A DNA stretch of 64,000 bases from Fimbriimonadales bacterium. GTDB taxonomy: Bacteria; Armatimonadota; Fimbriimonadia; Fimbriimonadales; JABRVX01. Numbering within the stretch: the stretch's first letter is position 1; each line of letters opens with the position of its first letter. This document shows positions 1-64,000 of the stretch, in pieces. Under the pieces are notes generated by a model. It made no database searches. It was not told the DNA's origin and worked only from the letters and a program-made list of their open reading frames with translations. The DNA lies in assembly GCA_045862955.1 (NCBI GenBank), contig BTVI01000004.1, positions 43,770-107,769 of the forward strand. The letters are read 5' to 3'. The translations under genes were made by a program, and so were the position numbers.

Positions 1-251
1 CTTAACAGGAACTCAACCTAACCGGCTTCCTCATCGAACGCGAGAGCGTTCGGCGGGGAAGCCATTCTCATTGCGCCTATCCTACACCGCTGCGGTCTCT
101 GCGCCTGCTTTGCGCAGCTCTGCGTGAGCACCCGAGCCCCATCCTACACCCGCATTAGTTCCTGCTTTGCCGGAGATCGGCGCGCTCGGCACGGCACTTG
201 CACTCCCCCTAGGCGAACCACGCTTTAGGACCTTGCCGAGGAGAGCACAGC

Positions 252-902
252 ATGAGAACAGCAACATTAGCCGCAACGTTCGCCGCAGGGGCCCTGTGTT
301 TGGCCCTGCCCGCTGCAGCGAACACCTACGCAGGCAGCGACTGGACACTGGAGTACAACCTCAACGGGCAGATCGAGCTATCGGCCTCGCTCATCGACTT
401 CGCCAGCGGGAACCAGACGACACCCGTGACCGCCCTTGACATCGCAGGTGGCGCCAATTTCGGGATCACCGTTCCGCTGCCCCTCGACATAGACATGTAC
501 GAGGTGGACTGGAACGGCAACTCGACCCTCGGGGACATCGGTGACCGCCTCCTCCGAGTGTACGGGGATGACCCGGGCGAGACGCCGGTCGTGATTGACG
601 GCTCATACCTGGCCTGGATGAACCCGGTGCTGGCCGACTACGATCTGGAGATCACGCTCGCACGCATCTCCACCACCATCATGGCCAAGAACGGCGCGCG
701 AGTGTATGATCTGCGTGACGGTAAGGGCTTCGTTCTCGAGGGCTACGCCTGGGCCAAGCCCGGCACGGGGCGCGAGGACGGCACCCTGGCCGCATCGTCC
801 AAGTTCTTCCTGACCCGGCCAGTGCCCGAACCGAGCACCCTGGCAGGCCTTGCCATCGGACTTACTACCCTCCTGAGTCTGCGAGCACGCCGCAGGGCGT
901 GA
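252..902 (+). CDS. PEP-CTERM sorting domain surface protein
   Basis: N-terminal signal peptide (ALPAAA); C-terminal VPEPSTL, TM helix and basic tail RARRRA; GAGGAG RBS. Confidence 0.9.
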   Translation: MRTATLAATFAAGALCLALPAAANTYAGSDWTLEYNLNGQIELSASLIDFASGNQTTPVTALDIAGGANFGITVPLPLDIDMYEVDWNGNSTLGDIGDRLLRVYGDDPGETPVVIDGSYLAWMNPVLADYDLEITLARISTTIMAKNGARVYDLRDGKGFVLEGYAWAKPGTGREDGTLAASSKFFLTRPVPEPSTLAGLAIGLTTLLSLRARRRA

Positions 903-922
903 GAGTGACTGGGCCTAACCGC

Positions 923-957
923 CTCCCCCACCGGTGTCCCCGCAGCCGGTGGGGGAG
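923..957. terminator. Hairpin between convergent genes, probable terminator
   Basis: ctcccccaccgg ... ccggtgggggag 12-bp stem. Confidence 0.6.
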
Positions 958-977
958 CGTTCATTTGGAAAGGGAGT

Positions 978-3900
978 CTATTGGATGGGCCAAGCGCCGT
1001 GCGCTTCGATCACTTCGTCTATCTGCTTCATGATCTGCTGCGTCTCGCGCAGATTGGCGACGATGGCGGTGTAGTGCTGTAGGTCGTCGTACGAGAGCGT
1101 GCGGCCCTTGCGGTCCCTCAGCCACTTCTCGCAGGGCTGGTACCCACCGATGCGGTGCTCCCACACAGCTTGCGGCACCGGCGCGAAGTACTGAGACTTG
1201 TTGATGTACACGCGGCCATTCGGGACTCGGTTTGGGAGTGCGCGAGCCTGCTCGCGCTCTGCGCTTTCTGCCGGGGCCTGCACGGCGTCCGAAAGCGCGA
1301 GCGAGCTCGCGCACTCCCAAAGCTTCCCTGCCTCGGCTCCGCGCACGTACTGCACCTTCTCCACCTTGTTGTCGCCCTTCACGGGGAATAGGGGTGGGTC
1401 CGCGGCGGTCTGCTTCATCGTATGAAGGCCAACGAGCCGCTCGCCGAGCGGAACCAGCGCGCGCCATAGGTCGGGGTTGGACGTAAGTGGGATGCGCGGG
1501 AAGTCGAGCTTCAGGAACTCGGCGTAGCGGCTGCGGTACGTCGGCGAGTGTAGGATGGCGTAAATGTAGTGGAAGATGTCCTCGGGCGGCACGTGCTGCC
1601 CACCGAGCGCTCCATAAACCGACTGCAGGAAGTCGTGCGAGAGATTCGGCTCGCGCAACAGACCTCTCGCGCCCTCGTGGTCGAGCCAGAGCGGCACAAG
1701 ATAGCCGATTTCGGCTGTGCGGTTTGATACGTAGCACGACTCCACTACGTGGTCGGCTGCTAGTACATGCACCCAATCCCCCACGGACGTCTGGCGGGTA
1801 GCTACCAGCCCCAGGTTCTCCCCCGCCAGCATGTATCGCATGACGTCACCGCGCGGCATGCAGTGGAAGCCGCGGGATCGGCCGGTGTAGTACGTCCACC
1901 GCACGTCAAACGGGCGGTACAACACGGGCACGATCCTATCCTCGCTCGGTCCGCTGTCACGCAAGTCCTTCTGCGCGATGTGCACCTTCCAATCCCGGGC
2001 GTCCGGCCCTAGCCGGTACTTGGCGCGAGCCTCCTCGGCAGGTAGCCCGACGAAGTCGAGAACCGTGTTCCACAGGTCGGCCTTTGCGAAATGGATCGTA
2101 AGACTATCACGCGCGGTTACGATGCCCACGCTGTTCACCGGGAAGATGTCAGGTAGCTTCCAGCCCTGCTCATACTCTTGGCGCAGTGCGTCGTCCCGCG
2201 GCACGAACAGATAGAAGGTACTACCTGGCGACAGCGTGGTCCAGTCGGTGGTAGTGACGTCTTCGGCTGCCAGGTATTCGTACTTCGCCTCGCGCCTCCC
2301 GTACAGGTCGGCGTGGAACACCCTCTTCTCGCCCGAGCCACGTTTCACGAAGATGCCGATGGCTACCCCCTGCTGGATCTCGAACACGTTCTCGTCCGGC
2401 CCGCCGTCCGGCGCCTTCTCCTTCTTCTTCGTGTTGCCGTGCAGGTCAAGCAGGTAGATGTCGTCGAAGGCGCGCATCAGGCTCTGCCTCATGCCACGGA
2501 AGGTGGGGTTGTCCAGGTATCCGTGGTTGCTGACGAACGCCAGGATGCCGTAGCCGGTGCGCTCGATTCGCCACTGGGCGAAGCGGATGAACTTCACATA
2601 GTCGTCGTTCAGCCACTTCGGGTTCCTCTCGCCGAGCGGCTTGCCATCGCAGAGGAAGTAGCTGCTCTGCCCCAGGTGCTCCCCCTGCCCTCGCATCAGG
2701 TCGTGAATCCACTTCCCCTTGTTCGCACTGTGGCCGGAGTAGGGTGGATTCCCGAGGATCACCATCACCGGCACATCCTTCTTCACTCGTCCCGCCGCCG
2801 CCGCTTCTGCCACCAGCCAGTAGGTGTGCGGTAGGCCCGGCTGCGCCGTGAACGCCTGCTCCAACGTGTTGGTCAGATATACGTTCAGGCGTTCGTCCGA
2901 GTGGAAGGTATATCCGCTGTCCAGAAGTTGCAGGCCCAGCTTCATGTGCGCGACGGTGTACGGGGCGACGAGCAGCTCGAAGCCGTACAGCCGGGGGAGC
3001 AGGTGCTCCGCCACGTATCTCGGCCACATCCCCTCGTTCCCGACGAAGGTTTCGCGGATCAGATCAATCACCTTGAATAGGAAGGTGCCCGTGCCCGCGG
3101 CGGGGTCCAAGATCTGCACCTTGTGCACTTCCGGCTCTTCCAGCGTGGCGCCCGGCACCTTGGTAGCATCCGCCAGGCCGTCCTTCAGCCCGAAGTCCCG
3201 CTTCAGGATGGCGTCCACGCTGCGCACGATGTAAGACACCACCGGCTCCGGAGTGTAGTACACGCCGCGCGTCTCCCGCATCTTGGGGTCGTATTCGCCG
3301 AGGAAGGTCTCGTAGAAGTGCACCACGGGGTCGTCCTGCTTGGTGCGCTTGCCGAACTCCGCCAGGATGGCGCCGGTGTCCGTGCGGTTCAGCATCTCCG
3401 CGAGGTCGTCCACGGCCCAGCAGAATGGCTGGTCCTCGATTTCCGTTCCCGCGATGGTTTCGAAGAACTTGCGTAGGAAGGGGTTGGTCTTCGGGAGATC
3501 GTATGGCGCGTCGCGGCGAGTGAAGCGCCCCTTGCCCAGATCGTGGTAGCAGCGGGCGGTAAACAGGCCGTAGCAGAGGGTCTGCGCGTACATGTCGGCG
3601 AACTGCGCTTCATCCAGGTCGCCCACGAGCACGTACCGGAAGGATGCAATCTGCTGGTGCAGGTGGCTTGTCTTGCTGTCGGTCTCTAGCGCCCTCCTTA
3701 CTCCCTCCCGAATGAGGCGCGAGTAGCCCGCCATGCGCCCGGCCAACTCCCTGGGGTTCGCGGGGCAGGGGCCCTGGAAGGCCATGAACTGCGTGGTCAG
3801 CTCCTCGAGCAGGTCGGCCCCGTGCTTGCTAGGCTTCAGCTTGCCGTCTTTGTCGAGGGTGGCGACGCGGGCCTTCATCCGCACCTCGCCGCCCGCGATC

Positions 3901-4220
3901 CAGCGGAACTCCAGGTAGTCGGTGAGGATGAGGCTGGAAAGGCCCTCCACGTAGCGCGCGACTTGCTCGGACTTCGTGACTTTGTCGAGGTCCGTGCCGA
4001 CGTCCTTGGCTTCCACGTAGCCGATGGGGACGTTGCCCTGCGTGATGACGAAATCGGGCGCGCCGCACTCCACGTGCCTGGGCTCATTGGTGGCGGTGCA
4101 GCCGGGCATCAGCGCCTCGAGAAGCGTCTTTAGCGCGGGGCGGTGGGTGTGCTCCGTGGCGTGGCCGACATCGAGTTCCTTGCCGATGCTTTTCAGGTAG
4201 TCGGCAATGACGTTCATCAC
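978..4220 (-). CDS. Type IIG-like restriction-modification enzyme (PD-(D/E)XK nuclease, N6-adenine MTase, Type ISP-like C-terminal specificity domain)
   Basis: GAPDF...GYVEAK nuclease motif; GVYYTP; ILDPAAGTGTFL (motif I); GNPPY (motif IV); YRPFD and DFPRIP C-terminal motifs; no helicase motifs. Confidence 0.88.
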   Translation of the reverse strand: MMNVIADYLKSIGKELDVGHATEHTHRPALKTLLEALMPGCTATNEPRHVECGAPDFVITQGNVPIGYVEAKDVGTDLDKVTKSEQVARYVEGLSSLILTDYLEFRWIAGGEVRMKARVATLDKDGKLKPSKHGADLLEELTTQFMAFQGPCPANPRELAGRMAGYSRLIREGVRRALETDSKTSHLHQQIASFRYVLVGDLDEAQFADMYAQTLCYGLFTARCYHDLGKGRFTRRDAPYDLPKTNPFLRKFFETIAGTEIEDQPFCWAVDDLAEMLNRTDTGAILAEFGKRTKQDDPVVHFYETFLGEYDPKMRETRGVYYTPEPVVSYIVRSVDAILKRDFGLKDGLADATKVPGATLEEPEVHKVQILDPAAGTGTFLFKVIDLIRETFVGNEGMWPRYVAEHLLPRLYGFELLVAPYTVAHMKLGLQLLDSGYTFHSDERLNVYLTNTLEQAFTAQPGLPHTYWLVAEAAAAGRVKKDVPVMVILGNPPYSGHSANKGKWIHDLMRGQGEHLGQSSYFLCDGKPLGERNPKWLNDDYVKFIRFAQWRIERTGYGILAFVSNHGYLDNPTFRGMRQSLMRAFDDIYLLDLHGNTKKKEKAPDGGPDENVFEIQQGVAIGIFVKRGSGEKRVFHADLYGRREAKYEYLAAEDVTTTDWTTLSPGSTFYLFVPRDDALRQEYEQGWKLPDIFPVNSVGIVTARDSLTIHFAKADLWNTVLDFVGLPAEEARAKYRLGPDARDWKVHIAQKDLRDSGPSEDRIVPVLYRPFDVRWTYYTGRSRGFHCMPRGDVMRYMLAGENLGLVATRQTSVGDWVHVLAADHVVESCYVSNRTAEIGYLVPLWLDHEGARGLLREPNLSHDFLQSVYGALGGQHVPPEDIFHYIYAILHSPTYRSRYAEFLKLDFPRIPLTSNPDLWRALVPLGERLVGLHTMKQTAADPPLFPVKGDNKVEKVQYVRGAEAGKLWECASSLALSDAVQAPAESAEREQARALPNRVPNGRVYINKSQYFAPVPQAVWEHRIGGYQPCEKWLRDRKGRTLSYDDLQHYTAIVANLRETQQIMKQIDEVIEAHGAWPIQ
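1231..1321. repeat. REPIN-like palindromic element inserted in frame in the R-M gene
   Basis: tttgggagtgcgcgagcctgctcgcgct ... agcgcgagcgagctcgcgcactcccaaa terminal inverted repeats. Confidence 0.75.
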
Positions 4221-4307
4221 CGCAAGAGGTTAGCGAATCCGGGCAGTTGTCCTGCCACTCCGTTCCGGTAGACTCCATCCACTTCAGCCGAATAGGGGGA
4301 TGGAGGG

Positions 4308-4787
4308 ATGGCATTATCGCCCACGACCAAGCAGCGACTCGAGATGCAAGGGTTTACGGGGTTAGACGAGGCAACTTTGTGCAGCGTCGAGCCGGCAGCT
4401 AGGCTGACGCCGCTGCTCTGTTCACTCTCAGCCCTGATCACCGGTCTGAGCGCCTCGGCATACGTCGCATGGGTGTTTGCCGCGCTCGGAATCTTGGGAG
4501 CCGTCTTCCCCCGTCACGCTTTCGACTCGCTGTACAACTTCGTGCTTCGCCCTCTCTTCCGAGGGCCCGCGTTGCCGCCCAACGGCGGCGGCAGGCGGTT
4601 AGCCTGCGGCATGGGCGGGTTGATGCTGGCAGGCGCCGGATGGGCGTTTTGGGCCGGTGCGACCACGTTGGGCTACGTGCTGTGCGGGATCATGACCGTG
4701 ATGGCAGCGACCGCCGGACTTACCCACTTCTGCCTAGCGGCGTTGATCTACCGTGCGGTTTTCGGGCGGCGCGGCCCGGCAACCTAG
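4308..4787 (+). CDS. DUF4395-like membrane protein
   Basis: Four hydrophobic helices, C-terminal FCL..IY motif, GGAGG RBS. Confidence 0.65.
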   Translation: MALSPTTKQRLEMQGFTGLDEATLCSVEPAARLTPLLCSLSALITGLSASAYVAWVFAALGILGAVFPRHAFDSLYNFVLRPLFRGPALPPNGGGRRLACGMGGLMLAGAGWAFWAGATTLGYVLCGIMTVMAATAGLTHFCLAALIYRAVFGRRGPAT

Positions 4788-4791
4788 TTGA

Positions 4792-5250
4792 TTAGAACTC
4801 GAAATTGGGCTCTTCCCTTTCCGGCACCGGCCTACCCATCTGCTTGTAGATCGCCTCGCTCTGCTGAATCAGTGCCGCCGCACGCTCGTTTTTCGGGTCC
4901 ACTTCCACCGCCTTGCGGAACATCTGCAGCGCCTGTCGGAATTTGGTGCTACGGGACAGTTCCGGCGCATTCTGGATTGCATCCCCCAGTTCCGTGAGCG
5001 CCTTGGAGTACGCCTGCGAAACGGCCACGTCCTTAGGGGCCTTCTCGTATTTGGCCTTGGCCTCCAGCGTGGAATCACGCAGACGGATGAGCGCTTCCGG
5101 CACCGTGGCACCTGGCTGTCCGTGCGGGTTCTGGATCGGTGGGTGCTGAGGCGGGGGCTCGCTGGTCTTCTCGGGCAGTGGGCCGTTGCACCCCAATAGG
5201 AGCGAAGCCGCCACCAAGGTCAGGATGGTACTAACGCGCTTGATTACCAC
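4792..5250 (-). CDS. TPR-containing lipoprotein
   Basis: Lipobox LLGC; ALQMFRKAVEVDPKN TPR signature; GTG start at 5250 with GGAGG. Confidence 0.7.
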   Translation of the reverse strand: MVIKRVSTILTLVAASLLLGCNGPLPEKTSEPPPQHPPIQNPHGQPGATVPEALIRLRDSTLEAKAKYEKAPKDVAVSQAYSKALTELGDAIQNAPELSRSTKFRQALQMFRKAVEVDPKNERAAALIQQSEAIYKQMGRPVPEREEPNFEF

Positions 5251-5785
5251 TAATCGCCTCCTGGCGCAGAACCTTCGGGTCCAGCGCAGTGTCTTCCAGG
5301 TTCTCATTGAACGTCACGAAACCGTTCTCGTCGTTCGCCCTCAGCGTTAGCTTCGCACCGCCGCGGACGTACACGACTTCTATCCAGCCCTCTCCCTTTT
5401 TGCGCGTCCCTTTGCCGAGCCGCTTCTCGTACTCGGCGAAGGCGTCCTCTGCCTCGGCAAGGCTCTCCATCACGACGCGGTGGATCATCTTCACCGCACC
5501 CTTGCCAGGAACGAAGGCGGCAGCGAAGCTCTCTTGGCTCGGCAGCTCCCACGCCATGTACTCCAGACCGGGCTCGGCACCCACCTGTTCGGCGATGTCC
5601 TTGGCATCGGGCGGCGCGGGCACCGCCTCTTGGACCTCCTCCGGTGTCGCACCTAAGAAAACTGGCTTCACACCGATCAGTTGCAGCTTCGGTGGTGCCT
5701 CCCGACTAGTCTCGGGCTTCGGCTTAGCGCCCGAGCAGCCGCCCAGCAGCACTCCTAGAACCGCGATCATCAGCAGTCTGCTCAC
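5231..5785 (-). CDS. Hypothetical lipoprotein
   Basis: Lipobox LGGC; overlaps neighbours, so operonic. Confidence 0.7.
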   Translation of the reverse strand: MSRLLMIAVLGVLLGGCSGAKPKPETSREAPPKLQLIGVKPVFLGATPEEVQEAVPAPPDAKDIAEQVGAEPGLEYMAWELPSQESFAAAFVPGKGAVKMIHRVVMESLAEAEDAFAEYEKRLGKGTRKKGEGWIEVVYVRGGAKLTLRANDENGFVTFNENLEDTALDPKVLRQEAISGNQAR

Positions 5786-6393
5786 TGCTTCTTTCGCTCT
5801 CTCATTGCACGGAGCGCCTCTTGCATGGCCTTCACGTGCTCGGAATCGATCAAGGTCGCTGTAAAGCGGTGGTCAGAACCCGACTGGATGGTCTCCAGCT
5901 TCAGACGGCAAACATCCTGTTCGCGTCCATAGTTACGGATGGTTCTTCCAGGCTGCCGTTCTACGACCGGCTCGCCGAAGCTCTTCTCATACCTCTGAGC
6001 CCATAGCGTCGCGTCAGCGCTCGCCACCGGTGCGATGCTGTGGCTAATTTCTACGAGGCGTCCGTCTCGGAAGTAGGCAATCAGCGTCTGCGCCGGGCTC
6101 TGCCTGGTGCCATCGGGCTGCACCCACGCTAGCATGTCGAAGCCCGAGGGTAGTTCAGCGTCCGGCAGTTCCTTTGCACCGTGCGGCATGGGGTAGGCAT
6201 TCTGGACTTCAGTGCGAGTCGCCCCCAGCCGCACTGCCACCGATCCGTTCGCGTCGAGCAGTGCGAACCGAGCACGGTCGGTATTCGGGGAAGGCGCCGC
6301 GCTGGAAGGAGCTACCTCCGGGGGGCCGCTTCTGCACCCGGCCAGCAGCGCCGCACAACAGCAGACGAGGAGAAGGGGGATTCCGTGTCTCAT
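5782..6393 (-). CDS. Hypothetical lipoprotein (weak similarity to the downstream lipoprotein)
   Basis: Lipobox LAGC; shares LGAT..EV...P.P..AK and YEK..G with 5231-5785. Confidence 0.7.
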   Translation of the reverse strand: MRHGIPLLLVCCCAALLAGCRSGPPEVAPSSAAPSPNTDRARFALLDANGSVAVRLGATRTEVQNAYPMPHGAKELPDAELPSGFDMLAWVQPDGTRQSPAQTLIAYFRDGRLVEISHSIAPVASADATLWAQRYEKSFGEPVVERQPGRTIRNYGREQDVCRLKLETIQSGSDHRFTATLIDSEHVKAMQEALRAMRERKKQ

Positions 6394-6459
6394 AAGCTAG
6401 CTGCCGCACGGCGAAGTGCCGTGCGGCAATCGTCGTTGCTAACGTCCGATGACGTCTGC

Positions 6460-6735
6460 CTAGTTGCCGCCCCCCGTTCCCGTTGCAGGAGGCGTCCCAC
6501 CCTCGGTAGGAGTCTTGGCGCCCTCGTCGCCGGCTGGCGGCGTGGTGGACGTACCGGTGTCGCCCGTCCCAGTTTCGGTCGGGGGAGTCGTAGTGGCGTC
6601 TCCGCCGCTCGGCGTCTCAGGCTTCTGCATCTCGTTCTGGTCACCGCCGCCATTCGTCGTCTCGGCGCCCTTGCAGCCGCCCACGATTCCGATGGCGATG
6701 CAGGCGAGCATCAGCCATGCGATCTTTCTCAACAT
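6460..6735 (-). CDS. Small low-complexity Thr/Gly/Pro-rich lipoprotein
   Basis: Signal peptide with VGGC lipobox followed by a disordered tail. Confidence 0.65.
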   Translation of the reverse strand: MLRKIAWLMLACIAIGIVGGCKGAETTNGGGDQNEMQKPETPSGGDATTTPPTETGTGDTGTSTTPPAGDEGAKTPTEGGTPPATGTGGGN

Positions 6736-6855
6736 CTGCTTGATCCTCCGTTCATTCTGCTGGTCGGCGGCGCGGGCCTTGCGGCCCAGCACTTCCGTGC
6801 CGCCGACAATGGCATTCTACCCACAAAACGACTAGGTTCTGCGCAAGTGGTGGTC

Positions 6856-7998
6856 CTAGGACGTTCCGGGAGCACGGAGCGAGTTCACCGCAGCGTCCAT
6901 CTCCCGGCAACGTCTGACGGCCTCGGTAACCGAGAGCCTCTCGTATGGCGACGCAGAGTGTGCTTGGAAGACTCGCCTAGCCTTCTCCGGCATGGCCTGG
7001 AGGATGGCCTCCTCCGAAGCGGACGGGGGCAACCCCAGGAGACGGCCAGCCCGACGCAGGGCATCCTGTCGAACCGACTGCAACGCGGGGCCCGCAAGGC
7101 CGGCCTCTCCATAGAGGCGGGCCAAGGCTGCGACATAGTCTCCGAGAGGTGGCGGCTGCTTCGGCCGATGGGCTGGGTATCCCAAGCGTGAGCCTTGGGA
7201 GATCGCCAGAACCCCGAATAGCAGCAGAGCGTGGTACACGAGGGCGCGCCCCGGCCGCCCGATGCGTCCCCACAGGCTCGCCGACTCGTCCTCCACAACG
7301 CCGTGGATCGTCTCGTCGAAAGCGACCGAGTGAGCCCCGCGGGCTGCCAGTCCGATCAGCCGGATCGCGGCCTCGGCGTGGTCCGCTTTGCCGAGGTGTT
7401 CGTTCGTGAACGGAGCGGCGTCTGCGACTGCCACCAGCCATCCCTCGCCGTACGCCCGAGCTACGGCTACCGGCTCGGCGCCTCTCGCCATAAGAACGAT
7501 CCAGCCATGGTCATACTGACGGAGAGCGCGGCGGGTAACCACTTGGACGCCGCCCATTGCGGGATGAACCGAGCAAGCAGGTCCCCGTGCAAAGACCGGG
7601 GACAGTCCGATCTTCTCTCTGACCCTGGGAAGTTCTGCCGCCCCGAACAGGACGACGGTGGACCCGGATCGCGCCAGCGCTAGCACGGACTCCCAGCCCG
7701 GCGGGCGGTCGTCTTCTTGCACGCGAAGTTGCCTGCCCGGGGCAAGCCCGCCCGCCGCGAGCACCAGAACCGGCGGCGCCTCTCGGATGCGGTCCAGCGG
7801 TGTGCGCGAACGCCACACCTCGTAGCCCATCGCTGCCGCCAAGCGGTACAAGGCCGCCAATCCGCCTGGTCCGGTGGAGTACGTCGAGCGGGAATCCGGA
7901 TCGCGCTGCCGCCTAGACAGGATGGATGCGCCCCCGAAGATGGTGAGGAGAATTCCAGCAATCAGGATGCCCGCAATGATTCTTCCGCCGAGCCTCAT
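6856..7998 (-). CDS. DUF4350 domain membrane protein
   Basis: STYSTGPGGLAAL, FTNEHL...DHA, FDETIHG, C-terminal TM then YVAALARLY. Confidence 0.75.
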   Translation of the reverse strand: MRLGGRIIAGILIAGILLTIFGGASILSRRQRDPDSRSTYSTGPGGLAALYRLAAAMGYEVWRSRTPLDRIREAPPVLVLAAGGLAPGRQLRVQEDDRPPGWESVLALARSGSTVVLFGAAELPRVREKIGLSPVFARGPACSVHPAMGGVQVVTRRALRQYDHGWIVLMARGAEPVAVARAYGEGWLVAVADAAPFTNEHLGKADHAEAAIRLIGLAARGAHSVAFDETIHGVVEDESASLWGRIGRPGRALVYHALLLFGVLAISQGSRLGYPAHRPKQPPPLGDYVAALARLYGEAGLAGPALQSVRQDALRRAGRLLGLPPSASEEAILQAMPEKARRVFQAHSASPYERLSVTEAVRRCREMDAAVNSLRAPGTS

Positions 7999-8921
7999 CG
8001 GGCAATCTCCTGGCAGGCGGCGTCGACACGCTCGAAGTGCTCTCTCGCCTCATGCACCTGTTCTGCCGTGACATGGCCCGATCCGTACCAAGCCCCGTCG
8101 TAGGCCAATACCAGCGGCTGCAGGTGCGCAAAGCGCGCTGCGTCGTGCCGACGCGCACGGCGAACGTACTCTCCGTTTGTTAGGCCCGGCTCATGGCGAA
8201 TGATGCCTGCTTCGTCTAGTCTTGCCAAAGCGGCAAGCAACAGGTAGCGCAGTGCAGCCCTGAGGTCGCCGAGAGCCGCCGATTCGTCTGCGAGCCGAAG
8301 CCACTCGCGGGAGCTCGCCTGCGTGTACGGGTGGTTGCCGCCTGCCCTGTGTCCCTTCGCCGAGGCTTCGACGGCTGCCAGACGCCGCAGCACCACCACC
8401 GTCACCCCCACAGCGACTGCCACCGCCGCGGCGACAAACCCCACCCACGTCAGGAAGCTGTCCAGAGCCGCCGCACTCGGGGCGAGTCGAGAGGTGAGGC
8501 TTGCGAGCCACTGCAGGAAGCGCTGAATCCGTTCGGCAAGCCACTCACCGAGGGTTCGGCGATCGGAAGGCGGCGCGAACACAGGGTCTTGCAGGATGCG
8601 GCGGGTCTGCTCCGACACGCCGGCAGGGATGGGTGGCATCTCCAGCCTGTCGAGTCGACGAAGGTTCATCAGCGTTCGGAGAGCTTCATCGCGCTTCGCC
8701 GAGTCGCCCGAAAGCGCAGCCTGCAGGTCGGGATCCCGAAATCCTGCTTCGATCAGTTCCGTAGCCACCTTAACCCGCTCGGACTGGCTGCCGTGTGTTA
8801 GTGCACGCTCCGCTCGCTGCAGCAGCTCGCCGTGGTCCGCGAGGAGGCTACAGCAAGTACTCAGAAGCAGCAGGCTCGCGACGAAGGTTCTTCGCCAGCA
8901 GCTCCACATCGAAGGCCTCAT
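7995..8921 (-). CDS. DUF4129 domain protein
   Basis: ALRYLLLAALARL, TNGEY, YDGAWYG motifs. Confidence 0.75.
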   Translation of the reverse strand: MRPSMWSCWRRTFVASLLLLSTCCSLLADHGELLQRAERALTHGSQSERVKVATELIEAGFRDPDLQAALSGDSAKRDEALRTLMNLRRLDRLEMPPIPAGVSEQTRRILQDPVFAPPSDRRTLGEWLAERIQRFLQWLASLTSRLAPSAAALDSFLTWVGFVAAAVAVAVGVTVVVLRRLAAVEASAKGHRAGGNHPYTQASSREWLRLADESAALGDLRAALRYLLLAALARLDEAGIIRHEPGLTNGEYVRRARRHDAARFAHLQPLVLAYDGAWYGSGHVTAEQVHEAREHFERVDAACQEIAR

Positions 8922-9828
8922 TCCTAATGCGAATGTCGAAGTATGTTAGCACGATGGCGGCGGACATGAAGGGGACTACCAGGATGCTGAGCGCACCCGA
9001 CAGCACCAGCTTAACCCCTTCTTGAAGTGCATTCACCCCACTCAGGCTGATGATCGGCTCGTCCGAGAAGAGCTGACCTCCGCCGAAGGGTAGAAACGTC
9101 ACGGACACGGCCAGCTCCGCGACGAGAGACAGCACCAGGCTCACGAGGCCCAGGAGGATGAGGATGCCGAGCGTGCGGAAAAACCGCGAGATGCCGAGTC
9201 GCACGCTGCGCGCGACCGCTCCGAGCACGCCGGCTTGCTCCACTACGATCACGGGCGCGACGAAGGCAAGTAGCACCGCAAGGAACAACGCCACGATCGA
9301 GAAACCACACATGCCGAGCAACACTATCACGGCTGCTGCATAGGGCGACATGTCACCCAAGGCCCCCACCACTCCGAGCGCCATCCCGAACACGCAGATG
9401 GAGGCGAATAGCGCCGTCCCTACCAGAAGGAAGCTACCGATTATCCGCCACATGTTGCCTGCGATACCACGTCGCACATCCTGTGCAGTGACCGGATTCC
9501 CGAGGTACCGTTCTGCGATCGCGTACGTGATCGCGGCCTGCTGATAGGCCCATGCGATGAGCGCCACCGGTGTTAGCAGCAGCCATGTCAGCGCGATGCC
9601 AAAGCCGACATCGGTCGGCTCTACCAAGTACAAGGGCGCAATCGCCGCAATAGAAGTCCAAGCAGTGATGATTAGCGCGGGGAGCCAGATCACCGAGAGG
9701 AAGAGCTTGGCATTTTCGCGATAGAGGCCGAGTGCCTCGTCGAAGATCTCGCCGACCCCCATGGGACGCAAACGGAATTCGCTGCGGCGCCTCGCCTTTC
9801 GCGTGAGCGGGGGCGGTTCAGTGCTCAC
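8848..9828 (-). CDS. Multi-pass membrane protein (LRP..GEI.D / YFDIRIR.E family)
   Basis: LRPMGVGEIFD, APVIVVE, YFDIRIRNEAFD; typical partner of DUF4129/DUF4350. Confidence 0.75.
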   Translation of the reverse strand: MSTEPPPLTRKARRRSEFRLRPMGVGEIFDEALGLYRENAKLFLSVIWLPALIITAWTSIAAIAPLYLVEPTDVGFGIALTWLLLTPVALIAWAYQQAAITYAIAERYLGNPVTAQDVRRGIAGNMWRIIGSFLLVGTALFASICVFGMALGVVGALGDMSPYAAAVIVLLGMCGFSIVALFLAVLLAFVAPVIVVEQAGVLGAVARSVRLGISRFFRTLGILILLGLVSLVLSLVAELAVSVTFLPFGGGQLFSDEPIISLSGVNALQEGVKLVLSGALSILVVPFMSAAIVLTYFDIRIRNEAFDVELLAKNLRREPAASEYLL

Positions 9829-9843
9829 CAGACCCGGCCTGGC

Positions 9844-10971
9844 TTAGCGCAAGAGCTCGCGCGAGATGATGATCCGCTGAACTTCGGACGAGCCCTCGCC
9901 GATCTCGCAGAGCCTTGCGTCTCGCCAGTACTTTTCGACATCGTACTCGGTAGTGTATCCACGCCCACCGAAGATCTGCAACATTCGATGCGTAATGCGC
10001 GACGCTGCTTCGGTGGCAAAGAGTTTGGCCTGCGATGCGGCCAGATGCACCTCTCCGCCCTCGTCGTAGATGCGCGCTGCTTTGTGAATCAGCAGCCGTG
10101 CGGCTTCGATCTCCGTGGCCGAGTCGGCTAGCATCCACTGGATCGCTTGGTTCTGTGCGAGAGGACGGCCAAACTGCTCACGCTCCTTCGAATACGGAAT
10201 CGCGGCCTCCAGTGCCGCCTCGGCGAGGCCTAACGCCATCGCTGCGATCCCGATCCGGCCTCTTTGCAACAGCCCGATGGATTCCGAGAAAGTGCCGGGA
10301 GTGCGCCACCCGATGGCCTTGTCCAGACGGAAGCGAGTCGTATAACTAGCCTTCACTCCCGTGGTCTCGATTCGCGGCTCGTTCTGGTAGCCGGGCTGGC
10401 CGGTCTCCACGAGGAACGCACCCATCTCCTGCTCAGAGATGCGTGCGATGACTACCACTAACTGCGCCCGCGCTGCGTTGGTGATAAACATCTTCTCGCC
10501 GGTGAGGTACCAGCGGTCCGGGCCGTAGACGTCTTCTGGTGCAGGCACCGCAGTAGTTCGCACGCCGCGTGCGTCGCTTCCGGCAGTGGGTTCGGTCAGT
10601 GCCCAGCCCATTCGCCATTCGCCACTGACGATCTTGGGCAGATAGAGCGCCTGCTGCTCTGGAGTGGTGAACCGCACGAGATGACCGGCACAGAGGGCGT
10701 TGAGAGCAGCAACGTTCATGGCCAATGCGCCATCGCCTTTGGCCACCTCTCGTACCGCCTCCGCATAGCACCCGCAGCTAACGCCACTCCCTCCGAGCTC
10801 TTGCGGGACCACCATGGTGAGAAGGCCGAGCTCCGTAAGGATTGGCCACAGGCTGTCCGGCCAGCCACCATTAGCCTCCCAGGCACGGTGATTGGGCCGC
10901 ACCTCCCTCTCGACGAACTCCCTCACGCGTGCCAAGAATTCCAGCTCACGCTCGCTCAGTTGCAGCAACAT
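9844..10971 (-). CDS. Acyl-CoA dehydrogenase
   Basis: ALTEPTAGSD, GEKMFITNA, REQFGRPL, QIFGGRGY, IGEGSSEVQR. Confidence 0.93.
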   Translation of the reverse strand: MLLQLSERELEFLARVREFVEREVRPNHRAWEANGGWPDSLWPILTELGLLTMVVPQELGGSGVSCGCYAEAVREVAKGDGALAMNVAALNALCAGHLVRFTTPEQQALYLPKIVSGEWRMGWALTEPTAGSDARGVRTTAVPAPEDVYGPDRWYLTGEKMFITNAARAQLVVVIARISEQEMGAFLVETGQPGYQNEPRIETTGVKASYTTRFRLDKAIGWRTPGTFSESIGLLQRGRIGIAAMALGLAEAALEAAIPYSKEREQFGRPLAQNQAIQWMLADSATEIEAARLLIHKAARIYDEGGEVHLAASQAKLFATEAASRITHRMLQIFGGRGYTTEYDVEKYWRDARLCEIGEGSSEVQRIIISRELLR

Positions 10972-11059
10972 ACCGATCTCCCCCTCGAGACGCAATCGTG
11001 GCAGCCATTGCCCGACCCGTACAGAGGCTCAGGATACCCGCCGGCCCGCATCCCAGTGC

Positions 11060-11731
11060 TTATTGCTCGACGGCAGAAGGACGAGCAATCGCCCACGGGA
11101 TGTGCAGCACCAGCCCACGCTCTGCGGCCAGGTCTCGGATGCGCTCCATCAAGGTGAGCGCGAACCGTCGCCGCGCCTCCTTCTCCTCGAGTCCCTCCGC
11201 CACCGAGGCGTAGGTGAACGGCTCTCCCCAAACGACGCTGATTTTGGCCCGCCGGGGCAGCTTCGCACCCCTAGGCAGGAACCGATCGGATCCCACCACC
11301 GCCACTGGAATCACGGGTGCGGAGGTGAGCTTGGCGAGTAGCGCGACGCCCTGGTTCGGCTCTCCTAACGACTTGCCGTCCCCACGGGTGCCTTCGGGGA
11401 ACACGAGCACGGCCTCGCCAGCGCGTAGCAGTGACTGAGCCTTACGAATCGCAGCCAGGTCCGCCGAGCCTCGGTCAACTGGAAATGCTCCCACCATCCG
11501 CAAGACCCGGCCAACTACGGGCACGAACAGCTGCTTCTTGGCCATGAAGCAGAGGGGGCGGTGCGTCGCGCTTCCAACGGCAGGCGGATCGGCAAAGCTC
11601 AGGTGATTCGGTGCGACAATCAGCGGGCCACTCTCTGGCACGCGCTCCTCGTGTACCCACTCCAACCCCCCCGCCGCAGCAAAAAGCCCTCGGAAGGCGG
11701 CGCGTCCGACACAGTAGAGCAGTCGTCCCAC
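11060..11731 (-). CDS. plsC: 1-acyl-sn-glycerol-3-phosphate acyltransferase
   Basis: NHLSFAD (HX4D), FPEGTR. Confidence 0.9.
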   Translation of the reverse strand: MGRLLYCVGRAAFRGLFAAAGGLEWVHEERVPESGPLIVAPNHLSFADPPAVGSATHRPLCFMAKKQLFVPVVGRVLRMVGAFPVDRGSADLAAIRKAQSLLRAGEAVLVFPEGTRGDGKSLGEPNQGVALLAKLTSAPVIPVAVVGSDRFLPRGAKLPRRAKISVVWGEPFTYASVAEGLEEKEARRRFALTLMERIRDLAAERGLVLHIPWAIARPSAVEQ

Positions 11732-11732
11732 C

Positions 11733-12401
11733 CTACTCCTCCAGCAGCGCGATGATACGATCCACGACCTGCTCGACGCTTAGGTCGCTGGAATCTATCA
11801 GGACAGCATCCTGCGCGCGTCGCAGAGGCGAGTCTTCCCTCGTGCTATCACGGTGGTCGCGCTCCATCTGTTGCTCCAGGACCTCCGCAAGAGTGGTCTC
11901 GATACCCCTAGCGGCTAGCTCCTCGTAGCGGCGACGGGCGCGAACCTCGGGCGAGGCGTCGAGGTAGACCTTGAGGTCTGCATCCGGCGCGACGACGGTC
12001 GTGGTGTCGCGGCCTTCCAACGTCCATCCGCCGGAAGCGATGATACGGCGTTGCGCCGCGACCATCGCTCGCCGAACAGCTGAATGCACAGAAAGGGCGG
12101 AAGCCAGGTCGCCGATTTCGGGAGTCCGTATCTCCTCGGTGACGTCGCGACCATTGCAGATGACCCGCTGTGCTGCAGGCGGACCTTCGAAACATACCTG
12201 CAGACTGGCTGCCAAGTCGCCCAGTTGCTCAGGCGGCGCGTCGGCGATCTTCGCCTTCACGGCTTCCAACGCTAGCGCACGGTACATGGCGCCGGTGTCT
12301 AGATAACGAAGGCCGATACGTTCGGCGAGGGCCTTTGCAACGGTGCTCTTGCCTGCGCCCGAGGGTCCGTCAATCGCAATGACCAGGCCGTCACGTTTCA
12401 C
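11733..12401 (-). CDS. cmk: Cytidylate kinase
   Basis: IAIDGPSGAGKST, LDTGAMYR, EGRD. Confidence 0.95.
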   Translation of the reverse strand: MKRDGLVIAIDGPSGAGKSTVAKALAERIGLRYLDTGAMYRALALEAVKAKIADAPPEQLGDLAASLQVCFEGPPAAQRVICNGRDVTEEIRTPEIGDLASALSVHSAVRRAMVAAQRRIIASGGWTLEGRDTTTVVAPDADLKVYLDASPEVRARRRYEELAARGIETTLAEVLEQQMERDHRDSTREDSPLRRAQDAVLIDSSDLSVEQVVDRIIALLEE

Positions 12402-13689
12402 GAATGTCCGCTCCGAGGGAACGCATCATCTCGACGAAACCGGGGAAGCTAGTGTCTACGCACTCGACATCCTCGACGACCGTCTCGCCCTCGGCCGCGA
12501 GCCCTGCTACCGCAAGGCTCATCGCGATCCGGTGATCACCGTGGCTGCACACGACGGCTCCCCGTAGTCGAGTCGGTCCACGCGCTAACAGACCGTCGTG
12601 GGTGTCGCGGATGTCTGCCCCCATCTTTCGCAACTCCCCGGTGATGGTGGCCAATCGGTCGCTCTCCTTATGCCGTAGCTCGGAGGCGCTCGATAGCTCG
12701 GTGAATCCATCGGATTGCGTTGCAGCGACGGCGAAGACTGGGACCTCGTCCACCATGCGCACCACCAAGTCGCCTGCAGCGCTGAGGCCCGAGAGGGTGC
12801 AGTGCCGAGCCGTCATGTTGGCGACCGGCTCTCCGGCTTCCTCTCTTCGCTCGGTTACGGCCAAGTCGGCACCTGCCCCGATCAAGACCTCTAGCAGACC
12901 GGTTCGCGTGGGGTTGTCGCCAACGCCGAAGACTTCCACCGAGGAGCCTGGCACGATCAGGCCCGCAACCAGGGGGAAGGCTGCCGAGGACACGTCCCCG
13001 GGCACCTCGACATCGGCAGCCCGCAGCGTAGCGCCACCGCGGACCGCTACGCTCAGGTCAGAGCGCTCTACCTCCGCGCCGAACGCAGTGAGCATTCGTT
13101 CTGTGTGGTCCCTGCTGAGCGACGGCTCGGTAACGACGGTCTCGCCCTCTGCCCGCAGGCCCGCCAGCAGCACGCAGCTTTTCACCTGAGCGCTTGCGAC
13201 AGGGCTCTCGTACCGGATGCCGCGTAGCTTCCCACCTCGAATCGTCAGCGGGGCAAGACGTCCACCCTCCCGCCCATCCACCATGGCCCCCATCCTGCGG
13301 AGCGGCTCGACGATCCGTGCCATCGGACGACGCCGCAGCGAATCGTCCCCCGTGATCACCGAGAGGAACGGGCACCCCGCCAGCACCCCTGCCATGAGTC
13401 GGATCGTCGTCCCGGAGTTGCCGGCGTTCAGCACATCCTGTGGCTCGCTGAGTGGACCGCCGGTGACCGACCACTCCCCAGGGCCGAGCCGCTCCACCGG
13501 CACGCCCAGATGGCGCAGGATGCGAGCAGTCGCTAGGCAGTCCTCCCCTTCCAGCAAATTGCGAATGTTCGTGGTCCCTTCCGCCAGTGCGCCCAGGATA
13601 AGCGCGCGGTGCGAGATGCTTTTGTCCGGAGGGCAGTTAACTCTCCCGACCAGAGGGTGCCCCCCCTTCACACGCCAGGACCGAGTCAT
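12391..13689 (-). CDS. aroA: 3-phosphoshikimate 1-carboxyvinyltransferase
   Basis: DKSISHR, GNSGTTIRL, SAQVKS, KESDR, DHRIAM. Confidence 0.97.
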   Translation of the reverse strand: MTRSWRVKGGHPLVGRVNCPPDKSISHRALILGALAEGTTNIRNLLEGEDCLATARILRHLGVPVERLGPGEWSVTGGPLSEPQDVLNAGNSGTTIRLMAGVLAGCPFLSVITGDDSLRRRPMARIVEPLRRMGAMVDGREGGRLAPLTIRGGKLRGIRYESPVASAQVKSCVLLAGLRAEGETVVTEPSLSRDHTERMLTAFGAEVERSDLSVAVRGGATLRAADVEVPGDVSSAAFPLVAGLIVPGSSVEVFGVGDNPTRTGLLEVLIGAGADLAVTERREEAGEPVANMTARHCTLSGLSAAGDLVVRMVDEVPVFAVAATQSDGFTELSSASELRHKESDRLATITGELRKMGADIRDTHDGLLARGPTRLRGAVVCSHGDHRIAMSLAVAGLAAEGETVVEDVECVDTSFPGFVEMMRSLGADIRET

Positions 13690-14540
13690 CGGTTGGTCTC
13701 GTCCTTTAGCCGCTTCGCCTCGCTTAGGAGTTCGAGCACCTTTTGGTCGTCGTGAGCCTGAATGAAATCGCGCATCTCCTTTAGATGGTATTCGAGGTCG
13801 TGCAGAGCGGAGACTACTTCGTCGCGGTTGTTAGCAATGATGCTCTGCCACAACTCTGGGGAGCTTGCGGCTACGCGGGTCAGGTCGGCCCAGCTAGGGC
13901 CGGCCATCTGCGGATGGGTCAGCATCGCGCTCATACGCATCAGCGTGGCGGCAAGCACGTGGGGCAGATGCGAGAGCACGGCGGCGTGACGGTCGTGCTC
14001 CTCCGGACTGAGCAGCAGCGGCTTGCTACCGATCGACTCCACCAGGCCCTGTATGGTCCTGAGCGCAGCCTTGTCGGTATCCGCAGTAGGGGTCAGTACC
14101 CACGTCGCCCCCTCGAAGAGGTCCGCGGTCGCATGCGCTGGCCCAGAGTTGGCCCGCCCGGCCATCGGATGCCCCCCGACGAATCGGGGTCGAAATCGCA
14201 GGGGGTAGGTCTTGGTCCACGAGACGATCCCGGCCTTGACGCTCACGGTGTCCGTCACGATGCACCCGTCCCGAGCGAACACGTCCGCCTCCACGAGGCA
14301 CGGGACGACGGCGGGCGGTGGAACGGCTAGCACGAGGATGTCCGCTGCAGCCAGGTGGTTCAAGGTTTCGTAGGTCTGCTCGACCGCGCCGACCTGCAGT
14401 GCAGTGTCGCGCGCTTCGGGGTCGGTATCGAAGCCGAACACCTCCTTGCACACACCGTGTTTTCTAAGGGCGAGGCCCAAGCTCGAACCAACGAGGCCGA
14501 GCCCGACGATGCCAACCCGACCGAAACTCCTACGCCGCAT
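13686..14540 (-). CDS. tyrA: Prephenate dehydrogenase
   Basis: GLGLVGSS, GGHPMAG, SHLPH, DLTRVA. Confidence 0.9.
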   Translation of the reverse strand: MRRRSFGRVGIVGLGLVGSSLGLALRKHGVCKEVFGFDTDPEARDTALQVGAVEQTYETLNHLAAADILVLAVPPPAVVPCLVEADVFARDGCIVTDTVSVKAGIVSWTKTYPLRFRPRFVGGHPMAGRANSGPAHATADLFEGATWVLTPTADTDKAALRTIQGLVESIGSKPLLLSPEEHDRHAAVLSHLPHVLAATLMRMSAMLTHPQMAGPSWADLTRVAASSPELWQSIIANNRDEVVSALHDLEYHLKEMRDFIQAHDDQKVLELLSEAKRLKDETNR

Positions 14541-15558
14541 GGCCTCCGAGCTTGCGCCCGACAGCAGCAGCCACCTTCTCGGCGGCCGCCATGAGCGCCT
14601 CGAATGCCTCGAATGTGAGGCTCTGCGCTCCATCCTTCAGAGCCTTGGTCGGCTCGGGGTGCACCTCGATCATCAGCCCGTCTGCTCCAGCGGCAATGGC
14701 TGCGAGTGCGACGGCAGGCACCAGCCCAGAGCGCCCGGTACCATGGCTCGGGTCGGCGACGACGGGAAGGTGGGACAGGTCCTTCACGAGCGGGATGGCA
14801 TTGATGTCGAAGGTGTTGCGAGTTGCTTGCTCGAACGTGCGGATTCCACGTTCGCACAGGATGATGTGCTCGTCGCCCCCGCTCGCCAGGTACTCGGCGG
14901 CCTGCAACCACTCCTCGATGTTGGAAGCCCAGCCGCGCTTCAACATCACCGGCAGCCGAGAGCGACCGATCTCTCGAAGCAGACTGAAGTTCGCCATGTT
15001 GCGCGTACCCACCTGAAGGATGTCCGCGTATTTGGCTACCAGCTCGACGTCCCGCGTATCCATCACTTCGGTGATCACGGGCAGGCCTGTCTCATCGCGC
15101 GCCGCAGCGAGTATCCGGAGGCCGTCTTCACCCATGCCGTGGAAGCTGTACGGCGAGGTGCTCGGCTTGTACGCGCCACCACGAAGTATAGTAGCGCCTG
15201 CGGCTTTCACCTGGCGCGCCGTCTCGAGAAGCATCTGCTCGTTCTCCACCGTGCAGGGGCCGGCCATCACGGTGATCGTCGAACCGCCGATGGTCACTCC
15301 GCGAACGTCGAATACCGTGCCTTCCGGCTTCGCGGCACGAGCTACCAGCTTGTAGGGCTTCAGGATCGGAACGACTTCGTCTACGCAGGGCAGGCCATAG
15401 AGACGGTCCCGAAGCGTGAGAGGCTCGTCACCGATGATGCCTACGATGGTGCGCTCGACACCGCGCGAGAGGTGTGTCCTGTAACCCTGGTTCTGGATGA
15501 ACTCGATAAGCCCGTCCAGCTCCTCATCTGGCGTGCCCGGCTTGACTACGACGATCAT
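14530..15558 (-). CDS. aroF: DAHP synthase, class I-beta with N-terminal regulatory domain
   Basis: AGPCTVE, RGGAYKP, LCERGIRTFE, DPSHGTG. Confidence 0.95.
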   Translation of the reverse strand: MIVVVKPGTPDEELDGLIEFIQNQGYRTHLSRGVERTIVGIIGDEPLTLRDRLYGLPCVDEVVPILKPYKLVARAAKPEGTVFDVRGVTIGGSTITVMAGPCTVENEQMLLETARQVKAAGATILRGGAYKPSTSPYSFHGMGEDGLRILAAARDETGLPVITEVMDTRDVELVAKYADILQVGTRNMANFSLLREIGRSRLPVMLKRGWASNIEEWLQAAEYLASGGDEHIILCERGIRTFEQATRNTFDINAIPLVKDLSHLPVVADPSHGTGRSGLVPAVALAAIAAGADGLMIEVHPEPTKALKDGAQSLTFEAFEALMAAAEKVAAAVGRKLGGHAA

Positions 15559-15599
15559 TCAGCATCTCCCAGTCTGAACCCGGCGAGTATACCCACGGG

Positions 15600-16358
15600 C
15601 TAGTAGCGGGCTGGGTTCGGTCTTTCGGTAGGTTTCCCCTCGGTCTTGGAAAACACTACGTCGGTGCGGACCGCTCGGGAGACGAAGGAGAGCTTAGCCT
15701 CGCGCCAATCCGCCGGAGCCGAGCGAACGTCGAAGCGCAGGAGCCACGCGGCAGCGAAATAGGGGCCCCGCGGCACGTAGGCCTGGTGGAACCCAGGACG
15801 GTCGGGCTCATCGAAGTACAAGCTTGCAGCCAGCCCGAAGGGATAGTCGGAGGCCACCCGCTCGTTGTCGCCCGAGAGCCTCTCCACGAGGCGGGCCTCC
15901 TTCAGCGGGCAGGTGGAGCCGTCCAGGGCCAGCGATGCCGTCAGCTTCTCCAATCCCCACCTATCTGCCCTGGTTTCGGCCTCGCGCGTCACGGGTGTCA
16001 ATTTGGGGAATGCGGTCAGGAGCAGCACGACTACGAGTTCGCCTTCGTGAGCTCTCGACCACTCGGTCCAAAGCCGAAGCGCCTCTTCTGCAGTGCGCAG
16101 CTCTCGACCGGTCTGATATCCTAGCCACTCCGAGGCGCACTCGGGGGTCAACAGCCAAGCCCACTGGCTGTGCCGCTTCGCGATGCCGTCGAACCACAGG
16201 CCCGCAGGCTGGCGCCAGCCCTTCCCGACCTCGGCGATCCCGTTCCGCGAGGCAGCGAGACGCTGCCCATGTTCGAACGCATCTTGGATGGGGGCGCCGG
16301 GCCACACAGGCCCGCCGGCCTGGGCCAGGACGAGGGCGGCGAAGAGAGGAACGAGCAT
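15600..16358 (-). CDS. Hypothetical exported protein
   Basis: 252-aa ORF with short signal-like N-terminus; no recognised motif. Confidence 0.55.
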   Translation of the reverse strand: MLVPLFAALVLAQAGGPVWPGAPIQDAFEHGQRLAASRNGIAEVGKGWRQPAGLWFDGIAKRHSQWAWLLTPECASEWLGYQTGRELRTAEEALRLWTEWSRAHEGELVVVLLLTAFPKLTPVTREAETRADRWGLEKLTASLALDGSTCPLKEARLVERLSGDNERVASDYPFGLAASLYFDEPDRPGFHQAYVPRGPYFAAAWLLRFDVRSAPADWREAKLSFVSRAVRTDVVFSKTEGKPTERPNPARY

Positions 16359-16458
16359 ACATTGTTCATTGTCGCCCTCAGGGGGTGCGACCCCCAGTGT
16401 GTCGTCGCACGTCTAAATACAATGAGCCATGAGTAGGAGGGGAGGTTGGGTCACTGGC

Positions 16459-16741
16459 GACGTCACTCGCAGCCTGACGTCATGCTTGGCCAGACGTCAC
16501 GCTGAGACTGAGCTCATGCTGAGCCCGACCTCATGCTGAGAGGGGCGGCATCCTGAGTCCGACGTCGCGCTGAGCTAGACGTCATGCTGAGCCGGACCTC
16601 ATCCTGAGAGGGGCGGCATCCTGACTCCGACGTCGCGCTGAGCTAGACGTCATGCTGAGCCGGACCGCATGCTGAGAGGCACGTCATCCTGAGCCAGACG
16701 CCGCGCTGAGCTAGACGTCATGCTGAGCCTGTCGAAGCATG
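16459..16741. repeat. 17-bp satellite (16 units, consensus gacgtcatgctgagcyr) with 68-bp higher-order repeat, ending in a full REP
   Basis: Units at exact 17-nt spacing from 16459 to 16730; last unit continues gtcgaagcatg. Confidence 0.85.
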
Positions 16742-16795
16742 GGACCGTTTGCCGCACGTTTTCGGATTTACTAGGCGGCTCCGGCACTCACAGAA

Positions 16796-16935
16796 GCATG
16801 CTTCGACAGGCTCAGCATGACGGATGAGCAGGACACGTTGCTCGTGCGGCCGCATGCTTCGACAGGCTCAGCATGACGGATGAGCAGGACACGTTCCTCG
16901 TACAGCCGCATGCTTCGACAGGCTGAGCGTGACGG
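16796..16935. repeat. Three inverted REP copies at 56-bp period
   Basis: gcatgcttcgacaggct(c/g)agc at 16796, 16852, 16908. Confidence 0.85.
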
Positions 16936-17035
16936 TCCCAGACGGCCGCAGGCGCTCACTGACCCACTTTTTGCGAGTGGTGAGGGATAGAATCGGTGTC
17001 GGCGCTGCGCCATATTCACGCGAGGGGTGTTAGCC

Positions 17036-17956
17036 ATGAACTGCCCGAAGTGCGGACAAGACAATCAGCCCGGTTCGAGATATTGCATTCACTGCGGTGC
17101 GGCACTAAGCGCTCAGGCCGCGGCACCGGCCCAGCAGCCGGAGGTGCGAGAGCGTCCCGCTGCGGCCAAGGCCTCGGGGATGCCCATGGGTACGAAGGTG
17201 GCGCTCGCTATCGGGGCCCTTGCCGTCATCCTCGTAGCGGGCATCCTTATCGGCAAGTACGGCCCATGGCAGGCGAAGGCCAAGACGCAGGCAAGCGGCG
17301 TACTCCAGGCCGAGGGCAGCCAACCCCCTACCGGCATGCTGCAGGCACAAGGCTCTAAGCCTCCCACCGGCATCGCCCAGGCCGAGGGATCCCCTCCACC
17401 GCAGCGGAAAGTGATGCCAGACGACATTCGCAAGTGGCTCGAGCACCTCGAGCGCATCGAGAAGCAGCGGGTGGACATGTCGAAAGACCAAGTGTCCTCG
17501 CTGATGGTAGTGATGACCAAGCTGTCGGTCTCGGGCGGTGCAGAGAACTTGGAGCGGATCATGGCCGGCGAGGATCCTAAGGCCCCGCACGAGGACCTGT
17601 CGGCCCAGGCCAACTCGATGCGTTCGGAGTGGAACGGACTAATCCAGCGATTCCGGTCGTTCCCACCACCGCAACGGTGTCGGCAGCTGGCTAACACGTA
17701 CGACCGCGTGCTGGTAGGAACGTCGCTGTCTCTGCTCTCCGTTGCTGACGCCCTCGGAAAGGCATCCAGCGATCCCCAGGGTGCGATCTCGTCTCTGCAG
17801 CGAATGAAGGGGGAGTCGTATCAGTCGGTGGATGTGCCTGCAGCTTCGTCTGACAACCAGCTGGCCGAGATATGCCGCGAGTACGATACGGACAAGTGGT
17901 TCGTGATCCACGCCGACATCGCCGGGCAGATTGGGAGCATCGGTCGCGGCTTCTGA
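17036..17956 (+). CDS. Zinc-ribbon domain membrane-anchored protein
   Basis: CPKCG...YCIHCG, single TM, three AEGS/AQGS-x-PP repeats. Confidence 0.8.
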   Translation: MNCPKCGQDNQPGSRYCIHCGAALSAQAAAPAQQPEVRERPAAAKASGMPMGTKVALAIGALAVILVAGILIGKYGPWQAKAKTQASGVLQAEGSQPPTGMLQAQGSKPPTGIAQAEGSPPPQRKVMPDDIRKWLEHLERIEKQRVDMSKDQVSSLMVVMTKLSVSGGAENLERIMAGEDPKAPHEDLSAQANSMRSEWNGLIQRFRSFPPPQRCRQLANTYDRVLVGTSLSLLSVADALGKASSDPQGAISSLQRMKGESYQSVDVPAASSDNQLAEICREYDTDKWFVIHADIAGQIGSIGRGF

Positions 17957-18006
17957 ACCGTCGGTAGCGGCAGGCAGAACCCGGTTCAGCGGCGAAATGC
18001 GAACCT

Positions 18007-19755
18007 ATGCATCATCCTAGCCTCGGAGCTGCCCTGCTCGCCTCTGCCGAGAGGTACGGCGACAAGCCCGCGCTCATGCAGCGCGACGGCTCACGCTTCC
18101 TAACCCTCACCTATAGCAAGTTGCTCTCCCGTGCCCGCCAGGTCGCTTCTGCACTGGCTGCCTCGGGCATCGCGCCTGGCGATCGGATCGCACTGATGTC
18201 GGAGAACCGGCCGGAGTGGGCGATCCTGGACTGGGGAGCTCAGCTCGCCGGCGTTGTGCTAGTGCCGCTCTTCCCCACCCTCGCTGCGCCTCAGGTCCGA
18301 TACATCCTGAAAGACAGCGGGGCCAAACTGTTGTTCTGCGAGGACGCGGGGATCGTTGCCCGATGCGTGGCTGCGATCGAAGAGATGGACCCGAGGCCGG
18401 GGCTGGTGTCGATCGAACCAGCTCCCCCCGCGCAGTCGTTTGCAGACTTCCTTCGGGCAGGCGACGGACAGGACTTCCAGGTCGCCGATGCGCAGCCCGA
18501 CGACCTGTGCACGCTCATCTACACGTCGGGGACCACGGGTGACCCCAAGGGTGTCATGCTCACTCACCGCAACCTGCTGTCCAACATCGAGTCGTGCTTG
18601 GAGGCCCTCGACGTGGGGCCGGATGACGTCTTCCTCTGGACCCTGCCACTGAGCCACGTGTTCTCACGCATGGCGGCCCATTTCCTCCCTGTATTTTGCG
18701 GGGCGACCATCGTGTGCGGCAAGTCGCTGCGCACGCTCGCCGACGACATGCGGCTGGGACGCCCTACCGTGATGTTGATGGTCCCACGCTTCCTGGAACA
18801 GCTCAAAGCGAGGATCGAGGATGGCGCCGAGCGACTACCTCTGCTTCGAAGGGCGCTCTTCCGGTGGGCGCTATCCGTTGGGCTGCGCATGCCGCCTAAG
18901 GGCTCGAAACTGGAGCGCGCATCCCAGTGGCTGAGGTGGCAGAGCGCGGTAGCGGACATCCTAGTCGGTCGCAAAGTCCGATCTCGGTTCGGCGGGAGAT
19001 TGCGCTTCGCGGTGTCGGGAGCGGCTGCGTTGCCGGTCGACGTATCCGCCTTCTTCAACGCGTTCGGCATCGTAATCTTGCAGGGATACGGCCTGACGGA
19101 GACATCGCCCGTGATCTCCGTGAACCGGCCGGATGCGAACCGTTTCGGCACCGTCGGCCCCCCGATTCCGGGCGTGGAGGTCCGGATTGCCGAGGACGGC
19201 GAGATACTCACTCGCGGTCCTCACGTGATGAAGGGCTACTATGGTCTGCCCGACGCTACTCGCGAGGTTCTGTCGCCGGACGGCTGGTTCGCGACGGGGG
19301 ACGTAGGCGAGATTGACGAGATGGGCTACCTGCGCATTACGGACCGCAAGAAGGACCTGTTGGTGCTGGCGAACGGGAAGAACGTCGCGCCACAGCCCAT
19401 CGAAGCACTGCTGAAGTCCTCACCGCTTATCGAGGAGGCGGTGGTGATGGGTGACGGGCAGCCGGTGGTCACGGCGCTCATCGTGCCCGACTTCGAGGCA
19501 CTTCGGCGGGCAGCGGGCATCTCTGTATCCGACCCCGCGGAAATGGTGTTGCTACCCGAAGTACAGACTTGCATGCGCGAGGAGGTCGACAACCTTTGCC
19601 GAGCGGTGGCAGATTTCGAGCGAGTGAGGCGATTTGCCCTGCTGCCAGAGCGCTTTACGGTGGAAGGTGGCGAGCTCACGCCCACCCTCAAAGTGCGGCG
19701 TCGCGTTATCTACGAGAAGTACGGGAGCATCATCGGGTCGCTACGAGGGGAGTGA
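18007..19755 (+). CDS. fadD: Long-chain fatty acid-CoA ligase
   Basis: YTSGTTGDPKG, QGYGLTETSP, FATGD, ELTPTLK. Confidence 0.92.
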   Translation: MHHPSLGAALLASAERYGDKPALMQRDGSRFLTLTYSKLLSRARQVASALAASGIAPGDRIALMSENRPEWAILDWGAQLAGVVLVPLFPTLAAPQVRYILKDSGAKLLFCEDAGIVARCVAAIEEMDPRPGLVSIEPAPPAQSFADFLRAGDGQDFQVADAQPDDLCTLIYTSGTTGDPKGVMLTHRNLLSNIESCLEALDVGPDDVFLWTLPLSHVFSRMAAHFLPVFCGATIVCGKSLRTLADDMRLGRPTVMLMVPRFLEQLKARIEDGAERLPLLRRALFRWALSVGLRMPPKGSKLERASQWLRWQSAVADILVGRKVRSRFGGRLRFAVSGAAALPVDVSAFFNAFGIVILQGYGLTETSPVISVNRPDANRFGTVGPPIPGVEVRIAEDGEILTRGPHVMKGYYGLPDATREVLSPDGWFATGDVGEIDEMGYLRITDRKKDLLVLANGKNVAPQPIEALLKSSPLIEEAVVMGDGQPVVTALIVPDFEALRRAAGISVSDPAEMVLLPEVQTCMREEVDNLCRAVADFERVRRFALLPERFTVEGGELTPTLKVRRRVIYEKYGSIIGSLRGE

Positions 19756-19804
19756 GGCCCACAGCCGGCGGCCCCGGATCCCCCGGGGTATAATCGGTCA
19801 AGAC

Positions 19805-20626
19805 ATGAATCGTCCCCCGCTGAGTGCGATTGACCACACTGTCGTATTTGGGATCCTGAACGTCACCCCGGATAGCTTTAGCGATGGAGGACTATTCGAC
19901 GATCCCAAGCATGCCCTGGAGCAAGCGCTGCGAATGGAGGAAGAGGGCGCCGACGTCATAGACGTAGGAGGAGAGAGCACCCGCCCAGGCTCCGAGCCCA
20001 TAGCCATCGAGGAAGAGATCCGACGCGTGGTCCCGGTCATCGAGTCCCTCTGTCAGACTCTTCGGATCCCGGTCTCCATAGATACTTACAAGCCCGAAGT
20101 TGCTAAAGAAGCAATCGCCGCAGGGGCCACGGTGATCAACGATATCACCGCACTACAGAAGCCCGCAATGGCCGAGCTGGCCGCTGCCTCGGGGTGCGAC
20201 ATCGTGCTGATGCACATGCAGGGCACCCCGAAGACCATGCAGGTCGCTCCCACCTACAGCGACGTGGTGCAGGACGTTAGCGCCTACCTGGAAGCGCGCA
20301 TCCACACGGCCGAGAAGTACGGCATCGCACACGACCGCATCTGGGTAGACCCAGGATTCGGCTTCGGGAAGAGTTACAAGCACAACATCGAGATGCTCGC
20401 CCGCATGAACGAGTTTCAGGCGCTCGGCAAGCCCGTGTTGGTGGGTCCATCGCGGAAGTCGTTCCTCAGTCGCCTCGCCGACGCCCCGGCAACAGACCGT
20501 CCCGGCCTGACGGGAGGCGCTGTGGCCGCCGCGGTGCTGGCCGGTGCGAGGGGAGTGCGGGTGCATGACGTGCGCTTCATACGCGACATTCTGCTCGTGC
20601 TGGACGCCATCTCCGGCGTGAAATAG
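19805..20626 (+). CDS. folP: Dihydropteroate synthase
   Basis: ILNVTPDSFSDGG, GGESTRPG, DPGFGFGK, SRKSF, RVHDV. Confidence 0.97.
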   Translation: MNRPPLSAIDHTVVFGILNVTPDSFSDGGLFDDPKHALEQALRMEEEGADVIDVGGESTRPGSEPIAIEEEIRRVVPVIESLCQTLRIPVSIDTYKPEVAKEAIAAGATVINDITALQKPAMAELAAASGCDIVLMHMQGTPKTMQVAPTYSDVVQDVSAYLEARIHTAEKYGIAHDRIWVDPGFGFGKSYKHNIEMLARMNEFQALGKPVLVGPSRKSFLSRLADAPATDRPGLTGGAVAAAVLAGARGVRVHDVRFIRDILLVLDAISGVK

Positions 20627-20661
20627 GAACCTGGTTGCAGGCCGCTGCGTCTCACTCCCGG

Positions 20662-21417
20662 ATGAACTACGCCGTCCGAGCTATCGTTGCGATCGTCGCT
20701 CTGATCGTTTTGCCCACCAGCTCTGCCTTCTCGCAAGACACTGGGGAACATGCTCGCGCGCTGGTGGAGCAGGCGCTGTCCGCTTGGACCGCTCAAGAGT
20801 CGCTCTGCTTCCACGCGACCGGGACTACTAGCACAGGTGACAGCACGGTTCGTTTCTCGGTCACGGTCTGGAAGTCCGGCTCCGACAAGGTGCGACTTCA
20901 GTACCTGGAAGGTAATGACGCATCCTCGCTGATTCTTCTCGTTGCCGATGGCAAGAACGTGTGGCGCTGGAACCAGGCCCGGAAGGAGTATCAGCAGCTC
21001 CGCGCGCCGGGCGGTGGCGCGAACCTGTTGGCGCTGATGAGCAGTCTTGCGCCGGCCAACGCCACAGGAGCGCTGCGACTCGTGATGGGCGACTCGGAGC
21101 TCGTCCCGGCGGGTCAGTATCTCGTGACCGGGTCCCCACCCGGCACCTCGGGAGGAACGCGGGTCGTCCAGTGCTCTGCCACCAGGGGAGTCGGCAAGGC
21201 TGAGACGGGTTCGCGCGTCAGCTTTCACATCGTGGAAGGGGAGACCGGGCCGTGGTTACAAGAGGTGCGGATGAGCCAGACGCGTGTTACCGCACGAAGC
21301 CTCGCGCGCGTGTCGTGGACAGGGGCTTTCGTCCAGGGCAAGGACCTCGGTCCGGAGGGCTTTGCCTTTGTCCCTCCACCAGGCTCACGCTGTGTCGGCG
21401 TGTACGATTCGCCCTAG
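20662..21417 (+). CDS. LolA-like/DUF2092 periplasmic protein
   Basis: Signal peptide, LVADGKNVW, C-terminal F.FVPPPG. Confidence 0.6.
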   Translation: MNYAVRAIVAIVALIVLPTSSAFSQDTGEHARALVEQALSAWTAQESLCFHATGTTSTGDSTVRFSVTVWKSGSDKVRLQYLEGNDASSLILLVADGKNVWRWNQARKEYQQLRAPGGGANLLALMSSLAPANATGALRLVMGDSELVPAGQYLVTGSPPGTSGGTRVVQCSATRGVGKAETGSRVSFHIVEGETGPWLQEVRMSQTRVTARSLARVSWTGAFVQGKDLGPEGFAFVPPPGSRCVGVYDSP

Positions 21418-21516
21418 CGGCTCCGCCGGCCACCACCTAGCCTTCGGGGTAAAATCCAACTCACACGCCGGCAGGGCTCACCGTGCTGGGCCCTGCCTTA
21501 TTCTGGAGGGCCCTCA

Positions 21517-23862
21517 ATGGCGAACGGTTCCCCAGCGTTCGAGCGCGTTGTCGTGATTGGCGCAGGCGTCATGGGATCGGGCATCGCGGCACACCTAGCG
21601 AACTTGGGTCGGCAAGTTTCTCTCCTCGACGTTCCCCCGTCCAGCTTAACAGACGAAGAGCAGGCGCGCGGCGCGACACTGTCGGATGCGGAAGTCCGTC
21701 TGCGAGTCGTACACAGTCTTTGGGACCGAGCGAGGAATGCGCGGCCCCCGCACTTCTATCTCCCCGATACCGCAGACAACGTCCGGCTCGGGAATGTGGA
21801 GGACCACCTCGATTGGGTGCGGGATGCCGACTGGGTGGTCGAGGCCGTGGTAGAGAAGATGGATGTGAAGCGGGACCTTTACGCCAAGCTGGACCCGCTG
21901 CTCGGGCCCGACACGCTAATCACCACCAACACATCTGGGCTCCGCATCTCCGAGCTGGCCGAGGGGCGGAGCGAGCCCTTCCGCAAACGGTTCGTGGGCA
22001 CTCACTTCTTTAACCCCCCTCGGTACCTCAAGCTGCTGGAGATCATCCCCACCCCCGAGTCGGACCCGGACGTGGTATCGCAGGTGGTAGCTGCATCCGA
22101 GGACGAATGGGCGAAACGCGTGGTAGTAGCCCGAGATACGCCGGGCTTCATCGCGAACCGTATCGGAATGTTCTGCATCGTGCAAGCCGTTCACGCTGCG
22201 TTGGAAACCGGGCTGAGCATCGAAGAAGTGGACGCGCTGACGGGCCCTCTGCTCGGGCGACCCCGGACCGGCACATTCCGCCTGCACGACCTTATCGGGC
22301 TCGATATCGTGGAAGACGTTGCGGGTAATCAGTATCGGCGCCTGACGCACGATCGGTATCGAGACCTCCTTCAGTTGCCTGAGCCGATGAAGAAGATGCT
22401 GGCCGATGGGCGTCTCGGCAACAAGAGCGGCCAGGGATTTTACAAGCGCGAAGGCAAGGCATTCCTTACACTAGACCTCGCGACGATGGAATACCGCGAG
22501 GCGGTAGAGCCACAGATCGAAGGGATTGCGGAGCTGTCCAAGGCGCCATGGGGCGAGCGTCTGAACCGGCTACTACTTCGCGACGACCGTGCTGGAGAGT
22601 TCCTTCGCAAGCACCTCGTCACGTCGCTCACCTATGCCATTTACTGCACACCGGAGATCTCGGACACCCTGCTCGGTGTGGACCGCGTGATGCGCTGGGG
22701 ATTCGGGTGGGAGCTCGGACCCTTCGAGATGGTGGACGCCATCGGTATCAAGCCATTCGTGGACTTCGTTGGTGCCCAAGGGCTTACCGTGCCGCCACTG
22801 CTGGCCGAGGTCCACGACGCTGGGCTGAGCGGCTTCTACCGCAAGGAAGGCGGCGAGATGGCCTACTATGATATGCCGAGCAAGGAACTGACTACCCTGC
22901 CCCACGACCCACGCTACATCGTGCTCGCAGACCTGAAGGCGAAGACCAGCCCGGTGTTCGAGACGAAAGAGGCGAGCCTCCTGGATCTCGGCGACAACGT
23001 GCTGTGTCTCGAGTTCCACACCAAGATGAACGCGCTCACCCCGGAGATGCCGCACGCGGTGATCGAGGCCGTGCGCCGCGCGGAAGCAGACCGGAAGGCA
23101 CTGGTACTGGGGAACGAAGGGCGGGGATTTAGTTGCGGCTTCGACCTGCGGACGTTCCTCGACCTGATGGAGGCGAGGGACTGGACCCGGATGGAGCAGA
23201 TACTGCGTGACCTACAGGCGGCTTCCAAGGCCTTGCGGTACTCCTCGGCTCCCGTAGTCGCAGCCGTCCACGGCTTTGCGCTGGGTGGTGGGCTGGAGCT
23301 GCCCATGCACTGCGCGCGGATCGTCGCGGCGCCGGAGACCAGCATCGGCCTACCCGAAGTGACGGTCGGCGTCATCCCCGGCGCCGGCGGGACCACGACG
23401 ATGGCCCTGCGCAATCCAGGGCTGGAGCAGCGGCTGGAGGCGTTCAAGCTGGTGGCGAAGGGAGAGAAGTCGGCCAACGCCGATCAGGCCCGACGAATGG
23501 GCTACCTGGAGACGCGGGACGTGACGTGCTACAACGCCGACCAACTGCTGTACGTCGCCAAGCAACTGGCTCGGCAGACGTGCGAGCCGCGCAGATACGA
23601 AGCGATCCCGGGACTCGGCTCACGGTTCGGTGATGCTGTGAAGCGGTGGTTGGATTCGGAGTCTGCAGCAGGCAATCTGCTGGAGTACGACCTCGTGATG
23701 GCGCGAGCCGTAGCCGCGGTAATGGCATCGGATCGTGACGTTCTGACCGAGGACGAGATGCTGGAGCGAGAGCGAGAGCAGTTCCTTTCCGTCGTCCAGA
23801 ACAAGGGCAGCAGTGATCGTATCCGGCACATGCTGGAGACGGGCAAGCCGTTGAGAAACTGA
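21517..23862 (+). CDS. fadN: 3-hydroxyacyl-CoA dehydrogenase/enoyl-CoA hydratase (FadN-type)
   Basis: GAGVMG, NTSG, THFFNPPRY, GFIANRIG, ALGGGLE, GLPEVTVGVIP, C-terminal GKPLRN. Confidence 0.9.
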   Translation: MANGSPAFERVVVIGAGVMGSGIAAHLANLGRQVSLLDVPPSSLTDEEQARGATLSDAEVRLRVVHSLWDRARNARPPHFYLPDTADNVRLGNVEDHLDWVRDADWVVEAVVEKMDVKRDLYAKLDPLLGPDTLITTNTSGLRISELAEGRSEPFRKRFVGTHFFNPPRYLKLLEIIPTPESDPDVVSQVVAASEDEWAKRVVVARDTPGFIANRIGMFCIVQAVHAALETGLSIEEVDALTGPLLGRPRTGTFRLHDLIGLDIVEDVAGNQYRRLTHDRYRDLLQLPEPMKKMLADGRLGNKSGQGFYKREGKAFLTLDLATMEYREAVEPQIEGIAELSKAPWGERLNRLLLRDDRAGEFLRKHLVTSLTYAIYCTPEISDTLLGVDRVMRWGFGWELGPFEMVDAIGIKPFVDFVGAQGLTVPPLLAEVHDAGLSGFYRKEGGEMAYYDMPSKELTTLPHDPRYIVLADLKAKTSPVFETKEASLLDLGDNVLCLEFHTKMNALTPEMPHAVIEAVRRAEADRKALVLGNEGRGFSCGFDLRTFLDLMEARDWTRMEQILRDLQAASKALRYSSAPVVAAVHGFALGGGLELPMHCARIVAAPETSIGLPEVTVGVIPGAGGTTTMALRNPGLEQRLEAFKLVAKGEKSANADQARRMGYLETRDVTCYNADQLLYVAKQLARQTCEPRRYEAIPGLGSRFGDAVKRWLDSESAAGNLLEYDLVMARAVAAVMASDRDVLTEDEMLEREREQFLSVVQNKGSSDRIRHMLETGKPLRN

Positions 23863-23893
23863 CACAGGCTGAGCCGAGAAGGGGGCACCGAGG

Positions 23894-24643
23894 TTGAAGA
23901 TACTGGTACCGATCAAGCGCGTCCCGGACCCATACGCCAAGATACGCATTCGTCCGGACGGCACCGGGATCGATGAGACAGGGCTGAAATGGGAAATCAA
24001 CCCGTTCGACGAGATCGCCGTCGAGGAAGCCGTGCGAACGCGAGAGGCGGGCAAGTGCGAGGACGTGCTGGTGGTCAGCACTGGCGGTGCCGAGTGTCAG
24101 GAGCAGCTTCGAAAGGCGTTGGCCATCGGTGCGGACCGGGCGCTGCTGGTCGAGCATTCGGGCACGTTGGAGCCTCTGGACACCGCGCGCGTGCTGAAAG
24201 CCGTTTTCGAGCGGGAACAGCCGACCGTGGTACTGATGGGGAAGCAGGCGATAGACGACGACTTCAACCAAACGGGCCAGATGCTTGCCGGGATGCTCGG
24301 CCTGCCCCAAGCCACCTTTGCCTCGAAGATCGAATGGCTGGACGGCGAGGCCCGCGTGTCACGAGAGGTGGACACGGGTATCGAGACCATTCGGGTGAAG
24401 TTGCCAGCCGTGATCACTACGGACCTTCGACTGAACGAGCCCCGCTACGTGCCTCTGCCGGGCATCATCCGCGCCCGCACGAAGCCTCTAGAGACCGTGT
24501 CGCTGAAGGACCTGGGCGTTAGCCCCACTCGCTGCATCGAGATCACCGGAATGGCCGAGCCTCCCGCCCGGCCGCCGGGAAGGAAGGTCGGTTCGGTGGA
24601 TGAGTTGCTCACAGCGCTGAAGGAGGAGGCCAAGGTTCTATGA
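23894..24643 (+). CDS. etfB: Electron transfer flavoprotein beta subunit
   Basis: INPFDEIAVEEA, GKQAIDDD, LNEPRY. Confidence 0.95.
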   Translation: MKILVPIKRVPDPYAKIRIRPDGTGIDETGLKWEINPFDEIAVEEAVRTREAGKCEDVLVVSTGGAECQEQLRKALAIGADRALLVEHSGTLEPLDTARVLKAVFEREQPTVVLMGKQAIDDDFNQTGQMLAGMLGLPQATFASKIEWLDGEARVSREVDTGIETIRVKLPAVITTDLRLNEPRYVPLPGIIRARTKPLETVSLKDLGVSPTRCIEITGMAEPPARPPGRKVGSVDELLTALKEEAKVL

Positions 24644-25581
24644 GTCGGCTGCTGGTGATCGCCGAGACCAACGGTTCCGCGCTGCTTCCGGCGACCGGCG
24701 CCGCATGCTCCTTTGCCCAGCTTTCCGGCTTGCCCTTCGACTTGCTGGCCATCGGCAGCGGGGTGGCCGCCGGCGAGTACGGTGAGATGGGTGCCGAACG
24801 GGTGCTGATTGCGAACGACTCTCGGTTGGGCAGGCCGCTTGCGGACCGCTATGCCGCCGTGGTTGCGGAGGTGTTCCGGGCCGGAGGGTACAGCCACGCT
24901 TGTTTGTCCTCGACAACCTTCGGTCGTGACCTTCTGCCGAGGGTGGGGGCGCTCGTCGGTGCGCCGATGCTGAGCGACGTCTTGGAGATCGTGGACATGC
25001 AGGGCGGCGTGTTCCGACGGCCCATGTACGCGGGAGCTGTCATCGCAACGGTTAAGGTTTCGACCGTGCCGTTGCTGCTCTCCGTTCGACACACGGCGTT
25101 TTCGAAGCCCGAGACCCGCGCGTCTTCAGTAGCGGAGACGGTGAGTGTGGGCGAGCTGCCCTCCGGCATGGAGTGGGAGTCGGAGCAGACCAGCTCGACC
25201 GGGCGGCCCGACCTTACCCAAGCGCGCGTCGTGGTAAGTGGTGGGCGACCGCTGAAGGACGCTGCTACTTTCGAAGAGCACATCGGCGAGCTGGCGGACC
25301 TGTTGGGTGGCGCCGTGGGCGCCACGCGTGCGGCGGTGGACGCGGGGATCGTCGGCAACGACCTACAGGTCGGACAGACGGGAAAGATGGTCGCTCCTGA
25401 CCTTTACTTCGCCATCGGCATATCTGGTTCGACGCAGCACCTGGCTGGGATGAGCAGCTCGAAGGTGATCGTGGCAATCAACAAGGACCCGGAAGCGCCC
25501 GTGTTCGAGGTCGCCGATTACGGCCTGGTCGCGGACCTCTTCGTCGCCGTCCCAGAGCTGAAAGCGAAGCTGCGGGGGTAG
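24640..25581 (+). CDS. etfA: Electron transfer flavoprotein alpha subunit
   Basis: RPMYAG, VVSGGR, QVGQTGK, GISGSTQHLAG, AINKD. Confidence 0.95.
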   Translation: MSRLLVIAETNGSALLPATGAACSFAQLSGLPFDLLAIGSGVAAGEYGEMGAERVLIANDSRLGRPLADRYAAVVAEVFRAGGYSHACLSSTTFGRDLLPRVGALVGAPMLSDVLEIVDMQGGVFRRPMYAGAVIATVKVSTVPLLLSVRHTAFSKPETRASSVAETVSVGELPSGMEWESEQTSSTGRPDLTQARVVVSGGRPLKDAATFEEHIGELADLLGGAVGATRAAVDAGIVGNDLQVGQTGKMVAPDLYFAIGISGSTQHLAGMSSSKVIVAINKDPEAPVFEVADYGLVADLFVAVPELKAKLRG

Positions 25582-25729
25582 GCGCTAAGCAGATGCCACG
25601 CCTGCCCCGCTGCCACGATGGAGGCGGTACGGTAGGCTACTGTGCGTTGACGGTCAGCGGCCCGATTAGGTATAAGACCGGCGGCTGCGGCCGCGTCGTC
25701 AGAACGCAAGGAAGCGCTCTTGCCAAAGA

Positions 25730-28543
25730 ATGGGAGTCATTGACGTCATGCCAAGCTCACTTATCCGATCCGCTTTGTGTAAGAGGGCCACGCGCAGTGT
25801 GCGCCCTCTCTTTCTGTTCCTAGCCACGATCTGCCCGCTCGGGGCATTCGCCTCCACCGAGGCCAGCATCCGGCTGCAATTCTCACAGAACGACCTCACC
25901 TTCCTGTACGTCTCTCTCGGGTTTGCCATCTTATCGATCGCTTTCGGGGCGTTTCTCCGTTTCTCCGTACTCAAGCAAAGCCCCGGCAACGAGAAGATGC
26001 AAGAGGTGTCCCGTGCGATTCGGGAGGGCGCTTTGGCCTATCTGCGCAAGCAGGTCGCGACCATGTCCATCATGGTCATTCTGCTGGCGGTGGGGCTTTA
26101 CTTCCTCTATGTCGGCAATCCCTTGTACGGTCCTGTGATGGCCTTGTGGCTAGCTGTGTGCTTCGTGGCCGGTGTCGCCGCGTCTTACATCGCGGGATAC
26201 GTGGGCATGGGCATGGCGGTCATGGCAAACACTCGGACCGCGAACGCGGCCCTGACCACCAGCAAGGGGTCCATAGAGACGGCATTCCGGGCGGGTGGTG
26301 TCTCCGGAATGTTCACGGTCGGTATGGGTCTGCTCGGGGCCACGCTCATCTTCTTGTTCGCCCGTGAGCAGGCGATGCGGCTGCTGATCGGCTTCGGCTT
26401 CGGCGGCTCGCTGGCGGCGCTCTTCATGCGTGTCGGCGGCGGTATCTACACCAAGGCAGCCGACGTCGGGGCGGACTTGGTGGGCAAAGTGGAAGCGGGC
26501 ATTCCGGAAGACGATCCGCGCAACCCCGCCACGATCGCGGACAACGTCGGTGACAACGTCGGCGATTGTGCAGGTATGGCAGCCGACGTCTTCGAGAGCT
26601 ACGAGGTCACGCTGGTAGCAGCGATCATTCTGGGAGCAGCTACGGCAGCCATCTTCCCCGCTGGTTCCACCGCGTGGATGAAGCTGATCATCTTCGCTCT
26701 CATCGCCCGTGGCCTAGGGGTACTGGCGTCCGGGATCGGCATACTCGGAATGCGAGGGTCGGAGAACGTCGATTCGAATCCTCTGACGTTCATCTCGAGA
26801 GGCTTCTGGATCTCGGCAGTAGTTGCAGCGGGCCTCACCTGGGCCTTTGCCTACTACTACATGCAGGACATAAAGATCATCGGCGACGTTACTGTCGAGT
26901 GGTGGCGGTTCGCGCTTGCACTCACGTTCGGCATCGTGATGGCCTACGCTATCGAGCGCCTGACCGACTACTACGTGTCTACGCACAAAAGGCCGGTCAC
27001 GGAAGTGGCTATGATCTCTCGTACCGGCCCGGCGCCGATGGTAATCCAGGGTTTCTCCTACGGGATGGAATCCAGCGTCTGGTCTCTGTTCGCGATCGTG
27101 GTCGCCCTGCTGACGCCGCTGTTCATCTTCCCGCCCAGCACGTTCGCCGGCACCCTGCTCAGCTTCTACGGCATCGCCTTGACAGGTCTGGGCCTCTTGA
27201 CTACTACCGGCTACATCCTGGCGATGGACACCTTCGGCCCCATCTCGGACAACGCTCAGGGTGTGTTCGAGATGTCCGGCGCAATGAAGGAACTGGACGA
27301 AGCGGACGCCGGGGGAGAGCGGTCGGTGCGTGCGCACAAAATCGTCCAGCGGCTGGACGCCGCCGGCAACACCACCAAGGCTCTGACGAAGGGCTTCGCG
27401 ATCGCGACCGCCGTAGTTGCGGCGACCGCATTGTTCCACTCGTTCGTGGAAGACGCAAACCTCGCTGGCCACGTCTCGAAGGAGGTTCCGCAGGCGGTAA
27501 AGGATCGGCAACTCTCGCCCGGCGAAGCGGATATGGCTCAGGCGATCACGCAGCTGTCTCCGGGCGCCGATGGCAAGGAGGTCATCGATCGGGCTCGGAC
27601 GGCACTGATGGGCACGGGTAAGTCGGACCCGACGGACGCCGAGGTGGGTCGCGTCCTACAGCTTGCCATCGTCCCGCTGATCCCGGCGGACATGGTGATG
27701 GGTACCAGGCCGTCTGTCTCCCCGGAAGACATCTACAAGAACCTGCCGGATGCGGCGCTTTTGGCGACTGGCACCAAGCGCCCGCCCACGGGCTTGCCGG
27801 TGGACATACCGCAGATCTTCCTCGGCCTGCTGATTGGCGGCGCCGCCCCGTTCCTGTTCGGCGCGTACTCCATCAACGCCGTCGGCCGCGCAGCGTTCAA
27901 GCTGATCGAAGAGGTTCGGAGACAGTTCCGAGCCGATCCGGGCATCATGGAGGGCACCAGCAAGCCGGACTACGGACGCTGCGTGTCCATCGTGACCGCG
28001 GCCGCGCAGCAGGAGCTGTTGAGCCCCGGCATCATCGCCATCGCACTTCCCTGCCTGGTCGGCTTCGGCATGGGATTCGGCGCGCAAGAGGTGACCATCG
28101 GCGGCAAGCAGTTCGTGTTGACGGGCGCGCAGGCACTCGGCGGCTATCTCGCAGGCGCGATCCTCTCCGGCCAGCTACTCGCGGTGCTGCTCGCGAATAG
28201 TGGCGGCATTTGGGACAACGCCAAGAAGAAGATCGAGGACGGCATGTACGGCGGGAAGGGTACTGACGAGCACAAAGCAGGCGTCGTCGTGGACACGGTC
28301 GGCGATCCGTTCAAGGATACGGCCGGCCCTGCCATGAACCCGTTGATCAAGGTCATGAACCTCGTCAGCCTGCTGCTCGCGCCCGTGATGATCCAGCCGA
28401 TGTCCAACACGGTGCGAGCAATCGTAGTGGTGGCTTGCATCGCAGCACTCGGCGTGGCGGTGTTCCTGAGCAAGCGGGGTTCACTCGCCAGCGAGTTGGC
28501 TCAGGTCGGCCCGGGTGAGGAGCGACCTGCTCTGGAGGCCTAG
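25730..28543 (+). CDS. hppA: Membrane-bound H+/Na+-translocating pyrophosphatase, K+-independent signature (start uncertain)
   Basis: DVGADLVGKVE, EDDPRNP, DNVGDNVGDCAG, GNTTKA, WDNAKK, DTVGDPFKDT. Confidence 0.93.
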   Translation: MGVIDVMPSSLIRSALCKRATRSVRPLFLFLATICPLGAFASTEASIRLQFSQNDLTFLYVSLGFAILSIAFGAFLRFSVLKQSPGNEKMQEVSRAIREGALAYLRKQVATMSIMVILLAVGLYFLYVGNPLYGPVMALWLAVCFVAGVAASYIAGYVGMGMAVMANTRTANAALTTSKGSIETAFRAGGVSGMFTVGMGLLGATLIFLFAREQAMRLLIGFGFGGSLAALFMRVGGGIYTKAADVGADLVGKVEAGIPEDDPRNPATIADNVGDNVGDCAGMAADVFESYEVTLVAAIILGAATAAIFPAGSTAWMKLIIFALIARGLGVLASGIGILGMRGSENVDSNPLTFISRGFWISAVVAAGLTWAFAYYYMQDIKIIGDVTVEWWRFALALTFGIVMAYAIERLTDYYVSTHKRPVTEVAMISRTGPAPMVIQGFSYGMESSVWSLFAIVVALLTPLFIFPPSTFAGTLLSFYGIALTGLGLLTTTGYILAMDTFGPISDNAQGVFEMSGAMKELDEADAGGERSVRAHKIVQRLDAAGNTTKALTKGFAIATAVVAATALFHSFVEDANLAGHVSKEVPQAVKDRQLSPGEADMAQAITQLSPGADGKEVIDRARTALMGTGKSDPTDAEVGRVLQLAIVPLIPADMVMGTRPSVSPEDIYKNLPDAALLATGTKRPPTGLPVDIPQIFLGLLIGGAAPFLFGAYSINAVGRAAFKLIEEVRRQFRADPGIMEGTSKPDYGRCVSIVTAAAQQELLSPGIIAIALPCLVGFGMGFGAQEVTIGGKQFVLTGAQALGGYLAGAILSGQLLAVLLANSGGIWDNAKKKIEDGMYGGKGTDEHKAGVVVDTVGDPFKDTAGPAMNPLIKVMNLVSLLLAPVMIQPMSNTVRAIVVVACIAALGVAVFLSKRGSLASELAQVGPGEERPALEA

Positions 28544-28606
28544 CGACGTTGGCCGGAGCCGCCTGGTGGCGGCTCCGGCTCCCAGATCTCAATCCCCGGG
28601 GGACCC

Positions 28607-29476
28607 ATGTCAATTCTAGTCAACTCGGACACCAAAGTTCTCGTTCAGGGCATCACAGGGCGCGAAGGCGAGTTCCACACGCGTCAGATGCTCGCTTATG
28701 GGACCAAGGTGGTCGGGGGGGTCACTCCCGGGAAGGGCGGGCAGACGTTCCTGGATCTGCCGGTGTTCGACAGCGTGGCCGAGGCAGTGCGCGAGACCGG
28801 AGCCAACGCGACTGCCATCTTCGTGCCCGCACCGTTCGCCCCGGATGCGGTTCTCGAGGCCGCGGACGCAGGCATCGAGGTGATCGTGTGTATCACCGAG
28901 GGCATCCCTACCCACGACATGGTGCGCGTGTGCAGCAAGCTGCGGGAGCGCAGTCGAGCGCGCCTCATTGGGCCGAATTGCCCAGGCGTAATCACGCCAG
29001 CTCAGTGCAAGATCGGAATCATGCCCGGGCACATTTTTGCTCCTGGCCCGGTCGGGCTGGTCTCGCGAAGCGGGACCCTGACCTACGAGATCGTGTGGGA
29101 GCTGACGCGAGCCGGGTTCGGGCAGACAACCGCGATCGGGATAGGGGGCGACCCCGTGCTCGGCACCCGCTTTATTGACGTGTTGCCCCTCTTCGAGCAG
29201 GACCCTGAGACCCGGATCGTAGTTCTCGTGGGCGAGATCGGCGGTACGGACGAAGAGGTTGCGGCGGAGTACATAAAGACGATGTCGAAGCCTGTCGTCG
29301 GCTTCGTGTCCGGTCGGACGGCGCCGCCAGGAAAGCGGATGGGCCATGCCGGGGCGATTATCAGCGGCGGGCAGGGCGGAGCCGATTCGAAGCTCGCGGC
29401 GTTGGCTGCGGCAGGCGTCGCGATCGCCGACACGACCTCGGAAATCGCAAATCTTGTGAAAACCCTCGCAAGGTAA
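28607..29476 (+). CDS. sucD: Succinyl-CoA ligase alpha subunit
   Basis: [27 protein letters not shown]. Confidence 0.96.
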
Positions 29477-29548
29477 CCGATTGCTAGCAATGGATAGCCT
29501 CACGAAATTCTGGTAGAATAGAGGCACCACCGGCGAACTGAGGTCGCA

Positions 29549-30094
29549 ATGGCAATCTCCGATGACACCATAGTTCTTGCGGAACGCCTCTCGGACCAGT
29601 TCGCTCGCATAATGTTCCGCAGCATGAGTGAGCGGCTGGTAGAGGAGTTGACTGCCGCTGAGGTGACCTATCCCCAGTTAGAAGTTCTCCATTACGTCTC
29701 GCGCCACTCGCACGTGAGCGTTGGAGACGTGGCTGCCGGGCTGGAAATCAGTTATCCGAGCGCCACGAACATGATTCAGCGGCTGAACAAGAAGGGCTTG
29801 ATTTCCAAGACCGAGGACCCCCGTGACCGCAGGGCCGTCAACATCACTCTCTCCGAAAAGGGTGCCCGGGTCGTGAACTGGCTAGACCGTGAGCGGAGCA
29901 CCCGCTTTGCCCTAATCCTCGACAAGATGGACCCAGCCGACCGGCAGGCCTTTTTCTGCGCACTCGGACGGTTCGTGTGCTCCGCCATCGAGGCCGACGT
30001 CGCCAGTCCCGACGAGCTGTGCCTCCGATGCGGGCGCGACCAAGTGGATGGGTGCGTGGTGAGGCAGCATGAAGGCAGCGACTTCTGCAAATAG
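29549..30094 (+). CDS. MarR family regulator with Cys-rich C-terminus
   Basis: Winged-helix pattern DPRDRR...LSEKG; tail CLRC...C...C. Confidence 0.85.
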   Translation: MAISDDTIVLAERLSDQFARIMFRSMSERLVEELTAAEVTYPQLEVLHYVSRHSHVSVGDVAAGLEISYPSATNMIQRLNKKGLISKTEDPRDRRAVNITLSEKGARVVNWLDRERSTRFALILDKMDPADRQAFFCALGRFVCSAIEADVASPDELCLRCGRDQVDGCVVRQHEGSDFCK

Positions 30095-31262
30095 CCCCAT
30101 CCCGCCAGGCATTCTGTACCTAGACTATGCGGCCACCACGCCGCTAGCTCCCGAGGTGCTAGAAGCGATGATGCCATTCTTGACATCGTCGTTCGGGAAC
30201 GCCAACACCCTCTACTCCCTCGGGGCGGAGTGCAGGGAGGCCATCCATGCGGCCCGTGAGACGATGGCACGGTTCATCGGCGCGGAGGATCCAAGCGAAG
30301 TCGTGTTCACTTCCGGGGGCACTGAGTCGGATAACGCCGCCATTCGGGGAGTGTGGGAGGCCAACCCGGGGAAGTATGTCGTTTGCTCCTCGATCGAACA
30401 TCACGCTGTACTGGATACGTGCATGGCAGTGGCGGGAGACCGCTGCGTTGTCGTGGATGTCGGGCCGGACGGCATTCTGAGCCCAGACGCGCTGCGGGCC
30501 GCCATGCCGCCTGATCCCTGCTTGGTCAGCGTGATGCACGCAAACAACGAGATCGGCGTCATCCAGCCGATTCGCGAGCTCGCCGCCGTGGCGCACGCGG
30601 CGGGTGCCGTCTTCCACACCGACGCGGTCCAGTCGGCAGGCAAGATCCCGATTGACGTCGTAGAGATGGGGATTGACCTTCTCTCCATCTCTGCGCACAA
30701 GCTCTACGGACCTAAGGGCGTCGGCGTCCTGTACGTGAAAAAGGGTACCAAGCTGAGGACGCAGCAGACGGGCGGAGAGCAAGAACATGGCAAGCGGGGC
30801 GGGACGAGCAACACCCCGGGCATCGTCGGCCTGGCGAAAGCTGCCGAACTCGCGATGGGCGAGATGGCAGATGAGACCGTGCGGCTTCGTGCATTGCGCG
30901 ACCGCCTGATAGACGGCGTGCTGTCGGCGGTTCCCGATTGCAGGCTGACCGGCGCACGCGAGCCGAGGCTACCGCACAACGCACACTTTCTGTTCCGAGG
31001 CTGCGAGGGCGAGTCCATTCTGCTGAACCTCGACCACGTCGGGATCTGCTGCAGCGCAGGTGCGGCGTGCGCGAGTGGTTCCGTAGAGATGTCGCACGTG
31101 CTCCGCGCCCTGCGGATCGAGCCGGAGTGGGGTCAGGGGGCGGTCCGCGTCTCGCTGGGTCGGTACACGACCGAGTCAGACATCGAGCGGGCAATCTCTG
31201 CCCTGGCATCAGCCGTGGAGCAGGTGCGCCGGCTGACCACCGCGCCGCCTCTCATTTCCTGA
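30069..31262 (+). CDS. iscS: Cysteine desulfurase (IscS/NifS type)
   Basis: YLDYAATTP, FTSGGTE, HANNEIG, SAHKLYGPKG, SAGAAC. Confidence 0.9.
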   Translation: MKAATSANSPIPPGILYLDYAATTPLAPEVLEAMMPFLTSSFGNANTLYSLGAECREAIHAARETMARFIGAEDPSEVVFTSGGTESDNAAIRGVWEANPGKYVVCSSIEHHAVLDTCMAVAGDRCVVVDVGPDGILSPDALRAAMPPDPCLVSVMHANNEIGVIQPIRELAAVAHAAGAVFHTDAVQSAGKIPIDVVEMGIDLLSISAHKLYGPKGVGVLYVKKGTKLRTQQTGGEQEHGKRGGTSNTPGIVGLAKAAELAMGEMADETVRLRALRDRLIDGVLSAVPDCRLTGAREPRLPHNAHFLFRGCEGESILLNLDHVGICCSAGAACASGSVEMSHVLRALRIEPEWGQGAVRVSLGRYTTESDIERAISALASAVEQVRRLTTAPPLIS

Positions 31263-31511
31263 CCCCGTCCGCCGTACCCGCCGGCCGGATAGCAGCGAGG
31301 GGACGGCTAGACTGTGGCCCCGAAGGCGGGCCATGGGCCTGGCAAGATTACCTGGCCTGAAGTCCCCCGCGAACGGACGGGGCTTTGGATACGTAATCTA
31401 TGTTGCGCGCGATCGCAGGAACCCGCGCGAAGAGGGTGGAGTGCGCGACACGTTTGAACCCATCTCGTGAAATCATCTTCAGATTCGTGAACATTGCGTG
31501 GGCCAGTAGGG

Positions 31512-31540
31512 TTGACAGGAGCGGCTCGCTGTGTTATCTT
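31512..31540 (+). promoter_or_regulatory. Sigma70-type promoter upstream of the sigma factor gene
   Basis: TTGACA-17 nt-TATCTT with extended TG. Confidence 0.7.
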
Positions 31541-31755
31541 GTTGTGTGAAGTGTAGATTCGCTAGGGAACGAAAGTCCCGACAACGGGCCGAAAAGCTCA
31601 GCGGGGCGAGTGCCGTTCGTCCTACGAATTAGAAGAATTGCTGCCTTCACCGAATGCCGGCGCTCCCGATGGCAGGGATTGCGTAGTCGGGTGCGAGCCG
31701 TAGCAGGGTTCCTTTTTGCGAGCGTGCATCGGTTGCGCGTGAGGAGGTTAGGAAA

Positions 31756-32838
31756 GTGCCAATAGACGACACGCTGGACCAAGTGCGGGAGGCACTTCGG
31801 TCGCAGCTACCCCAAGACTTCGGTCGTCGGGATGCAGTCGTCGAGTTCCTTGTTGTGGATCCCGACGACGACAGCCCCGAGGACGCGACGGACGACGAGC
31901 TTGCGCTGATCGAGGAGGCTGAAGAGGAGCCGGACCCGATCACCCAAGGCAAGCTCGATGCCCGCGCTGCCGCCAAGCTGAAGCTGCAAGGCGGCTCCGA
32001 CGACACCGAAGAGCTCGAGATGTGGATGCGGCAGACCCGCCGCGCACAGTTGCTTACGCCGGAACAGGAGGTGGACCTGGCGCGGCGCGTCCAGCAGAAC
32101 GAGCAATGGGCTAAGAACATGCTGATCGAGTCCAACCTGAGGCTCGTGGTCAGCATCGCGAAGAAGTACAACGCCAGGGGCATCCCGCTGGCGGACCTGA
32201 TCCAGGAGGGCAACCTGGGCCTGATCCGTGCGGTGGAAAAGTTCGACTGGCGGAAGGGCTTCCGCTTCAGTACGTACGCGACCTGGTGGATCCGACGCGC
32301 GATCGCTCGCGCGATCATCAACCAAGGGCGGACCATTCGCATCCCGGTATACGTAGCGGAGCTCATCAACAAGGTGGTGAAGACTGCCAATCGGCTGCAG
32401 CAGGAGCTACACCGCGAGCCGACGGAGGAGGAGATCTCTCGTGAAGTGGGGCTCTCGACCGAGCGTGTACGTGAGATGCTGCGCGTGGCCATCGAGCCCT
32501 TGAGCCTCGAGACGCCCGTGGGTGAGAAGGACAACTCCTCGCTGGGAGACTTCATCCAATCGACGAACATGCCCACACCGACGGACGTGACGCAGAAGCT
32601 GATTCGGCGCGAAGAGATTGACGCCGTGCTGAAGCGACTTACGCCGCGGGAGCGCGACGTCGTTCGGCTGCGATTCGGGCTCGACGACGGCCGATCGCGG
32701 ACGCTGGAGGAGGTCGGGGTGGCGCTCAAGGTCACTCGCGAACGCGTGCGGCAGATCGAGCTTCGGGCGATGAAGAAGCTGCGGAGCCTGGGTCAGGAGT
32801 ACGCCCACATCGCGGCCCTTCTGGTGAGCAACAACTAA
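31756..32838 (+). CDS. RNA polymerase sigma70 factor, RpoD/SigA-like (group 1 or 2)
   Basis: [48 protein letters not shown]. Confidence 0.93.
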
Positions 32839-32862
32839 CGGGCCGGAGGACGTCTGTTCTCA

Positions 32863-32890
32863 GGGCCGGTGGCTTTCCAGCCACCGGCCC
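32863..32890. terminator. Hairpin between convergent sigma and mnmG genes
   Basis: gggccggtggct-ttcc-agccaccggccc perfect 12-bp stem. Confidence 0.65.
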
Positions 32891-32899
32891 ATATCTTTG

Positions 32900-34768
32900 C
32901 TAAGGCCCGCCGCTGGCTCTCAACACGATCAGCAGGGCGGCGATGTCGGTGGGGCGGACACCGGGCACGCGGGATGCTTGGCCGATGCTGCGGGGACGGA
33001 TGCGGCTCAGTTTGTCTCGGCATTCCAGAGAGAGTGCCGGGTGTCCGTGATAGTCGAAGTCCTCTGGGATCGGCAGCGCTTCGAGCTCTCGCTGGCGCGC
33101 AGCCTGCCTATCCTGAATCTCTAGATACCCTTCGTACTTGGCCTGCAGCTGCACCTGTTCGGCAACCGCTGGCGACACACCGTTCGTCCTCTTTGCGAGT
33201 GCCGCCGCCTTGTGGAAGTCCATCTCCGGGCGCTTCAGTAGTTCATATACGCTGGTCCGGTCGGACACGGGGGTCGTTCCGAGCATCAGCAGCCTGTCGG
33301 AGTCCTTGCTCGTCACATAGGTTTCGCGCAAAGCGCTGGCCTCGCGCTCAATCGCTTCCCTCTTCTCGCAGAAGATCCGCCATCTGCTGTCATCTACCAG
33401 CCCGATCTCTCGGCCGAGGGGTGTTAGCCGCATGTCCGCATTGTCATGGCGTAGGCGCAATCGGTACTCGGAGCGCACTGTTAGCATCCGGTACGGGTCC
33501 TCCACTCCCTTCGTCACCAGATCATCCACTAACGCGCCGATGAAGCTGTCGGTTCGGGAGAATACCACGGCAGGCTCGCCGCGCGAGTACCTTGCTGCGT
33601 TGATGCCCGCCACGATTCCCTGTGCCGCCGCCTCCTCATACCCCGAGGTGCCGTTCACCTGACCGGCGAGGAACAACCCCTCACACAGCTTGCTCATCAG
33701 CGTGGGATGGAGCTGCGTGGGATCCGCCATGTCGTACTCCACTGCGTACCCCGGGCGTAACATGTCGACCTGCTCCAAGCCGGGCAGCGTGCGCAGAAAC
33801 GCTAACTGTACGTCGGCTGGCAGGCTGGTGGACATACCTTGCACGTAGAGCGAGGGCGAGTCCCACTCTTCTTGCTCCAGGAAAACGGGGTGCGATGACT
33901 TGTTAGGAAAGCGAACCAGCTTGTCCTCGATGCTGGGGCAGTAGCGGGGTCCCACCCCCTCGATCCTACCACCGTACATCGCACTGCGCTCTAGGTTCTG
34001 CAGTATCACCTCGTGTGTCGCGGCGTTCGTTTGCAACGTCCAGCAGGGGAGCATGGAGCGGGCGGGCCGAGGCCGTTCGTGGAGGAAGCTGAATGCCGGA
34101 CACGAGTCGTCCGCGGGCAGCACGCCCAGGCGCGAGAAGTCCACGGTACGTGCGTCCACCCGAGGCGTGGTACCTGTTTTGAACCGCCGCATCCGGACGC
34201 CCAGTTCGAGTAGAGATTGCGAGACACTCGTCGAGGGTGGGTCACCGAATCTGGCAGCAGGTCGTGCCTCCTCGCCTATGTGGCACAATCCGTTGAGGAA
34301 CGTGCCAGTTGTTAGTACGACGGCCCGTGCGCGGATTTCGAGGTCAGCATCGAACCGCACTCCTACTATCTTGCTATGATGAGTGATTAGGGACGAGACG
34401 GTGCCACGTATCAGGTGCAGGTTCGGCTCGCTCCGCAGAGCCTCGAGCATCTTCAGCGGGTAGAGCCGCTTGCAGGCGTGGGCGCGGAGGGTTCGGACGG
34501 AGGGCCCCTTCCCTTCTCCGCAGAATCGAATGTGCGTAAGCGCATGGTCCGTCGTGATGCCCATCTGGCCGCCCAGGGCGTCCACCTCGCGCACCAAGTG
34601 CCCTTTTGCCGGTCCGCCGATGCTGCAGTTGCAGGGCATGTGTGCAGTGCGCTCGGGAGAGATGGTCACGCACGCGGTCCGGCAGCCGAGGCGCGCAGAC
34701 GCCAACGCGGCCTCGCACCCCGCGTGACCACTCCCAACGACGATGACATCGAACTCCCCGCTCGGCAT
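32900..34768 (-). CDS. mnmG: tRNA uridine-5-carboxymethylaminomethyl modification enzyme
   Basis: [45 protein letters not shown]. Confidence 0.97.
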
Positions 34769-35346
34769 GCGTCGGATTCTACCGCCGGCCCCCCGAGTCA
34801 ATGGAGCATCCATAAGGCGATCCGTCTGGTGTGGAGGTGTCAGCCAGACCCTGAGATTGGCGTGAGGCCGACGGATGCGACGCCGGCGGCCCCATCACAC
34901 GCCTCGCACGCGGTGTTGCTCGACGAGGTAGCAGAGCCGTGATAGAACACTCGGGAGAGCCGCACCTCCCTACCCGGTGCGGATGTGTGCGGTCTCTCAG
35001 GAAGGAGCGAATGCCATGTTTGGTTGCCCGGATGTTCGCAGCTATTCGAGCTGTCGGCTAGCGGCCAGCCTCGATGGATACCGCCCAACTATTCCAGGAA
35101 TACGGACATTGAGGCTTACTATCACTGGCCCATCTGGTGTGAGCCGGTAGTGGCCGATAGCAGCACGGTCTTCCTGAGCACGTTTCGCATTAGCACCGGC
35201 GGCAACCAACTGCACGCGGTGACAGAAGAGGAGATTCCGCCGCAATCAGGCAACCGGTACCCCGTATCCAGGTGGTATCACCCCGATCATCTCGTGCAGC
35301 GGTGCGTAAGAAGCGTGCATACGGCTCTGAGTGAAGCTCCGCAGGC

Positions 35347-35678
35347 CCGTCATGCTGAGCTCGTCGAAGCATGACACCCCAGAACCGTCATGCTGAGCCT
35401 GTCGAAGCATGACACCCCAGAACCGTCATGCTGAGCCTGTCGAAGCATGACACCCCGAACCGTCATGCTGAGCTCGTCGAAGCATGACACCCCAGAACCG
35501 TCATGCTGAGCCTGTCGAAGCATGACACCCCAGACCCGTCATGCTGAGCCTGTCGAAGCATGACACCCCAGAACCGTCATGCTGAGCCTGTCGAAGCATG
35601 ACGCCCCAGACCCGTCATGCTGAGCCTGTCGAACCATGACACCCCAGACCCGTCATGCTGAGCTCGTCGAAGCATGAC
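35347..35678. repeat. Tandem array of nine 37-38-bp REP hairpin units
   Basis: ccgtcatgctgagc(ct/tc)gtcgaagcatgacaccccagaa x9; stem gtcatgct/agcatgac. Confidence 0.92.
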
Positions 35679-35729
35679 GTCGCACATCGGACGCCAACGG
35701 CTTCCGAGGCCACGCTTGCGGCTCCCGTT

Positions 35730-36115
35730 GTCATGCTTCGACAAGCTCAGCATGACGGGCTTCGCGAAGCCCCGATGGCGCGGGTAGTCACAGCGTCGCT
35801 GGATACATCGGCAGGGTCTGACCTCTCACCTCCGCTGCCGCACCCGCATGCTTCGACAGGCTCAGCATGACGGGTCAAGAAACCTTCTCAGTCCATGACA
35901 TGACCCTGCCAGCAGGCCACCGCATGCTTCGACAGGCTCAGCATGACGGTGGCGCTGGTTGTCGAGGTATGAAGTACATGCTTCGACGGCCTCAACACCA
36001 CGGGTTTCGCGCACCTCTGATGGCGCGGGTAGTCACGGCGTCGTTGGATACATCGGCAGGGTCTGACCTCTCACCTCCGCTGCCGCACCCGCATGCTTCG
36101 ACAGGCTCAGCATGC
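35730..36115. repeat. Inverted-orientation REP copies and a ~110-bp direct duplication
   Basis: catgcttcgacaggctcagcatg-like copies near 35730, 35845, 35922, 35977, 36091; 35761-35869 resembles 36006-36114. Confidence 0.8.
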
Positions 36116-36201
36116 CGGGTCTTCGTACTCGTGCTACTCCTTCGTGCTCCCGTTGTTCGTACTCCGGTTCTTGGTACCCCCTGTTACTCTCGTTTGTCAG
36201 T

Positions 36202-36888
36202 CTACTCCCTCCGCGGGTCGAAGAGGTCTGTCTTGCCATCTCCGCTCCAGACCTGCGAGAAGCGGTACCACTTGGCATGTCCATCCACGAAGGTGTAGTT
36301 CGTGCCACCGGTATGCCATGTCATCGCTAGCTCTTTCTCCGGTTCGATGTAGGTGCCGCTGTCGTTCGGCCAGTACCACCAGGCGGGGTGTACGTGGTCG
36401 GAGGTTCCGTTCTCCTTCGTCTCCACGATGTAGATGGTTCCGGCAGGCATGCGGACGGAGCGCAGGGTGCTATGGCCACAGACGGTCGGCAGCTCGTCGC
36501 AGAACTGCAGGGGTAGCATCCAGAAGTTCGTGCCGTACGAGGTCTTGCGTGTCAACAGGAAGCCTTCGAGCGGCTTGAGCCAGTTGGTACTGGGGTCGCT
36601 GGGGCAGCGATACAGAAGGCGCTTGGATTTCACGTAAGGCTCCAAGCTTGCTACCCACACCCAAGAGGCATTGGCTCCGGTGTGGCTGTCTAGCGGGAAC
36701 CGATCGTTCCAGTCGTTGGCATACATCCCGACGGCTAGGCCCATCTGACGCATGTTGCTAGAGCAGGTAGTCTTGTTGGCCTGCTGACGCACGCGTGTGA
36801 AGACCGGAAACAGAATCGCAGCCAGAATGGCGATGATAGCAATCACCACCAGGAGCTCGATCAGTGTGAATCCCTTCTTGCCCAACAT
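36202..36888 (-). CDS. Prepilin-type N-terminal cleavage/methylation protein, DUF1559 with H-X9-DG
   Basis: KKGFTLIELLVVIAIIAILAAILFP, CSSNMRQ, YRCPSD, HTGGTNYTFVDGH. Confidence 0.92.
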   Translation of the reverse strand: MLGKKGFTLIELLVVIAIIAILAAILFPVFTRVRQQANKTTCSSNMRQMGLAVGMYANDWNDRFPLDSHTGANASWVWVASLEPYVKSKRLLYRCPSDPSTNWLKPLEGFLLTRKTSYGTNFWMLPLQFCDELPTVCGHSTLRSVRMPAGTIYIVETKENGTSDHVHPAWWYWPNDSGTYIEPEKELAMTWHTGGTNYTFVDGHAKWYRFSQVWSGDGKTDLFDPRRE

Positions 36889-36975
36889 TATGTCTTCCCC
36901 CATGCTGGTCGTATCGGCAAGTCCGCAGGACGTCTCGGCCCTGCAGGTTGCCAGGTCCGTGCGCAGAGCCGCAGC

Positions 36976-37563
36976 TTACGCCTTGGCCCGACGCCTCGAC
37001 GCAAGGAAGCCGACACCCGCCACAAGGGCTAGCCAAGTTGCGGGCTCGGGTACGAACTGAAGCTCGTACGTGATCAGCGAGTCGTTCAGCGGACGTCCGT
37101 CATCGAACGCCACGCCATTCACCAGGCCGAATCGAAGGTAGCGGAAGCTACTGTCCGGCGCGGTGAAGGTAACATGGGAATGCCCATTATCGGGCGCAGA
37201 GAGGGAGAGGAGTCCCGGGGTCCCAAGCCCGAAGATCGGGTCCACCTCTCCCTCGATCACTCCGAAGAGACCGGGCGACACGTCCGTCTGGAGGAAGCTG
37301 ACGTGGCGGAGCATCGGTTCCTCGCCCTCGCGGTGCAAGACGAAGCCCACGTCGGCAATAAAGACGCCGGGCACGACCTCTTCCCACATGACCTGCAGAA
37401 CATAGGGCGGATCGACGATCTCTTCCGGCTCGATCAGCACGAGGTAGTCCTGGTCGTCATAGCCGGGAACGAGGTCTTCGTCATGGTGATGCTGTGCCCA
37501 GCCGATGCTACCGAGGGCGATAGCGCTGGCGAGCGTGCTAGCAAGAAGCTTGTTCACGTTCAT
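36976..37563 (-). CDS. His-rich PEP-CTERM protein, putative metal binding
   Basis: Signal peptide then QHHHDED; GHSHVTF; C-terminal VPEPATW, TM, RRRAKA. Confidence 0.85.
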   Translation of the reverse strand: MNVNKLLASTLASAIALGSIGWAQHHHDEDLVPGYDDQDYLVLIEPEEIVDPPYVLQVMWEEVVPGVFIADVGFVLHREGEEPMLRHVSFLQTDVSPGLFGVIEGEVDPIFGLGTPGLLSLSAPDNGHSHVTFTAPDSSFRYLRFGLVNGVAFDDGRPLNDSLITYELQFVPEPATWLALVAGVGFLASRRRAKA

Positions 37564-37585
37564 CTCCCTTTTCTTAGTGTTTGCG

Positions 37586-38536
37586 TTAGAGGCCTTGGCC
37601 AGAGCGACCGAAGTTCAGCAGCACTGTGTTCAGGTCGTCCAGAGCAACCGTCCCATCTCCGTTCACATCTCCCGCATCGTTCGATGTGCCGAAGTTAACC
37701 AGCACTCGGTTTAGGTCTCCCAGGCCAATGGAGTCGTCCCCATCCAAGTCTCCGACGTATGGAAAAGCCCAATCCAGATGGGTGTCCTCGATGAGCGTTA
37801 CACCGTTGAGGCGCACGGAGAGGTGCTTGCTCAACTTAGCCACCACATCGAAAGTCCCTGACTGCGTAAAGCCCACCATATATGGGTACACGGCAATCCC
37901 CGAGCAGACAGGCAGTTCCTGCGATGCCATGGTGCTGCCACCGGACCGAAGCTCGAGGCGAAGCGTCAACTTCCCGAGGTCTCCGACGTACTGCGGGGCC
38001 GGGCTAACGCTACCGCGAATCTTGTTCGGGGTCCCCGCTACCATGTAGTAGCGGTAGACGTTAGGCATGTCGTTCAGCGGATTCCCGAGGTAGTCCACTG
38101 CGTTTACCACCTTGATGTCCCAAACGTAGACGGCCGCAACGTCGGGAGCGGTGAACTTCAGGTGGTGGTGAGGCGTGCCTGCGTACGGCAGGTCGAAGAA
38201 GTTGTCGCACCCGCCCGCGCAGAAGATGTTGCCTACACCAGTCTTGCTGCCGATAAGGTTCGGTGAGATGTATGTCCCTAGGACGCGACACTCTTGGAGC
38301 ATCGGCTGCGACCATCCGTCGGGCGTGAAGAAGTCGAGGCCTACGTCCGCAAGGTAAAGGCCCGGTGGGTGCGACATCTGTCGAATCGGCTGCACGGCGG
38401 GCTGCATCACCTTGGCGGTGCCGGCCTGATAGCCGAAGAGAGCGTCGAGATCGTGTTGTGCGGGGACGAGCGCTACTAGGAGCATGAATCCCCCGCAAGC
38501 CAATAGCTTGCTCGCTTTGCGTTGCAATGAGTTCAT
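37586..38536 (-). CDS. Secreted protein: paralogous His-motif N-terminal domain plus dockerin/EF-hand-like C-terminus
   Basis: QHDLD, HHHLKFTAPD; duplicated GDLDGDDSIGLGDL / GDVNGDGTVALDDL. Confidence 0.8.
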   Translation of the reverse strand: MNSLQRKASKLLACGGFMLLVALVPAQHDLDALFGYQAGTAKVMQPAVQPIRQMSHPPGLYLADVGLDFFTPDGWSQPMLQECRVLGTYISPNLIGSKTGVGNIFCAGGCDNFFDLPYAGTPHHHLKFTAPDVAAVYVWDIKVVNAVDYLGNPLNDMPNVYRYYMVAGTPNKIRGSVSPAPQYVGDLGKLTLRLELRSGGSTMASQELPVCSGIAVYPYMVGFTQSGTFDVVAKLSKHLSVRLNGVTLIEDTHLDWAFPYVGDLDGDDSIGLGDLNRVLVNFGTSNDAGDVNGDGTVALDDLNTVLLNFGRSGQGL

Positions 38537-38662
38537 TGGTTTCCTCCCATTTGTCCAAGCAGGAAGTCGCGAAGTCGCTCTCTCTTAGCGATGCTGCTAG
38601 AGCATGCATCGGGTGCAGACACTCACGGATCGCGTGAGCCTAGCGACGGAGAGTTAGTTGGA

Positions 38663-39073
38663 CTAGAGGACGGGCGGGCCGCGAGTGAGGTGGGTAGTTG
38701 CGCGCGTCGAGGTGACGCGAGCAGTCGTCAGCGCCGCAACGGAGGGCGGGGCGTCAGTTAGTTGAAGGGTGACTGGCTCTATCCCCAAGCCCGACGCCGA
38801 AACGAGAGCTTTGCAGTGGTCGCACTGCGCGGCATCGTGGCAGGGAGCCGAATCGGACGCGGTATCGGACAGGACGGTCTGAGCAAGGTCCCCCGCTACC
38901 AGGCAGTCCCCAGGAACAGAGAACCCGGCTATGAGGTGGAAGACGTGCGACCAGGCGCCAAGCAGCAGAATCGCGGCCAGAACCAAGGTCCCGACCCGCC
39001 GCTTTCCGTATGTGAGCAGTGGCTTCAGGCCATCCATCTTGGCGTTCGGCTGGCGTCCTTCCGACGACCGCAT
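38663..39073 (-). CDS. DUF2946-like leader protein with CxxC and C-terminal RGPP motif
   Basis: TM helix, HxxH, CHDAAQCDHC, ends LTRGPPVL. Confidence 0.7.
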   Translation of the reverse strand: MRSSEGRQPNAKMDGLKPLLTYGKRRVGTLVLAAILLLGAWSHVFHLIAGFSVPGDCLVAGDLAQTVLSDTASDSAPCHDAAQCDHCKALVSASGLGIEPVTLQLTDAPPSVAALTTARVTSTRATTHLTRGPPVL

Positions 39074-39079
39074 GACATC

Positions 39080-39108
39080 AGTCTATCATACAGCAGTACC
39101 AATGTCAA
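39080..39108 (-). promoter_or_regulatory. Sigma70-type promoter, likely giving leaderless mRNA for the DUF2946-like gene
   Basis: Minus strand TTGACA-17 nt-TAGACT with TG; ATG 7 nt downstream. Confidence 0.6.
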
Positions 39109-39156
39109 CGTTTTCGGGGATTGTGCCCTTAGCGCCGTGAACGCTTGGCCGCTAGC

Positions 39157-39366
39157 CTAGGCCGTCGCCGGACTCGGCTGCGCATCGTCCCGCAGCATCT
39201 GCTCCAGCTCGTCCGCCTTAGACGTGCAGAAGTCCAGCATGCGGTCGAGCCGCTTCCCAGGATCCAGCTTGCGTCGGCTGCGAACGATGAAGAACGTTGC
39301 GGTGCTTATCCCGACGAGCGCCGCGATGAGGAAGACGATGTTCGATCGGTTGTTCTCGGATGCCAT
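39157..39366 (-). CDS. Small single-TM hypothetical protein
   Basis: Hydrophobic helix, basic patch, GGAG RBS. Confidence 0.6.
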   Translation of the reverse strand: MASENNRSNIVFLIAALVGISTATFFIVRSRRKLDPGKRLDRMLDFCTSKADELEQMLRDDAQPSPATA

Positions 39367-39392
39367 CAACTCCACCGAATGTCTGAGCGGCT

Positions 39393-39797
39393 CTAGTCGA
39401 GGTCGTACCTCTTGGGTCCCCCGCTAGCGTCGCCGCCGATGATGCGTTTCACGAACGTGACCAGTTCCATCGGGTTGAACGGCTTCGTCAGGTACATGTC
39501 CGCACCGTAGTGGTAGCCCTCGAACACGTCCTTGTCCTGCGCCTTCGCCGTGAGCATGATCACCGGGAGCTCCTGGAACTCAGGCTCGCGACGCAAGGTC
39601 TTCAGGACCTCGAAACCGTCCATATACGGCATCATGACGTCCAGCACGACGAGGTCCGGATGGACCGACTTGATCTTCTCCAGACCTTCCTTGCCGTCGT
39701 ATGCGGTGACGACCTCCCACCCTTGGCGCTCCAGATTCACCTGGATGAGACGCACAATGTGCCGCTCATCGTCACAAACCAGAATCTTTAGCGCCAT
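39393..39797 (-). CDS. Stand-alone response regulator receiver protein
   Basis: ILVCDDE, DVMMPYMDG, MLTAK, YLTKPF; no output domain. Confidence 0.92.
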   Translation of the reverse strand: MALKILVCDDERHIVRLIQVNLERQGWEVVTAYDGKEGLEKIKSVHPDLVVLDVMMPYMDGFEVLKTLRREPEFQELPVIMLTAKAQDKDVFEGYHYGADMYLTKPFNPMELVTFVKRIIGGDASGGPKRYDLD

Positions 39798-39949
39798 ACG
39801 GACGACCTCCGAGGGGGATACACGATGCCCGAATCCTACCCGTAGGGCTCAGACGCTGTCAACGAAGCCCAGGTTCCCGCGAACCGGCTCAGGTCACGCG
39901 CCGAACCGCCCGTAGTATTGTCGGGTCTATCGGGCCCCTCATGAAGGCA

Positions 39950-41032
39950 TCACCAGCACTCGGCGAGCGAGGCCGCGAGCTTGGAGACGGCTTCGGCAGC
40001 GTCATGCGCCTGCCTAGTTTCCAGTGGATCGGCGGCGAGCAAGTCCCGGAGAGGTTCCCAACCAGAACCGAGCAGGCCGCAAACTGCGTAGGACCGCACG
40101 CCCGCTCGATTGGCTCGGCCCAACACCTCGCCGACGATCTTGCCTTGCAGCGTTTGTCCGTCTAGCTTCCCTTCTCCCGTGACGAGCACGTCACACTCGG
40201 CGAGCCTCTCGTCGAACCGGAGCCGGTCCAGCACGAGACGCGACCCCGCCACTAGCTTGGCACCGGCGAATGCAGCCAGCCCGAACGCCAGACCGCCGGC
40301 AGCACCGGCCTTCGGCGTATCCGGCGGGAAGGTGGTCAGCGAAGCCAGACGTGACAGCCCAGCTTCCAGTGCCGCACGTTGCACCTGGGTGCGCACACCT
40401 TTCTGTGGCCCGTACACGGCAGTGCAGCCGTTGGGGCCGAGCAGAGGGTTCTCCACGTCACAGGCACAGAAGATTTCCGGCCAGTCCGCACGCTGCGGCG
40501 GCAGTACCCGAGCAAGCCGCTGCAAAGGACCGCCGCCGGGTTCGAGCTCGGCACCCGAGTCGTTGAGAAGCCGGAATCCGAGCCCCTGTAGGGCCCCTGC
40601 TCCGCCGTCGTTGGTTGCCGAACCCCCGAGGCCGACCAGCGCCCTCGCGGCACCGGCTGCCCTGGCTTGGTGCAGCAGCTCTCCGACGCCACGAGAGGTG
40701 GCCCGCATGGGGTCCAGCGCGTCCGGGGTCAGCAGCGTGATCCCGCAGCAAAGGGCACTCTCGATGATGGCGGTGCCGTCGCCGTGAAGGGCGAAGGGGG
40801 CGGGGATCTGTTCACCGAGAGGCCCGGTCACATCCCGCCAGTGCACAGTAGCCCCCGGCGATAGGCACTCGAGGAACCCGTCGCCCCCATCGGCAACCGG
40901 CAGAACCGTGATCTCGACCTCGGGCCGAGCGAGGTGGATGCCAGAAGCCATGGCCTCGGCCGCCTGACGAGCGGAGAGAGTGCCCTTAAACGCGGTGGGG
41001 GCTACGAGGATTCGCAAGGCCTGCGGAGGCAA
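39950..41032 (-). CDS. glxK: Glycerate kinase (GarK/GlxK family)
   Basis: AFKGTLSA, PVADGGDG, GLGGSATNDGG, GAAGG, TGEGKLDGQT. Confidence 0.9.
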   Translation of the reverse strand: MPPQALRILVAPTAFKGTLSARQAAEAMASGIHLARPEVEITVLPVADGGDGFLECLSPGATVHWRDVTGPLGEQIPAPFALHGDGTAIIESALCCGITLLTPDALDPMRATSRGVGELLHQARAAGAARALVGLGGSATNDGGAGALQGLGFRLLNDSGAELEPGGGPLQRLARVLPPQRADWPEIFCACDVENPLLGPNGCTAVYGPQKGVRTQVQRAALEAGLSRLASLTTFPPDTPKAGAAGGLAFGLAAFAGAKLVAGSRLVLDRLRFDERLAECDVLVTGEGKLDGQTLQGKIVGEVLGRANRAGVRSYAVCGLLGSGWEPLRDLLAADPLETRQAHDAAEAVSKLAASLAECW

Positions 41033-41042
41033 CGTGCAGGGC

Positions 41043-41561
41043 CTAGGCGTCGTCTTCTAAGTCGGACCGGTCGGTCATCTCCAGCACCGACTCGGCCATG
41101 TACATCGCCGCGTTGTATCGAACGGCCACGGCTATGGCGTCGCTCGGACGCGAATCGATCTCTACGATCTCGTCTCCCTTGCGCAGGTAGATCTTCGCGT
41201 AGAAAACCTCCTGCCACAGGTCGTCTATGACGATCTTGTCCACGGTGTAGCCGAGCCGGTCGATGATGTTTCGGATGAGATCGTGCGTGAAGGGTCGGTC
41301 CGGGTAGTCGTTCTCCTTGGCCATCTGGATGGAGAGCCACTCGAAGGCGCCGATGATCATGCGGACGGTGCGACCCCTGTCGTCTGAGAGCACGATCACC
41401 CGCTGGGGCGTCTGAGCGGGGTTCTCGAAATCGTAGAAACCCTCGATCTCCACGCGAACTTCCCTATCGCTCTCCCTTCCCAGGCGTTCGTGCCCCGTGG
41501 GGAAGAACGGCGGGGGCTTGCTCATATCGTCTTCGTGCATCGGATCGATGTCGTCTGGCAT
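41043..41561 (-). CDS. Bifunctional nuclease (DUF151) family protein
   Basis: IGAFE..SI, RPFTHDL, IDSRPSDAIAVA. Confidence 0.88.
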   Translation of the reverse strand: MPDDIDPMHEDDMSKPPPFFPTGHERLGRESDREVRVEIEGFYDFENPAQTPQRVIVLSDDRGRTVRMIIGAFEWLSIQMAKENDYPDRPFTHDLIRNIIDRLGYTVDKIVIDDLWQEVFYAKIYLRKGDEIVEIDSRPSDAIAVAVRYNAAMYMAESVLEMTDRSDLEDDA

Positions 41562-41578
41562 GGTGTGGACTACCGGGC

Positions 41579-42931
41579 CTATTGCAGCTTGCTCGTCTTT
41601 TCTACCACATCGGCGAGGAATTCGTCGTTGGACTTGGTCCGCGCCAACAACTTGATGAACATCTGGGTCGCCTCGATGGAGTCCTGCTGATTGGCCAAGA
41701 GCTTCCGCAGCTGCCACACGCTCTTCAGCTTTTCGGGCTTGATTAGCAGCTCCTCGTGGCGGGTGGAAGACCGCCGCACGTCGATGGCCGGCCAGATTCG
41801 GCGCTCCGCGAGCTCGCGGTCCAGCACCAACTCCATGTTGCCCGTTCCCTTGAACTCCTCGAAGATGGCATCGTCCATGCGGCTGCCCGTGTCCACCAAG
41901 ACCGTGGCGATGACCGTCATGCTGCCGCCCTCTTCGATGTTGCGTGCCGCACCGAAGAATCGGCGGGGTCGGTACAGTGCGCTGGGGTCGAGGCCGCCCG
42001 ACAGCGTTCGCCCACTCGCCGTGATCGTCAGGTTGCTCGCCCGGCTCAGACGGGTGAGGCTGTCCAGTAAGACCACGACATCCCGGCCGGCCTCCACGAG
42101 TCGCTTCGCTTGCTCCAGGGTGAGGTCGGCCACGCGCATGTGGTTCTCAGCCGGCTCGTCGAAGGTGGACGAGATGACCTGACCGCGAACCGAACGTCGC
42201 ATGTCGGTGACCTCTTCCGGACGCTCGTCTACCAGCAACACCATCAGATACACCTCGGGGTTATTGATGGCGATACTGTTGGCGATGGCCTTCAGAAGCA
42301 TGGTCTTGCCCGCCTTCGGTGGAGCGACGATGAGGCCGCGCTGGCCCTTGCCGATGGGCGAGATCAGGTCGATGATTCGCGCAGACATCTGGTCGGGCCC
42401 GATCTCCATCACCATCTGCTCGTTCGGGTAGACCGGCGTCAAGTCTTCGAAGTCGCGTCGCGAGCGCTGCGACTCGACGTCCAGGCCGTTGACAGACTCC
42501 ACCCTTAGCAAGCCGAAATACTTCTCGCCATCCTTTGGCGGCCGAACCTGCCCGAACACGGTGTCGCCCGTGCGCAACCCGAATCGCTTGATCTGGGACT
42601 GCGACACGTAGACGTCGTTCGGCGAGTTGGCAAAGTTGCTGCGGCGCAAGAAGCCGAAGCCATCTGGGAGAAGCTCAAGGATGCCCTCGGCGTAGGCAGT
42701 GCCGTGCTCGCGGTTTAGCTCGATGAGCAGCTTGTGAATGAGGTCCGCACGGCCGCGGAAGTCGAGGTCCAGCTCCAGCGACCGAGCCTGCTCCAGCAGC
42801 TCTTCGTCGCTCTTCTCGCTTAGGGTTCGGAAGTTGATGCTGGGCGCATTCTCTAGGTCAGAGGACATCTGCAGATGCGGGTCCTGCATTCGCGGTCGCC
42901 GACCGCCCGATCCATCACGTCGTCGATTCAT
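41579..42931 (-). CDS. rho: Transcription termination factor Rho (start uncertain)
   Basis: GFGFLR, DVYVSQSQI, APPKAGKT, DERPEEVTD, FKGTGNMEL. Confidence 0.97.
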   Translation of the reverse strand: MNRRRDGSGGRRPRMQDPHLQMSSDLENAPSINFRTLSEKSDEELLEQARSLELDLDFRGRADLIHKLLIELNREHGTAYAEGILELLPDGFGFLRRSNFANSPNDVYVSQSQIKRFGLRTGDTVFGQVRPPKDGEKYFGLLRVESVNGLDVESQRSRRDFEDLTPVYPNEQMVMEIGPDQMSARIIDLISPIGKGQRGLIVAPPKAGKTMLLKAIANSIAINNPEVYLMVLLVDERPEEVTDMRRSVRGQVISSTFDEPAENHMRVADLTLEQAKRLVEAGRDVVVLLDSLTRLSRASNLTITASGRTLSGGLDPSALYRPRRFFGAARNIEEGGSMTVIATVLVDTGSRMDDAIFEEFKGTGNMELVLDRELAERRIWPAIDVRRSSTRHEELLIKPEKLKSVWQLRKLLANQQDSIEATQMFIKLLARTKSNDEFLADVVEKTSKLQ

Positions 42932-43284
42932 GTTGGGGATAGTTTTTACTCCTGACGTGCCGCCTAGGCGGCATCGAAATAGAGACTGGGCTGTGCCCGC
43001 CAAAGCCACCGAAACCCGATCGAGCGGGTGGGCAAGAACGAATCTGGAGAGCGACAGCCGAAGGAGATTTGCTTCCTTGGCTACTATAGCACAATATTCG
43101 GCCGTTGTCTACACCCCACTGCAGGTTCGCGCGGCCCTGGCTACTCCCTAAGAAATTTGGTGTCGTCCAGGATCGGCGGGCTCTCTACGAGTAGCACTGA
43201 CAGCCCAGTACCTTGGCGAGGCTCGCAGGGATTTACGTTGCCCAGACGCCGCGACATTCGTTGCGCGATTCTTTAGCGAGTATC

Positions 43285-43313
43285 TCGACAACGCGGATTA
43301 CCTGTGATACAAT
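43285..43313 (+). promoter_or_regulatory. Sigma70-type promoter for the RHS locus
   Basis: TCGACA-17 nt-TACAAT with extended TG. Confidence 0.6.
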
Positions 43314-43374
43314 GCTCGAGAGGGCCCCCGGTAAAGGTGCTGGAGCCCGTGCCGGGAGCACCAGGAGGTACGGC

Positions 43375-46300
43375 ATGCGATCCACATTGAGCTCCGTCGT
43401 CCACACCGCTCAAGCCCTGCGCTGGGTGGGATCCCTGTTCACCCTCGGGCTCTGTATCCTTGCCGCTCGAGCCGGCGAGTGGAAGATTTCAAGAACGGTC
43501 GAGATCACCGTCGCTGGCGGAGTTACGGAGACAATCACCAACTGCCCCGAACCCAACGAGCCCAGCTATGAGATAGGGGGATCAGAAACCGGCACATTTC
43601 CGCAACCTGACCCAGAAGGGCTCAAGTACTTCGACCAGAGAGACTGGATGGCCGGCTGGCTAGCTGGCGTCTCAGACCCGGCGCTCGAGGGCACAGCGCG
43701 CATAACCTATACGGTGACCTACGAACCGGACTCCGAGGAGGACGAGCCGCCCTCCCGCATAGTCCTGATCCTTGGCGGCTGGCTCTCCTTGGATGGCATC
43801 GGACCGGTAGTCGTCGGCGACTGCTGCCCAGGGGAAGGCCCAGAGGTAGGCGGCGTACATGCAGAGGCGCTGGCCCGGGTCTTGGGTGAAGCTCGTGATG
43901 GACAGGGCTCCGTATCCGCCGGCTGTGACACGTCGGAGGAGTTCAGCCACGCACGGCTGCGTGTCCTGGTGCGGGTGGTCTCCATGGTAAAGGACCAGCA
44001 GTCGGGCAACTGGAGCGGTAGCACCGAAGTCGAGGCGGAGATCGGGATAAAAGAGGAGCTTGTCGGCGAAGGAGCCGTGCGAGCATCCGGCTTCTGGTGG
44101 TCAACCGCCGAAGTGCACATCTATCCCGCCGAGCCGGGCTTCCTGTTTCCAGCGTTCTCACTCCCTTCGGGCCCCGGCGGCGGTTGCGAGTGCGGTATCC
44201 TCACCATCGAACCGCTCAGCGGGACGGTTACCGCCGGCGGCGAGTTCGTCGTCTTCTCGGGGACGATCCCCCTTCGTTCGCAGCGCCAGGACGACGACCG
44301 GGAAGCCGGTGACCCTGGCACAATGTACTCTCTGTTCCCTCCGCCATTCGGGAACATGTCGCACTGGCTATCCATGCGGGTGGAGCCAGGCCGGGCCCTG
44401 CTCGACTACTGGACACCGAACACCTTCACCAACGATGTAGACCCCGCGGGCCGACTGGGCTTCGCCATCGTGCCCGCACGCACCTCAGAGGCAGGCGTGG
44501 GGTCTCCAAGTGCCTCCGCAAGGGCCGGCGTCCTTGCAAGCACAACGCAGGGCCTAACAAGCCTGACCGACCCCGACATTGGCGACTTCGCAGTTGATGC
44601 CACGGGAGCACGCATCCGATTCGGTTCCTACAACGGCGCAGAGCGGGTGGAGTCGAACCTCAGCTTCGTGACGGGAGGCTCGACCATCACGAATGCCGGC
44701 CCGCCCGGCAGAATCGCTTCTAGAGGCGGGTGGACCTACACGTTCGGCCTATACACGGATCTCACGGACAACGTCCCGATTCACCTCCTGACGGGCATTA
44801 CCGACCCGTTCGGCAACGTGGTCTCGATCAACCACGAACAGCGGACCGCCACCTTCAGTTGGAGCGGGGAGACTTGGACCTGGGACCTGTACACGAACGA
44901 GCCAGGCGGGCCGTCAGGGTACCTACGGATGCTCGAAAGGCCAGGTGAGCGGTTTACGTTCACGTGGACCGCAGACGGTCGGATGGCCGGCTACGGACGC
45001 TACGTTTTCGACCCAGGGCTTCAGGATTGGCAGCTGGTCGAGCACTATAGCTTCGGCTGGAACTCCGCGCCGGGTGGGCTGTTACGCGCCGAGCATCAGG
45101 TTACGGGCGACTGCCAGGCTGGTTGCAACACGACGCAGATCGTGGGCCAGGAGTGGCACTCTGCCACACCTTTCGCCAGCCAGAACGAGCCCCACCTGGT
45201 TGCCTTCACCGACCGTTTCGGTCACCCCAAGATGCAGGCAACGGCGGTGGGATTCGAAGGTGCAACGGTCGCAACGAATCTGACAAGGTACCAGTCCGGG
45301 CGCGACTACATGGTGACAGCGACCGACCAGACCGGAAAGACATCCACCACCCGTCTCAGAACAGAAACCGATGTCACGGGCATCCCCCGGGTCAGCGAGA
45401 TACACTCAGAAGGAGCAGTGCTCGTCGGCGCCGGTACACCTTCTCGTACCGTCGTCACTCTGGACCAGTACGATCGCGCGATAGCGGTGGAATGGGATAC
45501 GGAAGCTGGCCCGCTCGCCAACGGCTACGAACTCACCTACGACGGCTACTCGCAGCGCATCGCGTCGGTTCGCAACCGCGACACACACGACACCTGGACC
45601 GTCAGTTGGGCCACCGCGGGTGGTGAGCCTGTTGTCGGCGCAGTCACCGACCCGACGAGCATCTCGTGGCAGTTCTCCTACGGCCAACGCGGGAATCCCG
45701 CCGCCGCGCTCACGACGATGACCTCCCCTTGGGGCGCACACTGGCTGTTCGACTACAACGGCATCGGACAGCTGAAGCAGACGGCAGCGCCCGGTCGAGC
45801 GAGCGACGTTATACAGTACTATGGAGAGGAGCAACAGGACCCACAGGAGTACCTCTCGCTTCCCAAGAGGTACACCGACCCGACGGGCCGCAGCGTGTAT
45901 TTCGAGGCGTACGACCTAAGAAAGAACCTCACCAAATACTCCTTCGAGGACGACGCCCTCAACAAGATCGGCACGCTCTTCGAATACGACGCATTCGGCA
46001 ACCTGAGCACGATCACCCACACTGATCAGTCCCAAGCGTCGTTCACCTACGGCGGTGGGCTGCTCACGAAGGTGACGGACGAGGTAGATCGTAAGGTGTA
46101 CTTCGACCGCTATCCCGGTGGGGATAACCCTGGCAAACTCCGCTCCGTCGCCTTCGACCAGAGCCACGACGACTTGTTCGCCTACCTGGCTTACGATGCC
46201 GCCGGCAGGCTCACACACGTCTGGGATGGGCTCCACGCGACCAATCCCTACGAAGACCCCCCGCCAGCCCAAGAGGTGGCCATACTCTCCTATGACTACG

Positions 46301-48411
46301 GCCAGGCCGGAGAGCTCGTATCCATCACCCATCACAATGCCGATGAGCAGTCCTACTCTACCGAGCGCTTTTACTACAACGCCGAAGGGACCCTGCGCGA
46401 GCGCGAGACGACCGACGGGCGAACCATCGGCTATCTCTACGACCCGAATCGCGAGTGGCTCACGGGGATTGACTACCCCAACGATCCGGACGTCACCTTC
46501 ACCTACGATGCCGCAGGGAGGCTCGAGTACGTGGACGACGGCCCGGGGGCGATTGACTACGTGTACGACGCGTACAAGCGCCTGTGGAAGGTCATCCGAA
46601 CCTTCGACGCCCTGGCGAACAAGCAGTACGTCATCGAGTACTTCTACAACCCCGACGGCACCGTGCAGAAGACCAAGTCGGGGCTGGTGGCAGGCGGCAC
46701 CGACAGTCGGCTCGAAACGCACTACACCCTGGACGATGCGGGCAGAATGACTGCTCTTCAGGTGCTCTTCCCTGCCTCGCCACCGCCCGGAGGACGCTCG
46801 ATGTCGGGTGGCATCCCCGTCGCAAACACCTGGACGTGGACCTATGACCGTGCTGGCAGGCTAAAGACGGAGACGGACCCTACCGGCGTCGTGACCACCT
46901 ACACCTACAAACCGAATGACGACAAGTCGTTCCTCCAGCGTGTCGAGACGAAGAACGGCGCCGTGACCCTGATGCGCTTCGACTACACGGATTACCCGGA
47001 CGCGTCGGTGGCGAGTGTTACGGAGACCATCGGCGGCGGGGCGAACGGGACAGTAAGCTATGAGTATGACCACCGGGCCCAGTTGCAGAGCGACGCGAGG
47101 AGCGGCGGCTATGCCTTCTACAGAGGCTACCAGTATGACCGAGCGGGAAACCTCGTGCGGCTGGACTTCGACGAACAGGGTCGGGTAAGCAGCGCCTGGA
47201 CGAGCTCGTACAACCAGCTTCAGTCCGTGAGCGGGGCGCTGAGTTATGGGTTGGCGTACGGAGCGGACGGAGCCGTGGCTGGGCTGGATGACGGGTCGAA
47301 CCAGTGGACGTACGCCTACGATGACGAGAACCGGCTGAAGGAGGTGCGGCGGGGCGCGAACCTGGTGTACACTTGCGTGTACGATGCGTTCGGGCGGCCG
47401 GCAGTGGAGACGCTGAACGGCGCGACGAGGTATCTAGTCTGGGAAGGGGATGAGCTGTTGTTGGAGGTGGCTCCGGGGACCGGAGCGGTGGTGACCAGGC
47501 ACGTCTGGGGTGCGGGAGGGTACCAGGGGTACTTCCGGAACGAGGGCAGCACCCCTACCCGGTTGGCTCTCCGCGATGGCTTGGGGCACGTGCGCGGACT
47601 GATGAACACGTCGAAGGCGATCACCGACCGGTACCTATTCGACGCGTACGGAAACGACGTCGCGGCGAACCTGCACAACACCACCGAGGGCAACAGCCTC
47701 CGCTTTCGCTGGAACGGGTCGTATGGCTACCGGACACTGTACCTACTATCCGGTCAGCAGAGTACTAACACGGCCACGGTGATGCACGTCGGTGCCCGCC
47801 ACTACTCCCCCTCCCTCCACCGCTGGCTGCAGAGGGATCCGATTCGGCTGCGCGGAGGCAGCCCAAACCTATACACATACTGCGCCAGCAACCCTGTAAG
47901 CTTCGTGGATCCGTCGGGCCTCTGCCAACTCATTCTCTACGTCAACCCTGGCGGCGCCGGCATGGGCAGTCACCTACTGGTTGGTCTTGTGGACAATAGC
48001 GGCAATGTAACCTGGGTCAGCTTCTATCCTGAGGATCCCGCCAGAATGAAGAAGAAGCAATCAGAGGGGCCCGGCCATGTGAGTATCACGCAGACTCCCA
48101 CGCGAGGAGGGCGCGGAGTCGTCTTCGACATCACCGATGATCAGTACGGGAAGCTCCTTGCAGCGGTTATAGCGGAGGTGCAGCAGCGGGTTGAAGGCCG
48201 GGGGAAGAAGTATGACCTGTCAGGCTACAACTGTGTGGATTGGGCGGACGAGTTGTTCTCCATGGCACTCGGCACAGAGCCTTATCCTGAAAGGCAACCT
48301 GGAAGGGTGACCAAGCCGAGTCGATACCTTGACTGGTTTCCTGGCAGCAGGCCCATTCCGAAGCTCGGCGAGTGGCGACCAGGTGACGTGTTGCCGGTGC
48401 AAATGCGATGA
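43375..48411 (+). CDS. Full-length RHS/YD-repeat toxin with Sec-type signal peptide and permuted papain-like C-terminal domain
   Basis: AGGAGG RBS, signal ending ARA; YD repeats; GARHYSP..RWLQRDP; PVSFVDPSGL; tip with GSH...YDLSGYNC. Confidence 0.9.
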   Translation: MRSTLSSVVHTAQALRWVGSLFTLGLCILAARAGEWKISRTVEITVAGGVTETITNCPEPNEPSYEIGGSETGTFPQPDPEGLKYFDQRDWMAGWLAGVSDPALEGTARITYTVTYEPDSEEDEPPSRIVLILGGWLSLDGIGPVVVGDCCPGEGPEVGGVHAEALARVLGEARDGQGSVSAGCDTSEEFSHARLRVLVRVVSMVKDQQSGNWSGSTEVEAEIGIKEELVGEGAVRASGFWWSTAEVHIYPAEPGFLFPAFSLPSGPGGGCECGILTIEPLSGTVTAGGEFVVFSGTIPLRSQRQDDDREAGDPGTMYSLFPPPFGNMSHWLSMRVEPGRALLDYWTPNTFTNDVDPAGRLGFAIVPARTSEAGVGSPSASARAGVLASTTQGLTSLTDPDIGDFAVDATGARIRFGSYNGAERVESNLSFVTGGSTITNAGPPGRIASRGGWTYTFGLYTDLTDNVPIHLLTGITDPFGNVVSINHEQRTATFSWSGETWTWDLYTNEPGGPSGYLRMLERPGERFTFTWTADGRMAGYGRYVFDPGLQDWQLVEHYSFGWNSAPGGLLRAEHQVTGDCQAGCNTTQIVGQEWHSATPFASQNEPHLVAFTDRFGHPKMQATAVGFEGATVATNLTRYQSGRDYMVTATDQTGKTSTTRLRTETDVTGIPRVSEIHSEGAVLVGAGTPSRTVVTLDQYDRAIAVEWDTEAGPLANGYELTYDGYSQRIASVRNRDTHDTWTVSWATAGGEPVVGAVTDPTSISWQFSYGQRGNPAAALTTMTSPWGAHWLFDYNGIGQLKQTAAPGRASDVIQYYGEEQQDPQEYLSLPKRYTDPTGRSVYFEAYDLRKNLTKYSFEDDALNKIGTLFEYDAFGNLSTITHTDQSQASFTYGGGLLTKVTDEVDRKVYFDRYPGGDNPGKLRSVAFDQSHDDLFAYLAYDAAGRLTHVWDGLHATNPYEDPPPAQEVAILSYDYGQAGELVSITHHNADEQSYSTERFYYNAEGTLRERETTDGRTIGYLYDPNREWLTGIDYPNDPDVTFTYDAAGRLEYVDDGPGAIDYVYDAYKRLWKVIRTFDALANKQYVIEYFYNPDGTVQKTKSGLVAGGTDSRLETHYTLDDAGRMTALQVLFPASPPPGGRSMSGGIPVANTWTWTYDRAGRLKTETDPTGVVTTYTYKPNDDKSFLQRVETKNGAVTLMRFDYTDYPDASVASVTETIGGGANGTVSYEYDHRAQLQSDARSGGYAFYRGYQYDRAGNLVRLDFDEQGRVSSAWTSSYNQLQSVSGALSYGLAYGADGAVAGLDDGSNQWTYAYDDENRLKEVRRGANLVYTCVYDAFGRPAVETLNGATRYLVWEGDELLLEVAPGTGAVVTRHVWGAGGYQGYFRNEGSTPTRLALRDGLGHVRGLMNTSKAITDRYLFDAYGNDVAANLHNTTEGNSLRFRWNGSYGYRTLYLLSGQQSTNTATVMHVGARHYSPSLHRWLQRDPIRLRGGSPNLYTYCASNPVSFVDPSGLCQLILYVNPGGAGMGSHLLVGLVDNSGNVTWVSFYPEDPARMKKKQSEGPGHVSITQTPTRGGRGVVFDITDDQYGKLLAAVIAEVQQRVEGRGKKYDLSGYNCVDWADELFSMALGTEPYPERQPGRVTKPSRYLDWFPGSRPIPKLGEWRPGDVLPVQMR

Positions 48412-49148
48412 GACCGGGGCGCAGATGGCTGGTGCTAGTGTTAGTGTCTGCCGTAGTCGTCACATCGCTCGGCCTGTTCTTCTGGCCTAGGTTCATAAGT
48501 CCTTCGAGGTACTACTATTTGGTGGACTCGCGGGTTCTGCCGGCTCGGCTAGCCGAGGCTGAGCGGCTGGCTCGGTCGGCGAATCCCGAGTGGAGGGAGG
48601 TAGCTTGCAGCATAGTGGAGGTCAGCAAAGATAACCGGGCGGTGCCGCTGATGCTGAAGCTGTTGCTTGAGGACCGTGACGAAGGTGTAAGGCGGTCGGC
48701 AGCCGCGGCTCTAAGCGAGGTTGACGATCCTAGGATTGCTGGGGCACTTACGCGGCCGATACGTAGGATGGACCCGTGTGCCCGGCGCGTTGCTGCAATT
48801 GCTCTCTGGCGTAAGTCCGACCCGGACGCTGCGGCGATCTTCTGCTGGATGCTGCGAAGTACGGAGGAGATGGATCGACTGACAGCCATCGACGGCCTAG
48901 GCCGCCTCAAGGGTGAGCAGAACCGGCAAACGGCTGTTCGCGTACTCATGGAGTCGCTAAGCCATGCGCCCCGCCGCGAGCTACTACGCATCTGCGGCAC
49001 GTTAGTCTATCTGGGTGCAGAGGAAGCGGTGTCCGAATTGCGCCAAGTACGTCAACGACGCGACATCGAGCCTACTGATCGTGAATGGATCGACTACTGG
49101 ATCGGTCTCCTTCAGGGTCGGCGAGTGGACCCTCCGGAGCACCCCTAG
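48408..49148 (+). CDS. HEAT-repeat protein with N-terminal anchor, putative immunity protein
   Basis: ATGA overlap with RHS; D..VRR.AA.AL HEAT pattern. Confidence 0.7.
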   Translation: MRPGRRWLVLVLVSAVVVTSLGLFFWPRFISPSRYYYLVDSRVLPARLAEAERLARSANPEWREVACSIVEVSKDNRAVPLMLKLLLEDRDEGVRRSAAAALSEVDDPRIAGALTRPIRRMDPCARRVAAIALWRKSDPDAAAIFCWMLRSTEEMDRLTAIDGLGRLKGEQNRQTAVRVLMESLSHAPRRELLRICGTLVYLGAEEAVSELRQVRQRRDIEPTDREWIDYWIGLLQGRRVDPPEHP

Positions 49149-49289
49149 CTCCGGGAGCCGCTCGTTAGGCCTGAAGCCCGCATTGCCTCCACTTACGTGG
49201 AGTCTGACGACAAGTGGTTCTTGCAGACGACAGTGATGAAGAACCCGGCCAACATGCTGATGAAGTTCGAGAGCGCGCCCGAACCGGAT

Positions 49290-49694
49290 CCGTAGGACGC
49301 GAAACACTCATTACTGCGGCTTACTGCCGGAACCAGCCAAGCGATCGCCGCCGCGAGGGCTGCACGGACGGCGCGAGCTACGGTGGCGACAGCAAGTGCA
49401 AGTACGAGCCGTGCCGCACCCATTTTTCGAGCCGGGATAGAGGTGACGAAGCATGCCGCGGAGCAGATGGCACTGCACAAGGTCACCGCCAGGATGATCG
49501 AGGTAGCATTGGCCAAGGGCGAGCGGTTCTGGGATCCGCTCGGCAAGACATACATCTACATTCTGAGGAGAGCTTACCAGACGAAGGGCGGAGCGCAAGA
49601 TCTGCTGATCGCCAAGAGCCCAACGTGCAAGCGTATCGTGACCGTCATCGTAGGAAACAGGGTGGAGAGACCGAGGTTCGTACCCGTCAAGTGA
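49290..49694 (+). pseudogene. Orphan toxin tip lacking RHS core: DUF4258-like putative RNase (copy 1)
   Basis: TKHAAEQM...IEVAL..G...IVTVI; near-identical to the tip at 59500-59899. Confidence 0.7.
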
Positions 49695-49909
49695 TTGTGG
49701 ATCTGGTATCGTTGGTCAAAGAGCTTGCCGCTCACCCGGACTTCGAACCGGGGACGCCGGTGTGCTTCGAGACTCGGTCGCAACGGTTTGACCAACCATC
49801 AGACGTTGCTGATAGCGTGCCGTACGACTGCGCCAACGGCGTAGACCTATGGGTCTACATAGACCACCAAGGGCTTGTGCTTGGGCTCGAGTTCTGGGGC
49901 GACTGGTGA
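49691..49909 (+). CDS. DUF2283-like immunity/antitoxin 1
   Basis: GTGA overlap; PDFEPGTPV, CANG, DHQGLVLGLEF. Confidence 0.75.
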   Translation: MIVDLVSLVKELAAHPDFEPGTPVCFETRSQRFDQPSDVADSVPYDCANGVDLWVYIDHQGLVLGLEFWGDW

Positions 49910-50039
49910 GCGAAGGGGCCTCGGGCGTCAACGACTGCACCCGGCGTGGCGGTTGGTGTCATAGTTCCGCTCGCCCGACTCTGGCTCCGACTACCATCGT
50001 GCGAAGCGTCGTGTGGACAAGTAAGCATGGGGTGGGAAC

Positions 50040-50261
50040 ATGTTCATTGACCTCATCAACGTCCTCAAGCAGATTTCAGCCCGGTCGGACTACGACCCAG
50101 GGACGCCCGTGTATCTAGACACGCGACCACAGGGTCTAGAGCCACGGCCCGAGGTCGCCAAGAGAGACGAGTGGCTTTGCGAGAACGGGATGAAGTTGGT
50201 CGTTGAGTTCGATGGCCAAGGACGTGTGCTCGGCATACAAGTGTGGCCGATCCCCGACTGA
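50040..50261 (+). CDS. DUF2283-like immunity/antitoxin 2 (orphan)
   Basis: DYDPGTPVYL, CENG, DGQGRVLGIQV. Confidence 0.75.
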   Translation: MFIDLINVLKQISARSDYDPGTPVYLDTRPQGLEPRPEVAKRDEWLCENGMKLVVEFDGQGRVLGIQVWPIPD

Positions 50262-50333
50262 AATCCATCGCCTATCGGTTAGCTCCTTTTCTGCCCATGC
50301 CGGGAAGTCTGCGATGAGCCGGCCATCGAGACG

Positions 50334-51407
50334 GTGAACGGGTTGACGAGGTATCTGGTCTGGGAAGGGGATGAGCTGTTGTTGGAGGTAGCTCCGGGGA
50401 CCGGAGCAGTGATGACCAGGCACGTCTGGGGTGCGGGAGGGTACCAGGGGTACTTCCGGAACGAGGGCAGCACCCCTACCCGGTTGGCTCTCCGCGATGG
50501 CTTGGGGCATGTGAGAGGGTTGATGAATACGTCGAAGGTGATCACTGATAGGTACGTGTACGACGCGTACGGCAACGACGTCGCCCCTAACCTGCACAAC
50601 ACCACCGAGGGCAACAGCCTCCGCTTTCGCTGGAACGGCTCCTACGGCTACCGGACGCTGTACCTGCTATCCGGTCAGCAGAGTACTAACACCGCCACGG
50701 TGATGCACGTCGGTGCCCGCCACTACTCCCCATCGCTGAGAAGATGGCTGCAGCGGGATCCTGTTGGTCTGGGTGGTGGCAGTCCCAATCTGTATCAGTA
50801 CTGCTGTAACTCTCCCATCGGAGCGGTCGATCCGATGGGACTCCAGATGCGGCCCCCAGTAGGACACGAAGAGCGGATCATCTCACTGGCTCTGGGTCTG
50901 ATTCGGCAGGTTGCCCCGGAGATCGCAGACGACTTGCGATCGATTCTGGTGCTTGTCGATGATGACCTGGAACTCGGTGCTCGCGGCACCATCAGAGATG
51001 GCTGCATCGTGCTCAAACCTCACTGGACGGATCCTACAGGGCTGAAGACGTATTGGCACGAGATGAGATCGCGCGCAGTAGAGGCTGCATCGACCATCGT
51101 GCATGAGTACTACCACCTGCGAAAGCAGGCGGAGGGATGGGCGAAGCTGATTTCCTCTTTGGCTTATCACGGGGCCCTGTTGTGGGCTACCCTCGGGGTT
51201 ATGTTCAGCCCCCTCAACGATGTCGAGCAAGTTCCGAAAGACCCACTAGCAGCGTATGAGAAACCGGCGTACTCCTTCTCCGTGCGCTTCCTTGATATCC
51301 TCGCGATAGCGAGGCCAGACCTCATTGCGTACATTCGAGCGACACGTGCGGAAATCTGTGCGGCTTTTGAGCAGCACTATGGTTTGCCACTAACAGGGGG
51401 AGGTTGA
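50334..51407 (+). CDS. Orphan RHS cassette with HExxH metallopeptidase-like tip
   Basis: Core nearly identical to 47410-47860; PIGAVDPMGL; TIVHEYYH and a later E. Confidence 0.8.
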   Translation: MNGLTRYLVWEGDELLLEVAPGTGAVMTRHVWGAGGYQGYFRNEGSTPTRLALRDGLGHVRGLMNTSKVITDRYVYDAYGNDVAPNLHNTTEGNSLRFRWNGSYGYRTLYLLSGQQSTNTATVMHVGARHYSPSLRRWLQRDPVGLGGGSPNLYQYCCNSPIGAVDPMGLQMRPPVGHEERIISLALGLIRQVAPEIADDLRSILVLVDDDLELGARGTIRDGCIVLKPHWTDPTGLKTYWHEMRSRAVEAASTIVHEYYHLRKQAEGWAKLISSLAYHGALLWATLGVMFSPLNDVEQVPKDPLAAYEKPAYSFSVRFLDILAIARPDLIAYIRATRAEICAAFEQHYGLPLTGGG

Positions 51408-51859
51408 TGCCGACACTGCAAGTAGTCTCTCGCTGCTCACTTGCACTGCTTGTTGCGGTATCAGCCGCAGGGTTTGTTGTACTTTCGGGTTGCAGGCCCT
51501 ATGTGGAGAAGGTGCCGCTCTCCGTCTGCATGTTCAACCTGAGGCAGATGCGGGGTGGATTGCTCGAGGTCGCCAAGGCCTTGGGGCCCGAGGGACTGCG
51601 TCGGCTGGACTTCTCACCTGAGGGTAGCGGCTGGCGGAGGTTCGGGGTCATACCTAGCAGCGACCGACCTTGCGAGTGTCCGTCGGCCAAGCCGGACGAA
51701 GGATACGGCTATGTTCTGAACCCGCGGCTGTTCTATCACCCTATTTCCGAGATCGCCGACCAGGATTGGCTGATTGCGGATTCTGCGCCCCGCCATGATG
51801 GTTACTACTGGGCGATTACGAGGTCCGGGAAGGTCTTCAAGACGAGGTTACTCCTGTGA
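51404..51859 (+). CDS. Lipoprotein, putative immunity protein, DUF1559-like motif pattern
   Basis: Lipobox LSGC; CMFNLRQ, CPS, Y..N, RHDG. Confidence 0.65.
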   Translation: MMPTLQVVSRCSLALLVAVSAAGFVVLSGCRPYVEKVPLSVCMFNLRQMRGGLLEVAKALGPEGLRRLDFSPEGSGWRRFGVIPSSDRPCECPSAKPDEGYGYVLNPRLFYHPISEIADQDWLIADSAPRHDGYYWAITRSGKVFKTRLLL

Positions 51860-52029
51860 CGAGGGGTTCGGCTTGTTGTGCCTGTTGGTCCACAGAGTCT
51901 TCCGGAGCGCGCCTTCGTCGTGGACACGGCTGCCTGGGCACAGCTAAGACCTCAAGGCTATGGTGCGGCAAGAATTCCTTACCTCACAGTTCTCTAGCAC
52001 CTGTCAGGACAAGTTGCAACTATGAGGCT

Positions 52030-52968
52030 CCGAACGTGCACGACACCGCCGAGGGCGACCCATTGACTCTAGCATCTCGTGTACCAGGCGTTCAGCACTA
52101 CGCGCCGCTCAGGGCTGGCGCCCACCCTACGCTATGCCTTCTAGCCGGCCGACAGTGCAATAGCTCCACCACCATGCCCGGGTTCTCGGAATCAGGCGGC
52201 CGCCGCACCCTCTACTTGCTAACCGGCCAGCAGAGTACTAACACCGCCACGGTTCCCGAGTTCCCCGGGACAGGCATGCACGTCGGTGCCCGCTACTACT
52301 CCCCCTCCCTCCGCCGCTGGCTCCAGCGTGACCCAATTGACCTCCTAGCAGGAGACCCGAACCTGTACGTTTACTGCGCGAACTACCCGGTAGGTCTCGT
52401 TGACCGAACTGGCCTCGACGGATTCGAGTTCACGCTAGAGGTCGTCGCGGAAGGTCTCAAGACCGGTCTGTGCGCAGTCGGTGAGGCCTTTACATTCGGC
52501 CTGTGGAAGAACGAGCAGTACGCCAACAAGCCGGGGTATGGTACATCCGTCTTGCTGGCGACTGGCGGCCGAGAGGCGCTGCTTACTGCAGGGGCAATCG
52601 GAGCGAGCAAGGCGGTCTCTGCGGCGCGCGCTGCGAGATCGGCACGAGCGGCAACAGCAACCGCCGCCGCGGCAAGCACGAGTCGTGCCGCACCTATTGT
52701 GCGGGGTGGGATAGAGGTCACGAAGCATGCCGCGGAGCGGATGGCATCGAGAGGTGTGACATCAAAGATGGTTGAGACTGCATTGGCCAGGGGTGAACGG
52801 TTCTGGGATCCAGTAGGCAAGACTTACATCTACGTCCTTCGAAAGGTCTACCAGACCAAGGGAGGGGCGCAAGATCTGCTGGTTGCACGAAGCTCGACCT
52901 GTAATAAGATTGTGACGGTGATGGTGGGCAACAGGGTCATCAATCCCAGGTATGTGAGTATCCGATGA
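52030..52968 (+). pseudogene. Degenerate orphan RHS cassette with intact DUF4258-like tip (copy 2)
   Basis: Scrambled core remnants; PVGLVDRTGL; TKHAAERMASRGVT...IVTVM. Confidence 0.7.
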
Positions 52969-53186
52969 CCCTCCAATTTGTTAAGGTGATCGAGGACATC
53001 GTAGCTCGCCCCGACTATGAGCGTGGTACTCCGGTGTACCTCGACGTACGACGGCCCGGACCCAGGAGTCTGCCGGACGTGGCACAGACAGTGGTCTACG
53101 AGTGCGAGAACGGCATGGAGCTTTGGATTGACCTGGACGCTGATGGGAGAGCACTGGGCATCGAGGTACTTCCCATCATTGGGTGA
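52965..53186 (+). CDS. DUF2283-like immunity/antitoxin 3
   Basis: ATGA overlap; PDYERGTPVYL, CENG, DLDADGRALGIEV. Confidence 0.8.
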   Translation: MTLQFVKVIEDIVARPDYERGTPVYLDVRRPGPRSLPDVAQTVVYECENGMELWIDLDADGRALGIEVLPIIG

Positions 53187-53262
53187 TTACTAGTGGTGGT
53201 GTGGGGCCAGAGGATGCTGGTCCGAGTGGCTTCTGCCCGGCTGATTCAACCAGCTTCAGGCG

Positions 53263-54516
53263 GTGACGGGCGCGCTGAGTTATGGGTTGGCGTACGGAGC
53301 GGATGGAGCCGTGGCTGGGCTGGATGATGGAGTGTACGAGTGGACGTACGCCTATGACGACGAGAACCGGCTGAAGGAGGTGCGGCGCAACGGGCAGGTG
53401 GTGTATAGTTGTGTGTACGATGCCTTCGGGCGGCCGGCTGTTGAAACCCTGAACGGTGTGACGAGGTATCTGGTGTGGGAGGGAGATGAGCTGCTGCTGG
53501 AGGTCGGGACCAACGGAGCGGTAGCCGTGCGGCACGTGTGGGGAGCCGGTGGGTACCAGGGGTACTTCCGGAACGAGGGCAGCACCCCTACCCGGCTGGC
53601 TCTGCGGGATGGGTTGGGGCATGTGAGAGGGTTGATGAACATGTCCAAGGTGGTGACGGATCGGTACGTGTTCGACGCGTATGGCAACGACGTGGCGCCG
53701 GGGCTGCACAACACCGCGGAGGGCAACAGCCTGCGCTTCCGCTGGAACGGCTCCTGCGCCTACCGCACGCTCCCCGGCACGAACGTGATCCACGTAGGAG
53801 CAAGGCACTATTCCGCGCAGCTACGCAGATGGTTGCAGACGGAGCCCGCGGGAATCACCGCGGGCAATCCTAATATGCACCGATACTGCTACGGCAACCC
53901 GGTGTCTGCCGTTGACCCGAACGGTCGGTACACTATTTTCGTACACGGCAGTTGGAGCAACACCGAGCGGTGGGCAACCGAATTCGTGGCACAGGCCAAG
54001 CGACAGTGCCTCGAGAAGACGGGGCACTTCATGTTCGGATGGTCCGGCTGGCCGATCATCGGCGAATTGCGGCAGGCCGCCTCGGAGCTCCCAGACTTCA
54101 TCGAGTCGGTCTGGAGGCGGCACGGAAAGAGCGAACCGATTTACCTGTTCGCGCACAGCCACGGAGGGAACATCGCTCTGTTGGCCTCGCAGATATTGAA
54201 GGAGCGGGGGCACGAGGCCGGCATCATACTGCTGGTAGCCTTCGGCACTCCTTGGGGACCTATGCATCCCGGCATCGGCAAGGAGGGTACTTTGATCGAG
54301 CCAAGCGATCTGGTGTACCGGGTGTATAACGTATTCTCACGAGGTGACGCTGTTCAGTGGGCGGCGGGTGAGCGCATACCGAGTTTCGCCTCGAAGCTGG
54401 AGAAGTGCGGCCGATGGGTGAACGTCGAGTTGCCAGGGGGTTGGTTTTCAGGACTGCGGCACACCGACCTCGGTTCGCCCGCAGACTTGACGTTCCTCCC
54501 GAACCCACTACGGTAG
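53263..54516 (+). CDS. Orphan RHS cassette with alpha/beta-hydrolase (lipase-like) tip
   Basis: Core homologous to 47210-47720; PVSAVDPNGR; IFVHG, AHSHGG nucleophile elbow, FGTP, D.V, H. Confidence 0.82.
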   Translation: MTGALSYGLAYGADGAVAGLDDGVYEWTYAYDDENRLKEVRRNGQVVYSCVYDAFGRPAVETLNGVTRYLVWEGDELLLEVGTNGAVAVRHVWGAGGYQGYFRNEGSTPTRLALRDGLGHVRGLMNMSKVVTDRYVFDAYGNDVAPGLHNTAEGNSLRFRWNGSCAYRTLPGTNVIHVGARHYSAQLRRWLQTEPAGITAGNPNMHRYCYGNPVSAVDPNGRYTIFVHGSWSNTERWATEFVAQAKRQCLEKTGHFMFGWSGWPIIGELRQAASELPDFIESVWRRHGKSEPIYLFAHSHGGNIALLASQILKERGHEAGIILLVAFGTPWGPMHPGIGKEGTLIEPSDLVYRVYNVFSRGDAVQWAAGERIPSFASKLEKCGRWVNVELPGGWFSGLRHTDLGSPADLTFLPNPLR

Positions 54517-54522
54517 TTAGAG

Positions 54523-54894
54523 GTGTCTTCGATGGACTGGGAAGAGCACAGGGTATTGGCGGAACGCTTGTGGTCGAACGTGCTTGCTACACTAGGGCTG
54601 ACTGCCGGATGCTCTGCTGTGGCTGGCGTGATGGGTGTGCTACTCGTCATGTTGGTAATGCGTAGGGGGTCCACCGGACTCGAGGGTTTCGTGCACATTA
54701 CAGTCATAGCCCCACTTTCTTCTGCGGTGATTGGCGCCGTGCTATGGGCGGCCACGTGGCTCGTGGTCAAGAGCATGTTGTCTGCTGCGTTACGCCCGCA
54801 GGTCATGCAAGAGATTGCATGGGGTGTCGTAGCCCTAGTTATGGCTTTGCAGGCTTTCGTGTGGGCACTATTCATCAGGCATGGTGTGCAGTAG
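54523..54894 (+). CDS. Three-TM membrane protein, putative immunity for the hydrolase tip
   Basis: Directly downstream of the tip; paralogue of 57705-58070. Confidence 0.7.
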   Translation: MSSMDWEEHRVLAERLWSNVLATLGLTAGCSAVAGVMGVLLVMLVMRRGSTGLEGFVHITVIAPLSSAVIGAVLWAATWLVVKSMLSAALRPQVMQEIAWGVVALVMALQAFVWALFIRHGVQ

Positions 54895-54963
54895 CAGTCG
54901 CTCTGATTAACTGGCGGCGCAGGCCTCTCGGCTTTACTGCCGCGCTCGACACTACATGACTGC

Positions 54964-56121
54964 TTGGGGCATGTGAGAGGGTTGATGAATACGTCCAAGG
55001 TGGTGACGGACAGGTACGTCCACGATGTGTACCCGTTCGCGGGCGGGGGTGCGTCTGACCCTCGTAGCGCGCTGCCCCCGCGCTGTCATGTGGTTGAACA
55101 CGCGCGCCGCCGGCCGGGCAGCGCAAGTGGCAACGACGTGGCGTCGCGGTTGCACTGCTCCTACAAGCAGGGCGACAGGGACAGCACCGAGGACGACCCG
55201 TTCGCTCTAGTGCCTCCTGTGCCCGGTGTTCAGCACAACGCGGGGCTAAGGGCAGGTGGCACCGACGCGGCGCCGAATCTGCACAACACGGCCGAGGGCA
55301 ACAGCCTCCGCTTCCGCTGGAACGGGTCGTATCCCGACTCATCGGGGACAAGCGGCTACCGGACGCTCTACCTGCTCTCCGGCCAACAAACCACTAATAC
55401 CGCCACGGTGATGCACGTCGGTGCCCGCCACTACTCCCCATCGCTTAGAAGATGGCTGCAACGGGACCCGATCGACCTACTCGGCGGCCACCCGAACATG
55501 TACCAGCACTGCTTTGGAGACTCGGTTCAATTCGTGGATCCTCTCGGGTACCAGACAGACAAGCGCGAGTCGCCCGGCCAGCAAGCTGCCAAGAACGCCG
55601 ACAAGAACATTGACAGAGGCCCCAAGGACTGCGCTAAGTGGTGTCGGAAGACCTACGAGGACATTCTTCCGATGCCGCCTGGAGCCGCGAATAGCTGGGC
55701 CAGGTGGTTCGCAGATCACTCAGAGCACTGCCAGAAGGTGGCCAATGACAAGAGCTATGTTCCCTGCCCCGGTGACGTGCTCGTGGTAACACGCCCAAAG
55801 GCAGCACACGGCCGCATACCAATGATAGGAACGCCACTTGAGATCCGGCTGCTGGTGCCAACGGATGTCGGGCCGAAGCCCCTGCACCCTGTTCACATCG
55901 TGACAGTGTTCGGCGTGCCCATGATGGTTGTCAAGCAATCAATGGTTGATGCCAGCTTGCCCGACCGCCCTGGTACGAGGAGGCTTCTCAGCCCAGAAAG
56001 CCACCTTCACGACCACTCCCCAGGTGCTACAGTGACGATATGGCGGCCCCGTCGCTGCGGCGATACAAGCTGCGATTATTGCAAGGAGAATGCTGCTCGA
56101 CCGGAGCAGAAGGGCAGGTGA
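54964..56121 (+). CDS. Orphan RHS cassette (with in-frame inserts) and CHAP/NlpC-P60-like tip
   Basis: VQFVDPLGY; DCAKWC, GAANSW, PCPGDVLV, HIVTV. Confidence 0.7.
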   Translation: MGHVRGLMNTSKVVTDRYVHDVYPFAGGGASDPRSALPPRCHVVEHARRRPGSASGNDVASRLHCSYKQGDRDSTEDDPFALVPPVPGVQHNAGLRAGGTDAAPNLHNTAEGNSLRFRWNGSYPDSSGTSGYRTLYLLSGQQTTNTATVMHVGARHYSPSLRRWLQRDPIDLLGGHPNMYQHCFGDSVQFVDPLGYQTDKRESPGQQAAKNADKNIDRGPKDCAKWCRKTYEDILPMPPGAANSWARWFADHSEHCQKVANDKSYVPCPGDVLVVTRPKAAHGRIPMIGTPLEIRLLVPTDVGPKPLHPVHIVTVFGVPMMVVKQSMVDASLPDRPGTRRLLSPESHLHDHSPGATVTIWRPRRCGDTSCDYCKENAARPEQKGR

Positions 56122-57056
56122 CGAGTTTGGTTCAGCTGCTGATGTTCGCATTACTGCTCACGGCGCGGACAGACACCGACGAGCCGTGGTTTGCCTACAA
56201 GACCCTCACGGGTGGAGTCGCGGTGCAGGCAGGCCAGACGGTGAAATACACCCTTCCGATGGCGGACATCGTAGGGTGGGTGTCGTGCTCCCAATCGCTA
56301 CTTGTAGTTGACTACACATCATCTGGAGCACGTGTGCTTGTTGACCCTTACTCTGGCGCGACAACGGGGGTCACGCAGACTGTCTCATGGCCGAAGAGCA
56401 CGGCTCCGACCGACACCGCAGATCGCCCGGATCCCACGGGAAGCAGGTTCGTCACCTACCATCGGGATGGGAGCATCTGGCTGGCTGACTACACGATGGG
56501 TACAGCCACTCAGTTGTTCTCTGCGGATCGACTTAAGAATCAGTTCGGTATTCCGGTGCCAGGAGGCGAGGGACAGCTGCCGGTTCGCAGTGTCTGGAAT
56601 CCAAGTGGCACGAAGGTAGCGATATCGCTACCCAGCGGCGAGATAGCGACGAGCCAGGCCATGGAGGAGCACTACGACGTCTGGCTGATTGACGTTGCTT
56701 CGCGCAATGCCGCGAAGCTGGGACGCGGGTATCCATACGTGTGGCTGTCAGACGATAAGGTACTATGCCTCTACTGGCACATCGTTGGAAACGAAGCTCG
56801 TAAGGAAGCAAGGGTTTACTCCACCTCGGGCAAGCTGCTAGCATCGAGGCATGACTTCCACGACCTGGGCTGGGACGGGAAGAGAATCCTGGGAGTCGTT
56901 TCTCGTCGCAACCCCAAGACGGACCGAATCGATTGCTTCGTGCAGGCCTGGTCTCCCGATCTGAAGAGGAAGCTCGGGGAGTACCCGTGCCCCGACTACC
57001 GGTATACGAACAGGGAGGGCACTCTCGAAGGCATCCCCCGACCGGAGAGGAAGTGA
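56118..57056 (+). CDS. Secreted TolB/beta-propeller-like protein, putative immunity
   Basis: GTGA overlap, signal peptide, PDPTGSRFV, WNPSGTKVA, WSPD. Confidence 0.65.
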   Translation: MTSLVQLLMFALLLTARTDTDEPWFAYKTLTGGVAVQAGQTVKYTLPMADIVGWVSCSQSLLVVDYTSSGARVLVDPYSGATTGVTQTVSWPKSTAPTDTADRPDPTGSRFVTYHRDGSIWLADYTMGTATQLFSADRLKNQFGIPVPGGEGQLPVRSVWNPSGTKVAISLPSGEIATSQAMEEHYDVWLIDVASRNAAKLGRGYPYVWLSDDKVLCLYWHIVGNEARKEARVYSTSGKLLASRHDFHDLGWDGKRILGVVSRRNPKTDRIDCFVQAWSPDLKRKLGEYPCPDYRYTNREGTLEGIPRPERK

Positions 57057-57084
57057 CGCTGTCTGATCAGTCGGTCCCCGGGGT

Positions 57085-57693
57085 CCGGACGCTTTATGCT
57101 AATGGCATTGTGTCTTCATGCTTCGGCAGCAGAGCCGAGCGGTGCTCCCGAAGCGCACGGTCAGCAGCGCCTACTTTCGATGGAGCGCCGGCCTCGCCGC
57201 CAGGGTCCTCTCGACTCCCTACCATGGCTGCTTCGGCATGACCACTTCGTTCTGATACCGAAGCATCCAGGTAGCGTTGGCTATGAAGATCGCTGAGGTG
57301 TGGAAGAAGTACGGCCAGACGGAGCCGATCTACATCTTCGCCCACAGCCACGGGGGGAACATCGCGCTGATTGCCTCGCAATACCTATCGCGTTGGGGGT
57401 ACAAGACCGGTAACATCGCCGTGATCGCGTTCGGTACGCCGTGGGAACCGTGGGGAGTTCTGACATTCCCGGAAGCTAGGCCGAGCGACTTAGTCGAGCG
57501 GGTGTACAACGTCTTCTCGCGCTCCGATGCCGTTCAGTGGTTGTTCGGGAATCGCGTGCCGGGCTGGGCAAGAAACTCGTCCGATTGCGGCTGGTCGGAT
57601 ATTGTTTATGAGGGCAAGGGTGCCCCTGGACACCGCAACCTCGGCCATCCCCGGGACATTGAGAACCTACCACCGTTCAAGTGGCGTGAGTGA
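57085..57693 (+). pseudogene. Frameshifted second alpha/beta-hydrolase toxin tip
   Basis: 57277-57693 aligns with the tip in 53263-54516 (EPIYIFAHSHGGNIAL, PSDLV.RVYNVFSR.DAVQW); degenerate 5' part. Confidence 0.7.
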
Positions 57694-57704
57694 GGTAGAG
57701 CATC

Positions 57705-58070
57705 ATGGAGATCCATTACCGCTTTGATGTGCCGGACTTCTGGTCGCGGCTTGGCCGATCTGCGTCTTACCTCGTGCTGGCGTGCCTGATTTCAGGCTAC
57801 GTTGGATTGGTGATTGGGATGCTCCTCACGCGGAGGTTCTTCTCGGAGTTGAGTGGCTTCGCCCACATCATATTGATCGTACCGATGTCGTCGATGATAG
57901 TGGGGGTTGTCGTATGGAGCGTGATCCTCAGCGTCGTTTACTTCCATGCCTCCGCCGACGGGGTGCTGGATTCCTCGGTGGTGCTGACTGCCACAATCGT
58001 GGCGAGCGGGGTGGTCCTCGTGCTCCAAGCTGTCGTGTGGGTCCTGCTCGTCCGGCTTGGTGGCCAATAG
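57705..58070 (+). CDS. Three-TM membrane protein, putative immunity
   Basis: L.GF.HI..I.P.SS..G...W shared with 54523-54894. Confidence 0.72.
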   Translation: MEIHYRFDVPDFWSRLGRSASYLVLACLISGYVGLVIGMLLTRRFFSELSGFAHIILIVPMSSMIVGVVVWSVILSVVYFHASADGVLDSSVVLTATIVASGVVLVLQAVVWVLLVRLGGQ

Positions 58071-58169
58071 GTGTAGCTCCATCGCAGGCACCGGCCTGGT
58101 CAGCTCCCAATGCTGCGCCGGCTGCCATGCCCACGATGTGCGTGACACACTGGCGACCACGGGCAGGAC

Positions 58170-59899
58170 GACGCTGTATCTGGTGTGGGAGGGCGATGAG
58201 CTGCTGCTGGAGGTCGGGACCAACGGAGCGGTCGCGGTGCGGCACGTGTGGGGAGCCGGTGGGTACCAGGGGTACTTCCGGAACGAGGGCAGCACCCCTA
58301 CCCGGCTGGCTCTCCGGGATGGACTGGGGCATGGCAGGGGTGTGCATTCCCTTCCTCTCCCTTCCCAAGGGAGAGGATTGAGGTGAGGGTTTCCGTGGTG
58401 CCCCTGCCCAGAGGCCCCGTTGCTGGTAGGGGCCTGCTGGTAGCAGTCGAACTCTCATCCCAGCCTTCTCCCTTGGGAAGGGAGAAAGAGGTTGGTAGTT
58501 CTTGCCCCAACCGGCTGGCGTTGCGGGGTGGGTTAGCTGCCTCTTCCCCCCCTCCCTTGTTCAAGCGGGAGGGCCTGCGAAGCTGGGATGGGGGCTGCCG
58601 AGCGCACAGTCGGCTCCGACCTAGCTGGGAGAGAGGCGACCCCCTTCCCAACCTTCCCCCTGGCCAGGGGGAAGGGGTAACATGCTGTCGGCCCTGCGGG
58701 ATGGGTTGGGGCATGTGAGAGGGTTGATGAACACGTCGAAGGTGATCACGGATAGGTACGTCCCCGATGCGTATCCGTTCGCGGGCGGCGGCGGGTCTGA
58801 CCCTCGTAGCGCGCTGCCCCCGCGCTGTCATGTGGTTGAACACGCGCGCCGCCGCCCGCGCAGCGCAAGTGGCAAGGGCGTGGCGTCGCGGTTGCACTAC
58901 TCCTACAAGCAGGGCGACAGGGGCAGCACCGAGGACGACCCGTTCGCTCTAGCGGCTCCTGTGCCCGGTGTTCAGCACAGGTCGGCACTCAGGGCAGGTG
59001 GCAGCGACGCGGCGCCGGAGTTGCACAACACGGCCGAGGGCAACAGCCTGCGCTTCCGCTGGAACGGCTCCTACGGCTACCGCACGCTCTACCTGCTAAC
59101 CGGCCAGCAGACGACGAACACTGCGACCGTTTCGGAGTTCTCGAGGACAGGCGGCTACCGTGCGATCTACCTGCTCTCCGGCCAACAAACCACTAACACC
59201 GCCACGGTGATGCACGCCGGGGCCCGCCACTACTCCCCCTCCCTCCGTAGATGGCTCCAACGGGATCCGACTGACATCGCGGCCGGAGAGCCCAACCTAT
59301 ACGTCTACTGCGGCAATTGCCCACTTGGCCTTGCAGATCCCCAAGGGCTAGACGGCTTCGAGTTCACGTGAGAGGGCGTCAAGGAGGGTGTGAAGACCGG
59401 CCTGTGTGCTGTCGGGGAAGCCTTCACATTCGGCTTGTGGAGGAACGAGGACTATGCAAACAAGCCCGGGTATGGCACGTCCGTGGCACTTGCCACTGTA
59501 GGGCGGGAAGCACTTGTTACCGCCGGAGCCGCTGGGGCGAGCAAGGTCATTACCGCGGCGCGCGCTGCGAGATCGGCACGGGCCGCAGCAGCAACCGCCT
59601 CCGCAAGCACGAGTCGCGCCGCGCCAATCGTGCGGGGCGGGATCGAGTTCTCCAAACACGCCGCAGAGCGGATGGCAGAGCACAACGTTACTACCAAGAT
59701 GCTTGAGGTAGCATTGGCGAAGGGAGAGCGATTCTGGGATCCACTCCACAAGACCTACATCTACATCCTTAGGAGGGCTTACCAGACGAAGGGCGGACCT
59801 CAAGATCTGCTGATTGCCAGGAGTCCAACGTGCAATCGTATCGTGACCGTCATCGTAGGAAACAGGGTGGACAGACCGAGGTTCGTACCCCTCAAGTGA
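58170..59899 (+). pseudogene. Orphan RHS cassette with DUF4258-like tip (copy 3), interrupted by palindromic elements and a nonsense codon
   Basis: TGA at 59369-59371 where the paralogue has TGG (62229-62231); PLGLADPQGL. Confidence 0.8.
58334..58690. repeat. One type-1 and one type-2 REPIN-like element within the RHS core
   Basis: cctctcccttcccaagggagagg...ccttctcccttgggaagggagaa; ccttccccctggccagggggaagg. Confidence 0.85.
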
Positions 59900-60114
59900 T
59901 CGTGGACCTGATATCGTTGGTCAAAGAGCTTGCCGCTCACCCGGACTATGAACCGGGGACGCCGGTGTGCTTCAAGACGCGGTCGCAAGGGTGGGACCAA
60001 CCATCGGACGTTGCTGACACCGTGCCGTACGACTGCGCCAACGGCGTAGACCTTTGGGTCGACATCAGCCACCAAGGGCTTGTGCTTGGCCTCGAGTTCT
60101 GGGGCAAGTGGTGA
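59896..60114 (+). CDS. DUF2283-like immunity/antitoxin 4
   Basis: Near-identical to 49691-49909. Confidence 0.78.
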   Translation: MIVDLISLVKELAAHPDYEPGTPVCFKTRSQGWDQPSDVADTVPYDCANGVDLWVDISHQGLVLGLEFWGKW

Positions 60115-60232
60115 GCGAGGAATCCTCGGGCGACAGCACCCGGCCCGGCGGTCGGTACCATAGTTTCGCTCGCCCGGCTCTGGATAGCATCGTACGAATC
60201 GTAGTGTGGGCAATTAGGCAAGAGGTGGGACA

Positions 60233-60514
60233 GTGTTCGTTGACCTCATAGACATCCTGAAGGACATATTAGCCCGGTCAGACTGCGCTCCAGGGACTCG
60301 CGTGTACCTAGATATGCGTCCACAGGATCCAGATCCAACGCCCGAAGTCGCCAAGAAAGACGAGTGGCTTTGCGAGAACGGGATGAAGCTGGTGGTTGAC
60401 TACGATGAGCAGGGACGCATCCTGGGGATGGAGGTGTGGCCTATCGTCGAGTCCGAGCAAGCGGACACGAGTTGTGAGCCCCGTCCTCCAGCCCCGCCTA
60501 AGGGCCAAGGCTGA
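60233..60514 (+). CDS. DUF2283-like immunity/antitoxin 5 (orphan)
   Basis: Paralogue of 50040-50261 with C-terminal extension. Confidence 0.75.
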   Translation: MFVDLIDILKDILARSDCAPGTRVYLDMRPQDPDPTPEVAKKDEWLCENGMKLVVDYDEQGRILGMEVWPIVESEQADTSCEPRPPAPPKGQG

Positions 60515-60554
60515 CCCCCCGTGCTCATTCTCCAGGCGGGCACCGGTTGCGGCA

Positions 60555-62746
60555 ACGACGAGGTGTCTGGTGTGGGGATGGGATGAGCTGCTGCTATAGG
60601 TCGGGACCAACGGAGTGGTTTCGGTGCGGCATGTGTGGGGAGCCGGTGGGTGCCATGGGTGCCGGGAGACGAGGTTCTCTCGCATGGTGTCGGAGCATGG
60701 CAGAGGTGTGCCTTCCCTTCCTCTCCCTTCCCAAGGGAGAGGATTGAGGTGAGGGTTTCCGTGGTGCCCCCGCCGAGGGCCCTCGTTCTTGGGAGGCGGC
60801 AGGTGGTAGCAGTCGAACCCTCATCCCAGCCTTCTCCCTTGGGAAGGGAGAAGGAGGTTGGTAATTCCTGCCTCATCCGGCTGGCGTTGCGTGAGGGGTT
60901 AGGGCATGGCAGGGGTGAGCATTCCCTTCCTCTCCCTTCGCAAGGGAGAGGATTGAGGTGAGGGTTTCCGTGGTGCCTCCGCCGAGAGGGCCCGTTGCTG
61001 GTAGGTGGCAGTGTTTGCAGTCGAACCCTCATCCCAGCCTTCTCCCTTGGGAAGGGAGAAGGAGGTGGTTAGTTCCTGCCTCATCCGGCTGGCGCTGCGG
61101 GATGGGTTAGGACATGGCAGAGGTGTGCATTCCCTTCCTCTCCCTTCGCAAGGGAGAGGATTGAGGTGAGGGTTTCCTGGGTGCCTCCGCCCAGAGGCCC
61201 CGTTGCTGGTAGGTGGCAGGTGGTAGCAGTCGAACCCTCATCCCAGCCTTCTCCCTTGGGAAGGGAGAAGGAGGTAGGTAGTTCCTGCCTCATCCGGCTG
61301 GCCGTGCGTGACAGGCTGGCTTCCTCTTCCCCCCTCCCCTTTTTCAAGGGGGAGGGCCTGCGAAGCTGGGGTGGGGGCTGGCGAGCGCACAGTCCCCGAA
61401 CACTTCGCTCGGGGAGAGGCGACCCCCTTCCCAACCTTCCCCCTGACCAGGGGGAAGGGGTAATATGCTGTCGGCTCTGCGCGATGGCTTGAGGCATGGC
61501 AGGGGTGAGCATTCCCTTCCTCTCCCTTCTCAAGGGAGAGGATTGAGGTGAGGGTTTCCGGGGTGCCCCCGCCGAAAAGCCAAGTTCCTGGGAGGTGGCA
61601 GGGGGTAGCAGTCGAACCCTCATCCCAGCCTTCTCCCTTGGGAAGGGAGAAGGAGGGCGGTAGTTCCTGCCTCATCCGGCTGGCGTTGCGTGGTGGGTTG
61701 GCTTCTTCTACCCCCTCCCCTTTCTCAAGGGGGACGGCCTGCGAAGCTGGGCTGGGGGTTGCAGAGCGCACAGTCCCCGAACACTTCGTTGGGAGAGAGA
61801 CGACCCCCTTCCCAACCTTCCCCCTGGCCAGGGGGAAGGGGTAAGATGCTGTCGACCCTGCGGGATGGGTTGGGGCATGTGAGAGGGTTGATGAACAGGT
61901 CGAAGGTGATCACCGACAGGTATGTGTTCGACGCGGATGGGAGCGACATGGCGCCGGGCCTGCACAACACGACTGAGGGCAACTCCCTGCGCCTCCGCTG
62001 GAACGGCTCCTACGGCTACCGGACGCTCTACTTCCTAACAGGCCAACAAACCACTAACACCGCCACACTGATGCACGTCGGTGCCCGCCACTACTCCCCC
62101 TCCCTCCGTAGATGGCTCCAACGGGATCCGATTGACATCGCGGCCGGAGACCCCAACCTATACGTCTACTGCGGCAATTGCCCAGTTGGCCTTGCAGATC
62201 CCCAAGGGCTAGACGGCTTCGAGTTCACGTGGGAGGGCGTCAAGGAGGGTGTGAAGACCGGCCTGTGTGCTGTCGGGGAAGCCTTCACATTCGGCTTGTG
62301 GAGGAACGAGGACTATGCAAACAAGCCCGGGTATGGCACGTCCGTGGCACTTGCCACTGTAGGCAGGGAAGCACTTGTTACCGCGGGAGCCGCTGGGGCG
62401 AGCAAGGTCATTACCGCGGCGCGCGCTGCGAGATCGGCACGGGCCGCAGCAGCAACCGCCTCCGCAAGCACGAGTCGCACCGCACCAATCGTGCGGGGCG
62501 GGATCGAGTTCTCCAAACACGCCGCAGAGCGGATGGCCGAGCATGGCGTGACATCGAGAATGGTAGAGACAGCGATTCTGGGATCCGAAGAACAAGACAG
62601 TCACGTACATCCTGCGAGAAGCATTCCCACGAAGTGGAGGCAGGTCGAAGGACCTACTGGTCGCGACGTCGCCGGGCTGCAAGCGCGTAGTTACGGTCAT
62701 CGTCGGAAGGGACCTGGTGAGTAAGAGGTTCGTCCCAATCAAATGA
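60555..62746 (+). pseudogene. Orphan RHS cassette with DUF4258-like tip (copy 4), six palindromic inserts and a frameshifting deletion
   Basis: PVGLADPQGL; loss of about 17 nt near 62572, after which the shifted frame reads FWDPKNKTVTYIL...VVTVIVG...FVPIK*. Confidence 0.8.
60696..61852. repeat. Tandem array of REPIN-like elements (types 1,1,1,2,1,2) separated by RHS-derived linkers
   Basis: 208-209-bp period for type 1; linkers ccggctggcgttgcgtgaggggttagggcatg. Confidence 0.9.
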
Positions 62747-62967
62747 AGAAGATCAGTCTACTGTCGCTGGTCAAGGAGATCTCGGCTCGTCCCGATTACG
62801 AGCGCGGAACCCCTGTGTACTTCGTCACGCGGCACGAGAGCCGTCGAGGCCTGCCTACTGCGGACGAGGACGTGCCGCAGGAGTGCGCGAATGGGATGGA
62901 GATTGTGTTCGCGCTCGACCGCCACCGGCGCGTGCTCGGGATGGAAGTCTATCCTATCATTTGGTGA
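62743..62967 (+). CDS. DUF2283-like immunity/antitoxin 6
   Basis: ATGA overlap; PDYERGTPVYF, CANG, RVLGMEV. Confidence 0.78.
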   Translation: MKKISLLSLVKEISARPDYERGTPVYFVTRHESRRGLPTADEDVPQECANGMEIVFALDRHRRVLGMEVYPIIW

Positions 62968-63130
62968 GGGCGACGCGTGGGAAGGGAAGCACTTGCACCA
63001 GACTCGGTTTCTGCTCGCGGATTGCTGTGAGTTTGGTGCGCAAATGTGGGACTGTTTGCAGGTCCGATTGCATGGTGATTCCGGCTGCCTGGAAATAACT
63101 GCCAGTAGACCGTTCTGAGGTGAATCTTGT

Positions 63131-63412
63131 ATGTACGTCAACTTGCTGACTGTCATCCAAGAGGTCTGGGCGCGAGGAGGCTGCCGGCGAGGCACTCCCG
63201 TGTACCTCGACACACGCCCAGAAGGAGCAGAACCGCCGCCCCAAGCTTTCAGGAAAGTGGAGTACGAGTGCGAGAACGGGATGAAGCTGGTGGTTGACTA
63301 CGATGAGCAGGGACGCATCCTGGGGATGGAGGTGTGGCCTATCGTCGAGTCCGAGCAACCGGACACGAGTTGTGAGCCCCGTCCTCCAGCCCCGCCTAAG
63401 GGCGAAGGCTGA
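63131..63412 (+). CDS. DUF2283-like immunity/antitoxin 7 (chimeric orphan)
   Basis: GAGG RBS; 3' half near-identical to 60233-60514. Confidence 0.75.
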   Translation: MYVNLLTVIQEVWARGGCRRGTPVYLDTRPEGAEPPPQAFRKVEYECENGMKLVVDYDEQGRILGMEVWPIVESEQPDTSCEPRPPAPPKGEG

Positions 63413-63454
63413 CCCCCAGTGCTCATCCTCCAGGCGGGCACCGGTTGCGGCAAC

Positions 63455-64000
63455 GACGAGGTATCTGGTGTGGGAGGGCGATGAGCTGCTGCTGGAGGTC
63501 GGGACCAACGGAGCGGTAGCCGTGCGGCATGTTCGGGGAGCCGGTGGGTACCAGGGGTACTTCCGGAACGAGGGCAGCACCCCTACCCGGCTGGCTCTCC
63601 GGGATGGACTGGGACATGGCAAAGGTGTACCTTCCCTTCCTCTCCCTTCTCAAGGGAGAGGATTGAGGTGAGGGTTTCCACGGTGCCCCCGCCGAAAAGC
63701 CAAGTTCCTGGGAGGTGGCAGGGGGTAGCAGTCGAACCCTGATCCCAGCCTTCTCCCTTGGGAAGGGAGAAGGAGGTTGGTAACTCCTGCCTCATCCGGC
63801 TACCCTTGCGTGAGGGGTTGGGGCATGGCAGAGGTGTGCATTCCCTTCCTCTCCCTTCTCAAGGGAGAGGATTGAGGTGAGGGTTTCCGTGGTGTCCCCG
63901 GCGAGAGGCCCCGTTGCTGGTAGGTGGCAGGTGGTAGCAGTCGAACCCTCATCCCAGCCTTCTCCCTTGGGAAGGGAGAAGGAGGTTGTTAGTTCCTGCC
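63455..64000 (+). pseudogene. Start of a further RHS cassette interrupted by two type-1 elements (runs off the window)
   Basis: TRYLVWEGDELLLEV...RLALRDGLGH then elements at about 63615 and 63824. Confidence 0.75.

Follow-up and report, generated by a model that had tools for sequence, protein, structure and literature searches.

The stretch of DNA analysed here (64,000 nt, the window) raises the question of why a full-length Rhs gene is followed by several related toxin tips and small genes, and where these toxin–partner pairs came from. Our analysis favours, at roughly two chances in three, an Rhs orphan-cassette array in which four paralogous Ntox49-type DUF4258 tips, predicted to be colicin-E5-like RNases, are each paired with a likely immunity protein of a helix-capped DUF2283/YuzE-related subfamily. 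The array comprises these four tips and seven paralogous genes of 72-93 aa behind the full-length Rhs, which itself bears another tip that is not DUF4258. Its parts are as follows:

43375..48411, + strand: full-length Rhs with YD repeats, core, DPSG at 47908 and the non-DUF4258 tip
48408..49148, + strand: HEAT-repeat gene (HEAT_2, 57 bits)
49296..49694, + strand: cassette 1, a 5'-truncated linker and an intact DUF4258 domain, T1 (49437-49694), without Rhs core
49691..49909, + strand: I1a, 72 aa, DUF2283-related, overlapping T1
50040..50261, + strand: I1b, 73 aa, second paralogue with no tip of its own
51856..52968, + strand: cassette 2, Rhs core fragment (DRTG), linker and DUF4258 tip T2 (52711-52968)
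52965..53186, + strand: I2, 73 aa, DUF2283-related, overlapping T2
58302..64000, no strand given: seven palindromic repeats of ~205 nt, interrupting the Rhs core fragments before cassettes 3 and 4 and at the contig end
58682..59899, + strand: cassette 3, DPQG-bearing core fragment, in-frame stop (TGA, 59369), linker and intact DUF4258 domain T3 (59642-59899)
59896..60114, + strand: I3a, 72 aa, 88% identical to I1a
60233..60514, + strand: I3b, 93 aa, second paralogue (DUF2283, 19.4 bits)
61690..62746, + strand: cassette 4, DPQG-bearing core fragment, linker and DUF4258 tip T4, which a 17-nt deletion near 62570 disrupts
62743..62967, + strand: I4a, 74 aa, overlapping the end of T4
63131..63412, + strand: I4b, 93 aa, second paralogue (DUF2283, 19.7 bits)

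The open reading frame of the full-length Rhs runs from 43213, with a likely start at ATG 43375 and a signal-peptide-like N-terminus, and matches the Pfam/NCBIfam profiles PF05593 (66 bits) and TIGR03696 (59 bits). Judging from its position, the HEAT-repeat gene is likely the immunity gene of the main Rhs tip. TIGR03696 also scores above its cut-off in all five downstream core frames scanned, cassette 1 having no core, and the locus thus has what is expected of Rhs orphan cassettes: core fragments downstream of the main gene, with differing tips and a small gene after each. None of the DUF4258 tips in this assembly is attached to a full-length Rhs; as the contig stops at 64000, the array may continue.

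Most of the architecture described by the first-pass annotation was borne out. The four tips begin with KHAAE[RQ]M (at 49449, 52723, 59654 and 62515), each overlaps a gene of 72-74 aa by 4 nt (GTGA, ATGA, GTGA and ATGA in copies 1-4), and three further paralogues lie behind, giving exactly seven genome-wide at E<=1e-34, all in the array. Other details needed correction. The tips follow an Rhs DPxG site in copies 3 and 4 (DPQG), but copy 2 has DRTG and copy 1 has neither core nor DPxG; the linker called hydrophobic is Ala/Gly-rich and mildly hydrophobic at most (best 19-residue Kyte-Doolittle value 1.15-1.17). The small genes, given as ~73 aa, are 72-74 aa in five cases, whereas two of the orphans have 93 aa, and their motif C[EA]NG occurs in 7/7, but the exact D[YF]ExGTPV in only 4/7 and DxxGR[VI]LG[ILM]E in 2/7. 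Copies 1 and 3 are similar, with 84% (tip) and 88% (first gene) identity, and not near-identical. Nor is the set a polyimmunity locus, whose definition (Zhang 2012) requires a tandem run of immunity genes with no toxin cassette among them: here at most two small genes follow each other, with cassettes in between.

The assignment of the tips to DUF4258 held, as two of the three intact tips exceed the Pfam PF14076 cut-off of 25 (T2 30.6 and T3 31.7 bits; T1, with 21.3 bits, falls below it). The proposed RNase fold gained support from a structural model of T2 (pLDDT 86.5; two helices and four strands), which is predicted to adopt a BECR fold nearest to colicin E5. Its best fold match is 3ao9, which we take to be colicin E5 (Z 7.7, middling on the tool's own scale; rmsd 2.4; 73 residues aligned; 11% identity), and the top ranks are filled by RelE, YoeB, colicin D, BrnT and CdiA-CT chains. 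The top row of a Foldseek search with the same model is likewise colicin E5 (2a8k, E 0.13, TMq 0.52). One His is invariant in all 18 aligned rows of tips, and the model shows the BECR fold, pre-helix and conserved His of DUF4258/Ntox49; a search for solved structures related by sequence to the tip profile found none. Together, the model and the His suggest colicin-E5-like RNases. DUF4258 overlaps Ntox49 (bioRxiv 10.64898/2026.08.28.747851) and is already known as an exported tip, with RHS among its carriers and E. coli CdiA type 8 as an example (PMC3482391; bioRxiv 10.64898/2026.08.28.747851; PMC11630599). This tip type is labelled "tRNase (?)" in PMC11630599, and an excerpt of PMC11980606 gives the family as one without experimental description.

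The identity of the small genes is less direct. The first-pass annotation called them DUF2283, and a distant relationship through homologues stands, whereas none of the seven reaches the Pfam PF10049 cut-off (best 19.7 versus 23 bits). Two of three phylum homologues do pass it, and the passing scores are 28.1 bits (P0017) and 29.3 bits (G276); passing homologues match profile positions 10-45 of 49. Profile-profile comparison (hhalign) with DUF2283 gave 90, 93 and 96% as homologues joined the small-gene profile, the last with E 4.6e-9 over 36 columns. Against the canonical DUF2283 profile, 3/7 window proteins score above all 2100 shuffles and a fourth above all but one, with I1a, I3a and I4a inside the shuffle range. 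The small genes retain the LY-strand and the D.D..G.V.G.E hairpin core, with homology still detectable. They lack the YDxxxD N-terminal strand and C-terminal helix of canonical DUF2283 (secondary structure read off its alignment), carry an N-terminal helix instead and end after the GxE strand. In line with this, the model of I2 comprises one helix and four strands. The part common to both is about 36 columns of a widespread beta-hairpin.

The small-protein model found no clear fold match (best Z 4.2; none at E<=0.001 in Foldseek), which implies neither a new nor a different fold; ImmE5 is absent from its listed matches, and DUF2283 appears in the top rows of an Atlas search with TM 0.58-0.59, below the naming bar. 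No solved structure related by sequence to the canonical DUF2283 or small-gene profile was found, and no immunity family in Pfam/NCBIfam matched the seven genes at E<=0.5. DUF2283/YuzE is present in 103 of 301 genomes of Armatimonadota, and an excerpt of PMC12521503 calls YuzE a predicted antitoxin; the DUF2283 label on an ICE activator in PMC4755241 was judged unrelated.

Alternatively, the small proteins might form an immunity family of their own that resembles DUF2283 only in sharing an acidic beta-hairpin motif, within an array that is mostly decaying debris. The failure of all seven to reach the Pfam cut-off would fit, as would the window-only profile, which aligns with DUF2283 across just 19 columns, the three broken cassettes of four with palindromic repeats interrupting the cores, and the lack of any match in the two closest genomes. 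We consider this improbable, as the transitive homologues pass the cut-off over most of the profile, the partner toxin belongs to the family found in canonical DUF2283 pairs, the seven frames are open with dN/dS <1, and the layout of tip and partner recurs in G400, from a second Armatimonadota family. The small genes are thus likely a distant and remodelled, helix-capped DUF2283/YuzE-related subfamily, and likely confer immunity to the tips.

Cassette 2 is the only one open from core to tip end. The frame of copy 1 opens only past a TAG at 49293, in mid-linker; the stop in copy 3 lies 11 codons past the DPQG aspartate; and the deletion in copy 4 shifts the frame within the toxin domain. Both the copy-4 break and the copy-1 junction are covered, with zero differences, by contigs from two studies, and one contig retains the copy-3 stop. 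Run X4 has no cover at ~50916-51923 and 52428-52931 and a joint 50615-55309 whose short side is only 24 letters, which we did not read as a cassette deletion. Three of the four cassettes are thus undeliverable in their present form, and cassette 2 alone could be deployed. The domains of T1-T3 are intact and T4 is broken; since the tips other than T2 are decaying while all seven small-gene frames are open, the set likely serves as a store of immunity to variant tips used by kin.

The direction may also be reversed, or both may hold at once: orphan tips, made from internal translation starts, would work together with their partners inside the cell as type II TA modules, and cassette 1 would be a weapon fragment on its way to a stand-alone pair. 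T1 and T3 remain intact despite separation from a core, and in-frame GTG codons at 49383 and 49443 (cassette 1) and 59390 (cassette 3) serve as starts in public gene calls (P0003, 83 aa; P0001, 169 aa). The tips are fused to core or linker, and T1 and T3 may have internal starts of their own. Salmonella Rhs tips act as internal TA modules according to an excerpt of PMC7043789. The ribosome-binding contexts of the GTG starts are not clean, however, and T4 is broken inside its domain next to an intact I4a, which fits immunity storage better; we regard this explanation as unlikely.

Comparison of the cassettes at the DNA level indicates how they diversified. Between cassettes 3 and 4, identity is 93-98% as far as the KH codon, falls to 58-68% in tip and first gene, and returns to 96-98% at the end of the second gene, whereas cassettes 1 and 3 are 61-64% identical in the linker and 80-93% in tip and first gene. 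I3b is a mosaic, its 5' part being nearer to I1b and its 3' part 96-98% DNA-identical to I4b. A tip and its first gene are exchanged together, as a single recombination block between conserved flanks, so that the reported co-variation of toxin and first immunity gene, which is present, is accounted for by their joint recombination. Faster change in the small genes, under purifying selection, does support the first-pass interpretation: dN/dS is 0.10-0.21 for tips (3 pairs) and, in the 17 of 21 small-gene pairs for which it could be computed, 0.17-0.60, and first genes changed 2-3 times faster than tips (dN 0.45-0.61 versus 0.21). As dS is near saturation for most pairs, the dN/dS ratios are rough and report past selection.

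In the favoured reading, a cassette would be joined to the full-length Rhs by recombination in the common core. Core DNA shared by cassettes and main Rhs is 70-89% identical over 87-529 nt; beside the WLQRDP block identity is only 76-78%, with longest exact runs of 18-39 nt, so that recombination onto the main Rhs may be rare. In this array, exchange between cassettes is seen and fusion of a cassette to the main Rhs is not. The Rhs would exit through Sec, as its signal-like N-terminus suggests; the two T6SS markers searched, PF05954 (VgrG) and PF05943 (TssC), were not found in the 97.6% complete genome. Self-cleavage at DPxG would then release linker and tip, the tip may cut tRNA in a neighbouring cell through its invariant His, and the small protein would bind and block the tip.

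Stand-alone DUF4258-DUF2283 pairs, which the first-pass annotation had taken as the source, do exist in Armatimonadota: a stand-alone DUF4258 lies directly upstream in 12 of the 30 best DUF2283 loci of the phylum (14 upstream ORFs scanned, picked by eye), and 9 of these 12 share the 4-nt overlap and gene order of the array. These pairs, and the faster change of the first genes, would suit a scenario in which such a pair was captured whole onto an Rhs and the antitoxin then diversified to fit diverging tips. Placing every DUF2283-partnered toxin on one side of the tree is not rejected by an AU test (p 0.34), and transfer from TA to polymorphic toxins is reported for HicA in an excerpt of PMC9424270. 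Against this, window tips share 13-25% identity with the stand-alone DUF2283-paired toxins but 38-41% with Rhs tips from G057 and G107, which are paired with an unrelated, all-helical protein. In both trees, which are unrooted and in which gathering the exported set by likeness to window tips biases the split, exported and stand-alone sets split once (support 73/80 and 65/63), which argues against a recent capture. The terminal elements of canonical DUF2283 are missing from the small genes, and Ntox49 is already widespread, with five export routes. Capture is therefore rather unlikely, and the original claim of an intracellular module turned weapon found no support: the tips are nearer to exported ones, the domain has long been known as exported, and the trees, which weakly place window tips with exported tips, give no direction.

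No DUF4258 tip on a full-length Rhs occurs within the stretches read of G400, G057 and G107. For tip relatives, word-indexed searches returned only proteins of this genome, a first scan of genome contigs and a phage scan returned nothing, and a metagenome scan gave one 25-residue match. Matches to traD on plasmids were treated as chance, and P0007, P0008, P0009 and P0012 (4/9 profile matches) were dropped as repeats or MliC. As Rhs cases, L079 and L085 (N-terminal context unclear) and an Agrobacterium tip (no partner gene annotated behind it) were not counted.

In two Armatimonadota families and on two plasmids, the gene that follows an exported DUF4258 tip, in the position of an immunity gene, is related to DUF2283. 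The partnership is likely old and common to exported toxins and stand-alone TA-like pairs. Tentatively, DUF4258 and DUF2283/YuzE could be one ancient toxin–inhibitor pair whose members move together between TA-like operons inside the cell and weapons sent out of it, namely Rhs in Armatimonadota and Sec-secreted proteins of Bacillus-type plasmids; the ends of the inhibitor would have been rebuilt on entry into Rhs arrays. If so, the array, with its three intact tips and seven inhibitors, would be a natural series of specificities and a first direct handle on the role of the widespread YuzE family.

What is new is the likely role of DUF2283-related proteins as immunity to exported Ntox49-type tips, of which we found no earlier description in the literature searched. 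DUF2283/YuzE is common in the phylum yet has only a predicted antitoxin role, and its relatives' immunity position is independent context evidence of binding and blocking the predicted DUF4258 RNase. The three intact tips and seven partners would allow a small cross-protection matrix bearing on both functions and on the cover of variant tips by the orphans. The type of system is already known (Rhs orphans, Ntox49 tips, TA-to-weapon exchange), which makes the array more useful than surprising to specialists.

Described Ntox49/DUF4258 tips (PMC3482391; bioRxiv 10.64898/2026.08.28.747851; PMC11630599) share with the array the exported C-terminal domain, the conserved His, the colicin-like BECR fold and RHS as a carrier. 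Their listed immunity is Imm22, whereas the partner here is DUF2283-related, and four paralogous tips with seven paralogous partners lie in one array. The C-terminal tRNase of colicin E5 is the best structural match of the modelled tip in both fold searches, at 11% identity. Salmonella Rhs orphans, as given in excerpts of PMC3967940 and PMC7043789, likewise lie behind a full-length Rhs as core fragments with variable tips, each followed by a small gene, and show fragmented frames and DNA homology for recombination; orphan recombination is established there (excerpt of PMC3967940). In contrast, the Rhs here is of the signal-peptide type in a genome where VgrG and TssC were not found, and one tip family is present in four copies, among which segments within the tip and within an immunity gene have been exchanged. 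Stand-alone DUF4258-DUF2283 (YuzE) pairs, predicted type II TA systems, are alike in toxin family, gene order, 4-nt overlap and related partner sheet; here the toxin is fused behind an Rhs core, with low toxin identity, and in the partner a helix at the N-terminus replaces the YDxxxD strand while the C-terminal helix is missing. As in HicA and BECR-Tox2 (excerpts of PMC9424270 and bioRxiv 10.64898/2026.08.28.747851), a toxin domain is common to TA or defence modules and polymorphic toxins, and here the partner protein appears to be common to both settings too.

The four Rhs tips and the seven small paralogues with 4-nt overlaps that the first-pass annotation described are present in the window, and a profile of the small genes scanned against the whole genome (3.36 Mb, 97.6% complete) gave seven strong matches, all inside this array. 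We refer to the tips of orphan cassettes 1–4 as T1–T4, to the overlapping first genes as I1a, I2, I3a and I4a, and to the orphan second genes as I1b, I3b and I4b. The window forms the final 64 kb of its contig, and at least half of the sampled words recur in six metagenome runs (bioreactor or sludge) from three studies. Downstream from the main Rhs gene lies a HEAT-repeat gene, followed by ∼15 kb of core fragments bearing varied tips.

Main Rhs gene and neighbouring cassettes (window positions)
43213-48411, main Rhs ORF of 1732 codons, matching PF05593 and TIGR03696
47914-48411, main Rhs tip; contains GSH and YNC motifs and has only a weak PPPDE peptidase match (E 0.14)
50334-51859, orphan tip with its own downstream gene
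53263-54894, alpha/beta-hydrolase (lipase-like) tip followed by a small hydrophobic gene
54964-57056, orphan tip with its own downstream gene
57277-58070, second alpha/beta-hydrolase (lipase-like) tip, lacking a core, followed by a small hydrophobic gene
58302-64000, seven palindromic repeats of ∼205 nt within Rhs core fragments, at RLALRDGLGH codons

The main Rhs probably starts at 43375, which gives a signal-peptide-like N-terminus as judged by eye and hydropathy; neither VgrG (PF05954) nor TssC (PF05943) was found in the genome. Its tip differs from the T1–T4 type and is possibly a papain-like peptidase toxin with the HEAT-repeat protein as partner. The orphan tips at 50334-51859 and 54964-57056 gave no matches in a Pfam scan; one carries a HEYYH metal-binding motif and the other Cys/His residues. 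The palindromic repeats, whose ∼42-nt core has 69 blastn matches over 16 contigs, resemble a REP-type element. A second small Rhs-like array with different tips is found elsewhere in the source genome (contig C11, about 15500-20400, minus strand).

All four tips had been described as lying behind an RHS DPxG site, but the cassettes are more damaged than that account suggests. In copy 2 the frame is open from the core through the tip end yet the site reads DRTG, and the other three copies are broken. Copy 1 has no core and its reading frame begins past a TAG at 49293, copy 3 carries a TGA at 59369, and copy 4 has lost 17 nt near 62570. Contigs from two metagenome runs of two studies, X1 (possibly the source sample) and X4, run across both the junction in copy 1 and the break in copy 4, showing zero differences or gaps; in the copy-3 stop region, the X1 contig differs at two other sites only.

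Assignment of the tips to DUF4258 (PF14076) was borne out by T2 and T3, which pass the family cut-off; T1 reaches 21.3 bits. The top structural match of the T2 model (pLDDT 86.5) is 3ao9, which we take to be colicin E5 (Z 7.7, rmsd 2.4, 73 aligned), and the next ranks are mostly RelE, YoeB, colicin D, BrnT, ParE and CdiA-CT chains. A Foldseek search with this model returned nothing at E≤0.001, its first row being colicin E5.

For the small proteins, a relationship to DUF2283 (PF10049, YuzE) was supported by profile-profile comparison and, for some of the seven, by shuffling, but Pfam membership was not, as none of the seven passes the cut-off; three reach 14.8–19.7 bits, over the last hairpin only. 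A profile search of the full library gave nine matches, comprising two from the window, three outside homologues (P0006, P0010 and P0011) and four judged spurious and dropped. P0010 is named YuzE in its source and scores 22.9 against the DUF2283 cut-off of 23. Searches of 401 genomes of the phylum, with no more than 14 candidates scored in each, added at least three homologues, in G396, G276 and G400, the first two of which pass the cut-off; the small-gene profile matched nothing in the two closest genomes. The profile-profile probability against DUF2283 began at 90% over 19 columns, and including further homologues lifted it to 93% and then 96% (36–37 columns). On a canonical DUF2283 profile built from 27 proteins of the phylum, I2, I3b and I4b scored above all 2100 shuffles and I1b above all but one; I1a, I3a and I4a showed no excess over the 2100 shuffles. 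In the Atlas, DUF2283 clusters took first rank for features (0.85) as well as for structure (TM 0.58–0.59), both below the Atlas bars. The small-protein model (pLDDT 83.6) has one helix followed by four strands, whereas canonical DUF2283 starts with the YDxxxD strand and its chain extends beyond the GxE strand. In our reading, the small proteins are not Pfam members but a subfamily related to DUF2283 whose ends have been rebuilt.

T1 and T3 are 84% identical, T2 is 71% identical to each, and T4, read through with X, shares 57–65% with the other tips. I1a and I3a are 88% identical, the remaining 20 small-gene pairs 35–68%. The proposed co-variation of toxin and first immunity gene is seen as a pattern. 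Cassettes 3 and 4 share 93–98% DNA identity as far as the KH codon and 58–68% over tip and first gene, with 96–98% resuming where the second gene ends. Between cassettes 1 and 3, the highest identity (80–93%) falls precisely over tip and first gene. This DNA identity map indicates that the pair co-varies because it was swapped as one block; such an exchange agrees with functional coupling, yet it counts as a single event and not as repeated co-evolution. In every computable pair dN/dS is below 1, with dS near saturation, and dN is 0.45–0.61 in first genes where tips have 0.21. The three orphans, 53–68% identical to each other, appear to represent a single second-gene lineage travelling with the cassette.

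Most likely, recombination would put a cassette onto the main Rhs, predicted to be Sec-exported; self-cleavage at DPxG, which is established for Rhs, would release linker and tip, and the putative RNase tip would cut tRNA unless blocked by the small protein as predicted immunity. Orphan recombination has been shown in Salmonella (PMC3967940). A live rival is that T1 and T3 may be expressed internally in a TA-like manner, as described for Salmonella Rhs tips (PMC7043789).

In G400, from another family, a YD-repeat fragment, hydrophobic linker and DUF4258 tip (23.5 bits) lie among other Rhs cassettes, and the tip is overlapped by a gene of the helix-capped small-protein subfamily. The G396 homologue sits within a run of unrelated small genes with no tip seen, and that of G276 stands alone. 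The closest tips, Rhs orphans in G057 (two copies) and G107, are 38–41% identical to T2 and followed by a gene whose product is all-helical; of two such products scanned, one has a weak colicin-immunity match (16.2 bits). G057 (L052, contig C34) has two tandem copies of a 6.5-kb block that holds several Rhs orphan cassettes, among them the one with the DUF4258 tip and helical partner. Signal-peptide-like proteins of ∼210–230 aa with a C-terminal DUF4258 occur in G028, G378 and G195 (L065–L067); the next gene is Cys-rich (CxCxxC/CPxC), and each may form a small secreted toxin-immunity pair. Two plasmids, one of B. cereus E33L and one labelled Klebsiella yet of the same replicon type, encode a signal-peptide-like protein whose tip matches weakly (tblastn E 0.1–0.3; Pfam E 0.2 in one, no Pfam match in the other), then a gene over the DUF2283 cut-off.

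Stand-alone DUF4258/DUF2283 pairs do exist, as proposed: among the 30 best DUF2283 loci, 12 of 14 scanned upstream ORFs match DUF4258, 10 over the cut-off and 9 with a 4-nt overlap. In G331 (L058:2606-3163), a DUF4258 toxin and a canonical DUF2283 (32.3 and 65.7 bits, respectively) are encoded by a single ORF, and this fusion could serve as a natural model of the toxin-partner complex. Exported and stand-alone toxins are separated by one change in each of two trees (support 73/80 and 65/63), which are unrooted, short and biased by the way rows were gathered; an AU test did not reject a grouping of all DUF2283-partnered toxins (p 0.34). These trees argue against recent capture of a TA pair, disfavouring that version of the idea that an intracellular module became a weapon, and are uninformative on direction.

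The DUF2283 literature, covered mostly as open-access text, yielded nothing concerning polymorphic toxins, the Li 2022 supplement makes no mention of the family names concerned, and an Armatimonad-directed search returned nothing; the Zhang 2012 neighbourhood tables and the supplements of bioRxiv 10.64898/2026.08.28.747851 could list the partner under another name. DUF4258, experimentally undescribed according to Gerdes 2025 (PMC11980606), overlaps Ntox49 and is classed as colicin-like, a group whose targets are mostly tRNA (bioRxiv 10.64898/2026.08.28.747851). Ntox49 uses T2SS, T5SS, T7SS, MuF and PVC routes, occurs with RHS repeats and has Imm22 as partner (Zhang 2012, PMC3482391), and in E. 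coli, CdiA type 8 carries the annotation DUF4258, “tRNase (?)” (PMC11630599). An exported DUF4258 tip was thus already known from these sources, and exchange between TA and polymorphic systems has been reported for HicA (PMC9424270).
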